NCBI RefSeq assembly: GCF_001936615.1
Contig: NZ_MLBF01000025.1
Location: 17,824 to 49,823 of the forward strand
Length of the DNA stretch: 32,000 nt
Direction of reading: 5' to 3'
Origin: Desulfosporosinus metallidurans
GTDB taxonomy: Bacteria > Bacillota > Desulfitobacteriia > Desulfitobacteriales > Desulfitobacteriaceae
Positions within the stretch are counted from its first letter, which is position 1, and the number at the start of each line of letters is the position of its first letter. Below the pieces are notes generated by a model that was not told where the DNA came from, did no database searches, and saw only the letters and a program-made list of their open reading frames with translations. The position numbers were made by a program, and so were the translations under genes. Of the stretch, positions 1-32,000 are shown in pieces.

Positions 1-288
1 CCGGTCCCCGAAAATGTTAAACGTCTTGTTATGCATGCAGAATTGAGAAAGGATGGCCATGTCATTCGTTTTTCAGATACATTCCCTAATACACCCTATA
101 ATGCTGGCGATAACATTTCTTTTTCATTAGAATTTGAGACGAAAGAAGAAACTAAAGCAATCTTTGTAGCATTATCTGAAGGTGGTAACATTCAGATGGA
201 ACTGCAAGAAACCTTTTTTAGCCCCTTATTCAGTAAATTTACTGATAAATTCGGTGTAGTATGGATGGTTTCATGTAAGGCAAAATAA
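1..288 (+). CDS. VOC/glyoxalase-superfamily protein, PhnB/YjdN-like; the 5' end lies outside the window
   Basis: The frame is open from nt 1 (PVPENVKRLV precedes the listed Met). The C-terminal pattern ...MELQETFFSPLFSKFTDKFGVVWMV is what I associate with COG2764/PhnB-like proteins. Confidence 0.7.
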   Translation, partial: PVPENVKRLVMHAELRKDGHVIRFSDTFPNTPYNAGDNISFSLEFETKEETKAIFVALSEGGNIQMELQETFFSPLFSKFTDKFGVVWMVSCKAK

Positions 289-302
289 ACCAGTGTTATT
301 GA

Positions 303-2224
303 TCGGGTAGGAGGCTACCCATTATTTGAGTAACCGACCTCCCACACCACCGTGCATACCGTTCGGTACACGGCGGTTCCTCAGTTCACGCTGTAACTTG
401 TCGATAATACTCTGAAAAGAATAGGAACCCAAATCCGCTGATAACATTGTTCGTTAGGGATTTAGATAGTATAGGGCTATTGGATGTTCTCCAGTAGCTC
501 TTTCTTGTGTTTGCGTATTCCCATGCTTTCTGCTCGCGGATGCCCAGTGATTTAAGCATTTTCAGCTTCGTTCTCACTCGTTTCCACTGTTTCCAGTAGA
601 TCATGCGAATACGCCTTCTCATCCATTCATCGGTTCCTGAAAGCAACGTCTTAATGTCAGCAATCTTGAAGTAGTTTACCCACCCCATGATATAGCGTCT
701 AAGTTTTGTTGCCCTAAGCTCATTGCCCATTCCATTACTTCTGGCCGTAAGCTCTTTCACTTTGCACCGCATCTTTGCAACCGATTTTGGATGTATTCTA
801 ACCCTCGTTTTGCCTTTAGCTCGGTAAAACGAGAATCCAAGAAATTTCACCTTTCCTACGTAGTCGACCACTGTTTTCTCCTTATTCACTTTGAGCAATA
901 GCTTCTTCTCAATGAAAGGGAGGATGTTGTTTAGTACACGTTGGGCGCTTCTTCTGCTTTTGCAGAAGATCATTAGGTCGTCCGCATAGCGGACGAACCT
1001 GTGCCCCCTTTTCTCAAGCTCCTTGTCCAGTTCATTTAACATAATGTTACTAAGAATCGGACTAAGGGGGCCACCTTGCGGTACGCCGACTTCTGTTTCT
1101 TCGAAGCTATTTCTGACGATCACGCCTGCTCTCAAGTATTTGTGGATGAGCGATATGACTCGACCATCTTTAATTGTTCTTGCTAGTACTTCGACCAATT
1201 TACTTTGATTCACGGTATCGAAATACTTCTCAAGGTCCATGTCTACAACATATTTATATCCTTCTTCTATGTTGTTCTGACATTTCCTGATGGCATCATG
1301 AGCGCTTCGTCCGGGCCTAAACCCATAGCTATTGTCCGAAAACTGCTTCTCAAAAATCGGCGTGAGCACTTGACCTATTGCCTGTTGTACCACTCGGTCA
1401 ACTACGGTAGGAATTCCTAATTTTCTTGTCTTCTTTCCGTCTTCCTTGGGTATTTCCACCCTTCTGACGGGATTAGGACGGTGTTTACCGTCCAAAATTG
1501 ACTGCCTGAGTTGGCCTCCGTTTTCTTTGAGATATTGCAGAAGTTCATCTACTTTCATCCCATCGACTCCATGAGCCCCTTTGTTGGATTTAACTCTCTT
1601 ATATGCGTAGTTCATATTGTCTCTGTCCACAATTCTCTCAAGCAGTCTATCCTTCGACTTGTCTGCGTCGATGATGTTGTTTTCAGTTATCCTCCCAGAA
1701 CTGTGCACTCCTGCATATCCTTCGTGTTCCGCACTATTCTTCTGCAGTGAGCCTTCCTTATGACTGCTGTCTGATGGAAGTTGGCTGCACTTCACTTCCG
1801 TTTTGGTAACATTCATTTACTACCACCTCCTAAGGTTCAGCCCTTCCCCGATGACGTCGACTTCCTCGGGTACAGTACTATGGCATCTGCTGACTTCTCA
1901 TGGCAAATCTTGTTTCAACCGTGATTCAAACTTATCTCCTCACGTCCATGAGACCTCCCACGGTAAGACGATTCACTTTCATTCCATGTACCCACATCAT
2001 CTACATTGGTATGTCTGTGTAGTTAATTGGACTTCGTTTTGTATAGCAAACTCGTCCCATATCCTATGCCTAATGATGTTCGTGTTCCTTGGGTCGGAAT
2101 TTTGCCTCCAGCTTCCTTCAGATTCCACCTCACGGTGGACACCCTTGCTCTTGGCTAATGGTTGGCAACTACAGGCCCCCATAGTGGACTTTCACCACCT
2201 AGTTAATCGCCATGCGTGGCGCAC
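303..2224 (-). mobile_element. Group II intron, compact and class C-like, carrying an RT/maturase ORF
   Basis: The minus-sense 5' end GTGCGCC is at 2224. About 408 nt of ribozyme precede the ORF. After the ORF come a domain V-like hairpin (ACCGCCGTG..TACC-GAAC-GGTA..CACGGTGGT, nt 346-377) and a short domain VI-like hairpin (GGGTAGCCTCCTACCC, 305-320). The non-ORF RNA totals only about 490 nt. The 3' boundary is approximate (295-310). Confidence 0.8.
386..1816 (-). CDS. Group II intron reverse transcriptase/maturase
   Basis: RT motifs are present: KLGIPTVVDRVVQQA, YGFRPGRSAHDA, YVVDMDLEKYFD, GVPQGGPLSPILSN and FVRYADDLMIF (YADD). A maturase/X-like region RRYIMGWVNYF follows. There is no obvious C-terminal HNH domain. 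The RBS reads TAGGAGGTGGTAGTAA-ATG. Confidence 0.95.
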   Translation of the reverse strand: MNVTKTEVKCSQLPSDSSHKEGSLQKNSAEHEGYAGVHSSGRITENNIIDADKSKDRLLERIVDRDNMNYAYKRVKSNKGAHGVDGMKVDELLQYLKENGGQLRQSILDGKHRPNPVRRVEIPKEDGKKTRKLGIPTVVDRVVQQAIGQVLTPIFEKQFSDNSYGFRPGRSAHDAIRKCQNNIEEGYKYVVDMDLEKYFDTVNQSKLVEVLARTIKDGRVISLIHKYLRAGVIVRNSFEETEVGVPQGGPLSPILSNIMLNELDKELEKRGHRFVRYADDLMIFCKSRRSAQRVLNNILPFIEKKLLLKVNKEKTVVDYVGKVKFLGFSFYRAKGKTRVRIHPKSVAKMRCKVKELTARSNGMGNELRATKLRRYIMGWVNYFKIADIKTLLSGTDEWMRRRIRMIYWKQWKRVRTKLKMLKSLGIREQKAWEYANTRKSYWRTSNSPILSKSLTNNVISGFGFLFFSEYYRQVTA

Positions 2225-2231
2225 TATGACT

Positions 2232-2256
2232 AGGCGCCCCTCAAGAAGGGGCGCCT
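2232..2256. terminator. Perfect 10-bp GC-rich hairpin (AGGCGCCCCT-caaga-AGGGGCGCCT) between convergent genes, 7 nt upstream of the intron 5' end in minus sense
   Basis: Arms 2232-2241 and 2247-2256 are exact reverse complements. In minus sense the T-run (TTTATTTT, ~281-290) lies on the other side of the intron, as expected if the intron inserted between stem and T-run. Confidence 0.5.
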
Positions 2257-2487
2257 ACTTGGTGTTGAACCAGTTAAACAACATGTCATTGGACATGAAT
2301 GCCAGCCGCGCAAGCATCAATAGATAACCGGATGCTAAAGCACTGCCCTATCTTTTCTCTGAGTTTGAAAAAGGCGGGCAAACTGAATTAAAGGTGCAGA
2401 TTATGGAGAGATCATCTACAAAGGATGCGGCGCAAAATAGTTTAGAATGGATGCAACAAAACTATCCAAAAGGATCGCTGATATTAT

Positions 2488-3276
2488 CTAATCATTCCAT
2501 TTTTTTAGATGAGAACTAATAAATTCGATAATGAATTCATTTTCCTCTTTTCCCGAACCATCAACGGATAATGGTTCACCAAAGGCCATCTGAATTGGTT
2601 TACTGCGATTGATTGGTCCTAAATCCTTCAAGTATTTGTCATTTCCCCAAAAATCGGTCTTTATTGCAACAGGGATAACCTGAACCTTAGCGTTTCTTGC
2701 CAACTTTACTCCTAAAGAGTTGAATTCCTTCGGTATAAATTCAACTGTCCTTGTACTTTGAGGAAATATAATAATAGATGTTCCATCTGATAATAATTTA
2801 TGTCCCATTTTCATAACTTTTTGAAAATCTTCTCTAGAATTTGATCTACTTACAACAATCGGATTTCGAGAACGCATTATCGGACCAAAGAACGGATGTT
2901 CAACAAGACTATCTTTAACAACAAAGGTTACCTTCATGAGTGGAGCGATGATACAAGGAAATACCATGGTCTCAAGGGTACTCATATGGTTACTAACAAA
3001 TACTACAGGTCCTTGGCACTTATGTAAATTCTCAAGCCCCGTAATGTGAAACCTCCCCCCGCATCCCTCAATTAACTTGAAGACATTATACGAAGATAAT
3101 GCCCAAGCCTCCGCTTCATATTGACCCTTCAGGGCTGCACTACGAGATTTAAGTACGATAGAACAGTATTTACTCATAAAATATAAACGCGTATTGAACA
3201 CTAATCTATCTAAAAACAAACGGGGGGTATTTTCCTTAGTATGATATGAGTCTGTTGTAAAAAAGCCCTTCTTCAA
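2488..3276 (-). CDS. Lysophospholipid (1-acyl-sn-glycerol-3-phosphate) acyltransferase family protein
   Basis: An HX4D/E-type block VSNHMSTLET and an FPEGTR-like block IIFPQSTRT are in the expected order and spacing for PlsC-family enzymes. Confidence 0.75.
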   Translation of the reverse strand: MKKGFFTTDSYHTKENTPRLFLDRLVFNTRLYFMSKYCSIVLKSRSAALKGQYEAEAWALSSYNVFKLIEGCGGRFHITGLENLHKCQGPVVFVSNHMSTLETMVFPCIIAPLMKVTFVVKDSLVEHPFFGPIMRSRNPIVVSRSNSREDFQKVMKMGHKLLSDGTSIIIFPQSTRTVEFIPKEFNSLGVKLARNAKVQVIPVAIKTDFWGNDKYLKDLGPINRSKPIQMAFGEPLSVDGSGKEENEFIIEFISSHLKKWND

Positions 3277-3578
3277 AGGTCATTTCCTCCCTGCCTATTT
3301 AAAATATCCCGATTTAATCTTAGATCAATTATGGATAATTCTTTAGTTCGGCAAATTTATAGGATATCCTCCCCTCGAGACCAACATATTGCATCACTGC
3401 TATACTCATTAAGTTACAAGTAAAATTCCCATTTTATAAAAAATTTGGCGTTTTTTATTAAGATCTCTGAAATACTGAGCCAAAGAACGCCCTTAAACTC
3501 TAAGATATCCTTAGACATACACCAAAATTTGTGACAATATTAATTAACATAGAAGGTAGAGGAAAGGAGTTCTAACCC

Positions 3579-4244
3579 GTGGCAGTTCAAGCTGATTGGA
3601 AAAGACTACTTGATGACGAAATAAAAAAAGACTATTATATCAAATTACTAGAATGGGTCAAAAATGAATACAGACACAAACACATCTTCCCCAAAAGGGA
3701 AGATGTGTTTAACGCTCTAGTATTTACCTCCTACGAAAATACTAAGACCGTCATTTTAGGGCAAGATCCATATCCTAATATCGGACAAGGAATGGGGCTT
3801 AGTTTTTCAGTAAATGTTGGAGTACCCTTGCCAAAATCCCTCCAAAATATATTTAAAGAGCTCCAATCCGACCTAGGCTGTAAGATACCTAAACATGGTT
3901 CTCTTCGAAAATGGGCCGAACAAGGAGTTTTACTCCTCAATACGTCACTCACCGTTGAAGAAAGGAAGCCCAATTCTCATCAAAACAAGGGTTGGGAGAT
4001 ATTTACGGATAAGATTATTTCTTTAGTTAACGAGAAAACCGACCCCGTGGTCTTTATATTATGGGGTAATAATGCTCGTTCCAAGAAGAGACTCATTACC
4101 AATCCCCATCATTTGATCATCGAATCCGCTCACCCAAGTCCCTTATCCGCAAGTAGAGGGTTCTTTGGCAGTCAACCGTTTTCGCGAACCAATGCTTTCT
4201 TGATTTCCAAGAATAGGAAGCCGATTGACTGGCAAATCGAATAA
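3579..4244 (+). CDS. ung: Uracil-DNA glycosylase, family 1
   Basis: GQDPYP water-activating motif, LLLNTSLTV, and the HPSPLSA Leu-loop motif. GTG start 9 nt after AAGGAG. Confidence 0.95.
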   Translation: MAVQADWKRLLDDEIKKDYYIKLLEWVKNEYRHKHIFPKREDVFNALVFTSYENTKTVILGQDPYPNIGQGMGLSFSVNVGVPLPKSLQNIFKELQSDLGCKIPKHGSLRKWAEQGVLLLNTSLTVEERKPNSHQNKGWEIFTDKIISLVNEKTDPVVFILWGNNARSKKRLITNPHHLIIESAHPSPLSASRGFFGSQPFSRTNAFLISKNRKPIDWQIE

Positions 4245-4251
4245 GAACTTG

Positions 4252-4815
4252 TTAGATTTTCTTTAACCTTTGAGTCTCATCCACCAAAGCCTGCAATAGT
4301 TGGGTAATTGCATTACGACTATAGTCATCCGTCAACTTCCCATCTTGGTCAAACTTCGTGCTTGCATTCATTATGAAGACCTCGGGTTTGTTAAGTGGCA
4401 AGAGATTGAGCACAACACATACCTGGCGCAAGTGATACTGTGCTCGCGCTCCTCCAAACATTCCGATAGACGCACTCATGATCGCTAAGGGCTTGCCGTT
4501 CAATGGTTTTTCAGTACCCCGAGAAGCCCAATCCAAGGCATTTTTCAATACTGGAGGTATGGAATAATTGTACTCAGGAGTCGCTATTAGTATCGCATCG
4601 GCCGAGGCAATCTTCTCTTTGAAATCTGCTACCACTTGAGGAATCCCTTCGGCCTCCAAATCCTCATTAAAAAATGGAATAAGGGACAGATCCACAATAT
4701 CAAGGCTTGCACCCTCAGGCAACAATTCACTCGCTGCGCGCAGAGCAGCCTTATTGTATGAATTATGGCGCAGGCTTCCGGTAAAACCAAGAATCTTAAT
4801 ATTTGTACCCATCAA
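4252..4815 (-). CDS. NAD(P)H-dependent FMN reductase family oxidoreductase
   Basis: ILGFTGSLRHNSYN and TPEYNYSIPPVLKNALDW are typical of the PF03358-type FMN reductase family. Convergent with ung, with a 7-nt gap. Confidence 0.85.
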   Translation of the reverse strand: MMGTNIKILGFTGSLRHNSYNKAALRAASELLPEGASLDIVDLSLIPFFNEDLEAEGIPQVVADFKEKIASADAILIATPEYNYSIPPVLKNALDWASRGTEKPLNGKPLAIMSASIGMFGGARAQYHLRQVCVVLNLLPLNKPEVFIMNASTKFDQDGKLTDDYSRNAITQLLQALVDETQRLKKI

Positions 4816-4876
4816 AAATCACCCTTTCGCAAACTACTTTACAACATTCTTGCAATAACTTACCTCTTTTACCCGC

Positions 4877-5279
4877 TTATATGAATAATCCGGAGCGAAT
4901 TTAGCCACTGCTCCGGATGGTGAGAGCCACAGCTCCGGAATTTCAGAGCCACGCTTCCGGATAGAGAGCCACTCTGGGGTCGACTTGACATGGGACCCTA
5001 CGTCGGATGCTTCAATGGGTCGAGGGCTGTGGCTCATAAGGATGTATTCCTCTGGGGTAAGCCCCATCCCTTGATCTAGGGTAGCATCCGCCGCACCCAT
5101 GTAAAGTCTTACTATGGGGTCAACGGAGGTTGACTGTCTGTTACTGAGACGGTCTTGTCCATGGGTGTAAACGAGTAGGTGACTCAAGCCTCCGGAGGGA
5201 TGGCTCACTTTTACCGGAGAGGTGGCTCACCCACCTCCGGAACGCTGGCTCTGTCGAACCGTAATATTCACTTATAATA
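4877..5279. repeat. Composite inverted repeat (MITE-like), each ~100-nt arm built from four 22-23-nt units TCCGGA-N6-8-GAGCCAC
   Basis: The left arm has TCCGGA at 4889, 4912, 4934 and 4956, each followed by (G)AGCCAC. The right arm (5179-5279) is the reverse complement, with TCCGGA 5191, ACCGGA 5213, TCCGGA 5236 and GTGACTC/TGGCTC/GTGGCTC. The arms align out to TTATA(A)GTGAATA termini. Confidence 0.75.
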
Positions 5280-5323
5280 CTCCTCATTAGCTCCAAACAC
5301 CAAGCCATAATTCCGCATACTAT

Positions 5324-5446
5324 TGTAACGAAATTAAGTTGTTAACTCTCATCTGCTAATCCTGCGGTTTGCAATTTTTACAAAAATTTATAAAGTTGTG
5401 AACTGGTTTTTTCTATTAAAAATTCCATAGAAAAAAGTTGTGAACT
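5324..5446 (+). mobile_element. Putative Tn7-like transposon end (left/distal end): TGT terminus plus three TnsB-site-like repeats
   Basis: TGTAACG at 5324. AGTTGTTAACT at 5337-5347, AGTTGTGAACTGG at 5394-5406 and AGTTGTGAACT at 5436-5446, all in the same orientation. The core resembles the Tn7 TnsB sites as I recall them (..ATAGTTGGGAACTGG, ..ATAGTTGTAAACTGA). Confidence 0.55.
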
Positions 5447-5684
5447 TTATTAGCTTGTGCAGTTTTTGAAAAATCATTTTCTGCTTCACCTTTATTTTGC
5501 AGTGCATGTTTTATCGCTTTCTATGGAAAGTGAGTTGAAAATTATTTTACTCATTAACACCAGAACATTATGGTTTAACAGAGACACCGGTAATGGTTGA
5601 GCCATCTCCAGTGAAAAATGAGACACCCTTACGGAGGGAGAGGTACAGAAGTTAAATTTGGTATTATATGGATAAATGCGAAGT

Positions 5685-6836
5685 TCAAAGAGTACTAATA
5701 TCTTTAACTTCCTGAAACAGCATTTCTTCAATAGCGCTTTGTATTTTGTTCTTAATAGTTCGAGCGTTTTCGCCAGTTGCTTGAATAACTAGACTCACTC
5801 TTTTATACACATCAATCGCATTAATCTTCTCATTACACTCTTTAACATGTGATTCTATTTCACTCATAGTAATATCGTAGATGGTTTTTTCAGAGAAATC
5901 TTTAAAATGTATGAATTTATCAATTCGATAAAAAATGGGAAGTCCTAGACGATCTTTCATTTCATTCATATTGTTATAATTCGAGGTCAAAACAATTAAT
6001 AAGCCAAATATATCCAATTCATAAGTTGCATCACTAAAAATCGCATTATCAAATAACGTATAAAAGGCTGAGTAAAAGTATTCGGGACATTTATCAAGTT
6101 CGTCAAGAAAAATAAGATTAGATTCTCTTTCCAAAAGATCAAATCCTAGACTTCTTCGGTTTGGACGATCTCCAAAAAAGTAATGGGAATATGCATCGTT
6201 TTTGAACATGGATAAATGTTTTTCAACAAATTTACCATTAAAGAATTTATCTGCAATTTCACGTACTAATTCTGACTTACCTAAACTACTTCCACCATAA
6301 AGCATAATAACATAAGGTTTCTTCCGGTTTGCAGTTGTTAGATACCACATACTTTTACTAATTTCAACTATAGCTTCGTCTTGTCCAAAAATGTTATGAG
6401 CGATTCTTTTCATGTTGCCCGAGAAGTTTTCGGGCTGTCGATTTATGCTATATTCTTCTTTATCGCGAGACAAATGAATTAATCCACGATAATGTAAACC
6501 TTCAAGATACGCTTCTAAAATTATTGGCGGATTATGAATATAAATGATAGCGTCATCTGTTGTTAATTCTTCAATAAGAGAACCTAATCTATCATGGGCT
6601 GATTCTACAATTCCATGATAATTATCATTCTTCAAAATCATTATAGAAGCTTTATCTTCGTCTAAAAAAGGATAACCTCTTTGCTTCCGTTCATCAGATA
6701 ATCTAACTAGCTCCAAAAAAATTTTAATAACATTCTCTTCATATTCTTCATCTTGTTTTTCTTCAAGCTTTTTGACTTGAGCATCGAAAAAAGCCTTCGA
6801 GCCGATAACTATATGGTATGTTCTTTTATCAACCAT
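5685..6836 (-). CDS. ClpB-like AAA+ (AAA_2-type) ATPase, DolB-like (Dodola)
   Basis: Walker A LYGGSSLGKSELVREIA, Walker B LIFLDELDKC and sensor LLIVLTSNY follow the layout of the ClpB D2 module. I prefer the ATG at 6836 (GGAGG 5 nt upstream) over the listed 6857. It overlaps the upstream gene by 8 nt. Confidence 0.8.
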   Translation of the reverse strand: MVDKRTYHIVIGSKAFFDAQVKKLEEKQDEEYEENVIKIFLELVRLSDERKQRGYPFLDEDKASIMILKNDNYHGIVESAHDRLGSLIEELTTDDAIIYIHNPPIILEAYLEGLHYRGLIHLSRDKEEYSINRQPENFSGNMKRIAHNIFGQDEAIVEISKSMWYLTTANRKKPYVIMLYGGSSLGKSELVREIADKFFNGKFVEKHLSMFKNDAYSHYFFGDRPNRRSLGFDLLERESNLIFLDELDKCPEYFYSAFYTLFDNAIFSDATYELDIFGLLIVLTSNYNNMNEMKDRLGLPIFYRIDKFIHFKDFSEKTIYDITMSEIESHVKECNEKINAIDVYKRVSLVIQATGENARTIKNKIQSAIEEMLFQEVKDISTL

Positions 6837-7623
6837 TTGTGCCTCCTGCCGTAACACAAGCGTAAACTACATCGTATAATTGTATTTTTGGGGGCCTGTT
6901 ATCGTCAGATGTCATTACGCTTCTTGCAGTATCTTCGGCATTAGATTGTCTTGTTGGATACGCTTCAGCAAGTGATTTGTGTTGATTTACACCTGAAAGT
7001 AGGGTTTCCATTTTAAATAGTTGCTTCATGAAGTCAAACTTTTCTTTATCAAACTCTCCGACGGAAATACAATATAATGTCATTTTGGTTGCTAATAAAT
7101 CATTGCGCTTATAGTTGCTGACAAACGCTGAATTATTGAATCGCACATAACGGTGAGAATCTACTTTATATGTATCATAACCGTCGTAACCATCCATTAC
7201 AGCCTTAAACTCACTTGTGTCAACACCTTCAACGCCGCCCTTTACAATACGCAAGTAGCCACCAGCTACCCTAAAAAAAGTCGAAGAATTTTCAATGTCA
7301 TATATTAGGGTATCTTTAATTTCTGTAAGGTGCGTTTTCAATTCTTCAAACTCGGAAATTTCTGTTGAAGTAATAGTTGTTGAACTATCTCTCTTAATCA
7401 TAAACGATGCGTTTATTTTTCCAGAAAATAAAAAAGAAAGCCTGTCCCAAAAAGGCACACTCAAATTGACCTTTGCTTCAACTCCAACTTCTATAGCAAC
7501 TCCAGTTGAGGAAACAAAATCTGTTTGTGTTGTTTTTGACCCCTTGTTTTGTTCTTGCAAAATATTCCTTATTGTCTCTTTATCAAAATAAATTGTTTTA
7601 TTAATACTTTTTATATTGCTCAA
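6829..7623 (-). CDS. Hypothetical beta-rich protein, candidate DolA (DUF6414-like) partner of the ClpB-like ATPase
   Basis: 264-aa ORF with a TTG start 8 nt after GGAGGG, translationally coupled to the ATPase. The family call rests on gene pairing and size only, not on a motif I can name. Confidence 0.6.
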   Translation of the reverse strand: MSNIKSINKTIYFDKETIRNILQEQNKGSKTTQTDFVSSTGVAIEVGVEAKVNLSVPFWDRLSFLFSGKINASFMIKRDSSTTITSTEISEFEELKTHLTEIKDTLIYDIENSSTFFRVAGGYLRIVKGGVEGVDTSEFKAVMDGYDGYDTYKVDSHRYVRFNNSAFVSNYKRNDLLATKMTLYCISVGEFDKEKFDFMKQLFKMETLLSGVNQHKSLAEAYPTRQSNAEDTARSVMTSDDNRPPKIQLYDVVYACVTAGGTNG

Positions 7624-7854
7624 TAAAATAACCCTCCCTGGTTTAAAAACAATTCAACACGGTTTCTAATTATCCAAAATCATCATAACTTCTTTAACAC
7701 TTCCCATTATTAGGCTATTGTGAGTTACTCAACTTCGCAGACAAAATGGCTACAACCCAAATAGAGATTAGCGCAACTCGGTTTGGCAATCAGTTACGTT
7801 TTGTAAACCAAAACTGAAGATATGAAACAACTACAATTCTTTAGTGTCGAAATG

Positions 7855-7961
7855 CTTTCAACGTTCCAGATAATCTTACCTCTACATCTTCCACATTCTT
7901 CCTCGTTTTCCTCCTAAGATCGTGTAAGTATTCCAAGAAAAAACAAAAAGGGCAAGTCGTC
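7855..7961. repeat. Left copy of a diverged direct repeat (partner at 27657-27731)
   Basis: TTTCCTCCTAAGATC (7907-7921) is identical to 27677-27691. The flanking CTTTCAAC, TCTACAT and TCCAAGA.AAAACAAAAAGG segments are shared, with indels. Confidence 0.7.
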
Positions 7962-7979
7962 TACAAATGACGACTGTCC
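7937..7979 (-). terminator. Rho-independent terminator (minus sense GGACAGTCGTC-ATTTGTA-GACGACTTGCC + CTTTTTGTTTTTT)
   Basis: A 7-bp perfect stem (7955-7961 with 7969-7975) is extended by two GC pairs and followed by a T-rich run. Confidence 0.7.
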
Positions 7980-8376
7980 TTTCTCATCAAAAACCTCTTC
8001 AATTACCAGTTACCCATCATATACTCCTATGACCCAGTTTGCTATGTTTTACCCCAGCGCGTGCTCGATCCTCGAAGCCAGTGACCCCGACGGTAGTATG
8101 TAATAGTTATATGGATGCGAAGCTCAATATTGCTTGCATATCCGCTGCACAGGATTTTAAGATTGTTAAAAATTTTTCAAACAGGTCAATCCCACCACTT
8201 TAATGTGAGAAGATAATTGAGGTCATGTCGTACAGGACGCTAAAAGTTGTGTTTTTGACGGTGACAAGAGCGGCAGTGTGATTGAACCACCGACCCGAAT
8301 AAGAGAGCCGTTAAAATCTTTGGTTCATGGTATTGATATACTTTATATTTATTCGATTCTGTATCGACAGACATAT

Positions 8377-8940
8377 TTAACTGAATTTCCCCAATCCCTT
8401 TGTGCTTAGAGAAATCTTTTTTTTGACTTCGTCGATAGCAATTATCTCTGCCGGACAAATTTCTCCGACTTCAAATTCGGCATATATATCTCCAACGTAT
8501 CGATAGGCAATCTCAGAAATGTGTATCAGGCCCTGTATGGATTCATCAATGCCAGCAATGGCACCATAAGGCATGATATGAAGTATTTCTACATTGATGA
8601 TGTCACCAACAAAGTGCCGACCGCTATTGCTCAGAAAACTGTCGATATCCTCGTCAGCATCTTCCGGTTCGGATATGGCTTCAGGCTGAAAAATGTCAAG
8701 CTCACTAATGTCTTTTGCGGGTTGTCGATCTTTTAAGGCTTTTTCAAGCTCATCCTGCCTTCGGTTTACTTGCGATACAAAAGGATCTTTTAACCCAGAG
8801 TTTCTTAACCACGCGCATATTTCCAATCCATATTCAACTTTATCCGATGATTTTTCGTATTTGCTTAAGTTATAACATAATTTTAACGTTTGTACCAAAG
8901 CAACCCTGACATTGTGGAAAAGGGCCGCTTTCCCTTTCAA
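8377..8940 (-). CDS. S1 (OB-fold) nucleic-acid-binding domain protein; possibly a -1-frame extension of the upstream tnsD-like gene
   Basis: The C-terminal ~75 aa, VGDIINVEILHIMPYGAIAGIDESIQGLIHISEIA...KKISLSTK, match the S1 domain pattern. The only start is a TTG with no SD, overlapping the upstream stop (TTGA). Confidence 0.6.
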   Translation of the reverse strand: MKGKAALFHNVRVALVQTLKLCYNLSKYEKSSDKVEYGLEICAWLRNSGLKDPFVSQVNRRQDELEKALKDRQPAKDISELDIFQPEAISEPEDADEDIDSFLSNSGRHFVGDIINVEILHIMPYGAIAGIDESIQGLIHISEIAYRYVGDIYAEFEVGEICPAEIIAIDEVKKKISLSTKGLGKFS

Positions 8941-10058
8941 GAAAGGGGTGCGTTTTTTATGAAGTCGAACAGTTCTTTCCCATATTCATTAAATGTCATG
9001 CGATATTGCTGCTTTCTGAGTTTTTCTTCTTCATATTTCCTATACAGAATATCGAAGTTGATACAGTAACCGGTACCGAGAGCAAAAAAAGTAAGATAAT
9101 CGTTAGATGTTTTTTTATGGCTGCCTTTTGCGAAAAATTCCCTGATTGTATTTACAGCTTTTTCTTTTTCCAGCACCTCTTGAGACCATAACAAATAAAC
9201 ATAGAGAGTATAAATGTCGGAATCGTGAATAAAGAAATGTATATATTCTTCTATGACACTAATTGCAGCAACAGGATTTAGCCTTGAGTTTGATAGGTAA
9301 TCAGATAATCGCTTGAGTGCGCTTTTACGAAGATTGTACGAACACTTAGAGTTATTTAAGACACGACGATATTTCTCGACAGTCTCTTTTTCGTTGCTAA
9401 ACGCACGGCTTTTGTCAGCCTGAGTGAGCATGGCCTCTAATATATCACCCTCAATATCTTTCCCTCCGATGCTATTCAATAAATTTCTGACCGTATCCCG
9501 GAAATCTTGAGGATATTCGTTATATCTGGCCGTCATCATCTGGAGTAACTCTGCCGAGTAAACACGACCATAAACATCGTTGTTTCGTTCGATTACCTTT
9601 TGGTTGATGACTTCGTCAATGCTTGCCTCGAACTGATCTTTTTCCGGTATGACTTTTCCAAGAACATATTCCAATACGTCAAAATTGAACCGCAAATCGT
9701 TGTCTACCAGAATAGATATGGTTGCAAACAGATATTGTGCATTTGGACTTAGATAATTGAATATTCGCCCATATAAAAATTCCCGAGCGTCCTCGCTTGT
9801 TCTTATTCCTTCGATGAGGTCTTTTAAGAAATCCAATATAGAGCGTTTCTTCGCCGATTCGAATGTATAGTTAGCCTTCTGCTCAATCATCTTACGCTGC
9901 CTTGGTTTAACCATTAGTTCCTCGAAAACATGGTCGGGGGTTACGTTATAAAGGTAGCTCTCTAATATTATTGCGGCTACTCGCCAACCAATGGATACAA
10001 CCGTTTTTTGTTCTTGTTTATTTCCTTCGGATTCTGATCCTGTTTGGGAATAAATCAT
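8937..10058 (-). CDS. C-terminal portion of a TnsD-like protein (the listed ATG is internal; the frame is open upstream to 10139)
   Basis: Upstream of the listed Met the same frame reads ...KKTQYFFGEFTCPSCGMIYSQTG. The Met therefore lies inside a CxxC zinc-ribbon motif expected after the GPWSC..YCP motif of the preceding ORF. Confidence 0.7.
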   Translation of the reverse strand: MIYSQTGSESEGNKQEQKTVVSIGWRVAAIILESYLYNVTPDHVFEELMVKPRQRKMIEQKANYTFESAKKRSILDFLKDLIEGIRTSEDAREFLYGRIFNYLSPNAQYLFATISILVDNDLRFNFDVLEYVLGKVIPEKDQFEASIDEVINQKVIERNNDVYGRVYSAELLQMMTARYNEYPQDFRDTVRNLLNSIGGKDIEGDILEAMLTQADKSRAFSNEKETVEKYRRVLNNSKCSYNLRKSALKRLSDYLSNSRLNPVAAISVIEEYIHFFIHDSDIYTLYVYLLWSQEVLEKEKAVNTIREFFAKGSHKKTSNDYLTFFALGTGYCINFDILYRKYEEEKLRKQQYRMTFNEYGKELFDFIKNAPLS

Positions 10059-11158
10059 GCCACAGCTAGGACAAGTAAACTCTCCAAAAAAATATTGAGT
10101 TTTTTTGTTAAAACTACTTTTATACCCTGTATAACAAATCTATTATAGTCAGGGCAGTAAGTATTTTTACACGACCAAGGACCCGCACCGAAAGGTGAGG
10201 TAGTAAATTCACTAGATATAAAACCTTTGACGGATTGGGATAGATACTCCATGCCCAAAATATGTAATAGTTGATTTTTTGGACGCCCATTGAAATTCAG
10301 CACTTTTAAAGCAGTCCTATTTGACAGATAAATGGAATCAAGGCCTACAGTCTGTAACATTTCCTCGCTAAATAAACCTAAAAATCCTTTTGAAAACTTT
10401 GTATTTATGAACATCCCTTGGGATGCCAGGTACCCTTTATGTGAATATAATCTGAGCATTTTTTCTTTAAATATTTCAACGTTTAATTTGTCCACATTGT
10501 CAATAACAAATTTAACATCCCTTGCCAGTTGCTCGTTAAACAATTGAATCTGCGTGGGCGATTCTACTTCTACTCTGCGACCATCTCCTAGATAGTGCCC
10601 ACATGAACAAGTAGGTTCCATCAAAATAAATCGTCCAAAGCTATCTGACAATGGTGCACCACATTTGGGACAATGGGTTACTAGGTTAAAGCGATGAACT
10701 GGGCAAACAGTTACAAAATTGTACTGATGAACCCTATGTATATAACATTCCCTAAATCTTTCAAAGTCTTCTATTAAACAAGTTGGACAATAACGAACAA
10801 GGGTGGAGACTATTGGCGACAACAATCGAGTACCAATCTCCGATCTATCACTTGCACACCTAAATTCTACTAGGATCTTTTCGCGTTCATCGAGTGAAAG
10901 AAACGGAAGAAACAGCGCTAATAACGTGTGATTCGCTATGAAATAATCCGTAGTAAGAAAGAGTTTCTCAGGCAGCCTCTCAGCCAAATAATCTAAATTA
11001 CGAGGGAAATGCGCTAATCTATGGGTCTTAATATTAAAAAGTTCCTCAATTGTTTTTGTAATATTTAAGTTACCCGAACGAATGTGGTAACGATACGTCA
11101 AACTCCTGAAGTCTTCATCTTCATAAGGGGTAGGGAAAAAACCTAGTTCATTTTTCAT
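10055..11158 (-). CDS. tniQ: TniQ/TnsD-family transposition target-selector, N-terminal portion
   Basis: FFPTPYEDEDFRSLTYRYHIRSG, HTLLALFLPFLS..ERE, RYCPTCLIEDFERF and CPVHRFNLV run parallel to the Tn7 TnsD N-terminus as I recall it (FPVPYSNELIYSTIARAG.., EHTLFPLYAPFVGKERRD, RYCPDCV.., CPKHGALV). GPWSCKNTYCPDYN follows later. Confidence 0.85.
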   Translation of the reverse strand: MKNELGFFPTPYEDEDFRSLTYRYHIRSGNLNITKTIEELFNIKTHRLAHFPRNLDYLAERLPEKLFLTTDYFIANHTLLALFLPFLSLDEREKILVEFRCASDRSEIGTRLLSPIVSTLVRYCPTCLIEDFERFRECYIHRVHQYNFVTVCPVHRFNLVTHCPKCGAPLSDSFGRFILMEPTCSCGHYLGDGRRVEVESPTQIQLFNEQLARDVKFVIDNVDKLNVEIFKEKMLRLYSHKGYLASQGMFINTKFSKGFLGLFSEEMLQTVGLDSIYLSNRTALKVLNFNGRPKNQLLHILGMEYLSQSVKGFISSEFTTSPFGAGPWSCKNTYCPDYNRFVIQGIKVVLTKKLNIFLESLLVLAVA

Positions 11159-11340
11159 ATTTATAGATTACCCATAATGATTTAGAACAATTCAGAGGGA
11201 TTGGGAAATTCTAGTGGACACCCATCCATCAACATTCCCTCAAAGCCGCCGGGTTGTGCCAGTAATTAAACCTATACCTTTCAATTGATTACAATATGGA
11301 GAACAATCGGGTAAAGGAAGTAAGTCAGACCACCTTATAC

Positions 11341-14300
11341 CTAATCAATAAAAAACATTGTTTGAAAGGGAACCTCGTAAACAACCCTCTTCCCTTCCAT
11401 TCGGTATACATAAACACGTTCTCTAATCGTACGATAGTCCTGTTCAATCAAATCCTTAGTTAGCTCATCTTCATTAGTTGTTAAAATGACATATCTACTG
11501 ACTCCCTCAGTATCTTCGCTTATAAAATCAATCAAACCATAGGCATCCATCATCTTTTGATAAAGCCTTCCATGGTGATCCTCATAATCCTTGATGATGC
11601 TTTCATAATCGTTTGGAATTAGACGACTATAGAGCGAATCCTCAGGAACTTGTACCTTAAATTGAGCCACTTTTTTCACGGGTCGTAATTGTATGCTGCG
11701 CTCTCGTTCGATTTCTTCAAGCCTTTCATTGCGACGCTCTTCGAGTTCTTCAACCTGACTGATTGTTTGGTTAATTAAAGCACTATTCCTATGATCGACA
11801 TCCTCCGCTTGATATTTTTGCAAACGCTCGTAAAGTGTTGTCATCTGGGTATCAAAAGAACGTCTTAGGAATTGACTTTTCCGATTCAGTAACTCTTCTC
11901 GACCAAGACGCATCGAGATCAACTGTAGACGCGCTTGTTTAATAACTTCCCCCTTAAATGTTCCATCTTCCAAACCAACTATCTCTGCGCCCCCCATCGT
12001 ATCACTAAACAACCAATAGGGAGACAAACGGATATAGTCACCATTGGCTCGTTTCGCTAGCAAGAGCAAGCTGCGTTCCAATTCTCGGCCTTGACCATTA
12101 ACAAAACTAATTTCATTCAACTCTACAATAAGAGATTCGCTCGCTTTAAACCGTATACTACAGGCCGGAATCGATGTTCGCTGTACATCCTGCTCGGCAT
12201 AGGCTAGGGCGAGCTTATAGAGAGGATGATCGTTTTGCAAAAGCAACAAATCTTTTGACTCTTTATCTTCCTTGACCGTAAACCGATAAGCTCCTTCGTC
12301 GTTAAAAATAATCTTATTTTTTCTTCCGAATTCTCGGACAGATTTTGGGATGCGATCCGTACGAATGATGGACCTATCCGCTGATATATTCAACTTCAGA
12401 CGTGTGGACTGTAATTGTTCTAAGGCAAACTGTCCGTAAACACGTGCAGGCATACTTTCCAGGGATAACTCATTGTATGAACGCCTCACACCGGGGAAAT
12501 CAAAACTTTGATCATCGAGCCGCTCTTCTCGAGCTTGTTCCAGTAGACGTCGATGCTCTTCTGATAAACGTTTTTCCATCTGAGCGATCAGATCATCCAG
12601 ATTTTCACGACCTGAAATGGCCCCTTCCATGAGGCTTGCCAGATCAATTTCCTCTTCTTCCAGAACTTCGCCTATGAAATCATAGACAAGCTCCTGACCT
12701 AGATCCACGCGCATCTGCTCAAGCTTCTCGAGTAAGCATCTCATGACTTCCCCTTCGCGAGTGTTCACCGCTACAAGGTTAAAGACAAAGACTTCATTCC
12801 TTTGACCAATCCGATGAATACGCCCCATTCGTTGTTCAAGTCTGTTTGGATTCCAAGGGACATCATAATTAATCATCTGATTACAAAATTGCAGGTTGAT
12901 TGATTCTCCACCAGCATCGGTTGCTAGCATGATCTGAACATCATTGCGGAACTTTTCAATCTCTTCTCGACGTCGATCCATAGAAAAGTCTCCGATAATT
13001 TTCGCCACCGTTGGTACCCGTTCAAGTAAGCGCTGTTCTAGATAATTCAGGGTATCTTTGGACTCCGAGAAAATGAGAATTTTTTCCCCTTTGGCCAAAA
13101 GGGCCTTTGGTCCAAACAAAGTGGATTCTAGCTCTAAATATTTTCGTTCGACTTCCAGTATCCGGACCCCATTGGCCTTCCGAATTAAACGCGTCAATTC
13201 ATCAATTTCCAACTGCAATTCATGGAGGTCAAGTGCATCAGTTTGACCCTCTGCTGCGCCCTCCAGTTCATCTTGTTCTTCGGCTGTGGCATTTTCATAA
13301 TCCTCGATGGAGAACGCCTGAACTTGCATTAATTCTTTTCCCAATGCCTCTTCGAGCCGTTCTTTCCTTCGTACTAAGGATAAGTAAATCGCCTCAATTG
13401 AAGAGCAAAGCCTGCGTTGCAAGAGCATCATCGCAAATACCGTACTATGATTGTTATTCTTTTTGGCCCGGTTAAAATGTTCACTGACATAAGCCGTGAC
13501 ATCGTTATATAACTCTAATTCATCCTTGGACAAATTAAAGGCTAAGGTTTGGGTGGTCCGTTTAGGAAATAAGGGGGTACCCTCAAAGGTGACCATGGAC
13601 TCCTTCAATCGTCGGATGATAAAGGGATTGCTTTTCTCATATAATGAGTCGCTAGTGTTGAGGTTGGAAAAAAGGTCATGGTCTATGAGGTTCATTAAGT
13701 GGCGAAAGTTCTCCTTATCACCCTTGTGCGGGGTAGCCGTCAACAGCAAACAATGTTCTATATCTCGCAACAGCACTTCCCCTAGCTGATACATCTTGGT
13801 TCGTTGTATTTTCCTCCTTTTTACCCCATGGGTGTAGGCCGCCATCTTATGCGCTTCATCTACAATGATCAGGTCAAACTTAGAACGGATCAGATAGTTC
13901 TTGACATCCTCACGCATTGCCCAGTAAAGGGAGGCCAGACATTTATCGTGTTGATCAAACGGATTCAGCACTCCGGATTCACGCAGTGTTGTGCGAGAAA
14001 TAATCTTGAACTCCTCGCCAAACTTCTCCTTTAACTCTTCTTGCCATTGAGGGAGCACCAGCGGTGGCACAAGAATCAGGATTCGCTCGACACTTTGCCT
14101 GGCCAATAATTCTCGAAGAAGCATCCCCGCCATAATTGTTTTCCCTGCGCCTGGATCATCCGCCAGCAAGAATCTCACTTGTGGGGTTTGCAACATGCGG
14201 CTATATACCGCTTCAATTTGATGGGGCAAGGGGATAATCCGTTGGTTCCCTCGCACCCTTGACTTAGAATAGCGTTCATCCACCTTGAGGACATGGTAGC

Positions 14301-14526
14301 GCAAGTAATGCACAATTCGATCCATGCTAAAAACACTATTAACGTTTTGTTGTAATGGCTCCAAGGACTCAATCTGTTGTAACTCCAAATAGGTTTCATA
14401 ATACTCTCTCGTCTGGCGACCAATGGCTTCTACTAAAAAGAGGGTCTGATCTATGGATTCACATTTCTTGATTTCTACGATCTCCGCCCAGTAGGGGCCT
14501 TGGATGATATCTCCAACTTTAATCAA
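11341..14526 (-). CDS. brxHII: SNF2-family (COG0553-type) helicase, BrxHII-like
   Basis: Motif I LLADDPGAGKT, motif II IIVDEAHKM, motif III LLLTATPHKG and motif VI QRMGRIHRIGQ. TTG start after GGGGGAAGG. Same strand as the BREX core and downstream of it. Confidence 0.8.
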   Translation of the reverse strand: MIKVGDIIQGPYWAEIVEIKKCESIDQTLFLVEAIGRQTREYYETYLELQQIESLEPLQQNVNSVFSMDRIVHYLRYHVLKVDERYSKSRVRGNQRIIPLPHQIEAVYSRMLQTPQVRFLLADDPGAGKTIMAGMLLRELLARQSVERILILVPPLVLPQWQEELKEKFGEEFKIISRTTLRESGVLNPFDQHDKCLASLYWAMREDVKNYLIRSKFDLIIVDEAHKMAAYTHGVKRRKIQRTKMYQLGEVLLRDIEHCLLLTATPHKGDKENFRHLMNLIDHDLFSNLNTSDSLYEKSNPFIIRRLKESMVTFEGTPLFPKRTTQTLAFNLSKDELELYNDVTAYVSEHFNRAKKNNNHSTVFAMMLLQRRLCSSIEAIYLSLVRRKERLEEALGKELMQVQAFSIEDYENATAEEQDELEGAAEGQTDALDLHELQLEIDELTRLIRKANGVRILEVERKYLELESTLFGPKALLAKGEKILIFSESKDTLNYLEQRLLERVPTVAKIIGDFSMDRRREEIEKFRNDVQIMLATDAGGESINLQFCNQMINYDVPWNPNRLEQRMGRIHRIGQRNEVFVFNLVAVNTREGEVMRCLLEKLEQMRVDLGQELVYDFIGEVLEEEEIDLASLMEGAISGRENLDDLIAQMEKRLSEEHRRLLEQAREERLDDQSFDFPGVRRSYNELSLESMPARVYGQFALEQLQSTRLKLNISADRSIIRTDRIPKSVREFGRKNKIIFNDEGAYRFTVKEDKESKDLLLLQNDHPLYKLALAYAEQDVQRTSIPACSIRFKASESLIVELNEISFVNGQGRELERSLLLLAKRANGDYIRLSPYWLFSDTMGGAEIVGLEDGTFKGEVIKQARLQLISMRLGREELLNRKSQFLRRSFDTQMTTLYERLQKYQAEDVDHRNSALINQTISQVEELEERRNERLEEIERERSIQLRPVKKVAQFKVQVPEDSLYSRLIPNDYESIIKDYEDHHGRLYQKMMDAYGLIDFISEDTEGVSRYVILTTNEDELTKDLIEQDYRTIRERVYVYRMEGKRVVYEVPFQTMFFID

Positions 14527-14660
14527 CGATCCTTCCCCCTAGTCACCACTGCAATTAGATTAAACTGCACCCTATTATCACCCCGAAACTCAAAGAATGC
14601 ATAATGTGCAACGAGCATCATAGCCTTCTTTTCACAAACGAATCTTTCATCCAGAGAGGA

Positions 14661-15272
14661 TTATGCATTATCTGCCTTCATACTGGCAGTGTAATAGTTA
14701 TGGCGGCGATGGCTTTCAATATTTTTAACAAAAACATTACAATTTAGCCAAGACAATTTCTTTTTAATTTTTTCACGCAAATTGGTCAAAATTGCCTTTT
14801 GAGGCCTTGTGTTTGATGCAAAATCTCCCTCTAAAAACAAAACAACTTTGATTTTGTTTGTTCCCAAAGATATATTATTCGTCATGATAAAATCAGAATA
14901 CTTCTTCAATACCCCACTATGAGTTTGTAATTGTGGCTGAGAATGTGCACCACACAAACATGCCAATGTCATCGCGACTTTTTTAGGAATTTCAATATCG
15001 AGGCTATCTCTGTCCTCAGTATCAACCATTGTGGCGGTTCTATCACGTTTACTGTTGTCCGTTGAAATGCGCCATAGATTTTCACCTTCGTGTCCAGCAC
15101 AATTTTTGACTTCTATTAGCATAAGAGTATCCTCCGATTTCAGAATGAAATCTACTCCCTTGCCGCCTGGCAAATTTTTAAAGTATTTTTTGTAATATCC
15201 AGTATCATCAAATTTATCTACGGTGAGATGATCGTCAAATTCAAAGACGATGCCGCTTTCATCAAACCTCAT
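14661..15272 (-). CDS. PD-(D/E)xK-type nuclease-fold protein (predicted), partner of the upstream ABC-type ATPase
   Basis: GKGVDFIL-(9 aa)-LMLIEVKN gives a D...ExK arrangement. I prefer the ATG at 15272 (AGAGG 7 nt upstream), which gives 203 aa. It overlaps the ATPase stop by 11 nt. Confidence 0.6.
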   Translation of the reverse strand: MRFDESGIVFEFDDHLTVDKFDDTGYYKKYFKNLPGGKGVDFILKSEDTLMLIEVKNCAGHEGENLWRISTDNSKRDRTATMVDTEDRDSLDIEIPKKVAMTLACLCGAHSQPQLQTHSGVLKKYSDFIMTNNISLGTNKIKVVLFLEGDFASNTRPQKAILTNLREKIKKKLSWLNCNVFVKNIESHRRHNYYTASMKADNA

Positions 15273-16332
15273 AGAATAACCTCTGTTCTCTATCATAAAG
15301 ATGATCAAATTCTTGCATAATAGCATTATGTTCTAAATCCAACAATGTAGGACCGGATTCGAAAAGGATATTATCATTTTCCTTATAAAATGAAATGAAT
15401 TTTACATCAATATTTTCTAGCATGGGCTGGTTTGGCTTATACTCAGAAATCATGGAAAAGCACTGCTGTAGGAAGTAATCATGAGTCGCAATAAAAACTT
15501 GAACGCCCATGTTTGCCAGTACTACTAAAGCTTGTACTATTGGTTCTATCATTTTGGGGTTCATATTTGTCTCAGGTTCATCCCAAAAAAGAACTGAGTT
15601 TTTGTTTAAACTTCCGGAGAGGATCAAATATATAATAGTTGATAGCTTACGATATCCTTCGGAAACTAACCCCATTTCAAACTCGCCTTGACCATCTACT
15701 CTAAGGTAAAATTTCTTGCCTTTTTGAATTATCGATCCATTGATTATATTATTAAAGCTCTCCAATACTTTGTTTTGCTCAGCCGTATTGGGTCCCCTCT
15801 TTAAAGGCCTATCAAGTAGAAGAGCCAAATCATAATAAGTTTCTTCAAAAGCAATACGGTATTCGTAGTATAGAGCAGTGAAATTCTCTGTAGCCGAGAT
15901 TATTTCTTTAGGCGGAAGATATATTGGCTCAACAGATTTCACAAATCCTCTTAAGAGTTGATTGATATCCAGATGCTTTTCTTGATTTGAACTAAAACCA
16001 AACTCAAGTTTCGTATTTTCGTTGACTGTTATTGCTATATTAGTGCTTTTGCTTCCCTGAATGCGTCTTACTAAACGTCCAATTTTATCATCATCCGGTC
16101 TAAAAACACCTTGAAGCTTTGAAACTAGAAGCTCTTCATTCTGTTCCTTTGTTAACTCTGACTTAGCTTTGTTGGCATTGCTAATTGACTTAGTTGCCGA
16201 ATACAACAGTTTTAACATGGCCGTCTTACCAGTGCTGTTTTCACCGCTAATAATATTAATATTCTTAGAAAAATCGATATTAAGGGAATTGAAAAGCATG
16301 AAATCATTAAGAACTAATTTGCTAATATACAT
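15262..16332 (-). CDS. ABC-type/AAA_21-like ATPase (the Septu PtuA / PARIS AriA class of ATPase)
   Basis: Walker A ISGENSTGKT, signature-like VSEGYRKLS, Walker B/D-loop VLFWDEPETNMNP and H-loop IATHD. The N-terminus MYISKLVLNDF is typical for this class. I prefer the ATG at 16332 (GAGGTG 6 nt upstream) over 16356. Confidence 0.8.
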   Translation of the reverse strand: MYISKLVLNDFMLFNSLNIDFSKNINIISGENSTGKTAMLKLLYSATKSISNANKAKSELTKEQNEELLVSKLQGVFRPDDDKIGRLVRRIQGSKSTNIAITVNENTKLEFGFSSNQEKHLDINQLLRGFVKSVEPIYLPPKEIISATENFTALYYEYRIAFEETYYDLALLLDRPLKRGPNTAEQNKVLESFNNIINGSIIQKGKKFYLRVDGQGEFEMGLVSEGYRKLSTIIYLILSGSLNKNSVLFWDEPETNMNPKMIEPIVQALVVLANMGVQVFIATHDYFLQQCFSMISEYKPNQPMLENIDVKFISFYKENDNILFESGPTLLDLEHNAIMQEFDHLYDREQRLFYEV

Positions 16333-16441
16333 TTCCCACACCTCTTCCTTATTCATAGATTATTCCCTAATTTTTCAGATTTGATAATGGAGCAAACATC
16401 CTGCATGAATTTCACCTTAACAGCACGCAGATATTACCATT

Positions 16442-16470
16442 ATTATACAGATCATATTACAACCCTGCAA
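16442..16470 (-). promoter_or_regulatory. Near-consensus sigma-A-type promoter: TTGCAG - 17 nt - TATAAT
   Basis: In minus sense the -35 is at 16470-16465 and the -10 at 16447-16442. It lies in the 223-nt gap after the pglZ stop, about 110 nt upstream of the ATPase start. Confidence 0.5.
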
Positions 16471-16579
16471 TCGAATCTGATGAAAATCAAAATTTTACGG
16501 AGGACCTTCTTTATATTGAAAGCCAATATGCTTTCGCTTTCATTTAATTCAGATCTACAATCCGTCCCCCTATCCACTT

Positions 16580-19111
16580 TTAATATAGAGTTTGGTACAT
16601 CCGCAGTGTGAACACTTCATCCCGATAAAGTTCCACCTTACCCGCCCGCATCGTCTCAATCCTCAAGTGGCATGTTTCCCCCAGTGCATAGTGGCTTTCC
16701 GCTAAGGTAAATACAACCGATACATTCCGTTCCATCGCCTCACCCGTCAAATCAAACGTATAAATCACTTCATTAGAAATTCTCTCGTCATCCTTATAGA
16801 AAGCCATCTTAACCTGACGAGGTAATACATCGCTGGTAATCCTTTGTTCTTGGTAGAAAGTTACTTGTTGCCGGTAGTTAGTAATAATCTTATCAGGAGT
16901 TGCTAGGTTAACGTTGACTAGTTCGGCATCGGCTGTGCGACGATAATCGATCAAGGGAATCACCACTTCCTGGGGCATGGCTCCACCATGAATGAATTGC
17001 AACCCGCCTGCTCCGATAAAACGATTTAGCCCTTTAGCGATCACTGCCTCACAATTAAGGGATACTGCTTCTACCGGAAGGCGAATGGCTCCTTCCGGAA
17101 CGGTTAAGCCCTTTCCTAAAGCAAAACGCCGGTTTTTATCATAGATTTCGCCTGTGACCGCCTTGACCTTGGCGTCCGCTTCGACCTTGTTATATTGAAA
17201 TAGGAAGCCGTGATCAGAGGTGATAAAGATTCGCTTAGCCTGAAGGCGTGAAAGTTTGTCGACGGCATCTTTTAAGACCACAATCGTTCGTTCGACCGCA
17301 TCATAGGTCTCCCGTTCGGTTTTAGTTGTATCTCCCGTTGCGTCAATCACGTCATGGTACAAATAAACCAAGCGTTTTCGCTTGAACTTCTCATCGGCCA
17401 CGCTGGTGGACCAATCCATGAAATCCCCCAAACGATAGCTTACCGACTCCGGACAATGCGCTTGCAAAACCATCTCGCGATTGGCCAAACCACGGGTGGA
17501 CTTGCCATCGACATAGACCGTTCCACCTTCATCAATGCGCATTTCACGGTGGGGCAAGAGGCACGCCATACCCAATTGGGTATAACTTGGTAAACTAACC
17601 TGCATGGGTTGAATCGTTGCCTCGCCATTGATGCGTTGATTGAGCTGTTCTCTTAAATCTTGCCCCACTTCATACCGCAAGGCATCGGAGATGATCACGA
17701 AAATCTTCGTCTGTTCCTTATTTATAATAGGGCGGATTTGTTCGGTGTAAAATCGTTCTTGTTTCAATATTTTACCCTTATGTTCAATAGTCCCCTCACT
17801 TAACCAATCATTGGTTTGATTCGCCAGATGGAGAAGATAAACGTTTTCATACCAATTGGTCAGTTGTTCTATTAAAGGGTGCAACAACTCTCTTTGTTCT
17901 AGGTGCCAGTAGTTTTGCATCAAGTGTCGGTAAGCTTGGTCAATTTTGTACCATTCACTGGCGTAGAGGCTTAAGAAATTCCCCCACGATGCCGAATTAG
18001 AAGCATATTTTTTGAGCAGTGTTTTTAGCTCAGTAAGTTTTACTACGTCACTCAGCACATTATAATAACCGGCGAGTTTCTCTTTTTTTCCCCAGTGGGA
18101 CTGCCTGTGATAATTAATCCGCTCACTCCAAGCACTTAGATCAGCCGTTTGATGCATGATCTGTTCGATCATTTGCTCGATCAGTAACCCCTCTATCGAG
18201 GGAAACGTCGTGGTGAGATCATACCCCTCGAGCGACTTTGCTCTGAGTTGCTCAGGGATCCTAAACTTGGATTCAAAATCTCTAATATATCCCTCTAACT
18301 GCTCTACCTTCTGCTTTTCTTCCCGAAACCAGTCGTCAATAAAGAGTGCACAGGTATTCGGTAAGATCGATTTCAAGCTTTCCATTAAAGGGGGATCAAT
18401 GCGCGCTGCGCTGGCGAAATGTTGATAAATCAAGCTTTCCATCAATTCTAGTAAAGGACTACTATCCCCCTCGATCACAATTCCAAAGTGCGGTAGGATC
18501 AACTCCCACATGCGCTTTAAGGAGAAGAACTTGGCAACCTTTTTTAGGCCCTCATTGTAAGCAGAATCAAGCCCTAAATGTAAGAGCTGTTTGGTTAAGT
18601 CAGGAATGGTCATCGAGGGGGAGCCGCTAAGTACCGCGAGCATAGCGATTTCGACCGTCTTCTGATCTGAATGGGCCGGTAACATGCGTTTTAACTTGTG
18701 CTTACGTTCTTTACCTTTAAAGAAGGCCGCATAACGTTCAACCAGGGGGCGGATTTCCTGATCGTCTACCTGCAGTTCCGCGACTACCATGGCCACTTCA
18801 TCCGACTTAAACTCTGCTCCGTAAAGCAGGATATCCAACAAGTAATTCTTTTCATCATGGGGTCGCGGAAAAGAGGCATAGAGAACAAACGAAGTTTGAG
18901 GATGTTTAATTTCGATGTCGTATTTCAGCCGAAAGAAATTATTTTGGGTTATGCGACGCACTTCAATTTCTTCTGGCGCAAATTCTTGTTCTAACTCAGT
19001 AAAGTCCATCTGTTCACTGGCATCATACCAGAATAGTATAGCCCGTTGTTTAGAGTCTTTCTCTTGGGTAATTTTTTCGCGCAAAGACTGTAGCAAATCC
19101 ATTTTTCTCAA
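16580..19111 (-). CDS. pglZ: BREX PglZ, alkaline-phosphatase-superfamily protein
   Basis: 843 aa with FVIISDALRYEVG and IFITSDHGFLF metal-site-like motifs, positioned directly after pglX. The start is either TTG 19111 or ATG 19102. Confidence 0.85.
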   Translation of the reverse strand: MRKMDLLQSLREKITQEKDSKQRAILFWYDASEQMDFTELEQEFAPEEIEVRRITQNNFFRLKYDIEIKHPQTSFVLYASFPRPHDEKNYLLDILLYGAEFKSDEVAMVVAELQVDDQEIRPLVERYAAFFKGKERKHKLKRMLPAHSDQKTVEIAMLAVLSGSPSMTIPDLTKQLLHLGLDSAYNEGLKKVAKFFSLKRMWELILPHFGIVIEGDSSPLLELMESLIYQHFASAARIDPPLMESLKSILPNTCALFIDDWFREEKQKVEQLEGYIRDFESKFRIPEQLRAKSLEGYDLTTTFPSIEGLLIEQMIEQIMHQTADLSAWSERINYHRQSHWGKKEKLAGYYNVLSDVVKLTELKTLLKKYASNSASWGNFLSLYASEWYKIDQAYRHLMQNYWHLEQRELLHPLIEQLTNWYENVYLLHLANQTNDWLSEGTIEHKGKILKQERFYTEQIRPIINKEQTKIFVIISDALRYEVGQDLREQLNQRINGEATIQPMQVSLPSYTQLGMACLLPHREMRIDEGGTVYVDGKSTRGLANREMVLQAHCPESVSYRLGDFMDWSTSVADEKFKRKRLVYLYHDVIDATGDTTKTERETYDAVERTIVVLKDAVDKLSRLQAKRIFITSDHGFLFQYNKVEADAKVKAVTGEIYDKNRRFALGKGLTVPEGAIRLPVEAVSLNCEAVIAKGLNRFIGAGGLQFIHGGAMPQEVVIPLIDYRRTADAELVNVNLATPDKIITNYRQQVTFYQEQRITSDVLPRQVKMAFYKDDERISNEVIYTFDLTGEAMERNVSVVFTLAESHYALGETCHLRIETMRAGKVELYRDEVFTLRMYQTLY

Positions 19112-19141
19112 CCCTTTCCCGAGTTCAACCTCTGTGCCAAC

Positions 19142-22100
19142 TTAGATTCTGGCAAGTACCTTCTGCAGCTTCGCATAATTTACTTTCACCCCATCGTCTA
19201 ACTCTAAAGCAATCTGAGCATTGGCATACTCCGCTAGGACCTTATCAAATTCCATTAGCTCCTCGATTCGCTTGCGAAAGAGTTCTTTCTTCTTCTCAAA
19301 GCCCCGCTTCTCTAGGGCACTTAAGGATGGGTTAGCTAAACGCATTTCCAAAGTATCAATCTCATTGCGATACTTAGCTTGGATTTCTTGCAATTGTTCG
19401 AAACGAATCGTGGCCAGGGTATCCGGTTGATAGCGGTGAAGGTAGATAAGCGTGCGTAAACCTTTCGCATTGCCGGAATCAACCAGCCAGTAAATGGGAC
19501 GCTTCTGGTAGATTTGAGTATGGTCTCTAAAGAACTCGTCCAAGAAATAGCGTCGAATTCTCTCCTCAGGTGATTCATTATTTCTCTGGGTAAGTGATTC
19601 AGCGATCCAAGCCAGATTTTCCTCGACGGTGTCTTCACTGAAAGTGACAGAGAGAAATGTTTTTAGGCGGGAGATAATATCATTTTCAAAATAGGCGTCA
19701 TCTGTTAAGAGGATCAGACCATACCTATTCGGAGTGAATTTGTGATAGTTTGACGCGTCCCATTCCCCGCCAACATAGGCCAGACCCTCGAGATCGAGTG
19801 AGTATCTACCCATGACGCAGCCGACAAAGTAGGATAAGAACGATTTAGTGTCACGCAGGCGATCAGCTTTGCGAACAGTTACTTCTTCGTCTAGGACTTC
19901 AGGGGTGAGTTCGTCTTGGAGACCGTATAGGTCGATGAAGATGCGGTTTAGGGATTCTTCGTTGGATTTGAGTTGGGAGAATCTGTTTTCTGCTTCGTTA
20001 ACCCATTCCGAATAAGCATCCGAGAGTGTGGAAATTTTCTCTTGATAGCACAACCACGGATGATTTATAAAATCCCATGATGTTTCTGAGGAATTCCAAT
20101 CATCACCAGAGATACTTATGGATGAAAGAGATAGTTTATTAATATCTTCTTTTTCTAGCGGATTTATAATAGGTATGGATGCTATATTACCCACTTGAAA
20201 GTTCAATGTTGGGTTAACCATAGACAAAAAATAATAAGATAATTTACTTGTGAGAAGAGCAAGATAAAATGGAAACTCACCATTCTGAAGGAAAATACTT
20301 GATCCTCCTACGTCGAATAAAAAGCCCATGGGCGAATAACGCACACCGAAATTAGAAGAACTTACAAAAGACCACGTAATACATTCTCTAAAATAAAACG
20401 AAATATTTTTTATTGTTCTGGTTGGGCTTTTGTAAAGCTTCGTTGCATATTTCATTACTTCCTGCCCATCATTTTCCCAATTTACAATGTACTCCTGATT
20501 TCCATACCATTTTCTAAATGACCCGCCCTTATTATAAGGGAACCACTTTCTCTCACTTCTAAGTGCCTCATTAGAATCTGAGAAGCCAAATCCTACTTTT
20601 CTTATATCTACTTCAAACCACAATCGCAAAAATCGCCCATTGTCAGACGTGGCCATTCCTTGTCTTGGCTTTGCAATTTCATCTAATTTCGGATTTTCTA
20701 CAAATATTCTCCGTACTTTTTTAGATGCCCAATAAGCAATGGGTGAACCAGGAATGTCATGAAATTCCTTTTGTGTTGTTACATACTCATGTTTTCTTGC
20801 TATAAAAGCCTCTTCTTTGTCTTGGGCATTTGTATATTCTAGTAATCTAGAATACCTCGTTTCGGCTTCTCCTAAAACCACGCTGCGCAATACAAAGGTC
20901 GTACTCTGTACCACTTCACCACCAATTTCCTCAAATGCCCGCGGACCAAGGTGAATCATTGACAATATCGTTTCTTCTTTTAATATCTTTAAACGCAAAT
21001 TCTCGTAACTACTTAAAAACATCCAAGAATGCTGATTAATCGCTGCATGAAATCCGTTTTGTTTCGTGAACTCAAGGCAGCGTTCCATAAATACAGCGAA
21101 TAAATCAGCCTTGCTATCTTTATAATTCTCTTGCAGAAACTCTGACAACTTTGAGTTCATTCCTTTAGTACCCATATAGGGCGGGTTAGTAATGACAATT
21201 TCGTATTGGTCTTCAAGCGCCTTCGCTTGCCTTAATAGTTGTTCAAGTCTCAACAATAGCTTTCTATCGTCGCTCATAAATAAGCTCTGGTCAATCTGGG
21301 TCTTTAACCACTCCACTTTACCGAAATACTTATTGAAATCCATCTGACTGGGTCTCAAAATACTACCATAATTTTTGGCATCAATAAATACCCGTAATAA
21401 CATCTTTAATTGCTCTGCTTCTACATCATTTTCCGCAATAAGAGAAACAACTTCCTTCGTTGATAAGCCATTCGATTCTTGAATCGAAATAATATTCATC
21501 ATTGGAGGATTGCGGAAAATTCGTCTTGATTTCGCTCTCGCTTTCATGAAGAGCGCAAAAGATGCAAGTTGTGCCGCACGATCATCAATATCAATTCCGA
21601 ATAAGTTCTTTTCCAAAATAAGAGTTGGGATATCACTCACGACATAGCCCCGCTCTTCATATATGGCATAGAGCAAATCAAATGCGTAAACAAGAATATG
21701 TCCTGATCCACAGGCAGGGTCTAGCAAGCGAATATTTTCAGGTGATAGGTTAGGATTTCTCAGCTCTTCTAGCTGTTTATTCACTCCTTCTGATTGTTCA
21801 ACTGGTTCCACATAATAGCGCATTCCCGACTTTAGCGACGATCCAGGATGTGATTCTAACCAAAGGGTCCCCAGAGAATTCTCGACCATATAGCGTACAA
21901 TCCAGTTGGGTGTGAAGAGTTGTGTTGCTGCAGGGATTTCTTCTTTTCTGATTTTGATGTTTTTCTTTAATCTGGCGAAAACATCATCCTTCTTCTCAGA
22001 AATATAGTACTGATACAACCACCCAATCACTTCGACTTCCCGAAAACTGGCAGTCAGCTCCTCATCCTTCACCAGCTTATTAATCACAGACTCACTGTCT

Positions 22101-22642
22101 AACAAGAAATCAGGCAAGAGCAATTCCGTAAAGTCGTCTATCCTCTCGAACATAAACGGTAAAATAGGTTGCAGAGCATTACATTGGGCAATAAATAACT
22201 TGCGATAAGCTTCTTCATGTTTACCCGCTTCAAGCAATTGGCTGATGGCGATTTTATCAACCTCTAACTCCATACCGGCATAGTGGAGTACAATGTCAGG
22301 CTCTACTTTCCCCGTACTGCTAGAGAGCACATTCACCCGCTCCGGGAGATACTCATGAATCTCCATATACCGGATGGCAATAATACGATTAAACCAAATA
22401 TAGGCTGCTTCTTCTAGCAATTGTTCATATCCTTTTTGGGTATATTGATCCCGCAACACGTCGAATGTTCCTTCCACAGTGAGGGGATAAGCAAGCTTAT
22501 TAACCATAAGTTTCTCACCTTGGCGCTCTGATTTCAAATTATTTTCGGCATCAATCCCGAAGAGCTGTGCTCTTAAAGACACTTTATGAATTAACTCTTT
22601 GCGCGCCGATACGGCAAACGATTTGAGTGCTGCTTTATTCAT
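19142..22642 (-). CDS. pglX: BREX PglX, N6-adenine DNA methyltransferase
   Basis: SAM motif LLDPACGSGHIL and catalytic IVITNPPYMG. MNKAALKSFAVSARKEL is a typical PglX N-terminus, so I prefer the ATG at 22642 (GGAGGG upstream) over the listed TTG at 22660. Confidence 0.9.
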   Translation of the reverse strand: MNKAALKSFAVSARKELIHKVSLRAQLFGIDAENNLKSERQGEKLMVNKLAYPLTVEGTFDVLRDQYTQKGYEQLLEEAAYIWFNRIIAIRYMEIHEYLPERVNVLSSSTGKVEPDIVLHYAGMELEVDKIAISQLLEAGKHEEAYRKLFIAQCNALQPILPFMFERIDDFTELLLPDFLLDSESVINKLVKDEELTASFREVEVIGWLYQYYISEKKDDVFARLKKNIKIRKEEIPAATQLFTPNWIVRYMVENSLGTLWLESHPGSSLKSGMRYYVEPVEQSEGVNKQLEELRNPNLSPENIRLLDPACGSGHILVYAFDLLYAIYEERGYVVSDIPTLILEKNLFGIDIDDRAAQLASFALFMKARAKSRRIFRNPPMMNIISIQESNGLSTKEVVSLIAENDVEAEQLKMLLRVFIDAKNYGSILRPSQMDFNKYFGKVEWLKTQIDQSLFMSDDRKLLLRLEQLLRQAKALEDQYEIVITNPPYMGTKGMNSKLSEFLQENYKDSKADLFAVFMERCLEFTKQNGFHAAINQHSWMFLSSYENLRLKILKEETILSMIHLGPRAFEEIGGEVVQSTTFVLRSVVLGEAETRYSRLLEYTNAQDKEEAFIARKHEYVTTQKEFHDIPGSPIAYWASKKVRRIFVENPKLDEIAKPRQGMATSDNGRFLRLWFEVDIRKVGFGFSDSNEALRSERKWFPYNKGGSFRKWYGNQEYIVNWENDGQEVMKYATKLYKSPTRTIKNISFYFRECITWSFVSSSNFGVRYSPMGFLFDVGGSSIFLQNGEFPFYLALLTSKLSYYFLSMVNPTLNFQVGNIASIPIINPLEKEDINKLSLSSISISGDDWNSSETSWDFINHPWLCYQEKISTLSDAYSEWVNEAENRFSQLKSNEESLNRIFIDLYGLQDELTPEVLDEEVTVRKADRLRDTKSFLSYFVGCVMGRYSLDLEGLAYVGGEWDASNYHKFTPNRYGLILLTDDAYFENDIISRLKTFLSVTFSEDTVEENLAWIAESLTQRNNESPEERIRRYFLDEFFRDHTQIYQKRPIYWLVDSGNAKGLRTLIYLHRYQPDTLATIRFEQLQEIQAKYRNEIDTLEMRLANPSLSALEKRGFEKKKELFRKRIEELMEFDKVLAEYANAQIALELDDGVKVNYAKLQKVLARI

Positions 22643-22669
22643 CACTTGTATTCCCTCCAAGCTCTCTAC

Positions 22670-25600
22670 CTAATCACTCTTCTTAAGATTACTCACTTTC
22701 AATTGTTCCATTAAACTAGTGCGCAGGTGTTTAATAGCATCGTCTAGTTCATCTAACGTCGTGATCTGCTGTCTCGAATTAAAAAAGAGATTATAGAGGT
22801 CTTTCTCTCGCAAGGCCCTGGTGGGCTTTTCATAGACGCCTGTTGGCTGATAAGGGGCCTTTTCTTTAATCTCTAATTTCTGGAGAGCTTCCATCTTACT
22901 AGCCTTCTTAGCAAAATGTTTCACTTGTTCATTGCACTCCAGTTGAAGAGATCGGATGGTTAACATGCTTGTTTCCTTGACAATACGCTCTTTGAGTTGT
23001 TCTAGGGTCCTTTGTCCTTCACTGAGCATCACTAGAATCGGTTCATTGTCTACATAATAATCAATCAATTCCTGATTTTGAGCTAAGGTGCCCTCCACCT
23101 GCTCCCCAATTCTTTGGCGGGCGGTTTCCACATGCTCCGAGAGCTTAGTTTTGAGCTGTTCTTGAAGCAGCGGCAAATTTGGAATCTGTTGGTAAGGTTT
23201 AGGGCTCGTTAGAATTGTATCGATTTGCAGTTTTAGATAATTAATATCCCGATCATTAATCAGCGAGATATCCTGCTCGAATTTCTTAAGCAGTTCGACC
23301 GAACTATCAAAATATTCGATGGGCTTGCGCTCATAAAAGGAGTTTAGGGTATTAAGTTCCTCAAGCCACTCATCCACTTGGTCCTCTGCTTGGATAAATT
23401 GACTCACAAGGTCTTCATCATCACTAAGGCTCAGTAAAGGATTTGTCCCCATTTTTATGCGACTAATTTCCCCTTCACCTGGGTAGGCATACCCCGTGGC
23501 GCTCTTTCTACGTTCTTCAATTTTGCCCAGCGGTTTTATGAACTTATCGTTTAAGGCCTCTTTGATAGCACTGCCCATTTCCTCGTAAGAATCTCCAATG
23601 GCATCGTTACCAAAATACTCGCGGAAAATTGCAAAGAGTTTTCTACGCGCTTCTGAACCAGGCACTTTTACAGCGCTCACCAAGATGCGGTCCCGTTCCT
23701 GTTGCTTACTTAATCGATCATAAAAGTTGGGATGGGTTGGTGTGAATGAGTCACCTGCATACGTTAACTTGACTTTGACATCATGATACAAGGCCAAGAC
23801 TAGGGCAATCGTGTCATATTCGTTCCAGCCAAATGGAACGGCACTGAATTTATCGATGATGCCTTTTAAGGCGACCTTTTCGTGAGAATGTCCCTTCCCT
23901 TCCATGTACAGTTTTACTTCTTCATAAGCATTTCCATTTTCCATGCCTTCAATCGTGGCCTGTAATCCGCCGGTTACCATGGAAATCCAGGCCTGCTTAT
24001 AATCTTTATAGGTAATCGACTGATCAAGATAAGTCAGCTTTGTGTACGTGTTACGCACTAACATGTCCAAAGCACCCGTCAGCTTGTTCTCAAAGGTGCC
24101 GTTAAAATTCCGTTCTTGGCTTTGGATAAAAAACCGAGATTTCTCGCAAGCTCGTCCCATCAGGTGCTCTGCTTTCTTCTCAAACCCCTCAATTTGATTG
24201 ATCTTGGCATCATAAATTCGTTGCTGACTGGGAGTGGTACTTGAGGATTTTTTGCGTGTTGTATAGCTAAGGATCTGTTTGACATATTTTAGGGCACCCT
24301 CAGCTTCGGCAATCCGCTCAGGATCCAAACAAACGGCTAAGACCCCTTCATTAGATTTTAAAGCCGCTTCACTATCACTGATCTGCCCACCATAAACCTG
24401 TACAGTTAGAGAATGGGTCATTGTAGTACGCACATAATTATCAAATCGTTTATTATAGTCAAATTCCTTTTTGTCATAGCTAATCTTCACCTTGGTATAG
24501 ATCTTATCGAAAAACATCTTCCCTAGGAGCTCTTTGAGCATCCCGGGATCGACGGGTTCATTATGTATCTCACGATTGATTTCCTGCTCTTCATCGGATA
24601 GGAAGGAGTAAGTCTGATCAGCATGTTGCTCAATATACCTCGTCTGTTCTAAGCGAGACAACGCTTCCTTGACCCCGTTTTCCAGAGGTAAACGTTCGTA
24701 GTGAAGGTTGGGCATCAGCAGAGTTGCTACATTGTTCGCCGTTGCTTTGATATCCTCAATACCCTTGATCATATAAAGAACGATTAACACTTCCACATCA
24801 AAATCCTGCAAACCTTCGTGATTGTGCGCCAGATCCTCGGCTCGAACAATCGTACTAGTAATGGAGGAATCTAAGAAATTGCGGATTGATGGATAGAAAT
24901 CGGCCATCGTGACTAAGTGCGTGGTATCTTGCTCGGCCTTCAGGAGGCAGGCTTCTTGGAAGGCTTTGAGCAGGGAACGTTCCCCATGCGCAAGATGCGC
25001 CCCACCTTCTCCTTGGGTTCGAATCTTATGAAAGACCTCTTTGAGCAACTCTACCTGATAGGGAACGAAAGGATAGAGTTCCACGAACTCCAGATTCGTT
25101 CGATAAGCCATCCGCAATTGAGTGGTACCCGGCTCAAAGGATAAGCGATTGCGGATCATTTGCTCTTCTTGGTCATAGCGAAGGGTCAAACTTGCGGCAG
25201 CCGTTTCAGTTTTTTCAAGCAAGCGGCGTTTAAGAACCTCATCCGTATTGGCACTCGATAAATTGATACGCGTGACAAAGCGTCCCTGAATCTTGGAAAA
25301 ATCATCCGTACTTTTTAAATTAATGGCAGATTCAATTTTTTCTTGGGAGGTGACGATCACCCAAGCTTGTCCCATGGTCGCATTGCCAATTCTTTCGACC
25401 ACAGTTTGTAAGTTAAGCATTAAGTCCGAATCTGTTCCGATATACTGACCAACTTCATCTGCTAGGAAGACCAGACGGTAATCGGGACCCCGATTTTGAC
25501 AATAGTTTGCTATTAAATCCGCCAGCTTATCTGCTGTCATCTCCAAGGAATCCTTAGCTGACGTAAGAAATTGTTTCGCTGATTCTTCGTCAACTCCCAG

Positions 25601-26242
25601 ATTGACTAAGGCCCGGATAATTTCTTTTCGTTTAAGGCGGATTTTTAAGCGAATCTCTTCCCAAGGGGATCCTGTGACCCGAAAGATTTCGTCTTCAAAG
25701 GACGAATAAATTCCTTCACTCTCTAGTTGACGTTCGATATCAGCGACCCAGATCGTATCCGAGTAGCCCAGGTGGATATTAAAAACTCGCAGGAACACTT
25801 CAACGATCCGTTCTTTATTACTGGCGCTGGAAGACGATTTGGCATCGATGTTAAAGAGCACAGCATCACTCGGTTTGCCGGCCACTTTTTGCATCATGTC
25901 CAGTAATTCATGATCGTCGGTCTTGTCTAGAAAATAATCAACCGGTCTCTTTCCAGCCACTTCTTGGTTATCTAGGAGGTAAGAGAGGATTTTTAAAAAA
26001 TGGGATTTACCAGAACCAAAGAAACCCGAAATCCAGACACCCATATCTGTGCTGGGTCGCTGATAGAGCGCGAGATAATATTTATAGAAGGCTTTGATGT
26101 AACGTGTGCCTTCATCAGTCATGACGTATTCTTCAAGTTCTATTTTCATGGTTTCCAGGTCTACTTGCCCTGCTTGCACAACGCCGTTAATATTGCGCTT
26201 AATGTTTTTCTTAAAGATCTGTTCGATGAGCAACGTTTCCAT
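22670..26242 (-). CDS. brxC: BREX BrxC/PglY, large P-loop ATPase
   Basis: 1190 aa with Walker A ISGFFGSGKSHFLK near residue 75, positioned between brxB and pglX. Confidence 0.9.
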   Translation of the reverse strand: METLLIEQIFKKNIKRNINGVVQAGQVDLETMKIELEEYVMTDEGTRYIKAFYKYYLALYQRPSTDMGVWISGFFGSGKSHFLKILSYLLDNQEVAGKRPVDYFLDKTDDHELLDMMQKVAGKPSDAVLFNIDAKSSSSASNKERIVEVFLRVFNIHLGYSDTIWVADIERQLESEGIYSSFEDEIFRVTGSPWEEIRLKIRLKRKEIIRALVNLGVDEESAKQFLTSAKDSLEMTADKLADLIANYCQNRGPDYRLVFLADEVGQYIGTDSDLMLNLQTVVERIGNATMGQAWVIVTSQEKIESAINLKSTDDFSKIQGRFVTRINLSSANTDEVLKRRLLEKTETAAASLTLRYDQEEQMIRNRLSFEPGTTQLRMAYRTNLEFVELYPFVPYQVELLKEVFHKIRTQGEGGAHLAHGERSLLKAFQEACLLKAEQDTTHLVTMADFYPSIRNFLDSSITSTIVRAEDLAHNHEGLQDFDVEVLIVLYMIKGIEDIKATANNVATLLMPNLHYERLPLENGVKEALSRLEQTRYIEQHADQTYSFLSDEEQEINREIHNEPVDPGMLKELLGKMFFDKIYTKVKISYDKKEFDYNKRFDNYVRTTMTHSLTVQVYGGQISDSEAALKSNEGVLAVCLDPERIAEAEGALKYVKQILSYTTRKKSSSTTPSQQRIYDAKINQIEGFEKKAEHLMGRACEKSRFFIQSQERNFNGTFENKLTGALDMLVRNTYTKLTYLDQSITYKDYKQAWISMVTGGLQATIEGMENGNAYEEVKLYMEGKGHSHEKVALKGIIDKFSAVPFGWNEYDTIALVLALYHDVKVKLTYAGDSFTPTHPNFYDRLSKQQERDRILVSAVKVPGSEARRKLFAIFREYFGNDAIGDSYEEMGSAIKEALNDKFIKPLGKIEERRKSATGYAYPGEGEISRIKMGTNPLLSLSDDEDLVSQFIQAEDQVDEWLEELNTLNSFYERKPIEYFDSSVELLKKFEQDISLINDRDINYLKLQIDTILTSPKPYQQIPNLPLLQEQLKTKLSEHVETARQRIGEQVEGTLAQNQELIDYYVDNEPILVMLSEGQRTLEQLKERIVKETSMLTIRSLQLECNEQVKHFAKKASKMEALQKLEIKEKAPYQPTGVYEKPTRALREKDLYNLFFNSRQQITTLDELDDAIKHLRTSLMEQLKVSNLKKSD

Positions 26243-26262
26243 GAATTCATCTCCAGTTTTAG

Positions 26263-26817
26263 TTAGATTCTCGATAATTGGTATTGGTCTTCGTTATTGA
26301 GTTTATGAAATAAGCACAGATTAAGGCCCGTAAATTGCCCTGGGTAAAATAAAATGATCGTCCTTCGATAGGCGTAGGTTGATAATATCTTCAACAGTTT
26401 ACTCGATCGCATCAAGGGGAAAGCATTCCCCACTCCAGTGATCAAGATGAGCTCAGCATCCCCCGCAGCCTTGATAAAGGATTCGACTAACGTCTGTTCA
26501 TTAACTAAGACCGTTTCCGTGGACTCGACTAAGCCCGTAAGTCCCTCTTCATCACTAATCTCTAGGAGATCCTCTATGTCCCCCTCAAAGAGATTCAGAA
26601 AGAACTCAAAGAGATTAATAGTCTGAATCTTCATCGGCGATTGCTCAACAAGCACTTTTAAATATGTACGTACTTTAAGCTCATCCTCAGCAGGGTAATC
26701 AAATACATAATGGGGAATTTCGCTTCCTATTCCCTTGGGGGTGGTAAAACCCTGCTCGTGTATTCGAATTTTAACGTGGTTTAAGCGTTCATAAGTATCC
26801 GCAATCAATTCATGCAC
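26263..26817 (-). CDS. brxB: BREX BrxB (DUF1788-like)
   Basis: 184 aa, with a GTG start abutting the brxA stop. Assigned by size and conserved position in the brxA-brxB-brxC order. Confidence 0.7.
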   Translation of the reverse strand: MHELIADTYERLNHVKIRIHEQGFTTPKGIGSEIPHYVFDYPAEDELKVRTYLKVLVEQSPMKIQTINLFEFFLNLFEGDIEDLLEISDEEGLTGLVESTETVLVNEQTLVESFIKAAGDAELILITGVGNAFPLMRSSKLLKILSTYAYRRTIILFYPGQFTGLNLCLFHKLNNEDQYQLSRI

Positions 26818-27411
26818 CTACCTTAATGTCGTTAACAAGGCCAAGAGTGGAAAGTGAACGTGAGCGTATTCTTTTAACTGCTGGTTGATATGTAATGGAG
26901 TAATCCGGTAGACCTCTTTCTCCACCTTGGTCAGCAAGCCGCACTCACGAAAAAACATCAGCATAGAACTTATTAACCGCTGTTTTGTCCTTGGACTCCA
27001 GCGTGCAATCTCCTCAACTTCAGATTCTTTTCTTTCGAAAAATAAATCTAATTCGACCTTGCGCAAAAGCCCTTGATGATGGAGATAGTCATAAAGAACG
27101 ATCTCCCTGAAGAACTCATATGGCAGACGATACGAATGAAGATAACTATATAAGATCAACGCATTCTCCTCAAAACGAGTCCCTTCTATATAAGACTCCA
27201 GGAGGGTTTCGTCAAAGCTATTGATTCTTTGGAAAACCTTTTGTAGTTTGTCTCGGATTCCAGCTTCACTTCTCATCTGAAACAAATTATGGTCTAATAC
27301 TGCCTGTTCTATCTCTTTTCTCGATAAGCCTTTTTTTCTGAGGCGAAGTACCTCACGGATTTCTTGTTTGAATAGTCCCGCACTGGTAAACCCAGCAGAA
27401 TAATTTTTCAT
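26818..27411 (-). CDS. brxA: BREX BrxA (DUF1819-like)
   Basis: 197 aa and the first gene of the collinear cluster. Assigned by size and position. Confidence 0.7.
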   Translation of the reverse strand: MKNYSAGFTSAGLFKQEIREVLRLRKKGLSRKEIEQAVLDHNLFQMRSEAGIRDKLQKVFQRINSFDETLLESYIEGTRFEENALILYSYLHSYRLPYEFFREIVLYDYLHHQGLLRKVELDLFFERKESEVEEIARWSPRTKQRLISSMLMFFRECGLLTKVEKEVYRITPLHINQQLKEYAHVHFPLLALLTTLR

Positions 27412-27656
27412 AATGAACCATCCTCTATGAGATATGTACTATAAATCGGCCACTTTACCTATGGACTATTTACACTCATACTTATGGCTACGCACCCTTC
27501 CTTCTAGAACGAAGTATAACAAATACTACAGACATAAGTTTGTGCTATACTGTACTATTTACGTTAAATCTCCCATTATACAAGTTTGCAGAAAATCAAT
27601 TGTTATTGACTAAACTTATAAAATGTTCAAATCCCCCAGGCAATCACTTCTAAATA

Positions 27657-27731
27657 CTTTCAACAGTATTTCTACATTTCCTCCTAAGATCAGTAAAAAT
27701 AATCCAAGATAAAACAAAAAGGCCAGACCGT
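27657..27731. repeat. Right copy of the diverged direct repeat (partner at 7855-7961)
   Basis: CTTTCAAC 27657-27664, TCTACAT 27671-27677, TTTCCTCCTAAGATC 27677-27691, then TCCAAGATAAAACAAAAAGGCCAGACCGTC. Confidence 0.7.
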
Positions 27732-27749
27732 CAATAATAACGTTCCGGC
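27709..27749 (-). terminator. Probable Rho-independent terminator after the 171-aa ORF
   Basis: In minus sense, GCCGGAAC-gttattattgac-GGTCTGGC (7 of 8 pairs, including one G-U) is followed by CTTTTTGTTTTAT. Confidence 0.45.
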
Positions 27750-27775
27750 TATCACCTATGCACGCCAAAATCGTG

Positions 27776-28291
27776 TTACATTTCGCGTGCAGTCATACCC
27801 GCGCGATGCTGCTCATCTAACGACACATCCGCTAAGACATGTAAATAACGGATTGGGCTATTACCCTGTGAAGTTGTGTGCTCTGACTCGAAGTGAGGAA
27901 TAATACCCACATATGGAACAAGATTCAATGTTTCAGCTGAGCGGATAGTAACAAGAGGTAATGCGCCATCATTCCAATCGTTCATATTCCGAACCATGGT
28001 CGTATAGTCGTTCCAGACTGTTTTCCAGTTGGAAGCCCCACACCAAATCAGTTGAAAGTACAGAAGACAATCCGTTGGATCATACCCGCGCACTTTCAGG
28101 ATATGGGATTTGGTGTATTGACGATTAATACCTTCCAATCGAATAGCTTCACACACTGCTAAACGACGACTATTCTCGGATATGACAACATCAGGCTCGC
28201 CATGTCCTCTCTCACCTTTTCTCTGGACTCCTCCGGTCACGCCTAAATAAGATTGAAATTCCGTATTCCACCCAAGTCCACCGCAAAACAA
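27776..28291 (-). CDS. PD-(D/E)xK-like nuclease-fold ORF, probably the -1-frame C-terminal part of the upstream 964-aa gene
   Basis: GHGEPDVVIS-(9 aa)-AVCEAIRLEG is a D...E.(K/R)-like arrangement. The only start is a TTG with no SD, and there is no internal Met for about 100 codons. It overlaps the 964-aa ORF by 49 nt. Confidence 0.45.
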   Translation of the reverse strand: MFCGGLGWNTEFQSYLGVTGGVQRKGERGHGEPDVVISENSRRLAVCEAIRLEGINRQYTKSHILKVRGYDPTDCLLYFQLIWCGASNWKTVWNDYTTMVRNMNDWNDGALPLVTIRSAETLNLVPYVGIIPHFESEHTTSQGNSPIRYLHVLADVSLDEQHRAGMTAREM

Positions 28292-31137
28292 CTTAGTATA
28301 TGAGAATCCTCATTTGCAATTTGGTCATTACGGATCAAATATGGAGCATATTCTCGCACCTGTTGACACGATTTGAGCACAAGAATCTGAATCAGCCTTT
28401 CATACGTAAAATCCTCCGAACGGAAATAAGCTCGAGCTTTTGCATTAGGATCTGGAAGTGTCGCCAACCGTGCAAGTGCATCAGCGATATCCTGCCACAT
28501 CCACGGGGAATGCGTCACTTCCCCCGGTAACACATCGGAGTTGGTATGTTCTTCAATTTGCATTTGGTACCTTACAAGTTCCGGATTACTCTCGTGCCGA
28601 ACCTGGAATTCTTCTATCAAATGTATCGCTTCTTGCCAATGCTGTTTACGAAACAAGACCTCTAATCGAGTTAGACTCACCGAGAATTGTTGTTGTAATA
28701 GCTCTGGCAAGCTACGGAATGTGGACCAATATTCCTCCCAGTTCTTGAGCACAATGAAAAGATACAGAACGTTAACCGTGGCAAGAATATTATGAGGCGT
28801 AACCGCTTCGGTGACACGACCTATTAATTTAGTTGCAAAGGATTTTGCTTCTAATATACTTTGGCTCTCTATAACTTCAGATTCATCGAACTGGCCAAAA
28901 TACCGTACATAGGCGGCAACCAGGTTAATGAGATAACTATATTCACCGGGATAATGACTGTGTAGATGACGAAAATCATTAATTGCCTGCGTTAACTCGT
29001 GACGCCCGCCCCGTTCGAAATGGACCAACGCCTTATAAAACTGTCTCGTAACCTCGAAATTCTCACGGCTACTGATTCTGTCTGGGGGAAGAGTTTGTTC
29101 GACAGTGTCAAAATTTCTCTCCGCAAACGCGAGGTGAAGACGAATGCGATAAGACCATTCAACCCACCCAGGTATACAACGCTCCCTACCTACTGGCTCA
29201 TAATGATTATAGAGGCTGCTTGCTCTCTCCACAAAGGCAGGTACGCGAGTAGCCAGTAGCTCAGAAATTGTACTTTGCACCTCTGACAGACTATGATGCG
29301 AGGATGACTCGTCGGATGTCACACGCAATAATCGATGCTGTATAGTCTCTCTGTCAATCGGATTAGCCAAATGATTAAAAATCACAGCTAAACGTCTGGC
29401 ATCAGTTGTAGATTCAGCAAAAGCTTCGAGTGTGCGACTTCGTTCATCTGCGGGGAGTCGGTTGATTGCGTCGGTAAGTACCACTAATAAAGGCTCTACA
29501 TCTGTAGGAACACTCTGAAAAGCATTCGCTTCAATCATCCATGAGAAGGCGTCAACGGTGGACTCCTCCAAGAAGTCATCCTGTTGAAATGCTCGGAAAC
29601 ACTGCACCAGGGCATCCGAAACATCACGTAACACTACGGGGTCTGAAATATTGCGCGCCATATAGGCTAGCCAACGTAAGTGGATTCGAATTTTTTGCCT
29701 CCTGACATAAACCGACGACGGATCATCTATAAGTGTTCCGTTAGCAATGGATAGTGTGCTCGCCCATTCGGACACGTGACGATCTCGCATGTATAGCCCA
29801 GCTGCAATCCACCCTTCATGCGCAACGTATGATTCGGTATCTGAAGAGAGGTGTGCCAGTTCAGTTCGAATGACGTTACGATAAGCGGCAAAGAGGTACC
29901 TATAAAGTCTGTCTGAAATAGCAGGATATTCGTATGTAACCTTTGAACATAACCATAGAATAATGTCCCAGTAAGGGGATTCAAGCTTTGACTCAATAGG
30001 ATCTAACGCTAACTTAACCATATCAAAAATGGATGGAAAGACTGCGCTGATAAACGATTCCTGTGTGTTACTGTATCGTTGCATCACTTGTAGTAGTTCG
30101 CAAAAGCTCTGATATTGCATTGTCTGTCTTTGAAGTTGGACTCCAGATCTCGTTACGCGATGTGTGAATGTTCGATGCTGTTTTACGAGCCACCCGATAA
30201 CATCAACAATGAACCTGCTCTCCTCATTAACATCATTCATGCCCTTGAGAATTACTCCGATGAATGCCAGACCTTCGTTCCATAGAATTTCCATTGAATC
30301 GATTGATTCAGATAGAGTGAACTTGGAAAGCAACAATGTGCCGATCAAGGCTGTTTGGGTTCTGGATAAAAGATGAGCGATGAGCTCAGGTATAGACTCT
30401 CTGCACGCCATAGACAGTGCTCGATAAATAAATGGACGCTCTGGCATCCCCTGCATCAATTTCCAAAAACATTCCCGTTTTAAACTATCTCCGGAACCAA
30501 TACCTTCACCAACAAATAGACACAATATCAGAAAATGATAAGAACCCCGTGCATCGTCCACAAACATGGATGGGTCCAATCGAGGATTTTCGTATTGGTA
30601 CAGACGTTCTTCTTCTGAATTCAAATTTGGCAGCCAGGACATGACCTCTTCGTCCAACAAAAGTCGTCCGTTCATTGTCGCTAACTCCGCGCCAAACTTA
30701 CGTTTTTCCCATTCCCAATCCTGTAAATCCCTTTCGTCAAGTATTTGAATAAGGCAAGCATCAAGAAAATTCGATCGGGGAAAGGCAGACATATAATTGA
30801 GGAAGTCGAAGGAAGGTCTCAAAAACTCCGTACGATCATACCACCATGAAAGTCTATCCATTTTTTCTGATGGACCTGCATTGTAATCCTCCCAAAGCTG
30901 AGAGCAAAGGCGTGAAGCGTACATTTGGAGATGTTTAGAGTGGCGATTCAGGGTAAACACCGATCTCCCAGCGATATGAACACTGTCAACAAGTGCGTTA
31001 CGAATGAACCAGTCTTCGTTTGGGGCACTGGGATACCGTAAACGATGGCTATTCAGAATATCTTTGAAACTCGAAATTTCAAATTTGCGTTCATCTGGAT
31101 AGGGAGTATTTTTCATCATCTGTAGAAATCCACGCAT
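28243..31137 (-). CDS. Large (964 aa) predominantly helical protein of unknown function, with a TPR-like C-terminal third
   Basis: Long uninterrupted ORF with no P-loop or other catalytic motif that I can recognise. Helical-repeat character, e.g. FYKALVHFERGGRHELTQAINDFRHLHSHYPGEYSYLINLVAAYV. Confidence 0.7.
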   Translation of the reverse strand: MRGFLQMMKNTPYPDERKFEISSFKDILNSHRLRYPSAPNEDWFIRNALVDSVHIAGRSVFTLNRHSKHLQMYASRLCSQLWEDYNAGPSEKMDRLSWWYDRTEFLRPSFDFLNYMSAFPRSNFLDACLIQILDERDLQDWEWEKRKFGAELATMNGRLLLDEEVMSWLPNLNSEEERLYQYENPRLDPSMFVDDARGSYHFLILCLFVGEGIGSGDSLKRECFWKLMQGMPERPFIYRALSMACRESIPELIAHLLSRTQTALIGTLLLSKFTLSESIDSMEILWNEGLAFIGVILKGMNDVNEESRFIVDVIGWLVKQHRTFTHRVTRSGVQLQRQTMQYQSFCELLQVMQRYSNTQESFISAVFPSIFDMVKLALDPIESKLESPYWDIILWLCSKVTYEYPAISDRLYRYLFAAYRNVIRTELAHLSSDTESYVAHEGWIAAGLYMRDRHVSEWASTLSIANGTLIDDPSSVYVRRQKIRIHLRWLAYMARNISDPVVLRDVSDALVQCFRAFQQDDFLEESTVDAFSWMIEANAFQSVPTDVEPLLVVLTDAINRLPADERSRTLEAFAESTTDARRLAVIFNHLANPIDRETIQHRLLRVTSDESSSHHSLSEVQSTISELLATRVPAFVERASSLYNHYEPVGRERCIPGWVEWSYRIRLHLAFAERNFDTVEQTLPPDRISSRENFEVTRQFYKALVHFERGGRHELTQAINDFRHLHSHYPGEYSYLINLVAAYVRYFGQFDESEVIESQSILEAKSFATKLIGRVTEAVTPHNILATVNVLYLFIVLKNWEEYWSTFRSLPELLQQQFSVSLTRLEVLFRKQHWQEAIHLIEEFQVRHESNPELVRYQMQIEEHTNSDVLPGEVTHSPWMWQDIADALARLATLPDPNAKARAYFRSEDFTYERLIQILVLKSCQQVREYAPYLIRNDQIANEDSHILSCFAVDLGGIRNFNLI

Positions 31138-31535
31138 AGAGTCGTTCCCTTAAAATTCCCTATGAGGAGACAGCGTAAGTGGTGAGGAAAGTACCACTGA
31201 TTCCAAACAATCCGGATCAAGCCGTCTCGAACCATTTCATCAAAATTGATATTAGCACCGTCGTACTTGGCATTGTACACCTGCAATGCGTCCACAAAAT
31301 TTTGAGCAGAACGAGGATCTGGAGAAGGGTTTAGCTTTTGGAGAAATGTTAAAAGTAATACATCCAAGCCCCAACCGACTATCTCAGATCCATCTAATTC
31401 ATCGAAGAGGTTGGCGCTATGCATCGGCTGTGAATATCTTCTGAGCCGCACGGCAAACTCGCCGACCGCCTGGTTGCGGGAGAGTGAGATGTGTTGAATT
31501 TTATGTTCCAAATCGTAGCGATTCAAGAGTTCCAC
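31116..31535 (-). CDS. Hypothetical protein (139 aa), possibly the remnant of a longer decayed gene
   Basis: GTG start, and the stop overlaps the next gene. An in-frame TAA lies only 6 codons upstream of the GTG, with protein-like sequence before it. Confidence 0.4.
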   Translation of the reverse strand: MELLNRYDLEHKIQHISLSRNQAVGEFAVRLRRYSQPMHSANLFDELDGSEIVGWGLDVLLLTFLQKLNPSPDPRSAQNFVDALQVYNAKYDGANINFDEMVRDGLIRIVWNQWYFPHHLRCLLIGNFKGTTLCVDFYR

Positions 31536-32000
31536 CCCATTCCAATCTACTTACAGCCCAAATTTTATATAATCTGGAGGGAGATTCACTAAATCCATCA
31601 ATACCGTCCTATCACCGGCCGCAGGGAAAGGCGATGGTGAGATCAACTATCCATAATTATATAACACAAGTAGAACTGTGTGATCCAGCTATTTCCGGTA
31701 GACATGCTATTTCACATAATTGGGGCACGGCAAAGAAAGCAGCTTACGGCTGTTTGAAGCCTGTTACAACAAACCGATTTCGAAGAGCCTACCGTCATCT
31801 CGGGTACAGCATCGTGCTCACCGAGCACATTCTGGCACAAGTCACCCATACGCCGGAGGGTAGCTTTCGTGCATATCTTCCTATAGCATTATAATTATGA
31901 CAATTACTCTATTATGTGTCCCCCATCTAATTTGAACAACGTCTGTAATATTCCCTTAATCTCTGCTTGCACCAATATCTACTCCCGAGCCATTTGAAAA

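What the first reader, a model, noticed from the sequence alone, without database searches (positions are those of the whole stretch)
5324..5446. Tn7-type transposon end that makes the Dodola-like genes transposon cargo, yet no tnsABC or partner end is in the window
Three same-orientation repeats are spaced 57 and 42 nt apart: AGTTGTTAACT at 5337, AGTTGTGAACTGG at 5394 and AGTTGTGAACT at 5436. They are preceded by TGTAACG at 5324. The core is nearly identical to the TnsB-binding repeats of Tn7 as I remember them (R end GACAAAATAGTTGGGAACTGG; L end GACAGAATAGTTGTAAACTGA and GACAATAAAGTCTTAAACT), and Tn7 ends start with TGT. The sites read from the terminus inward, toward higher coordinates and so toward tnsD, which is transcribed toward this end as in Tn7, where the tns operon reads from the R end toward the L end. 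That places the S1 ORF and the Dodola-like pair in the classical cargo position. Where tnsC, tnsB and tnsA should lie (above 11158) there is a BREX locus instead. I found no inverted copy (CCAGTTCACAACTT...ACA) up to 32 kb. The element is therefore either very large with defence cargo on both sides of tnsD, or a decayed skeleton whose transposase module was replaced.
Basis: partly seen in the sequence, partly recalled or inferred. Interest (0 to 1): 0.65.

Follow-up and report, generated by a model that had tools for sequence, protein, structure and literature searches.

The report
Left end of transposase-less Tn7-like island
The three repeats are the genuine left end of a roughly 30-kb Tn7-family transposon that carries only anti-phage defence genes, sits just after a ribonucleotide reductase gene, and has lost its own transposase, which makes it a clear but ordinary example of how such transposons decay into defence islands.

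Summary
AGTTGTKAACT occurs exactly three times in 32 kb, at 5337, 5394 and 5436, all on the + strand; none of 100 shuffles gave any match.

The partner end exists about 3.6 kb past the window end. An identical overlapping contig (L003) carries an inverted array of about eight repeats at a ~20-nt period, starting TGTTCAAAAGAAATTAAGTTGTGAACT.

Empty-site contigs from the same sample series join the two flanks exactly. The element therefore runs from window 5321/5322 to about 35602 (~30.3 kb). Its R end lies 5 nt after the stop codon of an RNR gene with Ribonuc_red plus TSCPD domains (probably B12-dependent, nrdJ-like).

The same repeat pair sits just upstream of tnsA-tnsB in three unrelated genomes, and it resembles verified Tn7 TnsB sites.

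The element has no tnsA, tnsB or tnsC. Its tnsD is a frameshifted, 3'-truncated pseudogene fused to a relic of a STAND-S1 gene. There is no 5-bp target duplication. In the family register the L terminus reads TAT, not TGT.

Everything else is defence cargo: Dodola, a DrmD-like helicase, HEC-02, BREX and CBASS.

Verdict: this is a real Tn7-like L end of a decayed, probably immobile defence island. It is a new member of a known kind, of moderate-to-low interest.

The parts
5271..5321 (.). Native left flank, ending at the junction ...CCGCATACT. It is shared with the empty-site contigs.
   Evidence: L023, L024, L027 and L028 match window 5271-5321/5324 at 98-100% and then continue into the RNR gene 3' end instead of the element.
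5321..5460 (+). Left (L) end of the Tn7-like element. It carries three dispersed TnsB-type repeats.
   Evidence: establish the repeats. One search gives the exact boundary against the empty site. One search gives the register relative to Tn7 L, the element's own R end and three bona fide R ends. In that register the L and R ends are identical at 23 of 28 positions.
5337..5347 (+). Repeat 1, AGTTGTTAACT (putative TnsB-binding site).
   Evidence: The identical 11-mer occurs in arrays 90-160 nt upstream of tnsA in L006, L008 and L014.
5394..5404 (+). Repeat 2, AGTTGTGAACT.
   Evidence: It matches the Tn7 L-end core AGTTGGGAACT at 10 of 11 positions.
5436..5446 (+). Repeat 3, AGTTGTGAACT.
   Evidence: It is the best hit in the whole window to a matrix built only from the seven real Tn7 sites (score 20.4, against a maximum of 19.6 in 30 shuffles).
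5685..7623 (-). Dodola defence pair (DolB 5685-6857, DolA 6829-7623), the cargo next to the L end.
   Evidence: PADLOC gives DolB E=4.6e-97 and DolA E=1.4e-50. The cassette 5675-7716 recurs at 94% identity in another island (L119).
8377..9836 (-). Relic of a STAND (NB-ARC/NACHT) NTPase gene with a C-terminal S1 domain. It lacks its first ~500 codons and is split by a 1-nt frameshift (an extra A in an A-run, near 8945).
   Evidence: Residues 77-371 of the 373-aa ORF align to residues 505-799 of the 984-aa protein P0085 at 62% identity. The close 935-1150-aa relatives scanned carry an S1 domain, and five of the six also carry NB-ARC/NACHT. P0083 and P0084 read through the frameshift site.
9836..11158 (-). 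tnsD pseudogene. The TniQ and TnsD domains are present, there is a frameshift at about 10110-10140, and the gene is truncated at about codon 435 of ~650.
   Evidence: Pfam gives TniQ 3.4e-17 and TnsD 4.6e-21. It is 56% identical to the intact 657-aa TnsD P0182 over residues 1-333. Homology then continues in another frame, where residues 3-73 of the 373-aa ORF align to P0182 361-433.
11341..14526 (-). SNF2 helicase, DrmD/BrxHII-like (defence cargo).
   Evidence: PADLOC DrmD scores 1169 bits. The NCBIfam DISARM_DrmD score is below its cut-off.
14661..16356 (-). HEC-02 two-gene candidate defence system (AAA_21 ATPase plus DUF6661).
16580..27411 (-). Type 1 BREX core: PglZ, PglX, BrxC, BrxB, BrxA.
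   Evidence: Pfam.
27776..31535 (-). Three ORFs of 171, 964 and 139 aa with no family match. They are cargo lying between BREX and the CBASS operon. The element continues past the window end to the R end at about 35602.
   Evidence: There are no Pfam, PADLOC or NCBIfam hits. L003 shows CBASS (SMODS, E2, patatin) and then the R-end array.

Best explanation
Window 5321-5460 is the left (L) end of a ~30.3-kb Tn7-family element. The three AGTTGTKAACT repeats are the dispersed L-end binding sites for a TnsB-type transposase. The matching right end lies about 3.6 kb beyond the window and is a closely packed array of about eight repeats at a ~20-nt period.

The element was originally placed by TnsD-type, site- and orientation-specific transposition 5 nt downstream of the stop codon of an RNR gene (Ribonuc_red plus TSCPD domains; calling it B12-dependent or nrdJ-like is my inference). 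The R end is next to that gene, just as Tn7 sits next to glmS.

The element has since decayed:
- tnsA, tnsB and tnsC are absent.
- tnsD is frameshifted, truncated and fused by deletion to a broken STAND-S1 gene.
- The L terminus reads TAT instead of TGT in the family register.
- There is no 5-bp target duplication.

What remains is a defence island (Dodola, a DrmD-like helicase, HEC-02, BREX, three unknown ORFs and CBASS) bounded by fossil transposon ends. The island is present in some and absent from other near-identical strains of one Desulfosporosinus-like population.

Shown: the boundaries, the partner end, the attachment site, the absence of tnsABC and the pseudogene state of tnsD. Inferred: that TnsB once bound these repeats, that the element can no longer move by itself, and that the presence/absence polymorphism is maintained by homologous recombination in the flanks or by lineage sorting rather than by ongoing transposition.
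For: - Repeats: exact, clustered and non-random.
- Partner end: L003 is identical to the window over 13,758 nt and extends it. At L003 31-200 it carries TGTTCAAAAGAAATTAAGTTGTGAACT followed by repeats at a ~20-nt period, inverted relative to the L end.
- Empty site: L024, L027 and L028 read ...CGYSKCG* TAA AGAAA|AGTATGCGG..., which is the R flank joined directly to the L flank.
- Family signature: a scan of 185,579 genomes for the repeat pair found it 90-160 nt upstream of tnsA-tnsB(-tnsC-tnsD), in the same orientation, in Hahella, Oceanobacter and Desulfovibrio.
- Comparison with real Tn7: the R721 ends show the same architecture, with L sites dispersed at +10, +74 and +130 and R sites in ~20-nt phase, and a core differing at 1 of 11 positions. 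MAFFT aligns both ends of this element with the Tn7 L end and three R ends.
- Target selector: a tnsD homologue lies inside the element and is transcribed towards the L end.
- No transposase: tblastn with the two Gram-positive TnsA/B/C/D sets (L004, L005) found only the tnsD match, and no ORF hits rve, TnsA or TniB families.
- tnsD decay. The frameshifts are reproduced in independent assemblies L001, L002 and L120.
- Precedent: RNR genes are known Tn7-family attachment sites (10.1101/2025.07.27.667033). Decayed remnants at nrdB are described (PMC11014353). BREX and CBASS are common Tn7-like cargo (PMC8649781).
Against: - There is no 5-bp target-site duplication. The flanks add up exactly to the empty site (CCGCATACT | TTTCTTTATCC), which canonical Tn7 transposition does not produce and simple erosion does not neatly explain.
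- A matrix built from E. coli Tn7 sites alone scores only one of the three L sites above shuffled background.
- Only 30 nt of the right flank are known for the occupied allele, and they come from a metagenome contig rather than from the window itself.
- The R region looks composite: three AGTTGTGAACT-type sites are followed by five AAAGTCTGYCACT-type sites. The latter occur alone at this site in other genomes, so the history may involve more than one insertion.
- An island polymorphic among strains whose left flanks are 99-100% identical is somewhat unexpected for an old, dead element.
- TnsB binding was not tested and cannot be tested here.
Confidence: 0.78

Rival explanations
1. The element is a functional non-autonomous (mini-Tn7-like) defence island. 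It has no transposase of its own but is still moved in trans by TnsABC(+TnsD) from a cognate autonomous Tn7-like element elsewhere in the genome or community. That mobility would explain why the island is polymorphic among near-identical strains.
For: - Both ends keep multiple well-conserved repeats.
- Occupied and empty alleles coexist with left flanks 99-100% identical. Contigs break exactly k-1 = 30 nt from the junction, as expected when both alleles are present in one sample.
- Interior contigs break at 5472 and 5491, just inside the L end. This would fit the L end being shared with another sequence context, though the evidence is weak.
- A second R-end array followed directly by BREX without tnsA exists in Marinisporobacter (L011).
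Against: - There is no target-site duplication.
- The L terminus is TAT in the family register, or TGT 3 nt out of register. Mutating the terminal TGT/ACA is the standard way to immobilise mini-elements (PMC11014353; 10.1101/2025.07.27.667033).
- No second copy of the terminal 18-mer turned up in the JGI metagenome scan, and the scan of GTDB species genomes for the repeat pair returned neither this element nor any Desulfosporosinus hit.
- No close intact TnsD was found with usable context. The nearest full-length hits in the first search are about 34% identical, and P0182 (56% identical) has no contig on record.
- The element's own tnsD is a pseudogene, so both targeting and transposase would have to come entirely from elsewhere.
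Confidence: 0.13
2. The R region records stacked insertions at one hot spot, not one simple element. An older element, with AAAGTCTGYCACT-type R sites and the present L end, was already at the site. A later insertion next to the RNR gene left only its outer 70 bp (three AGTTGTGAACT sites). On this view the present 'R terminus' and the L end never transposed together as a pair, which would explain the missing target duplication.
For: - The inner half of the array (L003 100-200) is 85% identical over 88 nt to an R-end array that sits alone 5 nt after the RNR stop in L116. Similar arrays occur in L045, L052, L075, L096 and L108 and in Desulfosporosinus sp. OT and BG.
- Both site types occur at this attachment site in either order (L032, L036, L092).
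- L003 ~294-440 resembles native DNA downstream of the RNR gene in L094 (72% over 148 nt), suggesting that foreign flank DNA lies inside the island.
- There is no duplication between the present outer junctions.
Against: - The empty site in this population lacks any scar, and it differs from the occupied allele by exactly the segment from the outer R terminus to the L end. That segment therefore behaves as a single unit.
- A later insertion should leave its own L end between the two R arrays, and none is there.
- Real Tn7 also has GTCT-type sites in its R end and GTTG-type sites in its L end, so mixed site types within one element are normal.
- The fourth repeat fits a degenerate phased site as well as it fits a second terminus.
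Confidence: 0.2
3. The repeats are unrelated to transposition. They would be chance AT-rich repeats, or operator or terminator elements for the adjacent Dodola operon.
For: The repeats lie in an AT-rich intergenic region downstream of DolB, among small inverted repeats.
Against: - No shuffle of 100 gave even one exact match.
- The boundary of the strain-specific 30-kb segment falls 16 nt upstream of repeat 1.
- An inverted array of the same motif ends the segment on the other side.
- The same motif flanks tnsA in three unrelated genomes.
- The Dodola cassette recurs in L119 without this region; homology stops at 5675.
Confidence: 0.02

Closest known systems
Prototype Tn7 (E. coli; ends read here from plasmid R721, NC_002525.1)
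   Same: - The end architecture matches: three dispersed sites at the L end and ~20-nt phased sites at the R end.
- The site core is nearly the same: AGTTGTGAACT here, against AGTTGGGAACT (Tn7 L) and AGTTGTAAACT (Tn7 R).
- The first site starts at +17 from the terminus.
- The tns reading direction runs from the R end towards the L end, with cargo next to the L end.
- The R end abuts the 3' end of a conserved gene.

   Different: - There is no tnsA, tnsB, tnsC or tnsE, and tnsD is a pseudogene.
- The attachment site is an RNR gene, not glmS, and the insertion is 5 nt after the stop rather than ~25 bp.
- There is no 5-bp duplication, and the L terminus is TAT.
- The R end has about eight sites instead of four.
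- The cargo is ~27 kb of defence genes rather than an integron.
Tn7-like transposons carrying defence-system cargo (survey of 6,549 elements, PMC8649781)
   Same: The cargo consists of defence systems, including BREX and CBASS, which that survey lists among Tn7-like cargo. The close TnsD relatives L004 and L005 carry Wadjet-like and Qat-like cargo downstream of tnsABCD.
   Different: Those elements were defined by their tns genes. This one has none, so a gene-anchored survey would miss it. Its nearest TnsD relatives with known context (L004, L005) do not carry this end motif.
Decayed Tn7-like remnants at the nrdB attachment site of Acinetobacter baumannii (PMC11014353), and nrdD- or nrdB-targeting Tn7 family elements (10.1101/2025.07.27.667033)
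   Same: A ribonucleotide reductase gene serves as the attachment site, and ancestral insertions decay in place into islands.
   Different: Here the target is a different RNR gene (large-subunit domains plus TSCPD, probably class II/nrdJ) in a Firmicute. Also, the ends are well preserved while the tns genes are gone. In the A. baumannii case the reverse holds: some tns genes are kept but the ends are hard to recognise.
Laboratory mini-Tn7 elements (ends only, transposase supplied in trans)
   Same: L and R ends flank cargo, with no transposase in between.
   Different: This element is natural and 30 kb long. Its L terminus departs from the TGT that functional mini-elements keep, it shows no target duplication, and no helper transposase has been identified.

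Membership tests
Tn7 family (Tn7-like) transposon | Several TnsB-binding repeats in each end in inverted orientation, arranged asymmetrically (dispersed in L, closely packed in R). | tested here: met
   The L end has 3 sites spaced 57 and 42 nt. The R end has about 8 sites in ~20-nt phase at L003 47-198 on the opposite strand. Real Tn7 shows the same layout.
Tn7 family (Tn7-like) transposon | The repeat sequence is related to ends of elements that demonstrably carry tnsABC. | tested here: met
   The same 11-mer pair lies 90-160 nt upstream of tnsA-tnsB in L006, L008 and L014. The core matches Tn7 sites at 10 of 11 positions, and the ends align with them. A matrix from Tn7 sites alone is only partly discriminating.
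Tn7 family (Tn7-like) transposon | Terminal 5'-TGT...ACA-3' at both ends, at a fixed distance from the first site. | tested here: inconclusive
   The R end has TGT with the first site at +17, as in Tn7 and four relatives. At the L end that register reads TAT (5321-5323), and the TGT at 5324 puts the first site at +14.
Tn7 family (Tn7-like) transposon | A 5-bp target-site duplication flanks the element. | tested here: not met
The empty site is CCGCATACT|TTTCTTTATCC. The occupied site is CCGCATACT[ATTGTAACG...TTTTGAACA]TTTCTTTATCC.
Tn7 family (Tn7-like) transposon | Encodes the core machinery: TnsB (DDE transposase), TnsC (AAA+ regulator) and usually TnsA. | tested here: not met
   tblastn with the L004 and L005 TnsA/B/C proteins against the window plus L003 gave nothing below E=0.08. 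No ORF hits rve, TnsA or TniB families in Pfam, NCBIfam or PADLOC.
Tn7 family (Tn7-like) transposon | Encodes a TniQ/TnsD target selector. | tested here: inconclusive
   TniQ and TnsD domains are present, but the gene is frameshifted and truncated at about codon 435 of ~650, so the C-terminal ~220 residues are missing.
Tn7 family (Tn7-like) transposon | Site- and orientation-specific insertion just downstream of a conserved gene, with the R end proximal. | tested here: met
   The R terminus lies 5 nt after the TAA of the RNR gene. R-end-like arrays sit 5-7 nt after the same stop codon in at least 13 metagenome contigs and in Desulfosporosinus sp. OT and BG.
Tn7 family (Tn7-like) transposon | TnsB binds the repeats and the element transposes. 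| not testable with these tools
   This needs EMSA or footprinting and a mate-out assay.
Active non-autonomous element mobilised in trans | A cognate transposase elsewhere in the same genome, further copies at other sites, and fresh target duplications. | tested here: inconclusive
   No duplication is present. The JGI metagenome scan found no other copy of the terminal sequence, and the scan of species-representative genomes for the repeat pair found nothing in this host's relatives. The host genome itself could not be searched.

The most novel reading that the evidence does not exclude
Transposase-less islands bounded by Tn7-type ends may be a maintained class rather than mere debris. One version: this 30-kb defence island (and the Marinisporobacter R end followed directly by BREX) still moves by borrowing TnsABC(D) from autonomous relatives. 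A second version: the solo R-end arrays kept just after the RNR stop codon in many Desulfosporosinus genomes are retained because their TnsB-binding sites give the attachment site target immunity against new Tn7-like insertions.
Probability: 0.12. Interest if true: 0.6.

Novelty: new member of a known kind. Interest (0 to 1): 0.33.

Why it matters
This gives an exactly delimited example, with both junctions and the empty site, of a Tn7-family transposon that has turned into a pure defence island holding at least five systems. It sits at an attachment site I did not find described: the 3' end of a probably class II RNR gene in Desulfosporosinus.

It also shows that surveys anchored on tns genes miss such islands, whereas the end repeats can still find them. 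In addition, this attachment site carries end-like scars in many genomes.

None of this changes how Tn7-like elements are understood. Defence cargo, RNR attachment sites and in-place decay are all documented already.

Tried and rejected
- Rfam, both at gathering thresholds and at E<=1 over 4700-5750, found nothing at the end region. The only hits were the group II intron elsewhere.
- I first suspected that the GC-rich block 4882-5270 was a structured RNA serving as the attachment site. It is a separate small insertion, absent from the empty-site contigs.
- I first read the 373-aa ORF as the missing C-terminal half of TnsD, and then as part of a 'TnsD-S1 fusion'. Both readings were rejected. 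Residues 77-371 belong to a STAND NTPase-S1 family, and only residues 3-73 are TnsD.
- The closest TnsD relatives with context (L004, L005) have tnsABCD but a different end motif, so they could not serve as models for these ends.
- The metagenome scan for the exact terminal sequence of either end found nothing.
- I tried every plausible register for a 5-bp duplication, including the inner TGT at L003 100. None works.
- A matrix from the seven Tn7 sites was too overfitted to separate all the sites from AT-rich background.
L003 ends at its contig end anyway.
- No genomic context is on record for the intact TnsD P0182.
- The contig breaks at 5472 and 5491 fall in AT-rich sequence and are too ambiguous to prove a second copy of the L end.

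Full report
**1. The observation**

The sequence shows AGTTGTTAACT at 5337, AGTTGTGAACTGG at 5394 and AGTTGTGAACT at 5436. All three are on the + strand, spaced 57 and 42 nt, with TGTAACG at 5324. The repeat finder recovers them as one family. AGTTGTKAACT has exactly three exact matches in the window on both strands, and none of 100 dinucleotide-preserving shuffles gave any match. Allowing one mismatch adds nothing.

**2. Surroundings inside the window**

- To the left lie housekeeping genes: an acyltransferase, uracil-DNA glycosylase and an FMN reductase.
- To the right, every gene is on the minus strand.
  - DolB and DolA (PADLOC E=4.6e-97 and 1.4e-50).
  - An S1-domain ORF, a 373-aa ORF, and a 367-aa ORF with TniQ and TnsD domains.
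  - A DrmD/BrxHII-like SNF2 helicase, a HEC-02 pair, and BREX genes PglZ, PglX, BrxC, BrxB and BrxA.
  - Three ORFs with no family match.
- Nothing in the window resembles TnsA, TnsB or TnsC.

**3. The partner end**

Contig L003 was fetched through the 964-aa ORF. It is identical to the window over 13,758 nt and runs 3,632 nt past the window end. It adds a CBASS operon (cyclase, E2, patatin lipase).

At L003 31-200 it reads TGTTCAAAAGAAATTAAGTTGTGAACTcgtTGATAAAGTTGTGAACTggcTAATAAAGTTCTGAACT. Five more repeats follow at a ~20-nt period, of the form ATAATAAAGTCTGYCACT. All are on the strand opposite to the L-end repeats. In window-equivalent coordinates the R terminus is at about 35602.

**4. 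Exact boundaries and the empty site**

Contigs from other samples of the same series carry the identical FMN reductase gene (L024, L027, L028). They read ...HCGYSKCG* TAA AGAAA|AGTATGCGGAATTATGG.... The first part equals L003 1-30, which is the R flank. The second part equals the reverse complement of window 5321-5271, which is the L flank.

- In window orientation the empty site is CCGCATACT|TTTCTTTATCC.
- The occupied site is CCGCATACT[ATTGTAACG...TTTTGAACA]TTTCTTTATCC.

The strain-specific segment is therefore ~30.3 kb and is bounded precisely by the two repeat-bearing ends.

The flanking ORF is the C-terminus of an RNR. Its homologue in Desulfosporosinus sp. OT and BG is an 800-aa protein with Ribonuc_red_lgN, Ribonuc_red_lgC and TSCPD domains. 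Calling it B12-dependent or nrdJ-like is my inference from that domain set. The R end starts 5 nt after its stop codon.

The host is Desulfosporosinus-like, judged from the names in its protein clusters.

The contigs stop exactly 30 nt (k-1) from the junction. This is what a de Bruijn assembly does when both alleles are present in one sample (inference).

**5. Is it a Tn7-type end?**

- A scan of one genome for each of 185,579 species for AGTTGTKAACT-N9-AGTTGTKAACT gave 14 loci. In Hahella, Oceanobacter and a Desulfovibrio MAG the pair lies 90-160 nt upstream of tnsA-tnsB(-tnsC-tnsD), in the same orientation.
- The real Tn7 ends were fetched from plasmid R721.
  - L-end sites ACAAAATAGTTGGGAACT lie at +10, +74 and +130.
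  - R-end sites lie in ~20-nt phase.
  - The tns genes read from R towards L, with cargo next to L.
  - This is the layout seen here, and the core differs at 1 of 11 positions.
- MAFFT aligns the window's L end, its own R end, the three bona fide R ends and the Tn7 L end in a single register.
- A matrix built from the seven Tn7 sites alone ranks 5429-5446 first in the window. It was otherwise too overfitted to be decisive.

Taken together with the tnsD homologue inside the element and the R-end-proximal insertion after a conserved gene, the identification is secure.

**6. Signs of decay**

- *Transposase genes.* No tnsA, tnsB or tnsC lies anywhere between the ends.
- *tnsD.*
  - The 367-aa ORF is 56% identical to residues 1-333 of an intact 657-aa TnsD, P0182.
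  - The homology, including the CPSCG zinc ribbon, then continues in another frame into the first ~75 residues of the 373-aa ORF.
  - It stops there, so the C-terminal ~220 residues are missing.
- *STAND-S1 relic.*
  - The rest of the 373-aa ORF is 62% identical to residues 505-799 of the 984-aa protein P0085.
  - P0085 belongs to a family of ~850-1150-aa proteins. The six close relatives scanned all have a C-terminal S1 domain, and five of them an NB-ARC/NACHT NTPase domain.
  - The S1 ORF is the continuation of that gene, separated by an extra A in an A-run. P0083 and P0084 read straight through that site.
  - So a deletion fused a truncated tnsD to a 5'-truncated STAND-S1 gene, and each part also carries a frameshift.
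  - Three independent assemblies carry the same sequence.
- *L terminus.* In the family register the L terminus is TAT (5321-5323). The TGT at 5324 is 3 nt too close to the first site. Mutating the terminal TGT/ACA is how immobile mini-elements are made.
- *Target duplication.* There is none.
- *A decayed relative.* L029 carries a tnsD 74% identical at the protein level, truncated at a different point and set in different surroundings.

**7. The attachment site is a hot spot**

A metagenome scan for the RNR C-terminal motif gave 87 loci. At least 13 of them have Tn7-like R-end arrays 5-7 nt after the stop codon. Examples are L116, L096, L052, L045, L075, L108, L039, L065, L068, L090, L033, L036 and L092. 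Desulfosporosinus sp. OT and BG have them as well.

None of the 87 loci has a tns gene, even where 6-8 kb of downstream sequence is available. These arrays therefore look like solo scars.

The inner half of this element's R array is 85% identical over 88 nt to the L116 array. This raises the possibility of stacked insertions (rival 2).

**8. Comparison with what is known**

- Defence cargo, including BREX and CBASS, is common in Tn7-like transposons (PMC8649781).
- RNR genes (nrdB, nrdD) are recurrent attachment sites (10.1101/2025.07.27.667033).
- Decayed remnants downstream of nrdB are reported in A. baumannii (PMC11014353).
- I found no mention of ribonucleotide reductase or nrd genes in the target-selector survey (PMC10293859).

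This case is therefore a new member of a known kind. It is distinguished by well-preserved ends, complete loss of tnsABC and a different RNR target.

**9. Verdict**

The partner end, the attachment site and the empty site are now defined. The element is best described as a fossil Tn7-like transposon that survives as a polymorphic defence island. Interest is moderate to low.

The main open points are whether the island can still be mobilised in trans, why there is no target duplication, and whether the R array records one insertion or two.

Noticed in passing
window 4882-5270: A 389-bp GC-rich insertion lies ~50 nt left of the L end. It has terminal inverted repeats (TGAATAATCCGG / reverse complement GTGAATATTACGG) and a 6-bp duplication, CTTATA. 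Arrays of GAGCCAC..CTCCGGA subterminal repeats sit in inverted arrangement. The predicted fold is very stable (-182 kcal/mol) and there is no Rfam match. It is absent from L023-L028. Related copies occur in L036 (86% over 148 nt) and partly in L029. It looks like a MITE-like mobile element of unknown family.
   Followed up: partly
window 302-2224: A group II intron (RT/maturase ORF 386-1816, Rfam D1-D4 domains at 1840-2139) is an insertion polymorphism. Contig L023 joins window 301 directly to 2225.
   Followed up: partly
window 8377-9836, and proteins P0085-P0094: The S1 ORF and most of the 373-aa ORF are the relic of a STAND NTPase (NB-ARC/NACHT) with a helical middle region and a C-terminal S1 domain. 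About 100 representative clusters exist, with full-length proteins of 850-1150 aa. The two window ORFs have no PADLOC match, so the family may be an undescribed Avs-like defence family.
   Followed up: partly
L020 (Desulfosporosinus sp. BG), L021 (sp. OT), and L033, L036, L039, L045, L052, L065, L068, L075, L090, L092, L096, L108, L116: Solo Tn7-like R-end arrays (TGTTCAMTGATAATAAAGTCTGTCACT...) lie 5-7 nt after the RNR stop codon, with no tns genes downstream. They are often followed by a conserved ~100-nt stretch ending in a hairpin. They are widespread scars at this attachment site, and why they stay so well conserved is unexplained.
   Followed up: partly
L011 (Marinisporobacter balticus DSM 102940), reverse strand ~1745-7543: A Tn7-like R-end array starts right at the stop codon of a methionine gamma-lyase gene. 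After ~900 nt of non-coding DNA come BrxA, BrxB and BrxC, with no tnsA within 6 kb. This is a second case of an R end followed directly by defence genes. Its BREX is only 25-45% identical to the one in the window.
   Followed up: partly
window 27776-31535: Three co-directional ORFs (171, 964 and 139 aa) between BREX and CBASS have no Pfam, PADLOC or NCBIfam match. Given their position, they are candidates for an undescribed defence system.
   Followed up: no
window 7889-7954 and 27659-27725: A ~70-nt stretch (about 80% identical) recurs upstream of DolA and upstream of BrxA. It comprises a T-rich terminator tail, a conserved CTTGGAWTAYTT..ACTGATCTTAGGAGGAAA and a ribosome-binding site. It may be a shared promoter or leader of defence cassettes.
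   Followed up: partly
window 5675-7716 and L119 9848-11888: The Dodola cassette is 94% identical in an unrelated contig, where it sits next to a DISARM locus and an IS21-like element. Homology stops 10 nt past the DolB stop codon. Defence cassettes are being exchanged between islands as modules.
   Followed up: partly
L003 ~294-440 (window-equivalent ~35195-35339): Part of the ~800-nt non-coding stretch between the R array and CBASS resembles native DNA immediately downstream of the RNR gene in L094 (72% over 148 nt). It includes a terminator-like hairpin that also occurs in L032. This suggests that flank DNA from a former host travels inside the island.
   Followed up: no

What the first reader, a model, noticed from the sequence alone, without database searches (positions are those of the whole stretch)
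10055..10142. tnsD/tniQ gene is split by a -1 frame change exactly at an A AAA AAA run inside its zinc-ribbon region
The 367-aa TniQ ORF ends ...GPWSCKNTYCPDYNRFVIQGIKVVLTKK LNIFLESLLVLAVA*. The next ORF's frame is open upstream of its ATG and reads ...KKTQYFFGEFTCPSCGMIYSQTG, so the annotated Met sits inside a CxxC motif that completes the zinc ribbon. The two frames meet at the A7 run (minus sense ACA AAA AAA CTC, plus coordinates 10100-10106). A single extra A, or a -1 ribosomal slip on the canonical X XXY YYZ heptamer A AAA AAA, yields one ~735-aa TnsD-like protein. Programmed -1 frameshifting on A-runs is well known in IS transposase genes but, to my knowledge, not in tnsD. The alternatives are pseudogenisation or a homopolymer assembly error.
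Basis: seen in the sequence. Interest (0 to 1): 0.65.

Follow-up and report, generated by a model that had tools for sequence, protein, structure and literature searches.

The report
Decayed tnsD remnant, not programmed frameshift
The split transposon gene is real, but it is an ordinary broken gene: one base was lost 20 bases before the A-run, and the last third of the gene was replaced by a fragment of an unrelated gene, so there is no recoding signal here.

Summary
The downstream ATG does lie inside a conserved CxxCG motif of one ancestral tnsD gene. The frame break, however, is not at the A-run. Against three intact ~660-aa TnsD genes, the only indel is a missing C between 10127 and 10126 (CAG-C-GG became CAGGG). 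The A-run has the ancestral length: the closest homologue reads AAC AAG AAA ACT and the window reads AAC AAA AAA ACT. A8 was therefore never the ancestral state.

TnsD homology also ends at 9825, which is residue 443 of 662. From 9824 the same ORF continues in frame as residues 506-799 of an unrelated ~986-aa STAND NTPase with a C-terminal S1 domain. That gene has lost its NTPase half and carries its own +2 frameshift (A4 to A6, 8953-8958).

Independent assemblies of three sequencing runs contain identical sequence at all three lesions, so this is not an assembly error. No RNA structure follows the A-run (z = 0.30). A slip at A7 would give a TnsD/STAND chimera, not a TnsD.

Verdict: a multiply damaged tnsD remnant inside a defence island. 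It is ordinary and of low interest.

The parts
10055..11158 (-). tnsD remnant, part 1: a 367-aa ORF. Residues 1-342 match intact TnsD. The last 25 residues (GIKVVLTKKLNIFLESLLVLAVA...) are out-of-frame read-through.
   Evidence: Pfam TniQ 3.4e-17 and TnsD 4.6e-21, profile positions 1-142 of 355 only. 86% identity to the intact 662-aa P0001. tblastn HSP 11158-10100.
10126..10127 (-). Site of the 1-nt deletion that causes the frameshift. A C present in all three intact homologues (CAG CGG TAT in the closest one) is missing between these two bases.
   Evidence: DNA alignment A2 has a single gap column in the window at this point and none at the A-run. The tblastn HSP in the second frame already starts at 10124, at Y344 of P0001.
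10100..10106 (-). It lies in the ancestral frame as AAC AAA AAA ACT (N K K T). It has the same length as the homologue's AAC AAG AAA ACT and is not the site of the frame break.
9825..10124 (-). tnsD remnant, part 2: TnsD residues 344-443 in the -1 frame, including the CPSCGM motif. The annotated ATG at 10058 is the conserved internal Met.
   Evidence: 88% identity to P0001 residues 344-443. C361, C364 and G365 are invariant in the family.
9824..9825 (-). Deletion/fusion junction. tnsD codon 443 is joined in frame to codon 506 of a STAND NTPase-S1 gene, with 1-2 nt (A/AA) of microhomology.
   Evidence: blastn: tnsD homology covers 11243-9823 and STAND homology covers 9823-8138. Three-way sequence view. 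tblastn boundaries 9825/9824.
8943..9824 (-). STAND NTPase-S1 gene remnant, residues 506-799. The NB-ARC/NACHT NTPase domain (residues ~283-450 in intact homologues) is absent.
   Evidence: 89% identity to P0005 residues 506-799. Pfam on P0005 and P0006.
8953..8958 (-). Second frameshift: an A6 run where intact STAND genes have A4 or AAAG (+2 nt). It splits off the last 187 codons.
   Evidence: DNA alignment A3; pairwise alignment; frame change between the tblastn HSPs.
8377..8940 (-). STAND NTPase-S1 gene remnant, residues 800-985, containing the S1 RNA-binding domain.
   Evidence: 80% identity to P0005 residues 800-985. Pfam S1 4.3e-13.

Best explanation
Window 8377-11158 (minus strand) holds the wreck of two genes, not a recoded gene. 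An ancestral ~660-aa tnsD, the target-selector gene of a Tn7-like transposon, suffered two lesions. (1) A single C was lost between 10127 and 10126, which shifts the frame by one. (2) A deletion or illegitimate recombination removed its last 219 codons. From comparison with relatives, this event probably also removed the transposon end about 200 bp beyond the gene (inferred). The deletion joined tnsD codon 443 to codon 506 of a ~986-aa STAND NTPase-S1 gene, which lost its NTPase half. (3) That second gene later or independently gained 2 nt in an A-run, which splits it again. The A7 run lies by coincidence in the stretch where both frames are open. It derives from an ancestral Lys-Lys codon pair by one synonymous G-to-A change. 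The 367-aa and 373-aa ORFs are annotation by-products of a pseudogene. Shown here: the position of the indel, the fusion junction, the second frameshift, and reproducibility across assemblies. Inferred: loss of function, and loss of the transposon end.
For: - Indel position: in DNA alignment with three intact tnsD genes, the window has one gap, opposite a C, at 10127|10126, and no gap at the A-run.
- Frame of homology: the downstream frame matches P0001 at 8 of 8 residues (YKSSFNKK) upstream of and across the A-run. The upstream frame matches 3 of 8. The tblastn HSP in the second frame starts at 10124.
- Family state: the family hits returned are mostly single ORFs of ~600-665 aa with the Cys motif continuous. 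The shorter genome matches examined are uninterrupted ORFs.
- Extent of TnsD: coverage stops at residue 443. The rest of ORF2 and the next ORF equal residues 506-985 of STAND-S1 proteins at 80-89% identity.
- Lost domains: the intact P0001 has the Pfam TnsD domain over residues 209-597, while ORF1 of the window retains only profile positions 1-142. The STAND NTPase domain (residues 283-450) is absent.
- Second frameshift: +2 in an A-run.
- Reproducibility: Logan assemblies from SRR22746131, SRR22746137 and SRR22746138 contain all three lesion sites with identical sequence, and their contigs are 99.96-100% identical to the window overall.
- No stimulatory element: RNA fold of the 90 nt 3' of the A-run gives -13.7 kcal/mol, z = 0.30.
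- Function of the missing part: TnsD-type selectors depend on long C-terminal regions beyond the ~300-aa core (PMC10293859).
- No tnsA, tnsB or tnsC gene lies in the window or in the ~5.5 kb of the same population's DNA that L013 adds beyond the window's upper end.
Against: - The A7 is in the exact X XXY YYZ phase inside a short two-frame overlap, which is uncommon by chance (about 0.5-1.5%, from the run counts).
- A branch test shows no excess of non-synonymous change on the window lineage: 28 N / 23 S against 23 N / 26 S, p = 0.55. The lesions may therefore be recent, and long-term decay is not demonstrated.
- The fusion junction is in frame and ORF2 is stop-free for 373 codons.
- No expression data are available.
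Confidence: 0.92

Rival explanations
1. Programmed -1 ribosomal frameshifting, or transcriptional slippage, at A AAA AAA (10100-10106) joins the two ORFs. The cell would make both a short TniQ-like protein and a long fusion protein, as in IS3/IS1-type transposases.
For: The heptamer is in the correct phase and lies within the overlap of the two open frames. The A7 differs from the closest intact homologue by a G-to-A change that creates the run. The ORF1 stop and ORF2 start overlap as ATGA.
Against: - The true indel is 20 nt upstream, so slippage would replace 7 residues between the Cys pairs (GIKVVLT in place of RYKSSFN).
- The product would lack TnsD residues 444-662 and carry 294 residues of an NTPase-less STAND fragment.
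- There is no downstream hairpin or pseudoknot signal (z = 0.30). By eye, no Shine-Dalgarno-like stimulator lies upstream.
- No split relative was found outside this one population. Other family members examined are single ORFs.
- A neighbouring gene remnant carries another, uncompensated frameshift.
- A7 is shorter than the runs of about 9 or more that give efficient transcriptional slippage in bacteria (my own knowledge, not tested here).
Confidence: 0.03
2. Sequencing or assembly error: the real genome has an intact tnsD, and the split is an artefact, as the first reader suggested for the homopolymer.
For: Single-base indels are the commonest assembly error. The second frameshift (A4 to A6) does lie in a homopolymer.
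Against: - The missing base at 10127|10126 was a C flanked by G's (CAG-C-GG), not part of a homopolymer, and the A-run has the expected length.
- Contigs assembled independently from three runs contain the frameshift, the fusion junction and the A6 site with identical sequence, and are 99.96-100% identical to the window overall.
- Even with the base restored, the gene is truncated and fused, and no base-calling error could create that junction.
Confidence: 0.03
3. The 367-aa product is a functional short TniQ-like protein. It retains the ~300-aa TniQ/TnsD core but not the target-DNA-binding C-terminus, and has been exapted, for example as an adaptor for another selector.
For: ORF1 keeps the whole Pfam TniQ domain and the start of the TnsD domain. 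Natural TniQ-family proteins of ~420 aa exist among the relatives. A shared ~300-aa core is described in PMC10293859. There is no excess of non-synonymous change on this lineage.
Against: - No tnsA, tnsB or tnsC gene lies in the window or in the ~5.5 kb that L013 adds beyond its upper end.
- The truncation cuts through a family-invariant Cys motif, so only the first half of the second Cys cluster remains.
- The arrangement is seen in only one population.
- The neighbouring remnants point to decay.
Confidence: 0.02

Closest known systems
TnsD family target selectors of Tn7-like transposons (Pfam PF06527 TniQ + PF15978 TnsD), closest in Desulfosporosinus (D. hippei DSM 8344 and a Desulfosporosinus MAG)
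   Same: Residues 1-443 are 86-88% identical to an intact 662-aa metagenomic TnsD (P0001) and 71-74% identical to the Desulfosporosinus MAG TnsD (P0002); the tblastn scan with the family alignment lists the two Desulfosporosinus genome loci at 74-75%. The region has the N-terminal TniQ domain, the zinc-finger Cys/His residues and the second GPWxCxN...CxxCG motif. As in its closest relatives, the gene follows defence cargo rather than tnsC.
   Different: It is frameshifted by a 1-nt deletion. It lacks residues 444-662, which include most of the Pfam TnsD domain. It is fused to foreign sequence, and no tnsABC genes lie nearby.
Programmed -1 frameshifting on A AAA AAG/A heptamers in IS3- and IS1-family transposase genes and dnaX (my own knowledge)
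   Same: An in-phase A AAA AAA heptamer lies in the overlap of a 0 frame and a -1 frame within a transposition gene.
   Different: There is no conservation of the two-frame arrangement and no stimulatory structure. The frame difference is explained by a lineage-specific deletion upstream of the heptamer. The downstream frame does not encode the rest of the protein.
STAND (NB-ARC/NACHT-like) NTPases with a C-terminal S1 domain, ~986 aa, uncharacterised and found in mobile-element contexts
   Same: Window 9824-8383 encodes residues 506-985 at 80-89% identity.
   Different: The N-terminal 505 residues, including the NTPase domain, are deleted, and a +2 frameshift splits the remainder. No PADLOC model matches the intact homologue.

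Membership tests
TnsD / TniQ family (Tn7-like target selector) | N-terminal TniQ domain (PF06527) with zinc-finger Cys/His residues | tested here: met
   PF06527 E = 3.4e-17 over residues 7-159. The family-invariant C124, C127, C152 and H155 of P0001 have counterparts in the window.
TnsD / TniQ family (Tn7-like target selector) | Complete TnsD domain (PF15978, 355 profile positions) in one uninterrupted ORF of ~600-660 aa | tested here: not met
   ORF1 matches only profile positions 1-142, and ORF2 on its own gives no Pfam hit. The intact P0001 covers positions 1-353. Homology ends at residue 443 of 662. The reading frame is broken at 10127|10126.
TnsD / TniQ family (Tn7-like target selector) | Accompanied by tnsA/tnsB/tnsC core genes and transposon ends | tested here: not met
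   No TnsA, TnsB or TnsC domains were found among the window ORFs that were scanned or among the genes called in the ~5.5 kb that L013 adds beyond the window's upper end. The ~200-bp conserved tail downstream of tnsD in relatives is replaced in the window by STAND sequence. Sequence further out was not available.
Programmed -1 ribosomal frameshift site | Slippery X XXY YYZ heptamer in phase within the overlap of the two frames | tested here: met
   (AC)A AAA AAA at 10106-10100 in the frame of ORF1.
Programmed -1 ribosomal frameshift site | The two-frame arrangement and the heptamer are conserved among homologues | tested here: not met
   Homologues examined are single ORFs. The closest has AAG AAA A with no frame change, and others have no A-run. 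The split occurs only in one ~100%-identical population.
Programmed -1 ribosomal frameshift site | Downstream stimulatory hairpin or pseudoknot, or an upstream SD-like element | tested here: not met
   MFE -13.7 kcal/mol against a shuffle mean of -14.5, z = 0.30. No SD-like motif is visible in the 20 nt upstream. Pseudoknots were not explicitly modelled.
Programmed -1 ribosomal frameshift site | The frameshift product is the full functional protein | tested here: not met
   The product would be TnsD(1-443, with 7 altered residues) fused to STAND(506-799).
Programmed -1 ribosomal frameshift site | Measured frameshifting in vivo or in vitro | not testable with these tools
   This needs a reporter assay, ribosome profiling or proteomics.

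The most novel reading that the evidence does not exclude
After the upstream C was lost, the synonymous AAG-to-AAA change that created an in-phase A AAA AAA heptamer 20 nt downstream was selected as a compensatory low-level frameshift or transcriptional-slippage site. It would have kept some long product being made, either before the 3' deletion occurred or as a TnsD-core/STAND-tail chimera with a new role in the defence island.
Probability: 0.02. Interest if true: 0.5.

Novelty: already known. Interest (0 to 1): 0.07.

Why it matters
It matters mainly as a correction. The apparent slippery-site split in tnsD is a pseudogene, so it should not be counted as the first case of recoding in a Tn7 target selector. 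It is also a methodological caution. When two frames overlap for tens of bases, a slippery-looking run inside the overlap is not evidence of where the frames join, and nor is it evidence that they join by design. Alignment to intact homologues placed the lesion elsewhere. For annotation, the 367-aa, 373-aa and 187-aa ORFs should be marked as fragments of two pseudogenes. For biology, it suggests that this defence island (CBASS just outside the window, then BREX, HEC-02 and Dodola within it) is probably cargo of a Tn7-like element. That element has lost its selector and probably one end, and is now fixed in place.

Tried and rejected
- Joined the two ORFs at the A-run and searched with the 740-aa product. 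I expected full-length TnsD hits. Instead the hits fell into two unrelated families covering 60% and 40% of the query, which exposed the chimera.
- Looked for a stimulatory RNA structure 3' of the A-run and found none.
- Asked whether short matches (residues 5-374 or 5-400) in other genomes were further split tnsD genes. They are uninterrupted ORFs of 419-648 codons, either natural ~420-aa TniQ-like proteins or full-length proteins with divergent C-termini.
- Tested for relaxed selection on the window lineage with outgroup-polarised N/S counts. The result was not significant (p = 0.55), so the age of the lesions is unresolved.
- Looked for tnsD next to the STAND-S1 gene in relatives, which would explain the fusion as a simple local deletion. 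The intact STAND genes retrieved sit in other mobile contexts (IS66, integrase/relaxase) and not beside tnsD, so the pre-deletion arrangement is unknown.
- The look-up of P0009 (Desulfitobacterium metallireducens) returned no record.
- A literature search for tnsD plus frameshift found only incidental mentions and no report of recoding in tnsD.
- PADLOC gave no name for the STAND-S1 protein.
Full report
**1. The observation**

On the minus strand, ORF1 (11158..10055) is 367 aa and ends ...CKNTYCPDYNRFVIQGIKVVLTKKLNIFLESLLVLAVA*. ORF2 (10058..8937) is 373 aa. Its frame is open upstream of its ATG and reads ...GYKSSFNKKTQYFFGEFTCPSCGMIYSQTG. ORF2 is in the -1 frame relative to ORF1.

The A7 run occupies 10100-10106 and is phased (AC)A AAA AAA in ORF1's frame. 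ORF1 carries Pfam TniQ (3.4e-17) and the first 142 of 355 positions of Pfam TnsD (4.6e-21). ORF2 alone has no Pfam hit. The raw description is therefore accurate. The untested step was the claim that the frames join at the A-run. Both frames are open over roughly 86 nt (about 10055-10140), so the sequence alone cannot say where they join.

**2. Where the frame actually breaks**

I joined the ORFs at the A-run and searched with the 740-aa product. The best TnsD hits are single proteins of 657-664 aa. P0001 is 86% identical, and P0002 from a Desulfosporosinus MAG is 73% identical. P0001 reads ...NRFVIQRYKSSFNKKTQYIFGEFTCPSCGM...

The window's downstream frame reads YKSSFNKK, matching 8 of 8 residues, upstream of and across the A-run. 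ORF1's frame reads IKVVLTKK there. The tblastn HSP in the second frame begins at 10124, which is 18 nt 5' of the run.

At the DNA level, L001, the gene for P0001 (about 91% nt identity), has GTT ATA CAG CGG TAT AAA AGT AGT TTT AAC AAG AAA ACT. The window has GTTATACAG-GGTATAAAAGTAGTTTTAACAAAAAAACT. The four-way alignment has one gap in the window, opposite a C that is present in all three intact genes, between 10127 and 10126. It has no gap at the A-run or at the following T-run.

The A7 is the ancestral AAG AAA A with one synonymous G-to-A change. A8 was therefore never the ancestral state, and the lesion is not a homopolymer length change.

**3. The downstream ORF is not the rest of TnsD**

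The hits fall into two unrelated families. TnsD proteins cover only the first 60% of the query. The last 40% matches ~986-aa proteins with NB-ARC/NACHT-like STAND NTPase signatures and a C-terminal S1 domain (P0005 and P0006, 88-89%).

The boundaries are sharp:
- tnsD homology runs 11243-9823, and STAND homology runs 9823-8138.
- At the protein level, TnsD residue 443 (window 9825) is followed in frame by STAND residue 506 (window 9824).
- The junction shows only 1-2 nt of microhomology.

The intact P0001 carries the Pfam TnsD domain over residues 209-597, so most of that domain and the C-terminal 219 residues are gone. Published structural comparison describes a ~300-aa core shared by TniQ and TnsD, with TnsD-type selectors carrying long, diverse C-terminal regions beyond it (PMC10293859).

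The STAND fragment lacks its NTPase domain, which occupies residues ~283-450 in intact homologues. The next ORF (8940..8377, 187 aa, S1 domain) is STAND residues 800-985. It is separated by a second frameshift: the window has A6 at 8953-8958 where intact genes have A4 or AAAG. Three independent lesions therefore lie within 2.8 kb.

**4. Artefact or real?**

Exact-sequence look-ups of ORF1 and ORF2 returned contigs assembled independently from runs SRR22746131, SRR22746137 and SRR22746138, all with the same 367/373/187-aa gene calls. Those contigs are 99.96-100% identical to the window. They contain identical sequence at the frameshift, the fusion junction and the A6 site.

The lost base was not in a homopolymer. 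An assembly error is therefore very unlikely, although I could not inspect reads. The intact relative P0001 comes from a run with a neighbouring accession (SRR22746142).

**5. Is there any sign of programmed recoding?**

- The 90 nt 3' of the A-run fold no better than shuffled sequence (-13.7 kcal/mol, z = 0.30).
- I see no SD-like element in the 20 nt upstream.
- In ten aligned family members the GPWxCxN(xxC)...CxxCG motif is invariant or nearly invariant and lies in one continuous ORF.
- Among 80 genome loci, the matches that stop near residue 374-400 are uninterrupted ORFs (natural ~420-aa TniQ-like proteins, or full-length proteins with divergent C-termini), not split genes.
- A slip at A7 would give a protein with 7 wrong residues between the Cys pairs, no TnsD C-terminus, and 294 residues of a dead STAND gene.

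An outgroup-polarised count of changes gave 28 N / 23 S on the window branch against 23 N / 26 S on the L001 branch (p = 0.55). This neither supports nor excludes recent inactivation.

The in-phase A7 in a short overlap is a priori uncommon. Six such runs occur per 32 kb on this strand, which gives about 1.5% for an 86-nt stretch and about 0.5% in phase. However, it sits on a Lys-Lys pair one transition away from A7, it was found post hoc, and a T7 run a few bases further on is also in phase. I treat it as coincidence and leave about 2-3% for a slippage-based reading.

**6. Context**

The remnant lies in a defence island. Reading along the minus strand:
- CBASS genes lie just beyond the window (L013).
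- Three ORFs of 139, 964 and 171 aa have no Pfam or PADLOC match.
- BREX type 1 follows: BrxA, BrxB, BrxC, PglX and PglZ, at 27411-16580.
- An HEC-02 pair is next, at 16356-14661.
- A DrmD/BrxH-like SNF2 helicase is next, at 14526-11341.
- Then come the tnsD and STAND remnants.
- Dodola DolA/DolB are at 7623-5685.
- Housekeeping-looking genes and a group II intron reverse transcriptase follow.

No tnsA/B/C is present in the window or in the ~5.5 kb that L013 adds beyond its upper end. The closest intact tnsD genes are likewise preceded by variable defence cargo: SIR2 in L001, and TIR and SIR2-HerA in L002. Homology to the window begins only ~85-100 nt upstream of the start codon.

In the Desulfosporosinus MAG and in D. 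hippei, conservation extends ~200 bp past the tnsD stop and then ends. In D. hippei a complete tnsA-tnsB-tnsC-tnsD set follows. I infer, without having shown it, that this tnsD normally sits at the distal end of a Tn7-like element after its cargo. I also infer that the deletion in the window removed that end and left the cargo island immobile. The closest named relatives are Desulfosporosinus, which fits the window's ~40% G+C.

**7. Comparison with known systems, and verdict**

The gene is a former member of the TnsD family. It now fails the tests for an intact member: the TnsD domain is incomplete, the frame is broken, and there are no partner genes.

It resembles IS-type -1 frameshift sites only in having a phased heptamer. 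Conservation, a stimulator and a meaningful trans-frame product were all tested and not met.

A literature search found no report of recoding in tnsD, and this locus does not provide one. The finding is an ordinary, multiply damaged pseudogene. Interest is low.

Noticed in passing
window 27776-31535 (-): Three co-oriented, overlapping ORFs of 139, 964 and 171 aa have no Pfam or PADLOC match. They sit between a CBASS operon (just outside the window, seen in L013) and BrxA of the BREX system. Their position makes them candidates for an undescribed defence system or BREX accessory genes.
   Followed up: partly
window 8953-8958 and 8377-9824 (-): The remnant of a ~986-aa STAND (NB-ARC/NACHT-like) NTPase with a C-terminal S1 RNA-binding domain lacks the first 505 residues and is split by an A4-to-A6 insertion. 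Intact homologues have no PADLOC model and sit next to IS66 or integrase/relaxase genes, which suggests an uncharacterised STAND-S1 family carried on mobile elements.
   Followed up: partly
L015 794-10631 (Desulfosporosinus hippei DSM 8344); L014 11984-12329: In the closest relatives, the intact 660-aa tnsD follows variable defence cargo and lies ~200 bp from where conservation ends. In D. hippei it is followed ~860 bp later by a complete tnsA-tnsB-tnsC-tnsD set with PIN-domain cargo. This means either tandem Tn7-like elements or an element whose selector gene sits at the end distal to tnsABC.
   Followed up: partly
window 14661-16356 (-): An HEC-02 A/B pair (AAA_21 ATPase plus DUF6661) lies between PglZ and a DrmD/BrxH-like SNF2 helicase, as if nested inside or appended to the BREX type 1 operon.
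   Followed up: no
window 5685-7623 (-): A Dodola system (DolA 1.4e-50, DolB 4.6e-97 in PADLOC) lies immediately downstream of the two gene remnants.
   Followed up: no
window 10086-10092 and 10055-10058 (-): A T7 run 7 nt 3' of the A7 run is also in a slippery phase (U UUU UUG) in ORF1's frame. The ORF1 stop and the ORF2 'start' overlap as ATGA. Both appear to be accidental consequences of the frameshift, since the homologue has the same lengths there.
   Followed up: yes
window 386-1816 (-): A group II intron reverse transcriptase/maturase ORF (RVT_1 plus GIIM, 476 aa) lies at the low-coordinate end of the window.
   Followed up: no

Follow-up and report, generated by a model that had tools for sequence, protein, structure and literature searches.

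The gene pair found between pglZ and the helicase gene in the BREX operon of Desulfosporosinus metallidurans is, judging from its sequence, a new example of the known defence system HEC-02 rather than an undescribed one. Taken as a whole, we regard it as very probable that this pair is a member of HEC-02 which entered the operon as a horizontally acquired cassette. HEC-02 (Hma-embedded candidate 02) was introduced by Payne, Hughes, Fineran and Jackson in a bioRxiv preprint of 2024 (doi 10.1101/2024.01.29.577857) and is included in PADLOC-DB v2. Its published architecture is that of an ABC ATPase and a NERD/PD-(D/E)xK protein embedded in defence systems, and a cassette nested within BREX, DISARM and RM systems was explicitly merged into the HEC-02 model by its authors. 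In the same work, the HEC-02 of Dickeya reduced plaquing when carried on a plasmid in E. coli, and both genes were needed for this effect (doi 10.1101/2024.01.29.577857). Because HEC-02 was thus described and shown to be phage-protective in 2024, the pair reported here belongs to a known system. A literature search for HEC-02 under another name or with a characterised mechanism returned only the 2024 preprint and papers citing PADLOC output, and no peer-reviewed version of the description was found by it.

All coordinates refer to the window, i.e. the whole 32,000-nt stretch of D. metallidurans DNA that was analysed. The first gene of the pair, HEC-02A, is located on the minus strand at 15262..16332 and encodes an ABC-type (AAA_21/AAA_15) ATPase of 356 aa, as delimited by PADLOC, Pfam and the conserved start. 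The second, HEC-02B, is carried by the same strand at 14661..15272 and encodes a 203-aa DUF6661 / NERD-like PD-(D/E)xK protein (PADLOC, Pfam), a putative nuclease effector. When read from its first ATG, the ATPase open reading frame extends over 15262-16356 (364 aa); this ATG at 16356 is specific to the window, and alignment of the upstream regions places the start common to the relatives at ATG 16332 (MYISK..., 356 aa), with AAGGAAGAGGTG 5' of it. In the homologous locus L078, in-frame stops are present upstream of the conserved start. The gap following pglZ measures 223 nt to ATG 16356, the distance given in an earlier note on this DNA, and 247 nt to the conserved start. HEC-02B begins with MRFDESG behind the ribosome-binding site AGAGG, and the first 11 nt of its reading frame (15262-15272) are shared with the ATPase gene up to its stop, as that note had also claimed. 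Overlaps of 11-14 nt between the A and B genes recur in L076, L078 and L080, and the two genes form a translationally coupled pair.

Family assignment and related defence systems

Searches with the PADLOC profiles matched both proteins over their full length to the two HEC-02 families. The ATPase was attributed to HEC-02A (PDLC04213; E=2.6e-112, 374 bits, residues 1-351 on profile positions 1-331/337) and the small protein to HEC-02B (PDLC04228; E=1.6e-85, 1-194/199), a result that overturns the earlier proposal of an undescribed two-gene module. Four features by which HEC-02 is recognised were found in the window: (i) the A profile, (ii) the B profile, (iii) adjacent genes on one strand with A upstream of B and (iv) the signature motifs, namely a (D/E/Q)xK phosphodiesterase signature for B and Walker A/B for A. 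Since both proteins match the HEC-02 HMMs full length, the long DUF6661-type variant is, at the level of profile similarity, already contained in the PADLOC HEC-02 model set. In Pfam, the ATPase matched AAA_21 (3.6e-16) and AAA_15 (1.9e-13), and the small protein matched DUF6661 (4.7e-45) and, weakly, NERD (0.0078). Neither protein was assigned to a defence family by the NCBIfam profiles, and the NCBI annotation of the small protein reads only 'DUF6661 family protein'.

The motifs reported previously were recovered from the translations. The ATPase contains GENSTGKT, FWDEPE and ATHD, with a Walker A motif at G30-ENSTG-K36-T37, the signature S224-E-G, a Walker B motif at D251-E252 and an H-loop at H284, and its placement in the ABC/AAA_21 class agrees with the Pfam result. 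The PD-(D/E)xK signature of HEC-02B consists of GVD41 and E54-V-K56; across 26 homologues D41, E54 and K56 never vary, and they are candidates for catalytic residues. The structure check proposed in the earlier note gave a confident AF2 model of HEC-02B (pLDDT 91, pTM 0.89), whose best PDB fold matches, weak and not significant, are the PD-(D/E)xK nucleases SfsA, Hjc, HamA and Can2; no solved structure was found for the small DUF6661 protein itself.

As in the published HEC-02, an ABC ATPase is followed on one strand by a small NERD-like PD-(D/E)xK protein, the genes overlap or abut, and the pair occurs both embedded in multi-gene defence operons and alone. The pair in the window is, however, only distantly related to the tested pair of Dickeya dianthicola, with 35% identity over 284 aa for the ATPase (E=3e-55) and 25% for the small protein (E=1e-11, D/ExK aligned). 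Further differences are that its HEC-02B falls into the longer DUF6661 subfamily, in which ~30 aa are inserted behind the ExK strand, and that the embedding operon is of the BREX and not the Hma kind, in a sulfate-reducing Firmicute as host organism.

Three other families of ATPase-nuclease systems were considered and rejected. PARIS also combines, in two genes that are sometimes BREX-embedded, an AAA_21-class ATPase with a small nuclease effector, and is likely to be the model for the mechanism, with the nuclease kept on an ATPase scaffold up to the arrival of a phage trigger. AriA is the next-best PADLOC match of the ATPase (5e-19, followed by PD-T4-4_A, NsnB and PtuA) and is among the nearest solved structures, but this match is ~90 orders of magnitude weaker than that to HEC-02A. 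Moreover, the AriB effector is a DUF4435/TOPRIM protein whereas the effector in the window is of the PD-(D/E)xK/NERD type, and the partner protein has no AriB, TOPRIM or DUF4435 match. Septu and the retron-associated PtuAB likewise pair an ABC ATPase with a separate nuclease, and among solved structures none is closer in sequence than PtuA, with the similarity restricted to the N-terminal P-loop region (E ~6e-5). In Septu, however, the PtuB effector is an HNH protein and PtuA is larger (~450-550 aa), only ~50 N-terminal residues of which align; the PADLOC matches to PtuA (2e-13) are limited to the N-terminal P-loop, and no HNH protein accompanies the ATPase. Gabija GajA, the OLD-family nucleases and HEC-04 also use an ABC ATPase combined with a nuclease against phages, but there the nuclease is a fused TOPRIM domain instead of a separate PD-(D/E)xK protein; a TOPRIM domain is missing from the 356-aa ATPase, and its GajA/Old matches are partial (1e-9 to 1e-10). 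Finally, BrxU (GmrSD-type) and PrrC resemble the pair as autonomous defence genes nested in the same orientation in a BREX or type I R-M operon, but their proteins and mechanisms are unrelated to it.

Insertion of the cassette into the BREX operon

The host operon is carried by the minus strand, where Pfam and PADLOC identified brxA (26818-27411), brxB (26263-26817), brxC (22670-26242) and pglX (19142-22660), followed by pglZ at 16580..19111 (843 aa; Pfam PglZ 6.3e-50, PADLOC PglZ 1.8e-208). Downstream of the insert, an SNF2-family helicase of 1061 aa is encoded at 11341..14526 on the same strand; it carries the Pfam domains SNF2-rel_dom and Helicase_C and is DrmD/BrxH-like in PADLOC (DrmD 1169 bits, also HmaA and BrxHI/HII). 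The pair does lie, as described earlier, wedged between pglZ and this BREX helicase. Ten related BREX loci with the order BrxB-BrxC-PglX-PglZ-SNF2 have the helicase directly after pglZ, with a gap of ~25-130 nt, and are devoid of the pair. Where BREX loci do carry it, its position varies: it is found between PglX and PglZ in L004, L007 and L022, between BrxC and PglX in L044, upstream of BrxA in L043, and between the methylase and SNF2 in the type-3-like locus L080. A role as BREX core component was rejected on these two grounds, and the idea of an accessory defence embedded in BREX is borne out by the ten loci that lack the pair.

The survey of homologous pairs proposed by the earlier note further revealed that most copies occur apart from BREX. 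For ~90% of the genomic copies, no BREX gene is present within 10 kb, and the flanks are made up of heterogeneous housekeeping genes. Among 73 genomic loci that leave enough space for an ATPase gene, 72 have it immediately before the small gene in the same orientation, so that the A-then-B order is kept.

The pair is a horizontally acquired cassette of ~2 kb inserted between pglZ and the SNF2 helicase gene. It has a GC content of 34-36%, whereas that of the flanking genes is 42-50%. A conserved block at 14657..16372 on the minus strand was delimited by blastn homology to stand-alone copies in Peptococcaceae and Syntrophomonas genomes, and it includes a 5' leader of ~40 nt (TTAGGGAATAAT...AAGGAAGAGGTG). 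The copy of Desulfofarcimen acetoxidans (L076) is 85% identical over 1693 nt (window 16372-14680), and that of L078, located in a non-BREX island, is 78% identical across window 16349-14657. In D. acetoxidans the pair stands alone, beside IS605/DDE transposase genes. A search for carriage on mobile elements gave no plasmid match and only a single unannotated 6.7-kb 'phage' fragment.

The borders of the insert are marked by an imperfect direct repeat of 25 nt, detected by a repeat search. Its upstream copy (16553..16577) directly follows the pglZ stop, and its downstream copy (14522..14546) spans the helicase ribosome-binding site GGGGGAAGGA and the TTG start. The two copies are spaced by 2031 nt and are identical at 20 of 25 positions, a local alignment score reached in 8 of 2000 shuffles. 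The upstream copy resembles the ribosome-binding site and start of the helicase gene; judging also from the junctions in uninterrupted loci, it has probably been left over from the junction that pglZ and the helicase gene formed originally.

The gap behind pglZ had been described as containing a near-consensus promoter from which the pair would be self-promoted. The motif TTGCAG-17-TATAAT is indeed present at 16442..16470 on the minus strand with a perfect -10 box, and its sequence makes it a plausible putative promoter, but 'near-consensus' overstates a -35 box that matches TTGACA at 3 of 6 positions. As a consequence of this weak -35 box, the site was not listed in a consensus promoter scan of the region. 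Two occurrences of the pattern TTG-N20-TATAAT were counted in the window where 0.55 would be expected, and 12 of 100 shuffles gave at least as many. Additionally, the motif falls outside the block homologous to stand-alone copies (16372-14680), and the upstream alignment indicates that only the leader of ~40 nt travels with the cassette. Given the omission from the scan, the weak pattern statistic and the short travelling leader, we do not regard the pair as shown to be 'self-promoted'. The scan returned an alternative promoter-like site, TTATCA-17-AATAAT (9/12), at 16359..16387 on the minus strand, the -10 box of which is located within the leader conserved with the stand-alone copies.

Putative mode of action and alternative explanations

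The analogous systems PARIS, Septu and Gabija/OLD suggest that the ATPase may act as a sensor or regulator of infection. A trigger derived from the phage, or else an aberrant nucleic acid, would be bound by it, and ATP binding or hydrolysis would then release or activate the small putative nuclease. The latter could cut nucleic acid, by which the phage would be stopped or the infected cell killed. Embedding in BREX may provide co-transcription and co-inheritance, and possibly a back-up when BREX is evaded. PARIS is triggered by Ocr, and a comparable 'guard' function may be imagined for BREX-embedded HEC-02, in which the ATPase would respond to anti-BREX or anti-restriction factors of phages such as DNA mimics; we hold this to be rather unlikely. 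If it were true, insertion at the pglZ-helicase junction would have been selected for functional coupling, beyond mere co-inheritance.

The pair could instead be an effector or regulator that depends on BREX and has no autonomous activity. It is oriented like the genes of BREX, the stretch leading to the helicase gene showed no terminator, and in several BREX loci the ATPase begins ~25-55 nt past the preceding BREX gene, a distance on the basis of which the pair is taken to be co-transcribed with BREX. Such dependence is nevertheless improbable given the ten same-order BREX loci without the pair, the ~90% of genomic copies with no BREX gene within 10 kb, the close relatives that are solitary (L076) or located in a non-BREX island (L078), and the activity of the tested Dickeya HEC-02 alone on a plasmid.

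Maintenance of the cassette by a toxin-antitoxin-like or addiction module, or DNA repair by a RecF/SbcCD-like pair, is still less probable. AAA_21 is named 'putative AbiEii toxin', the N-terminal part of the ATPase has similarity to Pfam AAA_21, SMC_N and RecF-like families, and IS605/DDE transposase genes are found near L076. However, the RecF, SMC and Rad50 scores are far under their cut-offs, the 356-aa protein lacks coiled-coil inserts, a homologue has a documented defence phenotype, and location in defence operons and islands recurs. Partial ATPase matches in L006, L060, L071 and L074 suggest that decay occurs in the family, and the cassette might accordingly be an inactive, decaying passenger here; this we judge very improbable, as both reading frames in the window are intact and full length against the profiles, and all ATPase motifs are preserved together with D41/E54/K56, the ribosome-binding sites as well as the overlap that couples the two genes. 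Least probable of all is a genuinely new two-gene defence system, for which the bare DUF6661 annotation without NCBIfam defence model or solved structure, the 25% identity to the tested HEC-02B and the ~30-aa insert could speak, but dedicated HEC-02 HMMs match both proteins full length (E=1e-85 to 1e-112) and an ABC ATPase with a NERD/PD-(D/E)xK partner embedded in defence operons is exactly the published architecture.

As a member of HEC-02, the pair is of limited practical value; it offers a clear-cut case of 'guilt by embedding' in nature and extends the system to sulfate-reducing and gut Clostridia. Its identifiable borders, the uninterrupted sister loci and the 85%-identical stand-alone copy could help to study the movement of cassettes into BREX operons, and a biochemically well-behaved orthologue of HEC-02 would be useful for working out the trigger, the substrate and the role of ATP. 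The DUF6661 subfamily carries the additional invariant residues C58, E62, R68, N73 and D92/E94/K98 along with its insert of ~30 aa; in a smaller variant of the 'guard' idea, likewise held to be rather unlikely, these could confer a substrate or an activation mode unlike those of the Dickeya-type HEC-02B.

Assignment of the pair to HEC-02

The ATPase gene and the small, putative PD-(D/E)xK gene lying between pglZ and the helicase gene belong to HEC-02, a described and experimentally supported family that is directly detected by PADLOC. Against the PADLOC profiles, the ATPase matches HEC-02A (PDLC04213, E=2.6e-112) and the small protein HEC-02B (PDLC04228, E=1.6e-85), both over their full length. 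The earlier note had proposed an undescribed system, which these matches to an already named one contradict; its reading of the locus as a genuine embedded defence cassette was right, and the parts were correctly described. The runner-up families for the ATPase are AriA (5e-19), PD-T4-4_A, NsnB, AbiLi and PtuA. In Pfam, the ATPase falls in AAA_21/AAA_15 and the small protein in DUF6661 (4.7e-45), with a NERD match below threshold. An NCBI entry from Desulfosporosinus metallidurans annotated as 'DUF6661 family protein' is 100% identical to the small protein, so that the host is not a Bacillus.

The definition of HEC-02 comes from Payne, Hughes, Fineran and Jackson, who describe an ABC ATPase paired with a NERD-domain member of the PD-(D/E)xK superfamily; the pair occurs inside Hma systems, is also common elsewhere, and lowers phage plaquing in E. 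coli only when both genes are present (bioRxiv 2024, doi 10.1101/2024.01.29.577857). In their Table S8, a cassette that occurs within BREX, DISARM or type I R-M loci is given as 'incorporated into the HEC-02 model'. The tested representative comes from Dickeya dianthicola; over 284 aa, the window ATPase shares 35% identity with its counterpart there (E=3e-55), and the small protein shares 25% (E=1e-11). Residues D41, E54 and K56 line up with the Dickeya D...ExK, and an extra insert of ~30 aa past the ExK strand distinguishes the window protein. The window pair is a new HEC-02 member and, by homology, a candidate defence system.

All genes from pglZ to the helicase are encoded on the minus strand: pglZ (16580-19111), the ATPase ORF (15262-16356 from the first ATG), the small ORF (14661-15272) and the SNF2-family helicase (11341-14526). 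The ATPase start kept in relatives is ATG 16332 (MYISK...), which is preceded by AAGGAAGAGGTG and gives 356 aa; in a Syntrophomonas MAG (L078), in-frame stop codons occur upstream of the corresponding start. Between pglZ and the first ATG lie 223 nt, and between pglZ and the conserved start 247 nt. The small ORF encodes 203 aa from ATG 15272, has an AGAGG ribosome-binding site and overlaps the end of the ATPase ORF by 11 nt, as in relatives (11-14 nt). Of 75 genomic loci retrieved, 73 include sequence upstream of the small gene, and 72 of these have a HEC-02A homologue as its immediate upstream neighbour in the same orientation. The two genes are translationally coupled and co-inherited. The ATPase translation contains a Walker A (G30ENSTGK36T), signature (S224EG), Walker B (D251E252) and H-loop (H284), and the small protein GVD41 and E54-V-K56, so that catalytic-type motifs are intact in both. 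Layout and motifs are thus as the earlier note gave them.

In an alignment of 26 homologues of the small protein (38-85% identity), E5, D22, K38-G-V-D41, E54, K56, C58, E62, D92, E94 and K98 are invariant. Its AlphaFold2 model is confident (pLDDT 91.1, pTM 0.89). Foldseek gave no match to the PDB below E=1e-3, and the top of the weak list consists mostly of PD-(D/E)xK nucleases (SfsA at 0.027, Hjc resolvases, Hachiman HamA, Can2, Cdn1, EcoT38I); the family profile matched no PDB sequence. The predicted nuclease fold is supported by the motifs, the weak profile and fold matches and the published comparison. Among 1.84 billion cluster representatives, a profile search recovered 1123 relatives at E<=1e-3, of which 353 reach E<=1e-10; the best 150 of the 1123 are nearly all small stand-alone proteins of less than ~220 aa, many being shorter fragments.

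A homologous HEC-02 pair protects against phage only with both genes (doi 10.1101/2024.01.29.577857). Analogy with PARIS, Septu and OLD/Gabija suggests that the ABC ATPase may sense infection and, by binding or hydrolysing ATP, control the nuclease; the PD-(D/E)xK protein would be the effector. No close relative of either protein has a solved structure, and with PtuA and AriA the ATPase aligns over only ~50 N-terminal residues.

Distribution and insertion into the BREX operon

The cassette is an autonomous, mobile two-gene unit. In the 75 genomic loci that encode a relative of the small protein, chiefly from Lachnospiraceae and other Clostridia, BREX genes could be recognised within 10 kb in only seven cases, and the pair takes variable positions there: between PglX and PglZ (L004, L007, L022), between BrxC and PglX (L044) or upstream of BrxA (L043). 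The flanks of the remaining loci are heterogeneous, mostly housekeeping genes. The closest relatives occur in three different settings. In Desulfofarcimen acetoxidans (L076, 6421-10844), the pair stands alone beside an IS605 OrfB/TnpB and a DDE transposase fragment, and in L078 (1-10603) it lies downstream of TniQ/TnsD in an island that also holds a Gabija-like OLD-TOPRIM ATPase with a UvrD helicase and a DUF3800 gene; both neighbourhoods hint at routes of movement. The third setting, on a metagenomic contig, is a type-3-like BREX in which the pair separates the methylase from the SNF2 helicase. No HEC-02B homologue was found on any PLSDB plasmid. A 44%-identical one is present at 2482-3069 of MT839135.1, a 6.7-kb unannotated 'Bacteriophage sp.' fragment from a human faecal virome.

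In the window, the cassette is an insertion into the BREX operon. Ten metagenomic loci share the order (BrxB-)BrxC-PglX-PglZ-helicase, with a helicase 50-61% identical and a pglZ-to-helicase gap of only ~25-130 nt; the helicase is therefore a conserved part of this BREX subtype, and in the window 2.05 kb interrupt this gene order. The GC content is 34-36% in the pair, against 42-50% in pglZ and 43-46% in the helicase gene. A 25-nt imperfect direct repeat (20/25 identical) borders the insert, one copy immediately past the pglZ stop (16553-16577) and the other over the ribosome-binding site and TTG start of the helicase (14522-14546). Its alignment score was reached in 8 of 2000 shuffles, which suggests a duplication of the helicase translation-initiation region upon insertion that would keep the helicase expressed; the repeat is a possible insertion footprint. 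No minus-strand terminator was found between cassette and helicase.

Putative promoter of the cassette

The sequence that the earlier note read as a near-consensus promoter, TTGCAG-17-TATAAT, is present (16470->16442, minus strand), but the promoter claim was overstated. Its -35 agrees with TTGACA at 3/6 positions, the site is absent from the output of a consensus promoter scan, and it falls outside the block homologous to stand-alone cassette copies (16372-14680), with which only ~40 nt of leader are shared. Relaxed to TTG-N20-TATAAT, the pattern has two occurrences in the window where 0.55 are expected, and 12 of 100 shuffles reach at least two. The scan and upstream alignment revealed a second promoter-like site, TTATCA-17-AATAAT (16387->16359, minus strand), whose -10 is TTAGGGAATAAT in the conserved leader. 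A putative promoter within the 223-nt gap is plausible. An own promoter is not general among embedded copies, because in the others the ATPase begins ~25-55 nt past the preceding BREX gene.

Other elements of the window

A complete Dodola system, encoded on the minus strand ~4 kb downstream of the BREX helicase (5685-7623), comprises DolA (6829-7623, PADLOC 1.4e-50) and the AAA ATPase DolB (5685-6857, 4.6e-97); with BREX, HEC-02 and Dodola together, the window is therefore a defence island. A minus-strand group II intron (386-2139) carries an RT/maturase ORF (386-1816; RVT_1 1e-43, GIIM 5e-17) and Rfam D1-D4 RNA domains (1840-1927, 1968-2139).

Three minus-strand genes directly follow the helicase (8377-11158), coding for a 367-aa TniQ/TnsD-domain protein (10055-11158), an unannotated 373-aa product (8937-10058, overlapping the former gene by 4 nt) and a 187-aa protein with a C-terminal S1 RNA-binding domain (8377-8940). 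The window showed no TnsA/B/C. The cluster may be a defence module that contains TniQ or what is left of a Tn7-like element; the L078 island, too, has a TniQ/TnsD gene at its border. Upstream of brxA, in the same orientation, three minus-strand ORFs (27776-31535) encode 139 aa, 964 aa (28243-31137, at the head of the BREX operon) and 171 aa (27776-28291), none with a match in Pfam, PADLOC or NCBIfam.

Finally, the helicase clade seems to be common to BREX and other, perhaps DISARM- or Hma-like, systems, because its best scores are to DISARM DrmD models (PADLOC 1169 bits; NCBIfam DrmD 364 bits, under the 610 cut-off) and ~25 metagenomic homologues (L090-L118, 44-52% identity) have no detectable BREX genes nearby.

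What the first reader, a model, noticed from the sequence alone, without database searches (positions are those of the whole stretch)
27776..31535. Uncharacterised cluster upstream of BREX: a 964-aa helical/TPR-like protein whose PD-(D/E)xK nuclease module lies in the -1 frame
The 964-aa ORF has no motif I can name. The following ORF carries GEPDVVIS...AVCEAIRLEG (restriction-endonuclease-like) but has only a TTG start, no SD, and overlaps the 964-aa ORF by 49 nt. Within the overlap, one extra T in the T4 run (plus coordinates 28285-28288) would fuse them: ...IANEDSHILSCFCGGLGWNTEFQSYLGVTGG...GEPD... The NED acidic residue would then sit where the first catalytic helix of such nucleases usually is. 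The result would be a ~1120-aa protein with a large helical sensor-like region plus a C-terminal nuclease. That architecture is typical of single-gene defence proteins, and it sits next to BREX, but I cannot match it to a named system. It may be inactivated in this strain.
Basis: partly seen in the sequence, partly recalled or inferred. Interest (0 to 1): 0.65.

Follow-up and report, generated by a model that had tools for sequence, protein, structure and literature searches.

The report
Broken gene for candidate phage-defence protein
The three neighbouring open reading frames between a CBASS and a BREX system are the pieces of one ~1250-residue gene, broken by two frameshifts and a stop codon, from a rare unnamed protein family that looks like a single-protein phage-defence sensor with a nuclease (or in one relative a SIR2) killing domain.

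Summary
A 964-aa ORF (28243-31137, -) is followed by a 171-aa ORF in the -1 frame (27776-28291, TTG start, 49-nt overlap).

The upstream 139-aa ORF (31116-31535) belongs to the same ancestral gene. Intact homologues are single ORFs of about 1200-1360 aa that cover all three pieces. Three edits to the window give a 1253-aa protein that aligns end to end with a 1255-aa homologue (E 3e-121).

The downstream break is not a one-T slip. Against the closest homologue, which reads straight through, the window is a net 19 nt shorter and lacks 6 residues of the first helix of the C-terminal domain. The window copy is therefore most likely a pseudogene. A second relative (90% nt identity) carries six more frameshifts.

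The family has about 164 clusters among 1.84 billion proteins and no Pfam, NCBIfam or PADLOC match. AlphaFold models (pLDDT 88-90) show an N-terminal alpha/beta region, an ~800-residue alpha-solenoid without an NTPase, and a C-terminal alpha-beta-beta-beta-alpha-beta domain with invariant D, E and H and a >=90% conserved K. That domain resembles restriction endonucleases only weakly. One member carries SIR2 instead. Neighbours are often defence genes. The family is a plausible new defence family; this copy is dead.

The parts
31177..31535 (-). Fragment 1, in-frame part. It is the N-terminal ~120 residues of the ancestral protein (first part of the N-terminal alpha/beta region; motifs WGLDVLLL...DPRS...GLIRIVWNQWYFPHH).
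   Evidence: It is homologous to residues ~46-110 of the intact homologues P0003, P0004 and P0006. After repair it joins one HSP with P0003.
31116..31176 (-). Break 1 region. A 1-nt deletion lies at 31176/31177 (CACTT[T]A). After it the 139-aa ORF runs out of frame (LRCLLIGNFKGTTLCVDFYR*) to its TGA at 31116-31118. In the ancestral frame, TAA at 31150-31152 replaces TCA. The ATG of the 964-aa ORF is at 31135-31137.
   Evidence: L003 (90% nt identity) reads through in one frame: WYLPHHFILSHHREFSGNASMLGFLQMM.
28294..31137 (-). Fragment 2. It holds the rest of the N-terminal region and the whole alpha-solenoid (TPR/HEAT-like), ending in 'IANEDSHIL', the start of the first helix of the C-terminal domain.
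   Evidence: It is 62% identical to P0002 and aligns with positions ~131-1060 of the intact homologues. The AF2 model of homologue P0015 is all-alpha from 189 to 993. Foldseek finds only solenoid proteins.
28243..28309 (-). Break 2. This is the stretch where the reading frame must change (-1). The window is a net 19 nt shorter than L001 (a 6-nt in-frame loss plus a 13-nt loss). The tail CFAVDLGGIRNFNLI* of the 964-aa ORF is out-of-frame sequence.
   Evidence: DNA alignment with L001. Protein alignment shows a 6-residue gap and divergent junction residues. There is no slippery heptamer and no homopolymer of 5 or more.
27776..28291 (-). Fragment 3. It is the C-terminal restriction-endonuclease-like domain without most of its first helix. 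The family-conserved D (GEPD), E (CEA), H..K (HILK), Y and H are retained.
   Evidence: It is about 70% identical to the C-terminus of P0002. The AF2 model of the P0002 domain has pLDDT 89.5 and an alpha-beta-beta-beta-alpha-beta order.

Best explanation
The 139-, 964- and 171-aa ORFs are the remains of one ~1253-aa gene that has been inactivated in this strain.

The lesions are: (i) a 1-nt deletion at 31176/31177, together with a TAA at 31150-31152 in the original frame; and (ii) a net 19-nt loss at about 28250-28300 that shifts the frame by -1 and shortens the first helix of the C-terminal domain.

The intact family is a single polypeptide with three parts:
- an N-terminal ~185-residue alpha/beta region (two winged-helix-like modules, inferred from secondary structure only);
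- an ~800-residue alpha-solenoid with no NTPase;
- a C-terminal effector domain.

In nearly all members the effector has a restriction-endonuclease-like alpha-beta-beta-beta-alpha-beta core. It has invariant D, E and H, a >=90% conserved K, and a conserved E on the first helix. In one member the effector is SIR2.

By analogy with DSR2 and with the sensor arms of Avs proteins, I infer that the solenoid binds a phage component and thereby releases the effector (DNA cleavage, or NAD+ depletion in the SIR2 variant), stopping infection. This mechanism is not shown.

In the window the gene is most likely non-functional. It sits as a decaying cargo gene between CBASS and BREX.
For: One gene:
- P0002 (62% identity) is one ORF across break 2.
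- Deep HMMER search found 164 proteins. The best full-length ones (1225-1277 aa) match query positions 3-1095 at their positions ~131-1250.
- Their first ~130 residues match the 139-aa ORF.
- The window sequence with three edits gives 1253 aa and aligns with P0003 over q55-1240/s46-1249 at E 3e-121.

Lesions:
- Net -19 nt at break 2.
- L003 is in frame across break 1.
- Other large genes in the window are intact (PglX 1172 aa, BrxC 1190 aa, helicase 1061 aa), so the breaks are not general assembly noise.
- The Logan contig is identical.
- There is no frameshifting signal.
- L003 has six further 1-nt indels.

Architecture:
- AF2 of P0015 has pLDDT 87.9. AF2 of the C-terminal domain has pLDDT 89.5 and pTM 0.87.
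- Invariant D124, E138, H153 and Y160, with E78 and K156 at >=90%.
- BFVD matches to Mrr and PD-(D/E)XK proteins have probability 0.96-0.97.

Effector swap: P0044 has SIR2_2 at E 3.5e-23.

Defence context:
- Window: CBASS upstream; BREX, HEC-02 and Dodola downstream.
- P0032 is next to Gabija and Mrr_cat.
- P0071 is next to a NACHT-HEAT protein and Fic.
- P0041 is next to DUF4238.
- P0004 is next to a DUF4365-TPR protein.
Against: - Each of the three pieces is still a clean ORF with no further stops. dN/dS against L001 is 0.19-0.25. Inactivation is therefore recent, or the pieces might still be used.
- The 964-aa ORF has an AAGGGA about 9 nt before its ATG and could be translated.
- The nuclease fold is not confirmed at significance. 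Foldseek against PDB has a best E of 0.13. BFVD gives none at <= 0.001. Profile searches against PDB sequences and Pfam found nothing.
- The canonical Lys of (D/E)xK is absent.
- No family member has been tested against phage.
- Only 9 neighbourhoods were seen, and 3 of them were uninformative.
- Only three sequences of the window's own subfamily exist, so the direction of the indels rests on reading-frame continuity in the homologues.
Confidence: 0.78

Rival explanations
1. The gene is functional as a split gene. The three pieces are made separately, or by programmed -1 frameshifting at both junctions, and assemble into an active complex.
For: - Both breaks need the same -1 shift.
- All three ORFs are otherwise open.
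- The 964-aa ORF has an SD-like AAGGGA and an ATG.
- dN/dS is well below 1.
Against: - There is no X XXY YYZ heptamer and no homopolymer of 5 or more at either junction.
- The frame of the 171-aa piece offers only a TTG with no SD.
- No homologue shares the split. P0002 and all distant homologues are single ORFs.
- Break 2 removes 6 residues of a conserved helix. It separates the conserved E from the D/E/H..K residues.
- The ancestral frame carries a TAA.
Confidence: 0.08
2. The frameshifts are sequencing or assembly errors, and the real gene is intact.
For: Single-base indels are common errors. The T4 run and the CACTT(T) site are short homopolymers.
Against: - Break 2 is a net 19-nt difference with diverged flanks, not a 1-nt error.
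- There is also a substitution stop, TAA.
- Six other ORFs of 843-1190 aa in the window are intact.
- A Logan assembly of SRR22746114 is identical over 3861 nt, though it may come from the same reads.
Confidence: 0.05
3. The family is not a defence protein. It is a mobile-element or DNA-maintenance protein (for example for transposon or integrative-element housekeeping) that rides in variable islands.
For: - P0003 sits beside three tyrosine recombinases.
- The window carries TniQ/TnsD and a group II intron.
- P0071 is next to an IS66 transposase.
- The N-terminal region may bind DNA.
Against: - Replacement of the nuclease-like domain by SIR2 on the same scaffold is typical of immune effectors, not of housekeeping.
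- The immediate neighbours are known defence genes in several unrelated contexts.
- No consistent partner recombinase or transposase was seen.
Confidence: 0.12

Closest known systems
DSR2 (defence-associated sirtuin 2) and DSR1
   Same: It is a single large polypeptide that joins a long alpha-solenoid to an enzymatic effector without an NTPase. One family member (P0044) carries a SIR2 domain. In DSR2 the solenoid C-terminal domain binds a phage tail tube protein and activates SIR2 (PMC11850899, abstract seen).
   Different: - The domain order is reversed: here the effector is C-terminal.
- The usual effector here is restriction-endonuclease-like, not SIR2.
- There is an extra N-terminal alpha/beta region.
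- There is no sequence match (PADLOC), and DSR2 is not among the top 50 Foldseek PDB matches.
Avs / STAND-type (NLR-like) defence proteins
   Same: Both have a modular sensor-effector logic with swappable effectors (nuclease, SIR2) and a TPR-like sensor arm. One homologue sits next to a NACHT protein.
   Different: There is no P-loop NTPase. Residues 189-993 of the model are all-alpha with no strands, and there are no NTPase Pfam hits. The effector is at the C-terminus, not the N-terminus.
PD-(D/E)xK (restriction-endonuclease-like) superfamily, for example Mrr, BamHI/OkrAI, AF1548
   Same: - The secondary-structure order is alpha-beta-beta-beta-alpha-beta.
- An invariant D lies just before strand 2, an invariant E lies in strand 3, and a conserved E lies on helix 1.
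- The weak structural matches are mainly such proteins.
   Different: - The residue two positions after the E is hydrophobic, not Lys. A conserved H..K sits on the next helix instead.
- No match reaches E <= 0.001.
- There is no Pfam nuclease family hit in 24 domains.
BREX accessory genes (BrxR, BrxU, BrxHII and others)
   Same: It lies directly upstream of brxA on the same strand.
   Different: None of the nine homologue neighbourhoods examined contains BREX. There is no PADLOC BREX model hit. The adjacency looks like defence-island clustering, not membership.

Membership tests
PD-(D/E)xK nuclease superfamily | Core alpha-beta-beta-beta-alpha-beta fold | tested here: met
   AF2 model of the P0002 C-terminal domain (pLDDT 89.5): H78-96, E99-102, E125-129, E132-142, H147-159, E167-174. 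The same order appears in P0015. This is based on secondary-structure order only; coordinates were not inspected.
PD-(D/E)xK nuclease superfamily | Conserved acidic residue at the start of strand 2, and (D/E)xK in strand 3 | tested here: inconclusive
   D124 and E138 are invariant in 59 sequences. The residue at E+2 is L/I/F, not K. K156 on the following helix is >=90% conserved and may substitute for it. That is inference.
PD-(D/E)xK nuclease superfamily | Significant structural or profile similarity to a known member | tested here: inconclusive
   - PDB Foldseek best E is 0.13; restriction-endonuclease-fold hits 1y88, 3odh and 3bam have E 0.5-1.6.
- BFVD: 'Restriction endonuclease' at 3.9e-3, an Mrr-domain protein at 6.7e-3 (probability 0.96), and a PD-(D/E)XK nuclease at 1.9e-2 (probability 0.97, TMt 0.51).
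- HMM against PDB sequences and Pfam found nothing.
PD-(D/E)xK nuclease superfamily | Metal-dependent nuclease activity | not testable with these tools
   This needs purified protein from an intact homologue.
BREX system component | Conserved co-occurrence with brxA/B/C, pglX and pglZ | tested here: not met
   Homologue neighbourhoods lack BREX genes. No PADLOC BREX model matches.
STAND/Avs NLR-like defence | Central P-loop NTPase (NACHT/NB-ARC/AAA) | tested here: not met
   No NTPase Pfam hit in 12 full-length members. The model is all-alpha between 189 and 993.
DSR2-like sirtuin defence | N-terminal SIR2 domain plus a C-terminal solenoid homologous to DSR2 | tested here: not met
   SIR2 is present in only one member, and there it is C-terminal. 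There are no PADLOC DSR hits and no DSR2 structure among the top Foldseek matches.
Programmed -1 ribosomal frameshift gene | Slippery heptamer in phase, and a frameshift conserved in homologues | tested here: not met
   No heptamer and no homopolymer of 5 or more at either junction. Homologues are single ORFs.
Pseudogene | Frame-disrupting lesions relative to intact homologues that remove conserved residues | tested here: met
   - 1-nt deletion plus TAA at break 1.
- Net 19-nt loss at break 2 that removes 6 residues, including the conserved Y.

The most novel reading that the evidence does not exclude
The intact relatives of this broken gene form a previously uncatalogued, NTPase-free, single-polypeptide anti-phage family. 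It has an N-terminal DNA- or protein-binding region, an ~800-residue alpha-solenoid sensor, and an exchangeable C-terminal effector. That effector is a divergent restriction-endonuclease-like domain lacking the canonical Lys, a SIR2 domain, or a third unassigned domain. The system would act by sensing a phage component directly and releasing the effector.
Probability: 0.4. Interest if true: 0.6.

Novelty: new variant of a known kind. Interest (0 to 1): 0.45.

Why it matters
For this genome, three "hypothetical proteins" should be annotated as one pseudogene. They should not be counted as a working defence gene or as BREX accessories.

More broadly, the broken gene points to a rare protein family (about 164 clusters at 50% identity among 1.84 billion proteins). 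The family has no Pfam, NCBIfam or PADLOC model. It shows the hallmarks of an immune sensor-effector: a large solenoid, an exchangeable nuclease-like or SIR2 end, and defence-island neighbours.

Intact members (P0003, P0004, P0006, P0044) are ready candidates for phage-challenge experiments. The family would add an NTPase-free design, beside DSR2, to the known single-protein defences.

The finding also shows defence genes decaying inside an otherwise intact island.

Tried and rejected
- Pfam, NCBIfam, PADLOC and PHROGs on the window ORFs, the conceptual fusion and seven intact homologues gave no meaningful hit.
- The word-index protein search with the fusion found only the window's own protein and P0002.
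- Profiles against PDB sequences (A2 and the C-terminal A7) gave only chance hits: cysteine dioxygenase and FAF1.
- Pfam on 24 isolated C-terminal domains at E <= 10 gave no recurrent family.
- Foldseek of the C-terminal model against PDB gave nothing significant.
- Foldseek of the full model gave only generic solenoids.
- Two genome-contig scans and one metagenome-contig scan for the window's subfamily found no relatives. Two attempts failed for lack of a conserved stretch. The source organism therefore stays unidentified.
- A plasmid DNA search found no match.
- Programmed frameshifting was considered and rejected.
- The single-T repair was considered and found arithmetically valid, but it is not the historical lesion.
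- BREX membership was rejected from the homologue contexts.
- One literature search found no paper describing this architecture.
Full report
**1. The observation**

On the minus strand the window holds three consecutive ORFs:
- 31116-31535, 139 aa, GTG start;
- 28243-31137, 964 aa, ATG start;
- 27776-28291, 171 aa, TTG start.

BrxA, BrxB and BrxC follow directly (Pfam). The 171-aa ORF is in the -1 frame relative to the 964-aa ORF and overlaps it by 49 nt. Its frame is open for only 6 codons upstream of the TTG. The description is therefore correct.

A Logan assembly of run SRR22746114 (L002) is 100% identical to window 28140-32000, T4 run included. It may derive from the same sample, so it is weak independent support.

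**2. The two ORFs are one gene, but the lesion is not a one-base slip**

A word-index search with the conceptual fusion found only the window's own protein and one relative, P0002 (855 aa, 62% identity). P0002 lies on a 2.9-kb JGI contig (L001) whose end cuts the gene's N-terminus. It reads as one uninterrupted ORF from the helical region through the junction to the end of the C-terminal domain.

At the junction P0002 reads ...IASEDTYSHLLYLILQARLNILGWSVDFQ.... The repaired window would read ...IANEDSH------ILSCFCGGLGWNTEFQ.... The DNA alignment shows the window is a net 19 nt shorter there. This can be read as a 6-nt in-frame loss (the TY codons) plus a 13-nt loss. The frame change is real. 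The historical event was a deletion that also removed part of a conserved helix.

**3. The upstream 139-aa ORF belongs to the same gene**

I searched 1.84 billion representative proteins with a profile of the window pieces plus P0002. This found 164 proteins at E <= 1e-3 and 16 at E <= 1e-30. The best full-length hits (P0003 1255 aa, P0004 1277 aa, P0006 1262 aa, P0010 1229 aa, and others) match query positions 3-1095 at their own positions ~131-1250. They are single ORFs that span both parts and carry about 130 extra N-terminal residues.

Those residues are homologous to the 139-aa ORF:
- P0003: WGLDILLLRLIQ...DPRS...GWVRVVWDRWYLPQEFIYS...FMQLLSQVPYPDERK
- window 139-aa ORF: WGLDVLLLTFLQ...DPRS...GLIRIVWNQWYFPHH
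- window 964-aa ORF start: FLQMMKNTPYPDERK

A third relative, L003 (ENA contig, 90% nt identity to window 30399-31468), reads through this first junction in one frame: WYLPHHFILSHHREFSGNASMLGFLQMM. Relative to L003 the window has lost one T at 31176/31177. In the original frame it also carries TAA (31150-31152) where L003 has TCA.

Three edits (+T at 31176/7, TAA to TCA, +T at the T4 run) give a 1253-aa protein. It aligns with P0003 in a single HSP, q55-1240/s46-1249, E 3e-121, and similarly with P0004, P0006 and P0010.

**4. Pseudogene or functional split?**

Neither junction has an in-phase slippery heptamer or a homopolymer of 5 or more. The third piece has only a TTG without a Shine-Dalgarno sequence. 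No homologue shares either split.

Break 2 leaves the >=90% conserved Glu of the first helix (motif EDxY) on one fragment and the invariant D and E and the H..K residues on the other. It also deletes the conserved Tyr and shortens the helix by six residues.

Other long genes in the window are intact. This argues against general indel noise.

L003 has six additional 1-nt indels in 1077 nt relative to the window's open frames. A second lineage of this small subfamily is therefore decaying as well.

dN/dS is 0.19-0.25 against L001 and 0.27-0.43 against L003. This fits long purifying selection followed by recent loss.

I put about 0.78 on a pseudogene, 0.08 on a functional split, and 0.05 on an assembly artefact.

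**5. What the intact protein is**

None of Pfam, NCBIfam, PADLOC or PHROGs recognises the window pieces or seven intact homologues, apart from a lone TPR repeat in P0013.

AlphaFold2 with a 62-sequence alignment models the intact homologue P0015 (1177 aa) at pLDDT 87.9 and pTM 0.71:
- Residues 1-185 are mixed alpha/beta, with two helix-helix-hairpin modules. I read these as winged-helix-like. That is inference from secondary structure only.
- Residues 189-993 are purely helical.
- Residues 1006-1177 form an alpha-beta-beta-beta-alpha-beta domain.

Foldseek against PDB returns only generic solenoids (IFT-A, Ctr9, CAND1, karyopherins, TTC7B) at TM <= 0.25. There are no strands in the middle 800 residues, so there is no P-loop NTPase.

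**6. The C-terminal domain**

In a 59-sequence alignment D124, E138, H153 and Y160 (P0002 C-terminal numbering) are invariant. E78, G107, G121, K156, Y186 and H241 are >=90% conserved.

The domain model (pLDDT 89.5, pTM 0.87) places these residues as follows:
- E78 at the start of helix 78-96;
- D124 just before strand 125-129;
- E138 inside strand 132-142;
- H153 and K156 on helix 147-159.

This is the arrangement of a restriction-endonuclease-like active site, except that the residue two positions after E138 is hydrophobic rather than Lys.

Structural searches give only weak support:
- PDB has no hit at E <= 0.001. AF1548, OkrAI, BamHI, Can2 and VC1899 appear among noise at E 0.5-1.6.
- BFVD top hits include a phage 'Restriction endonuclease' (3.9e-3), an Mrr-domain protein (6.7e-3, probability 0.96, TMt 0.40), and a PD-(D/E)XK nuclease of HGTV-1 (1.9e-2, probability 0.97, TMt 0.51).
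- Profile searches of the isolated domain against PDB sequences and Pfam found nothing.

I regard the nuclease fold as probable, not established. The window's 171-aa piece retains all the conserved residues downstream of the break.

**7. Evidence for a defence role**

(a) Effector exchange. P0044 (1391 aa) shares the N-terminal and solenoid parts but ends in a SIR2_2 domain (PF13289, E 3.5e-23). P0071 ends in a different domain with no Pfam hit. By eye it has Toprim-like EGxxD...DxD motifs.

(b) Neighbourhoods.
- In the window the gene lies between a CBASS operon (SMODS cyclase, E2, patatin on L002) and BREX. Within and beyond BREX lie a HEC-02 pair, a DrmD-like helicase and Dodola DolA/DolB.
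- P0032 is followed by Gabija (GajA/GajB) and an Mrr_cat gene.
- P0071 lies beside a NACHT-HEAT protein and Fic.
- P0041 lies beside DUF4238.
- P0004 lies beside a DUF4365-TPR protein.
- P0003 lies in an element with three tyrosine recombinases and a PIN_12 gene.
- Three other contexts were too short or uninformative.
- None contains BREX, so this is not a BREX component.

The sample is small, and I did not compute an enrichment statistic.

**8. Likely mechanism (inferred)**

The protein is a single-chain sensor-effector. The solenoid, possibly with the N-terminal region, recognises a phage molecule. The C-terminal nuclease-like or SIR2 domain is then released and either destroys DNA or depletes NAD+.

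The closest working analogy is DSR2, whose alpha-solenoid binds the phage tail tube protein to activate SIR2 (PMC11850899, abstract). The domain order is reversed, however, and there is no detectable homology.

**9. Novelty and score**

The window copy is an ordinary thing: a recently broken gene. The family behind it is rare, unnamed in the libraries available here, and has a coherent defence-like design.

I could not check the newest defence catalogues or AFDB. One literature search found no description.

I rate the finding as a new variant of a known kind (a single-protein sensor-effector defence candidate) with interest 0.45. Its details needed correction: one missing T, about 1120 aa, and a separate upstream gene.

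Noticed in passing
window 5685-7623 (-): Two overlapping ORFs (390 aa AAA ATPase; 264 aa DUF6414) match PADLOC DolB (E 5e-97) and DolA (E 1e-50). This is a Dodola system in the same island.
   Followed up: partly
window 14661-16356 (-): A DUF6661 protein (221 aa) and an AAA_21/AAA_15 ATPase (364 aa) match PADLOC HEC-02B and HEC-02A (E 2e-85 and 3e-112). The pair sits between PglZ and the SNF2 helicase, so a candidate system is embedded inside the BREX operon.
   Followed up: partly
window 11341-14526 (-): The 1061-aa SNF2 helicase at the end of the BREX cluster matches the DISARM DrmD model over its full length (E 0, 1169 bits). This is much better than its match to the BrxHI/BrxHII models (E 1e-103).
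   Followed up: no
window 8377-11158 (-): A TniQ/TnsD-like protein (367 aa) is followed by a 373-aa ORF with no family hit and a 187-aa S1-domain protein. These may be remnants of a Tn7-like element that carries the island.
   Followed up: no
window 386-1816 (-): A group II intron reverse transcriptase/maturase (RVT_1 + GIIM).
   Followed up: no
L002 992-3508 (sequence just beyond window position 32000): A CBASS operon (SMODS/DncV-like cyclase, E2-CBASS, patatin effector) lies immediately upstream of the broken gene.
   Followed up: no
L003 1-1077 (ENA ERZ27248644 k119_47784): A 90%-identical copy of the N-terminal part of the gene has six extra single-base insertions relative to the window's open frames. 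It is a more decayed pseudogene in another sample.
   Followed up: partly
P0071 C-terminus (about residues 930-1239), loci L014/L015: This family member has a third type of C-terminal domain with no Pfam hit. By eye it shows Toprim-like motifs (ITEGKTDW ... FDRD). It lies next to a NACHT-HEAT protein, Fic and an IS66 transposase.
   Followed up: partly
L013 14078-16111: In a sequenced genome (GCA_025628885.1), a 677-aa gene with no Pfam hit directly follows the homologue P0032 on the same strand, with a 21-nt gap, ahead of Gabija. It may be a partner gene in that subfamily.
   Followed up: no
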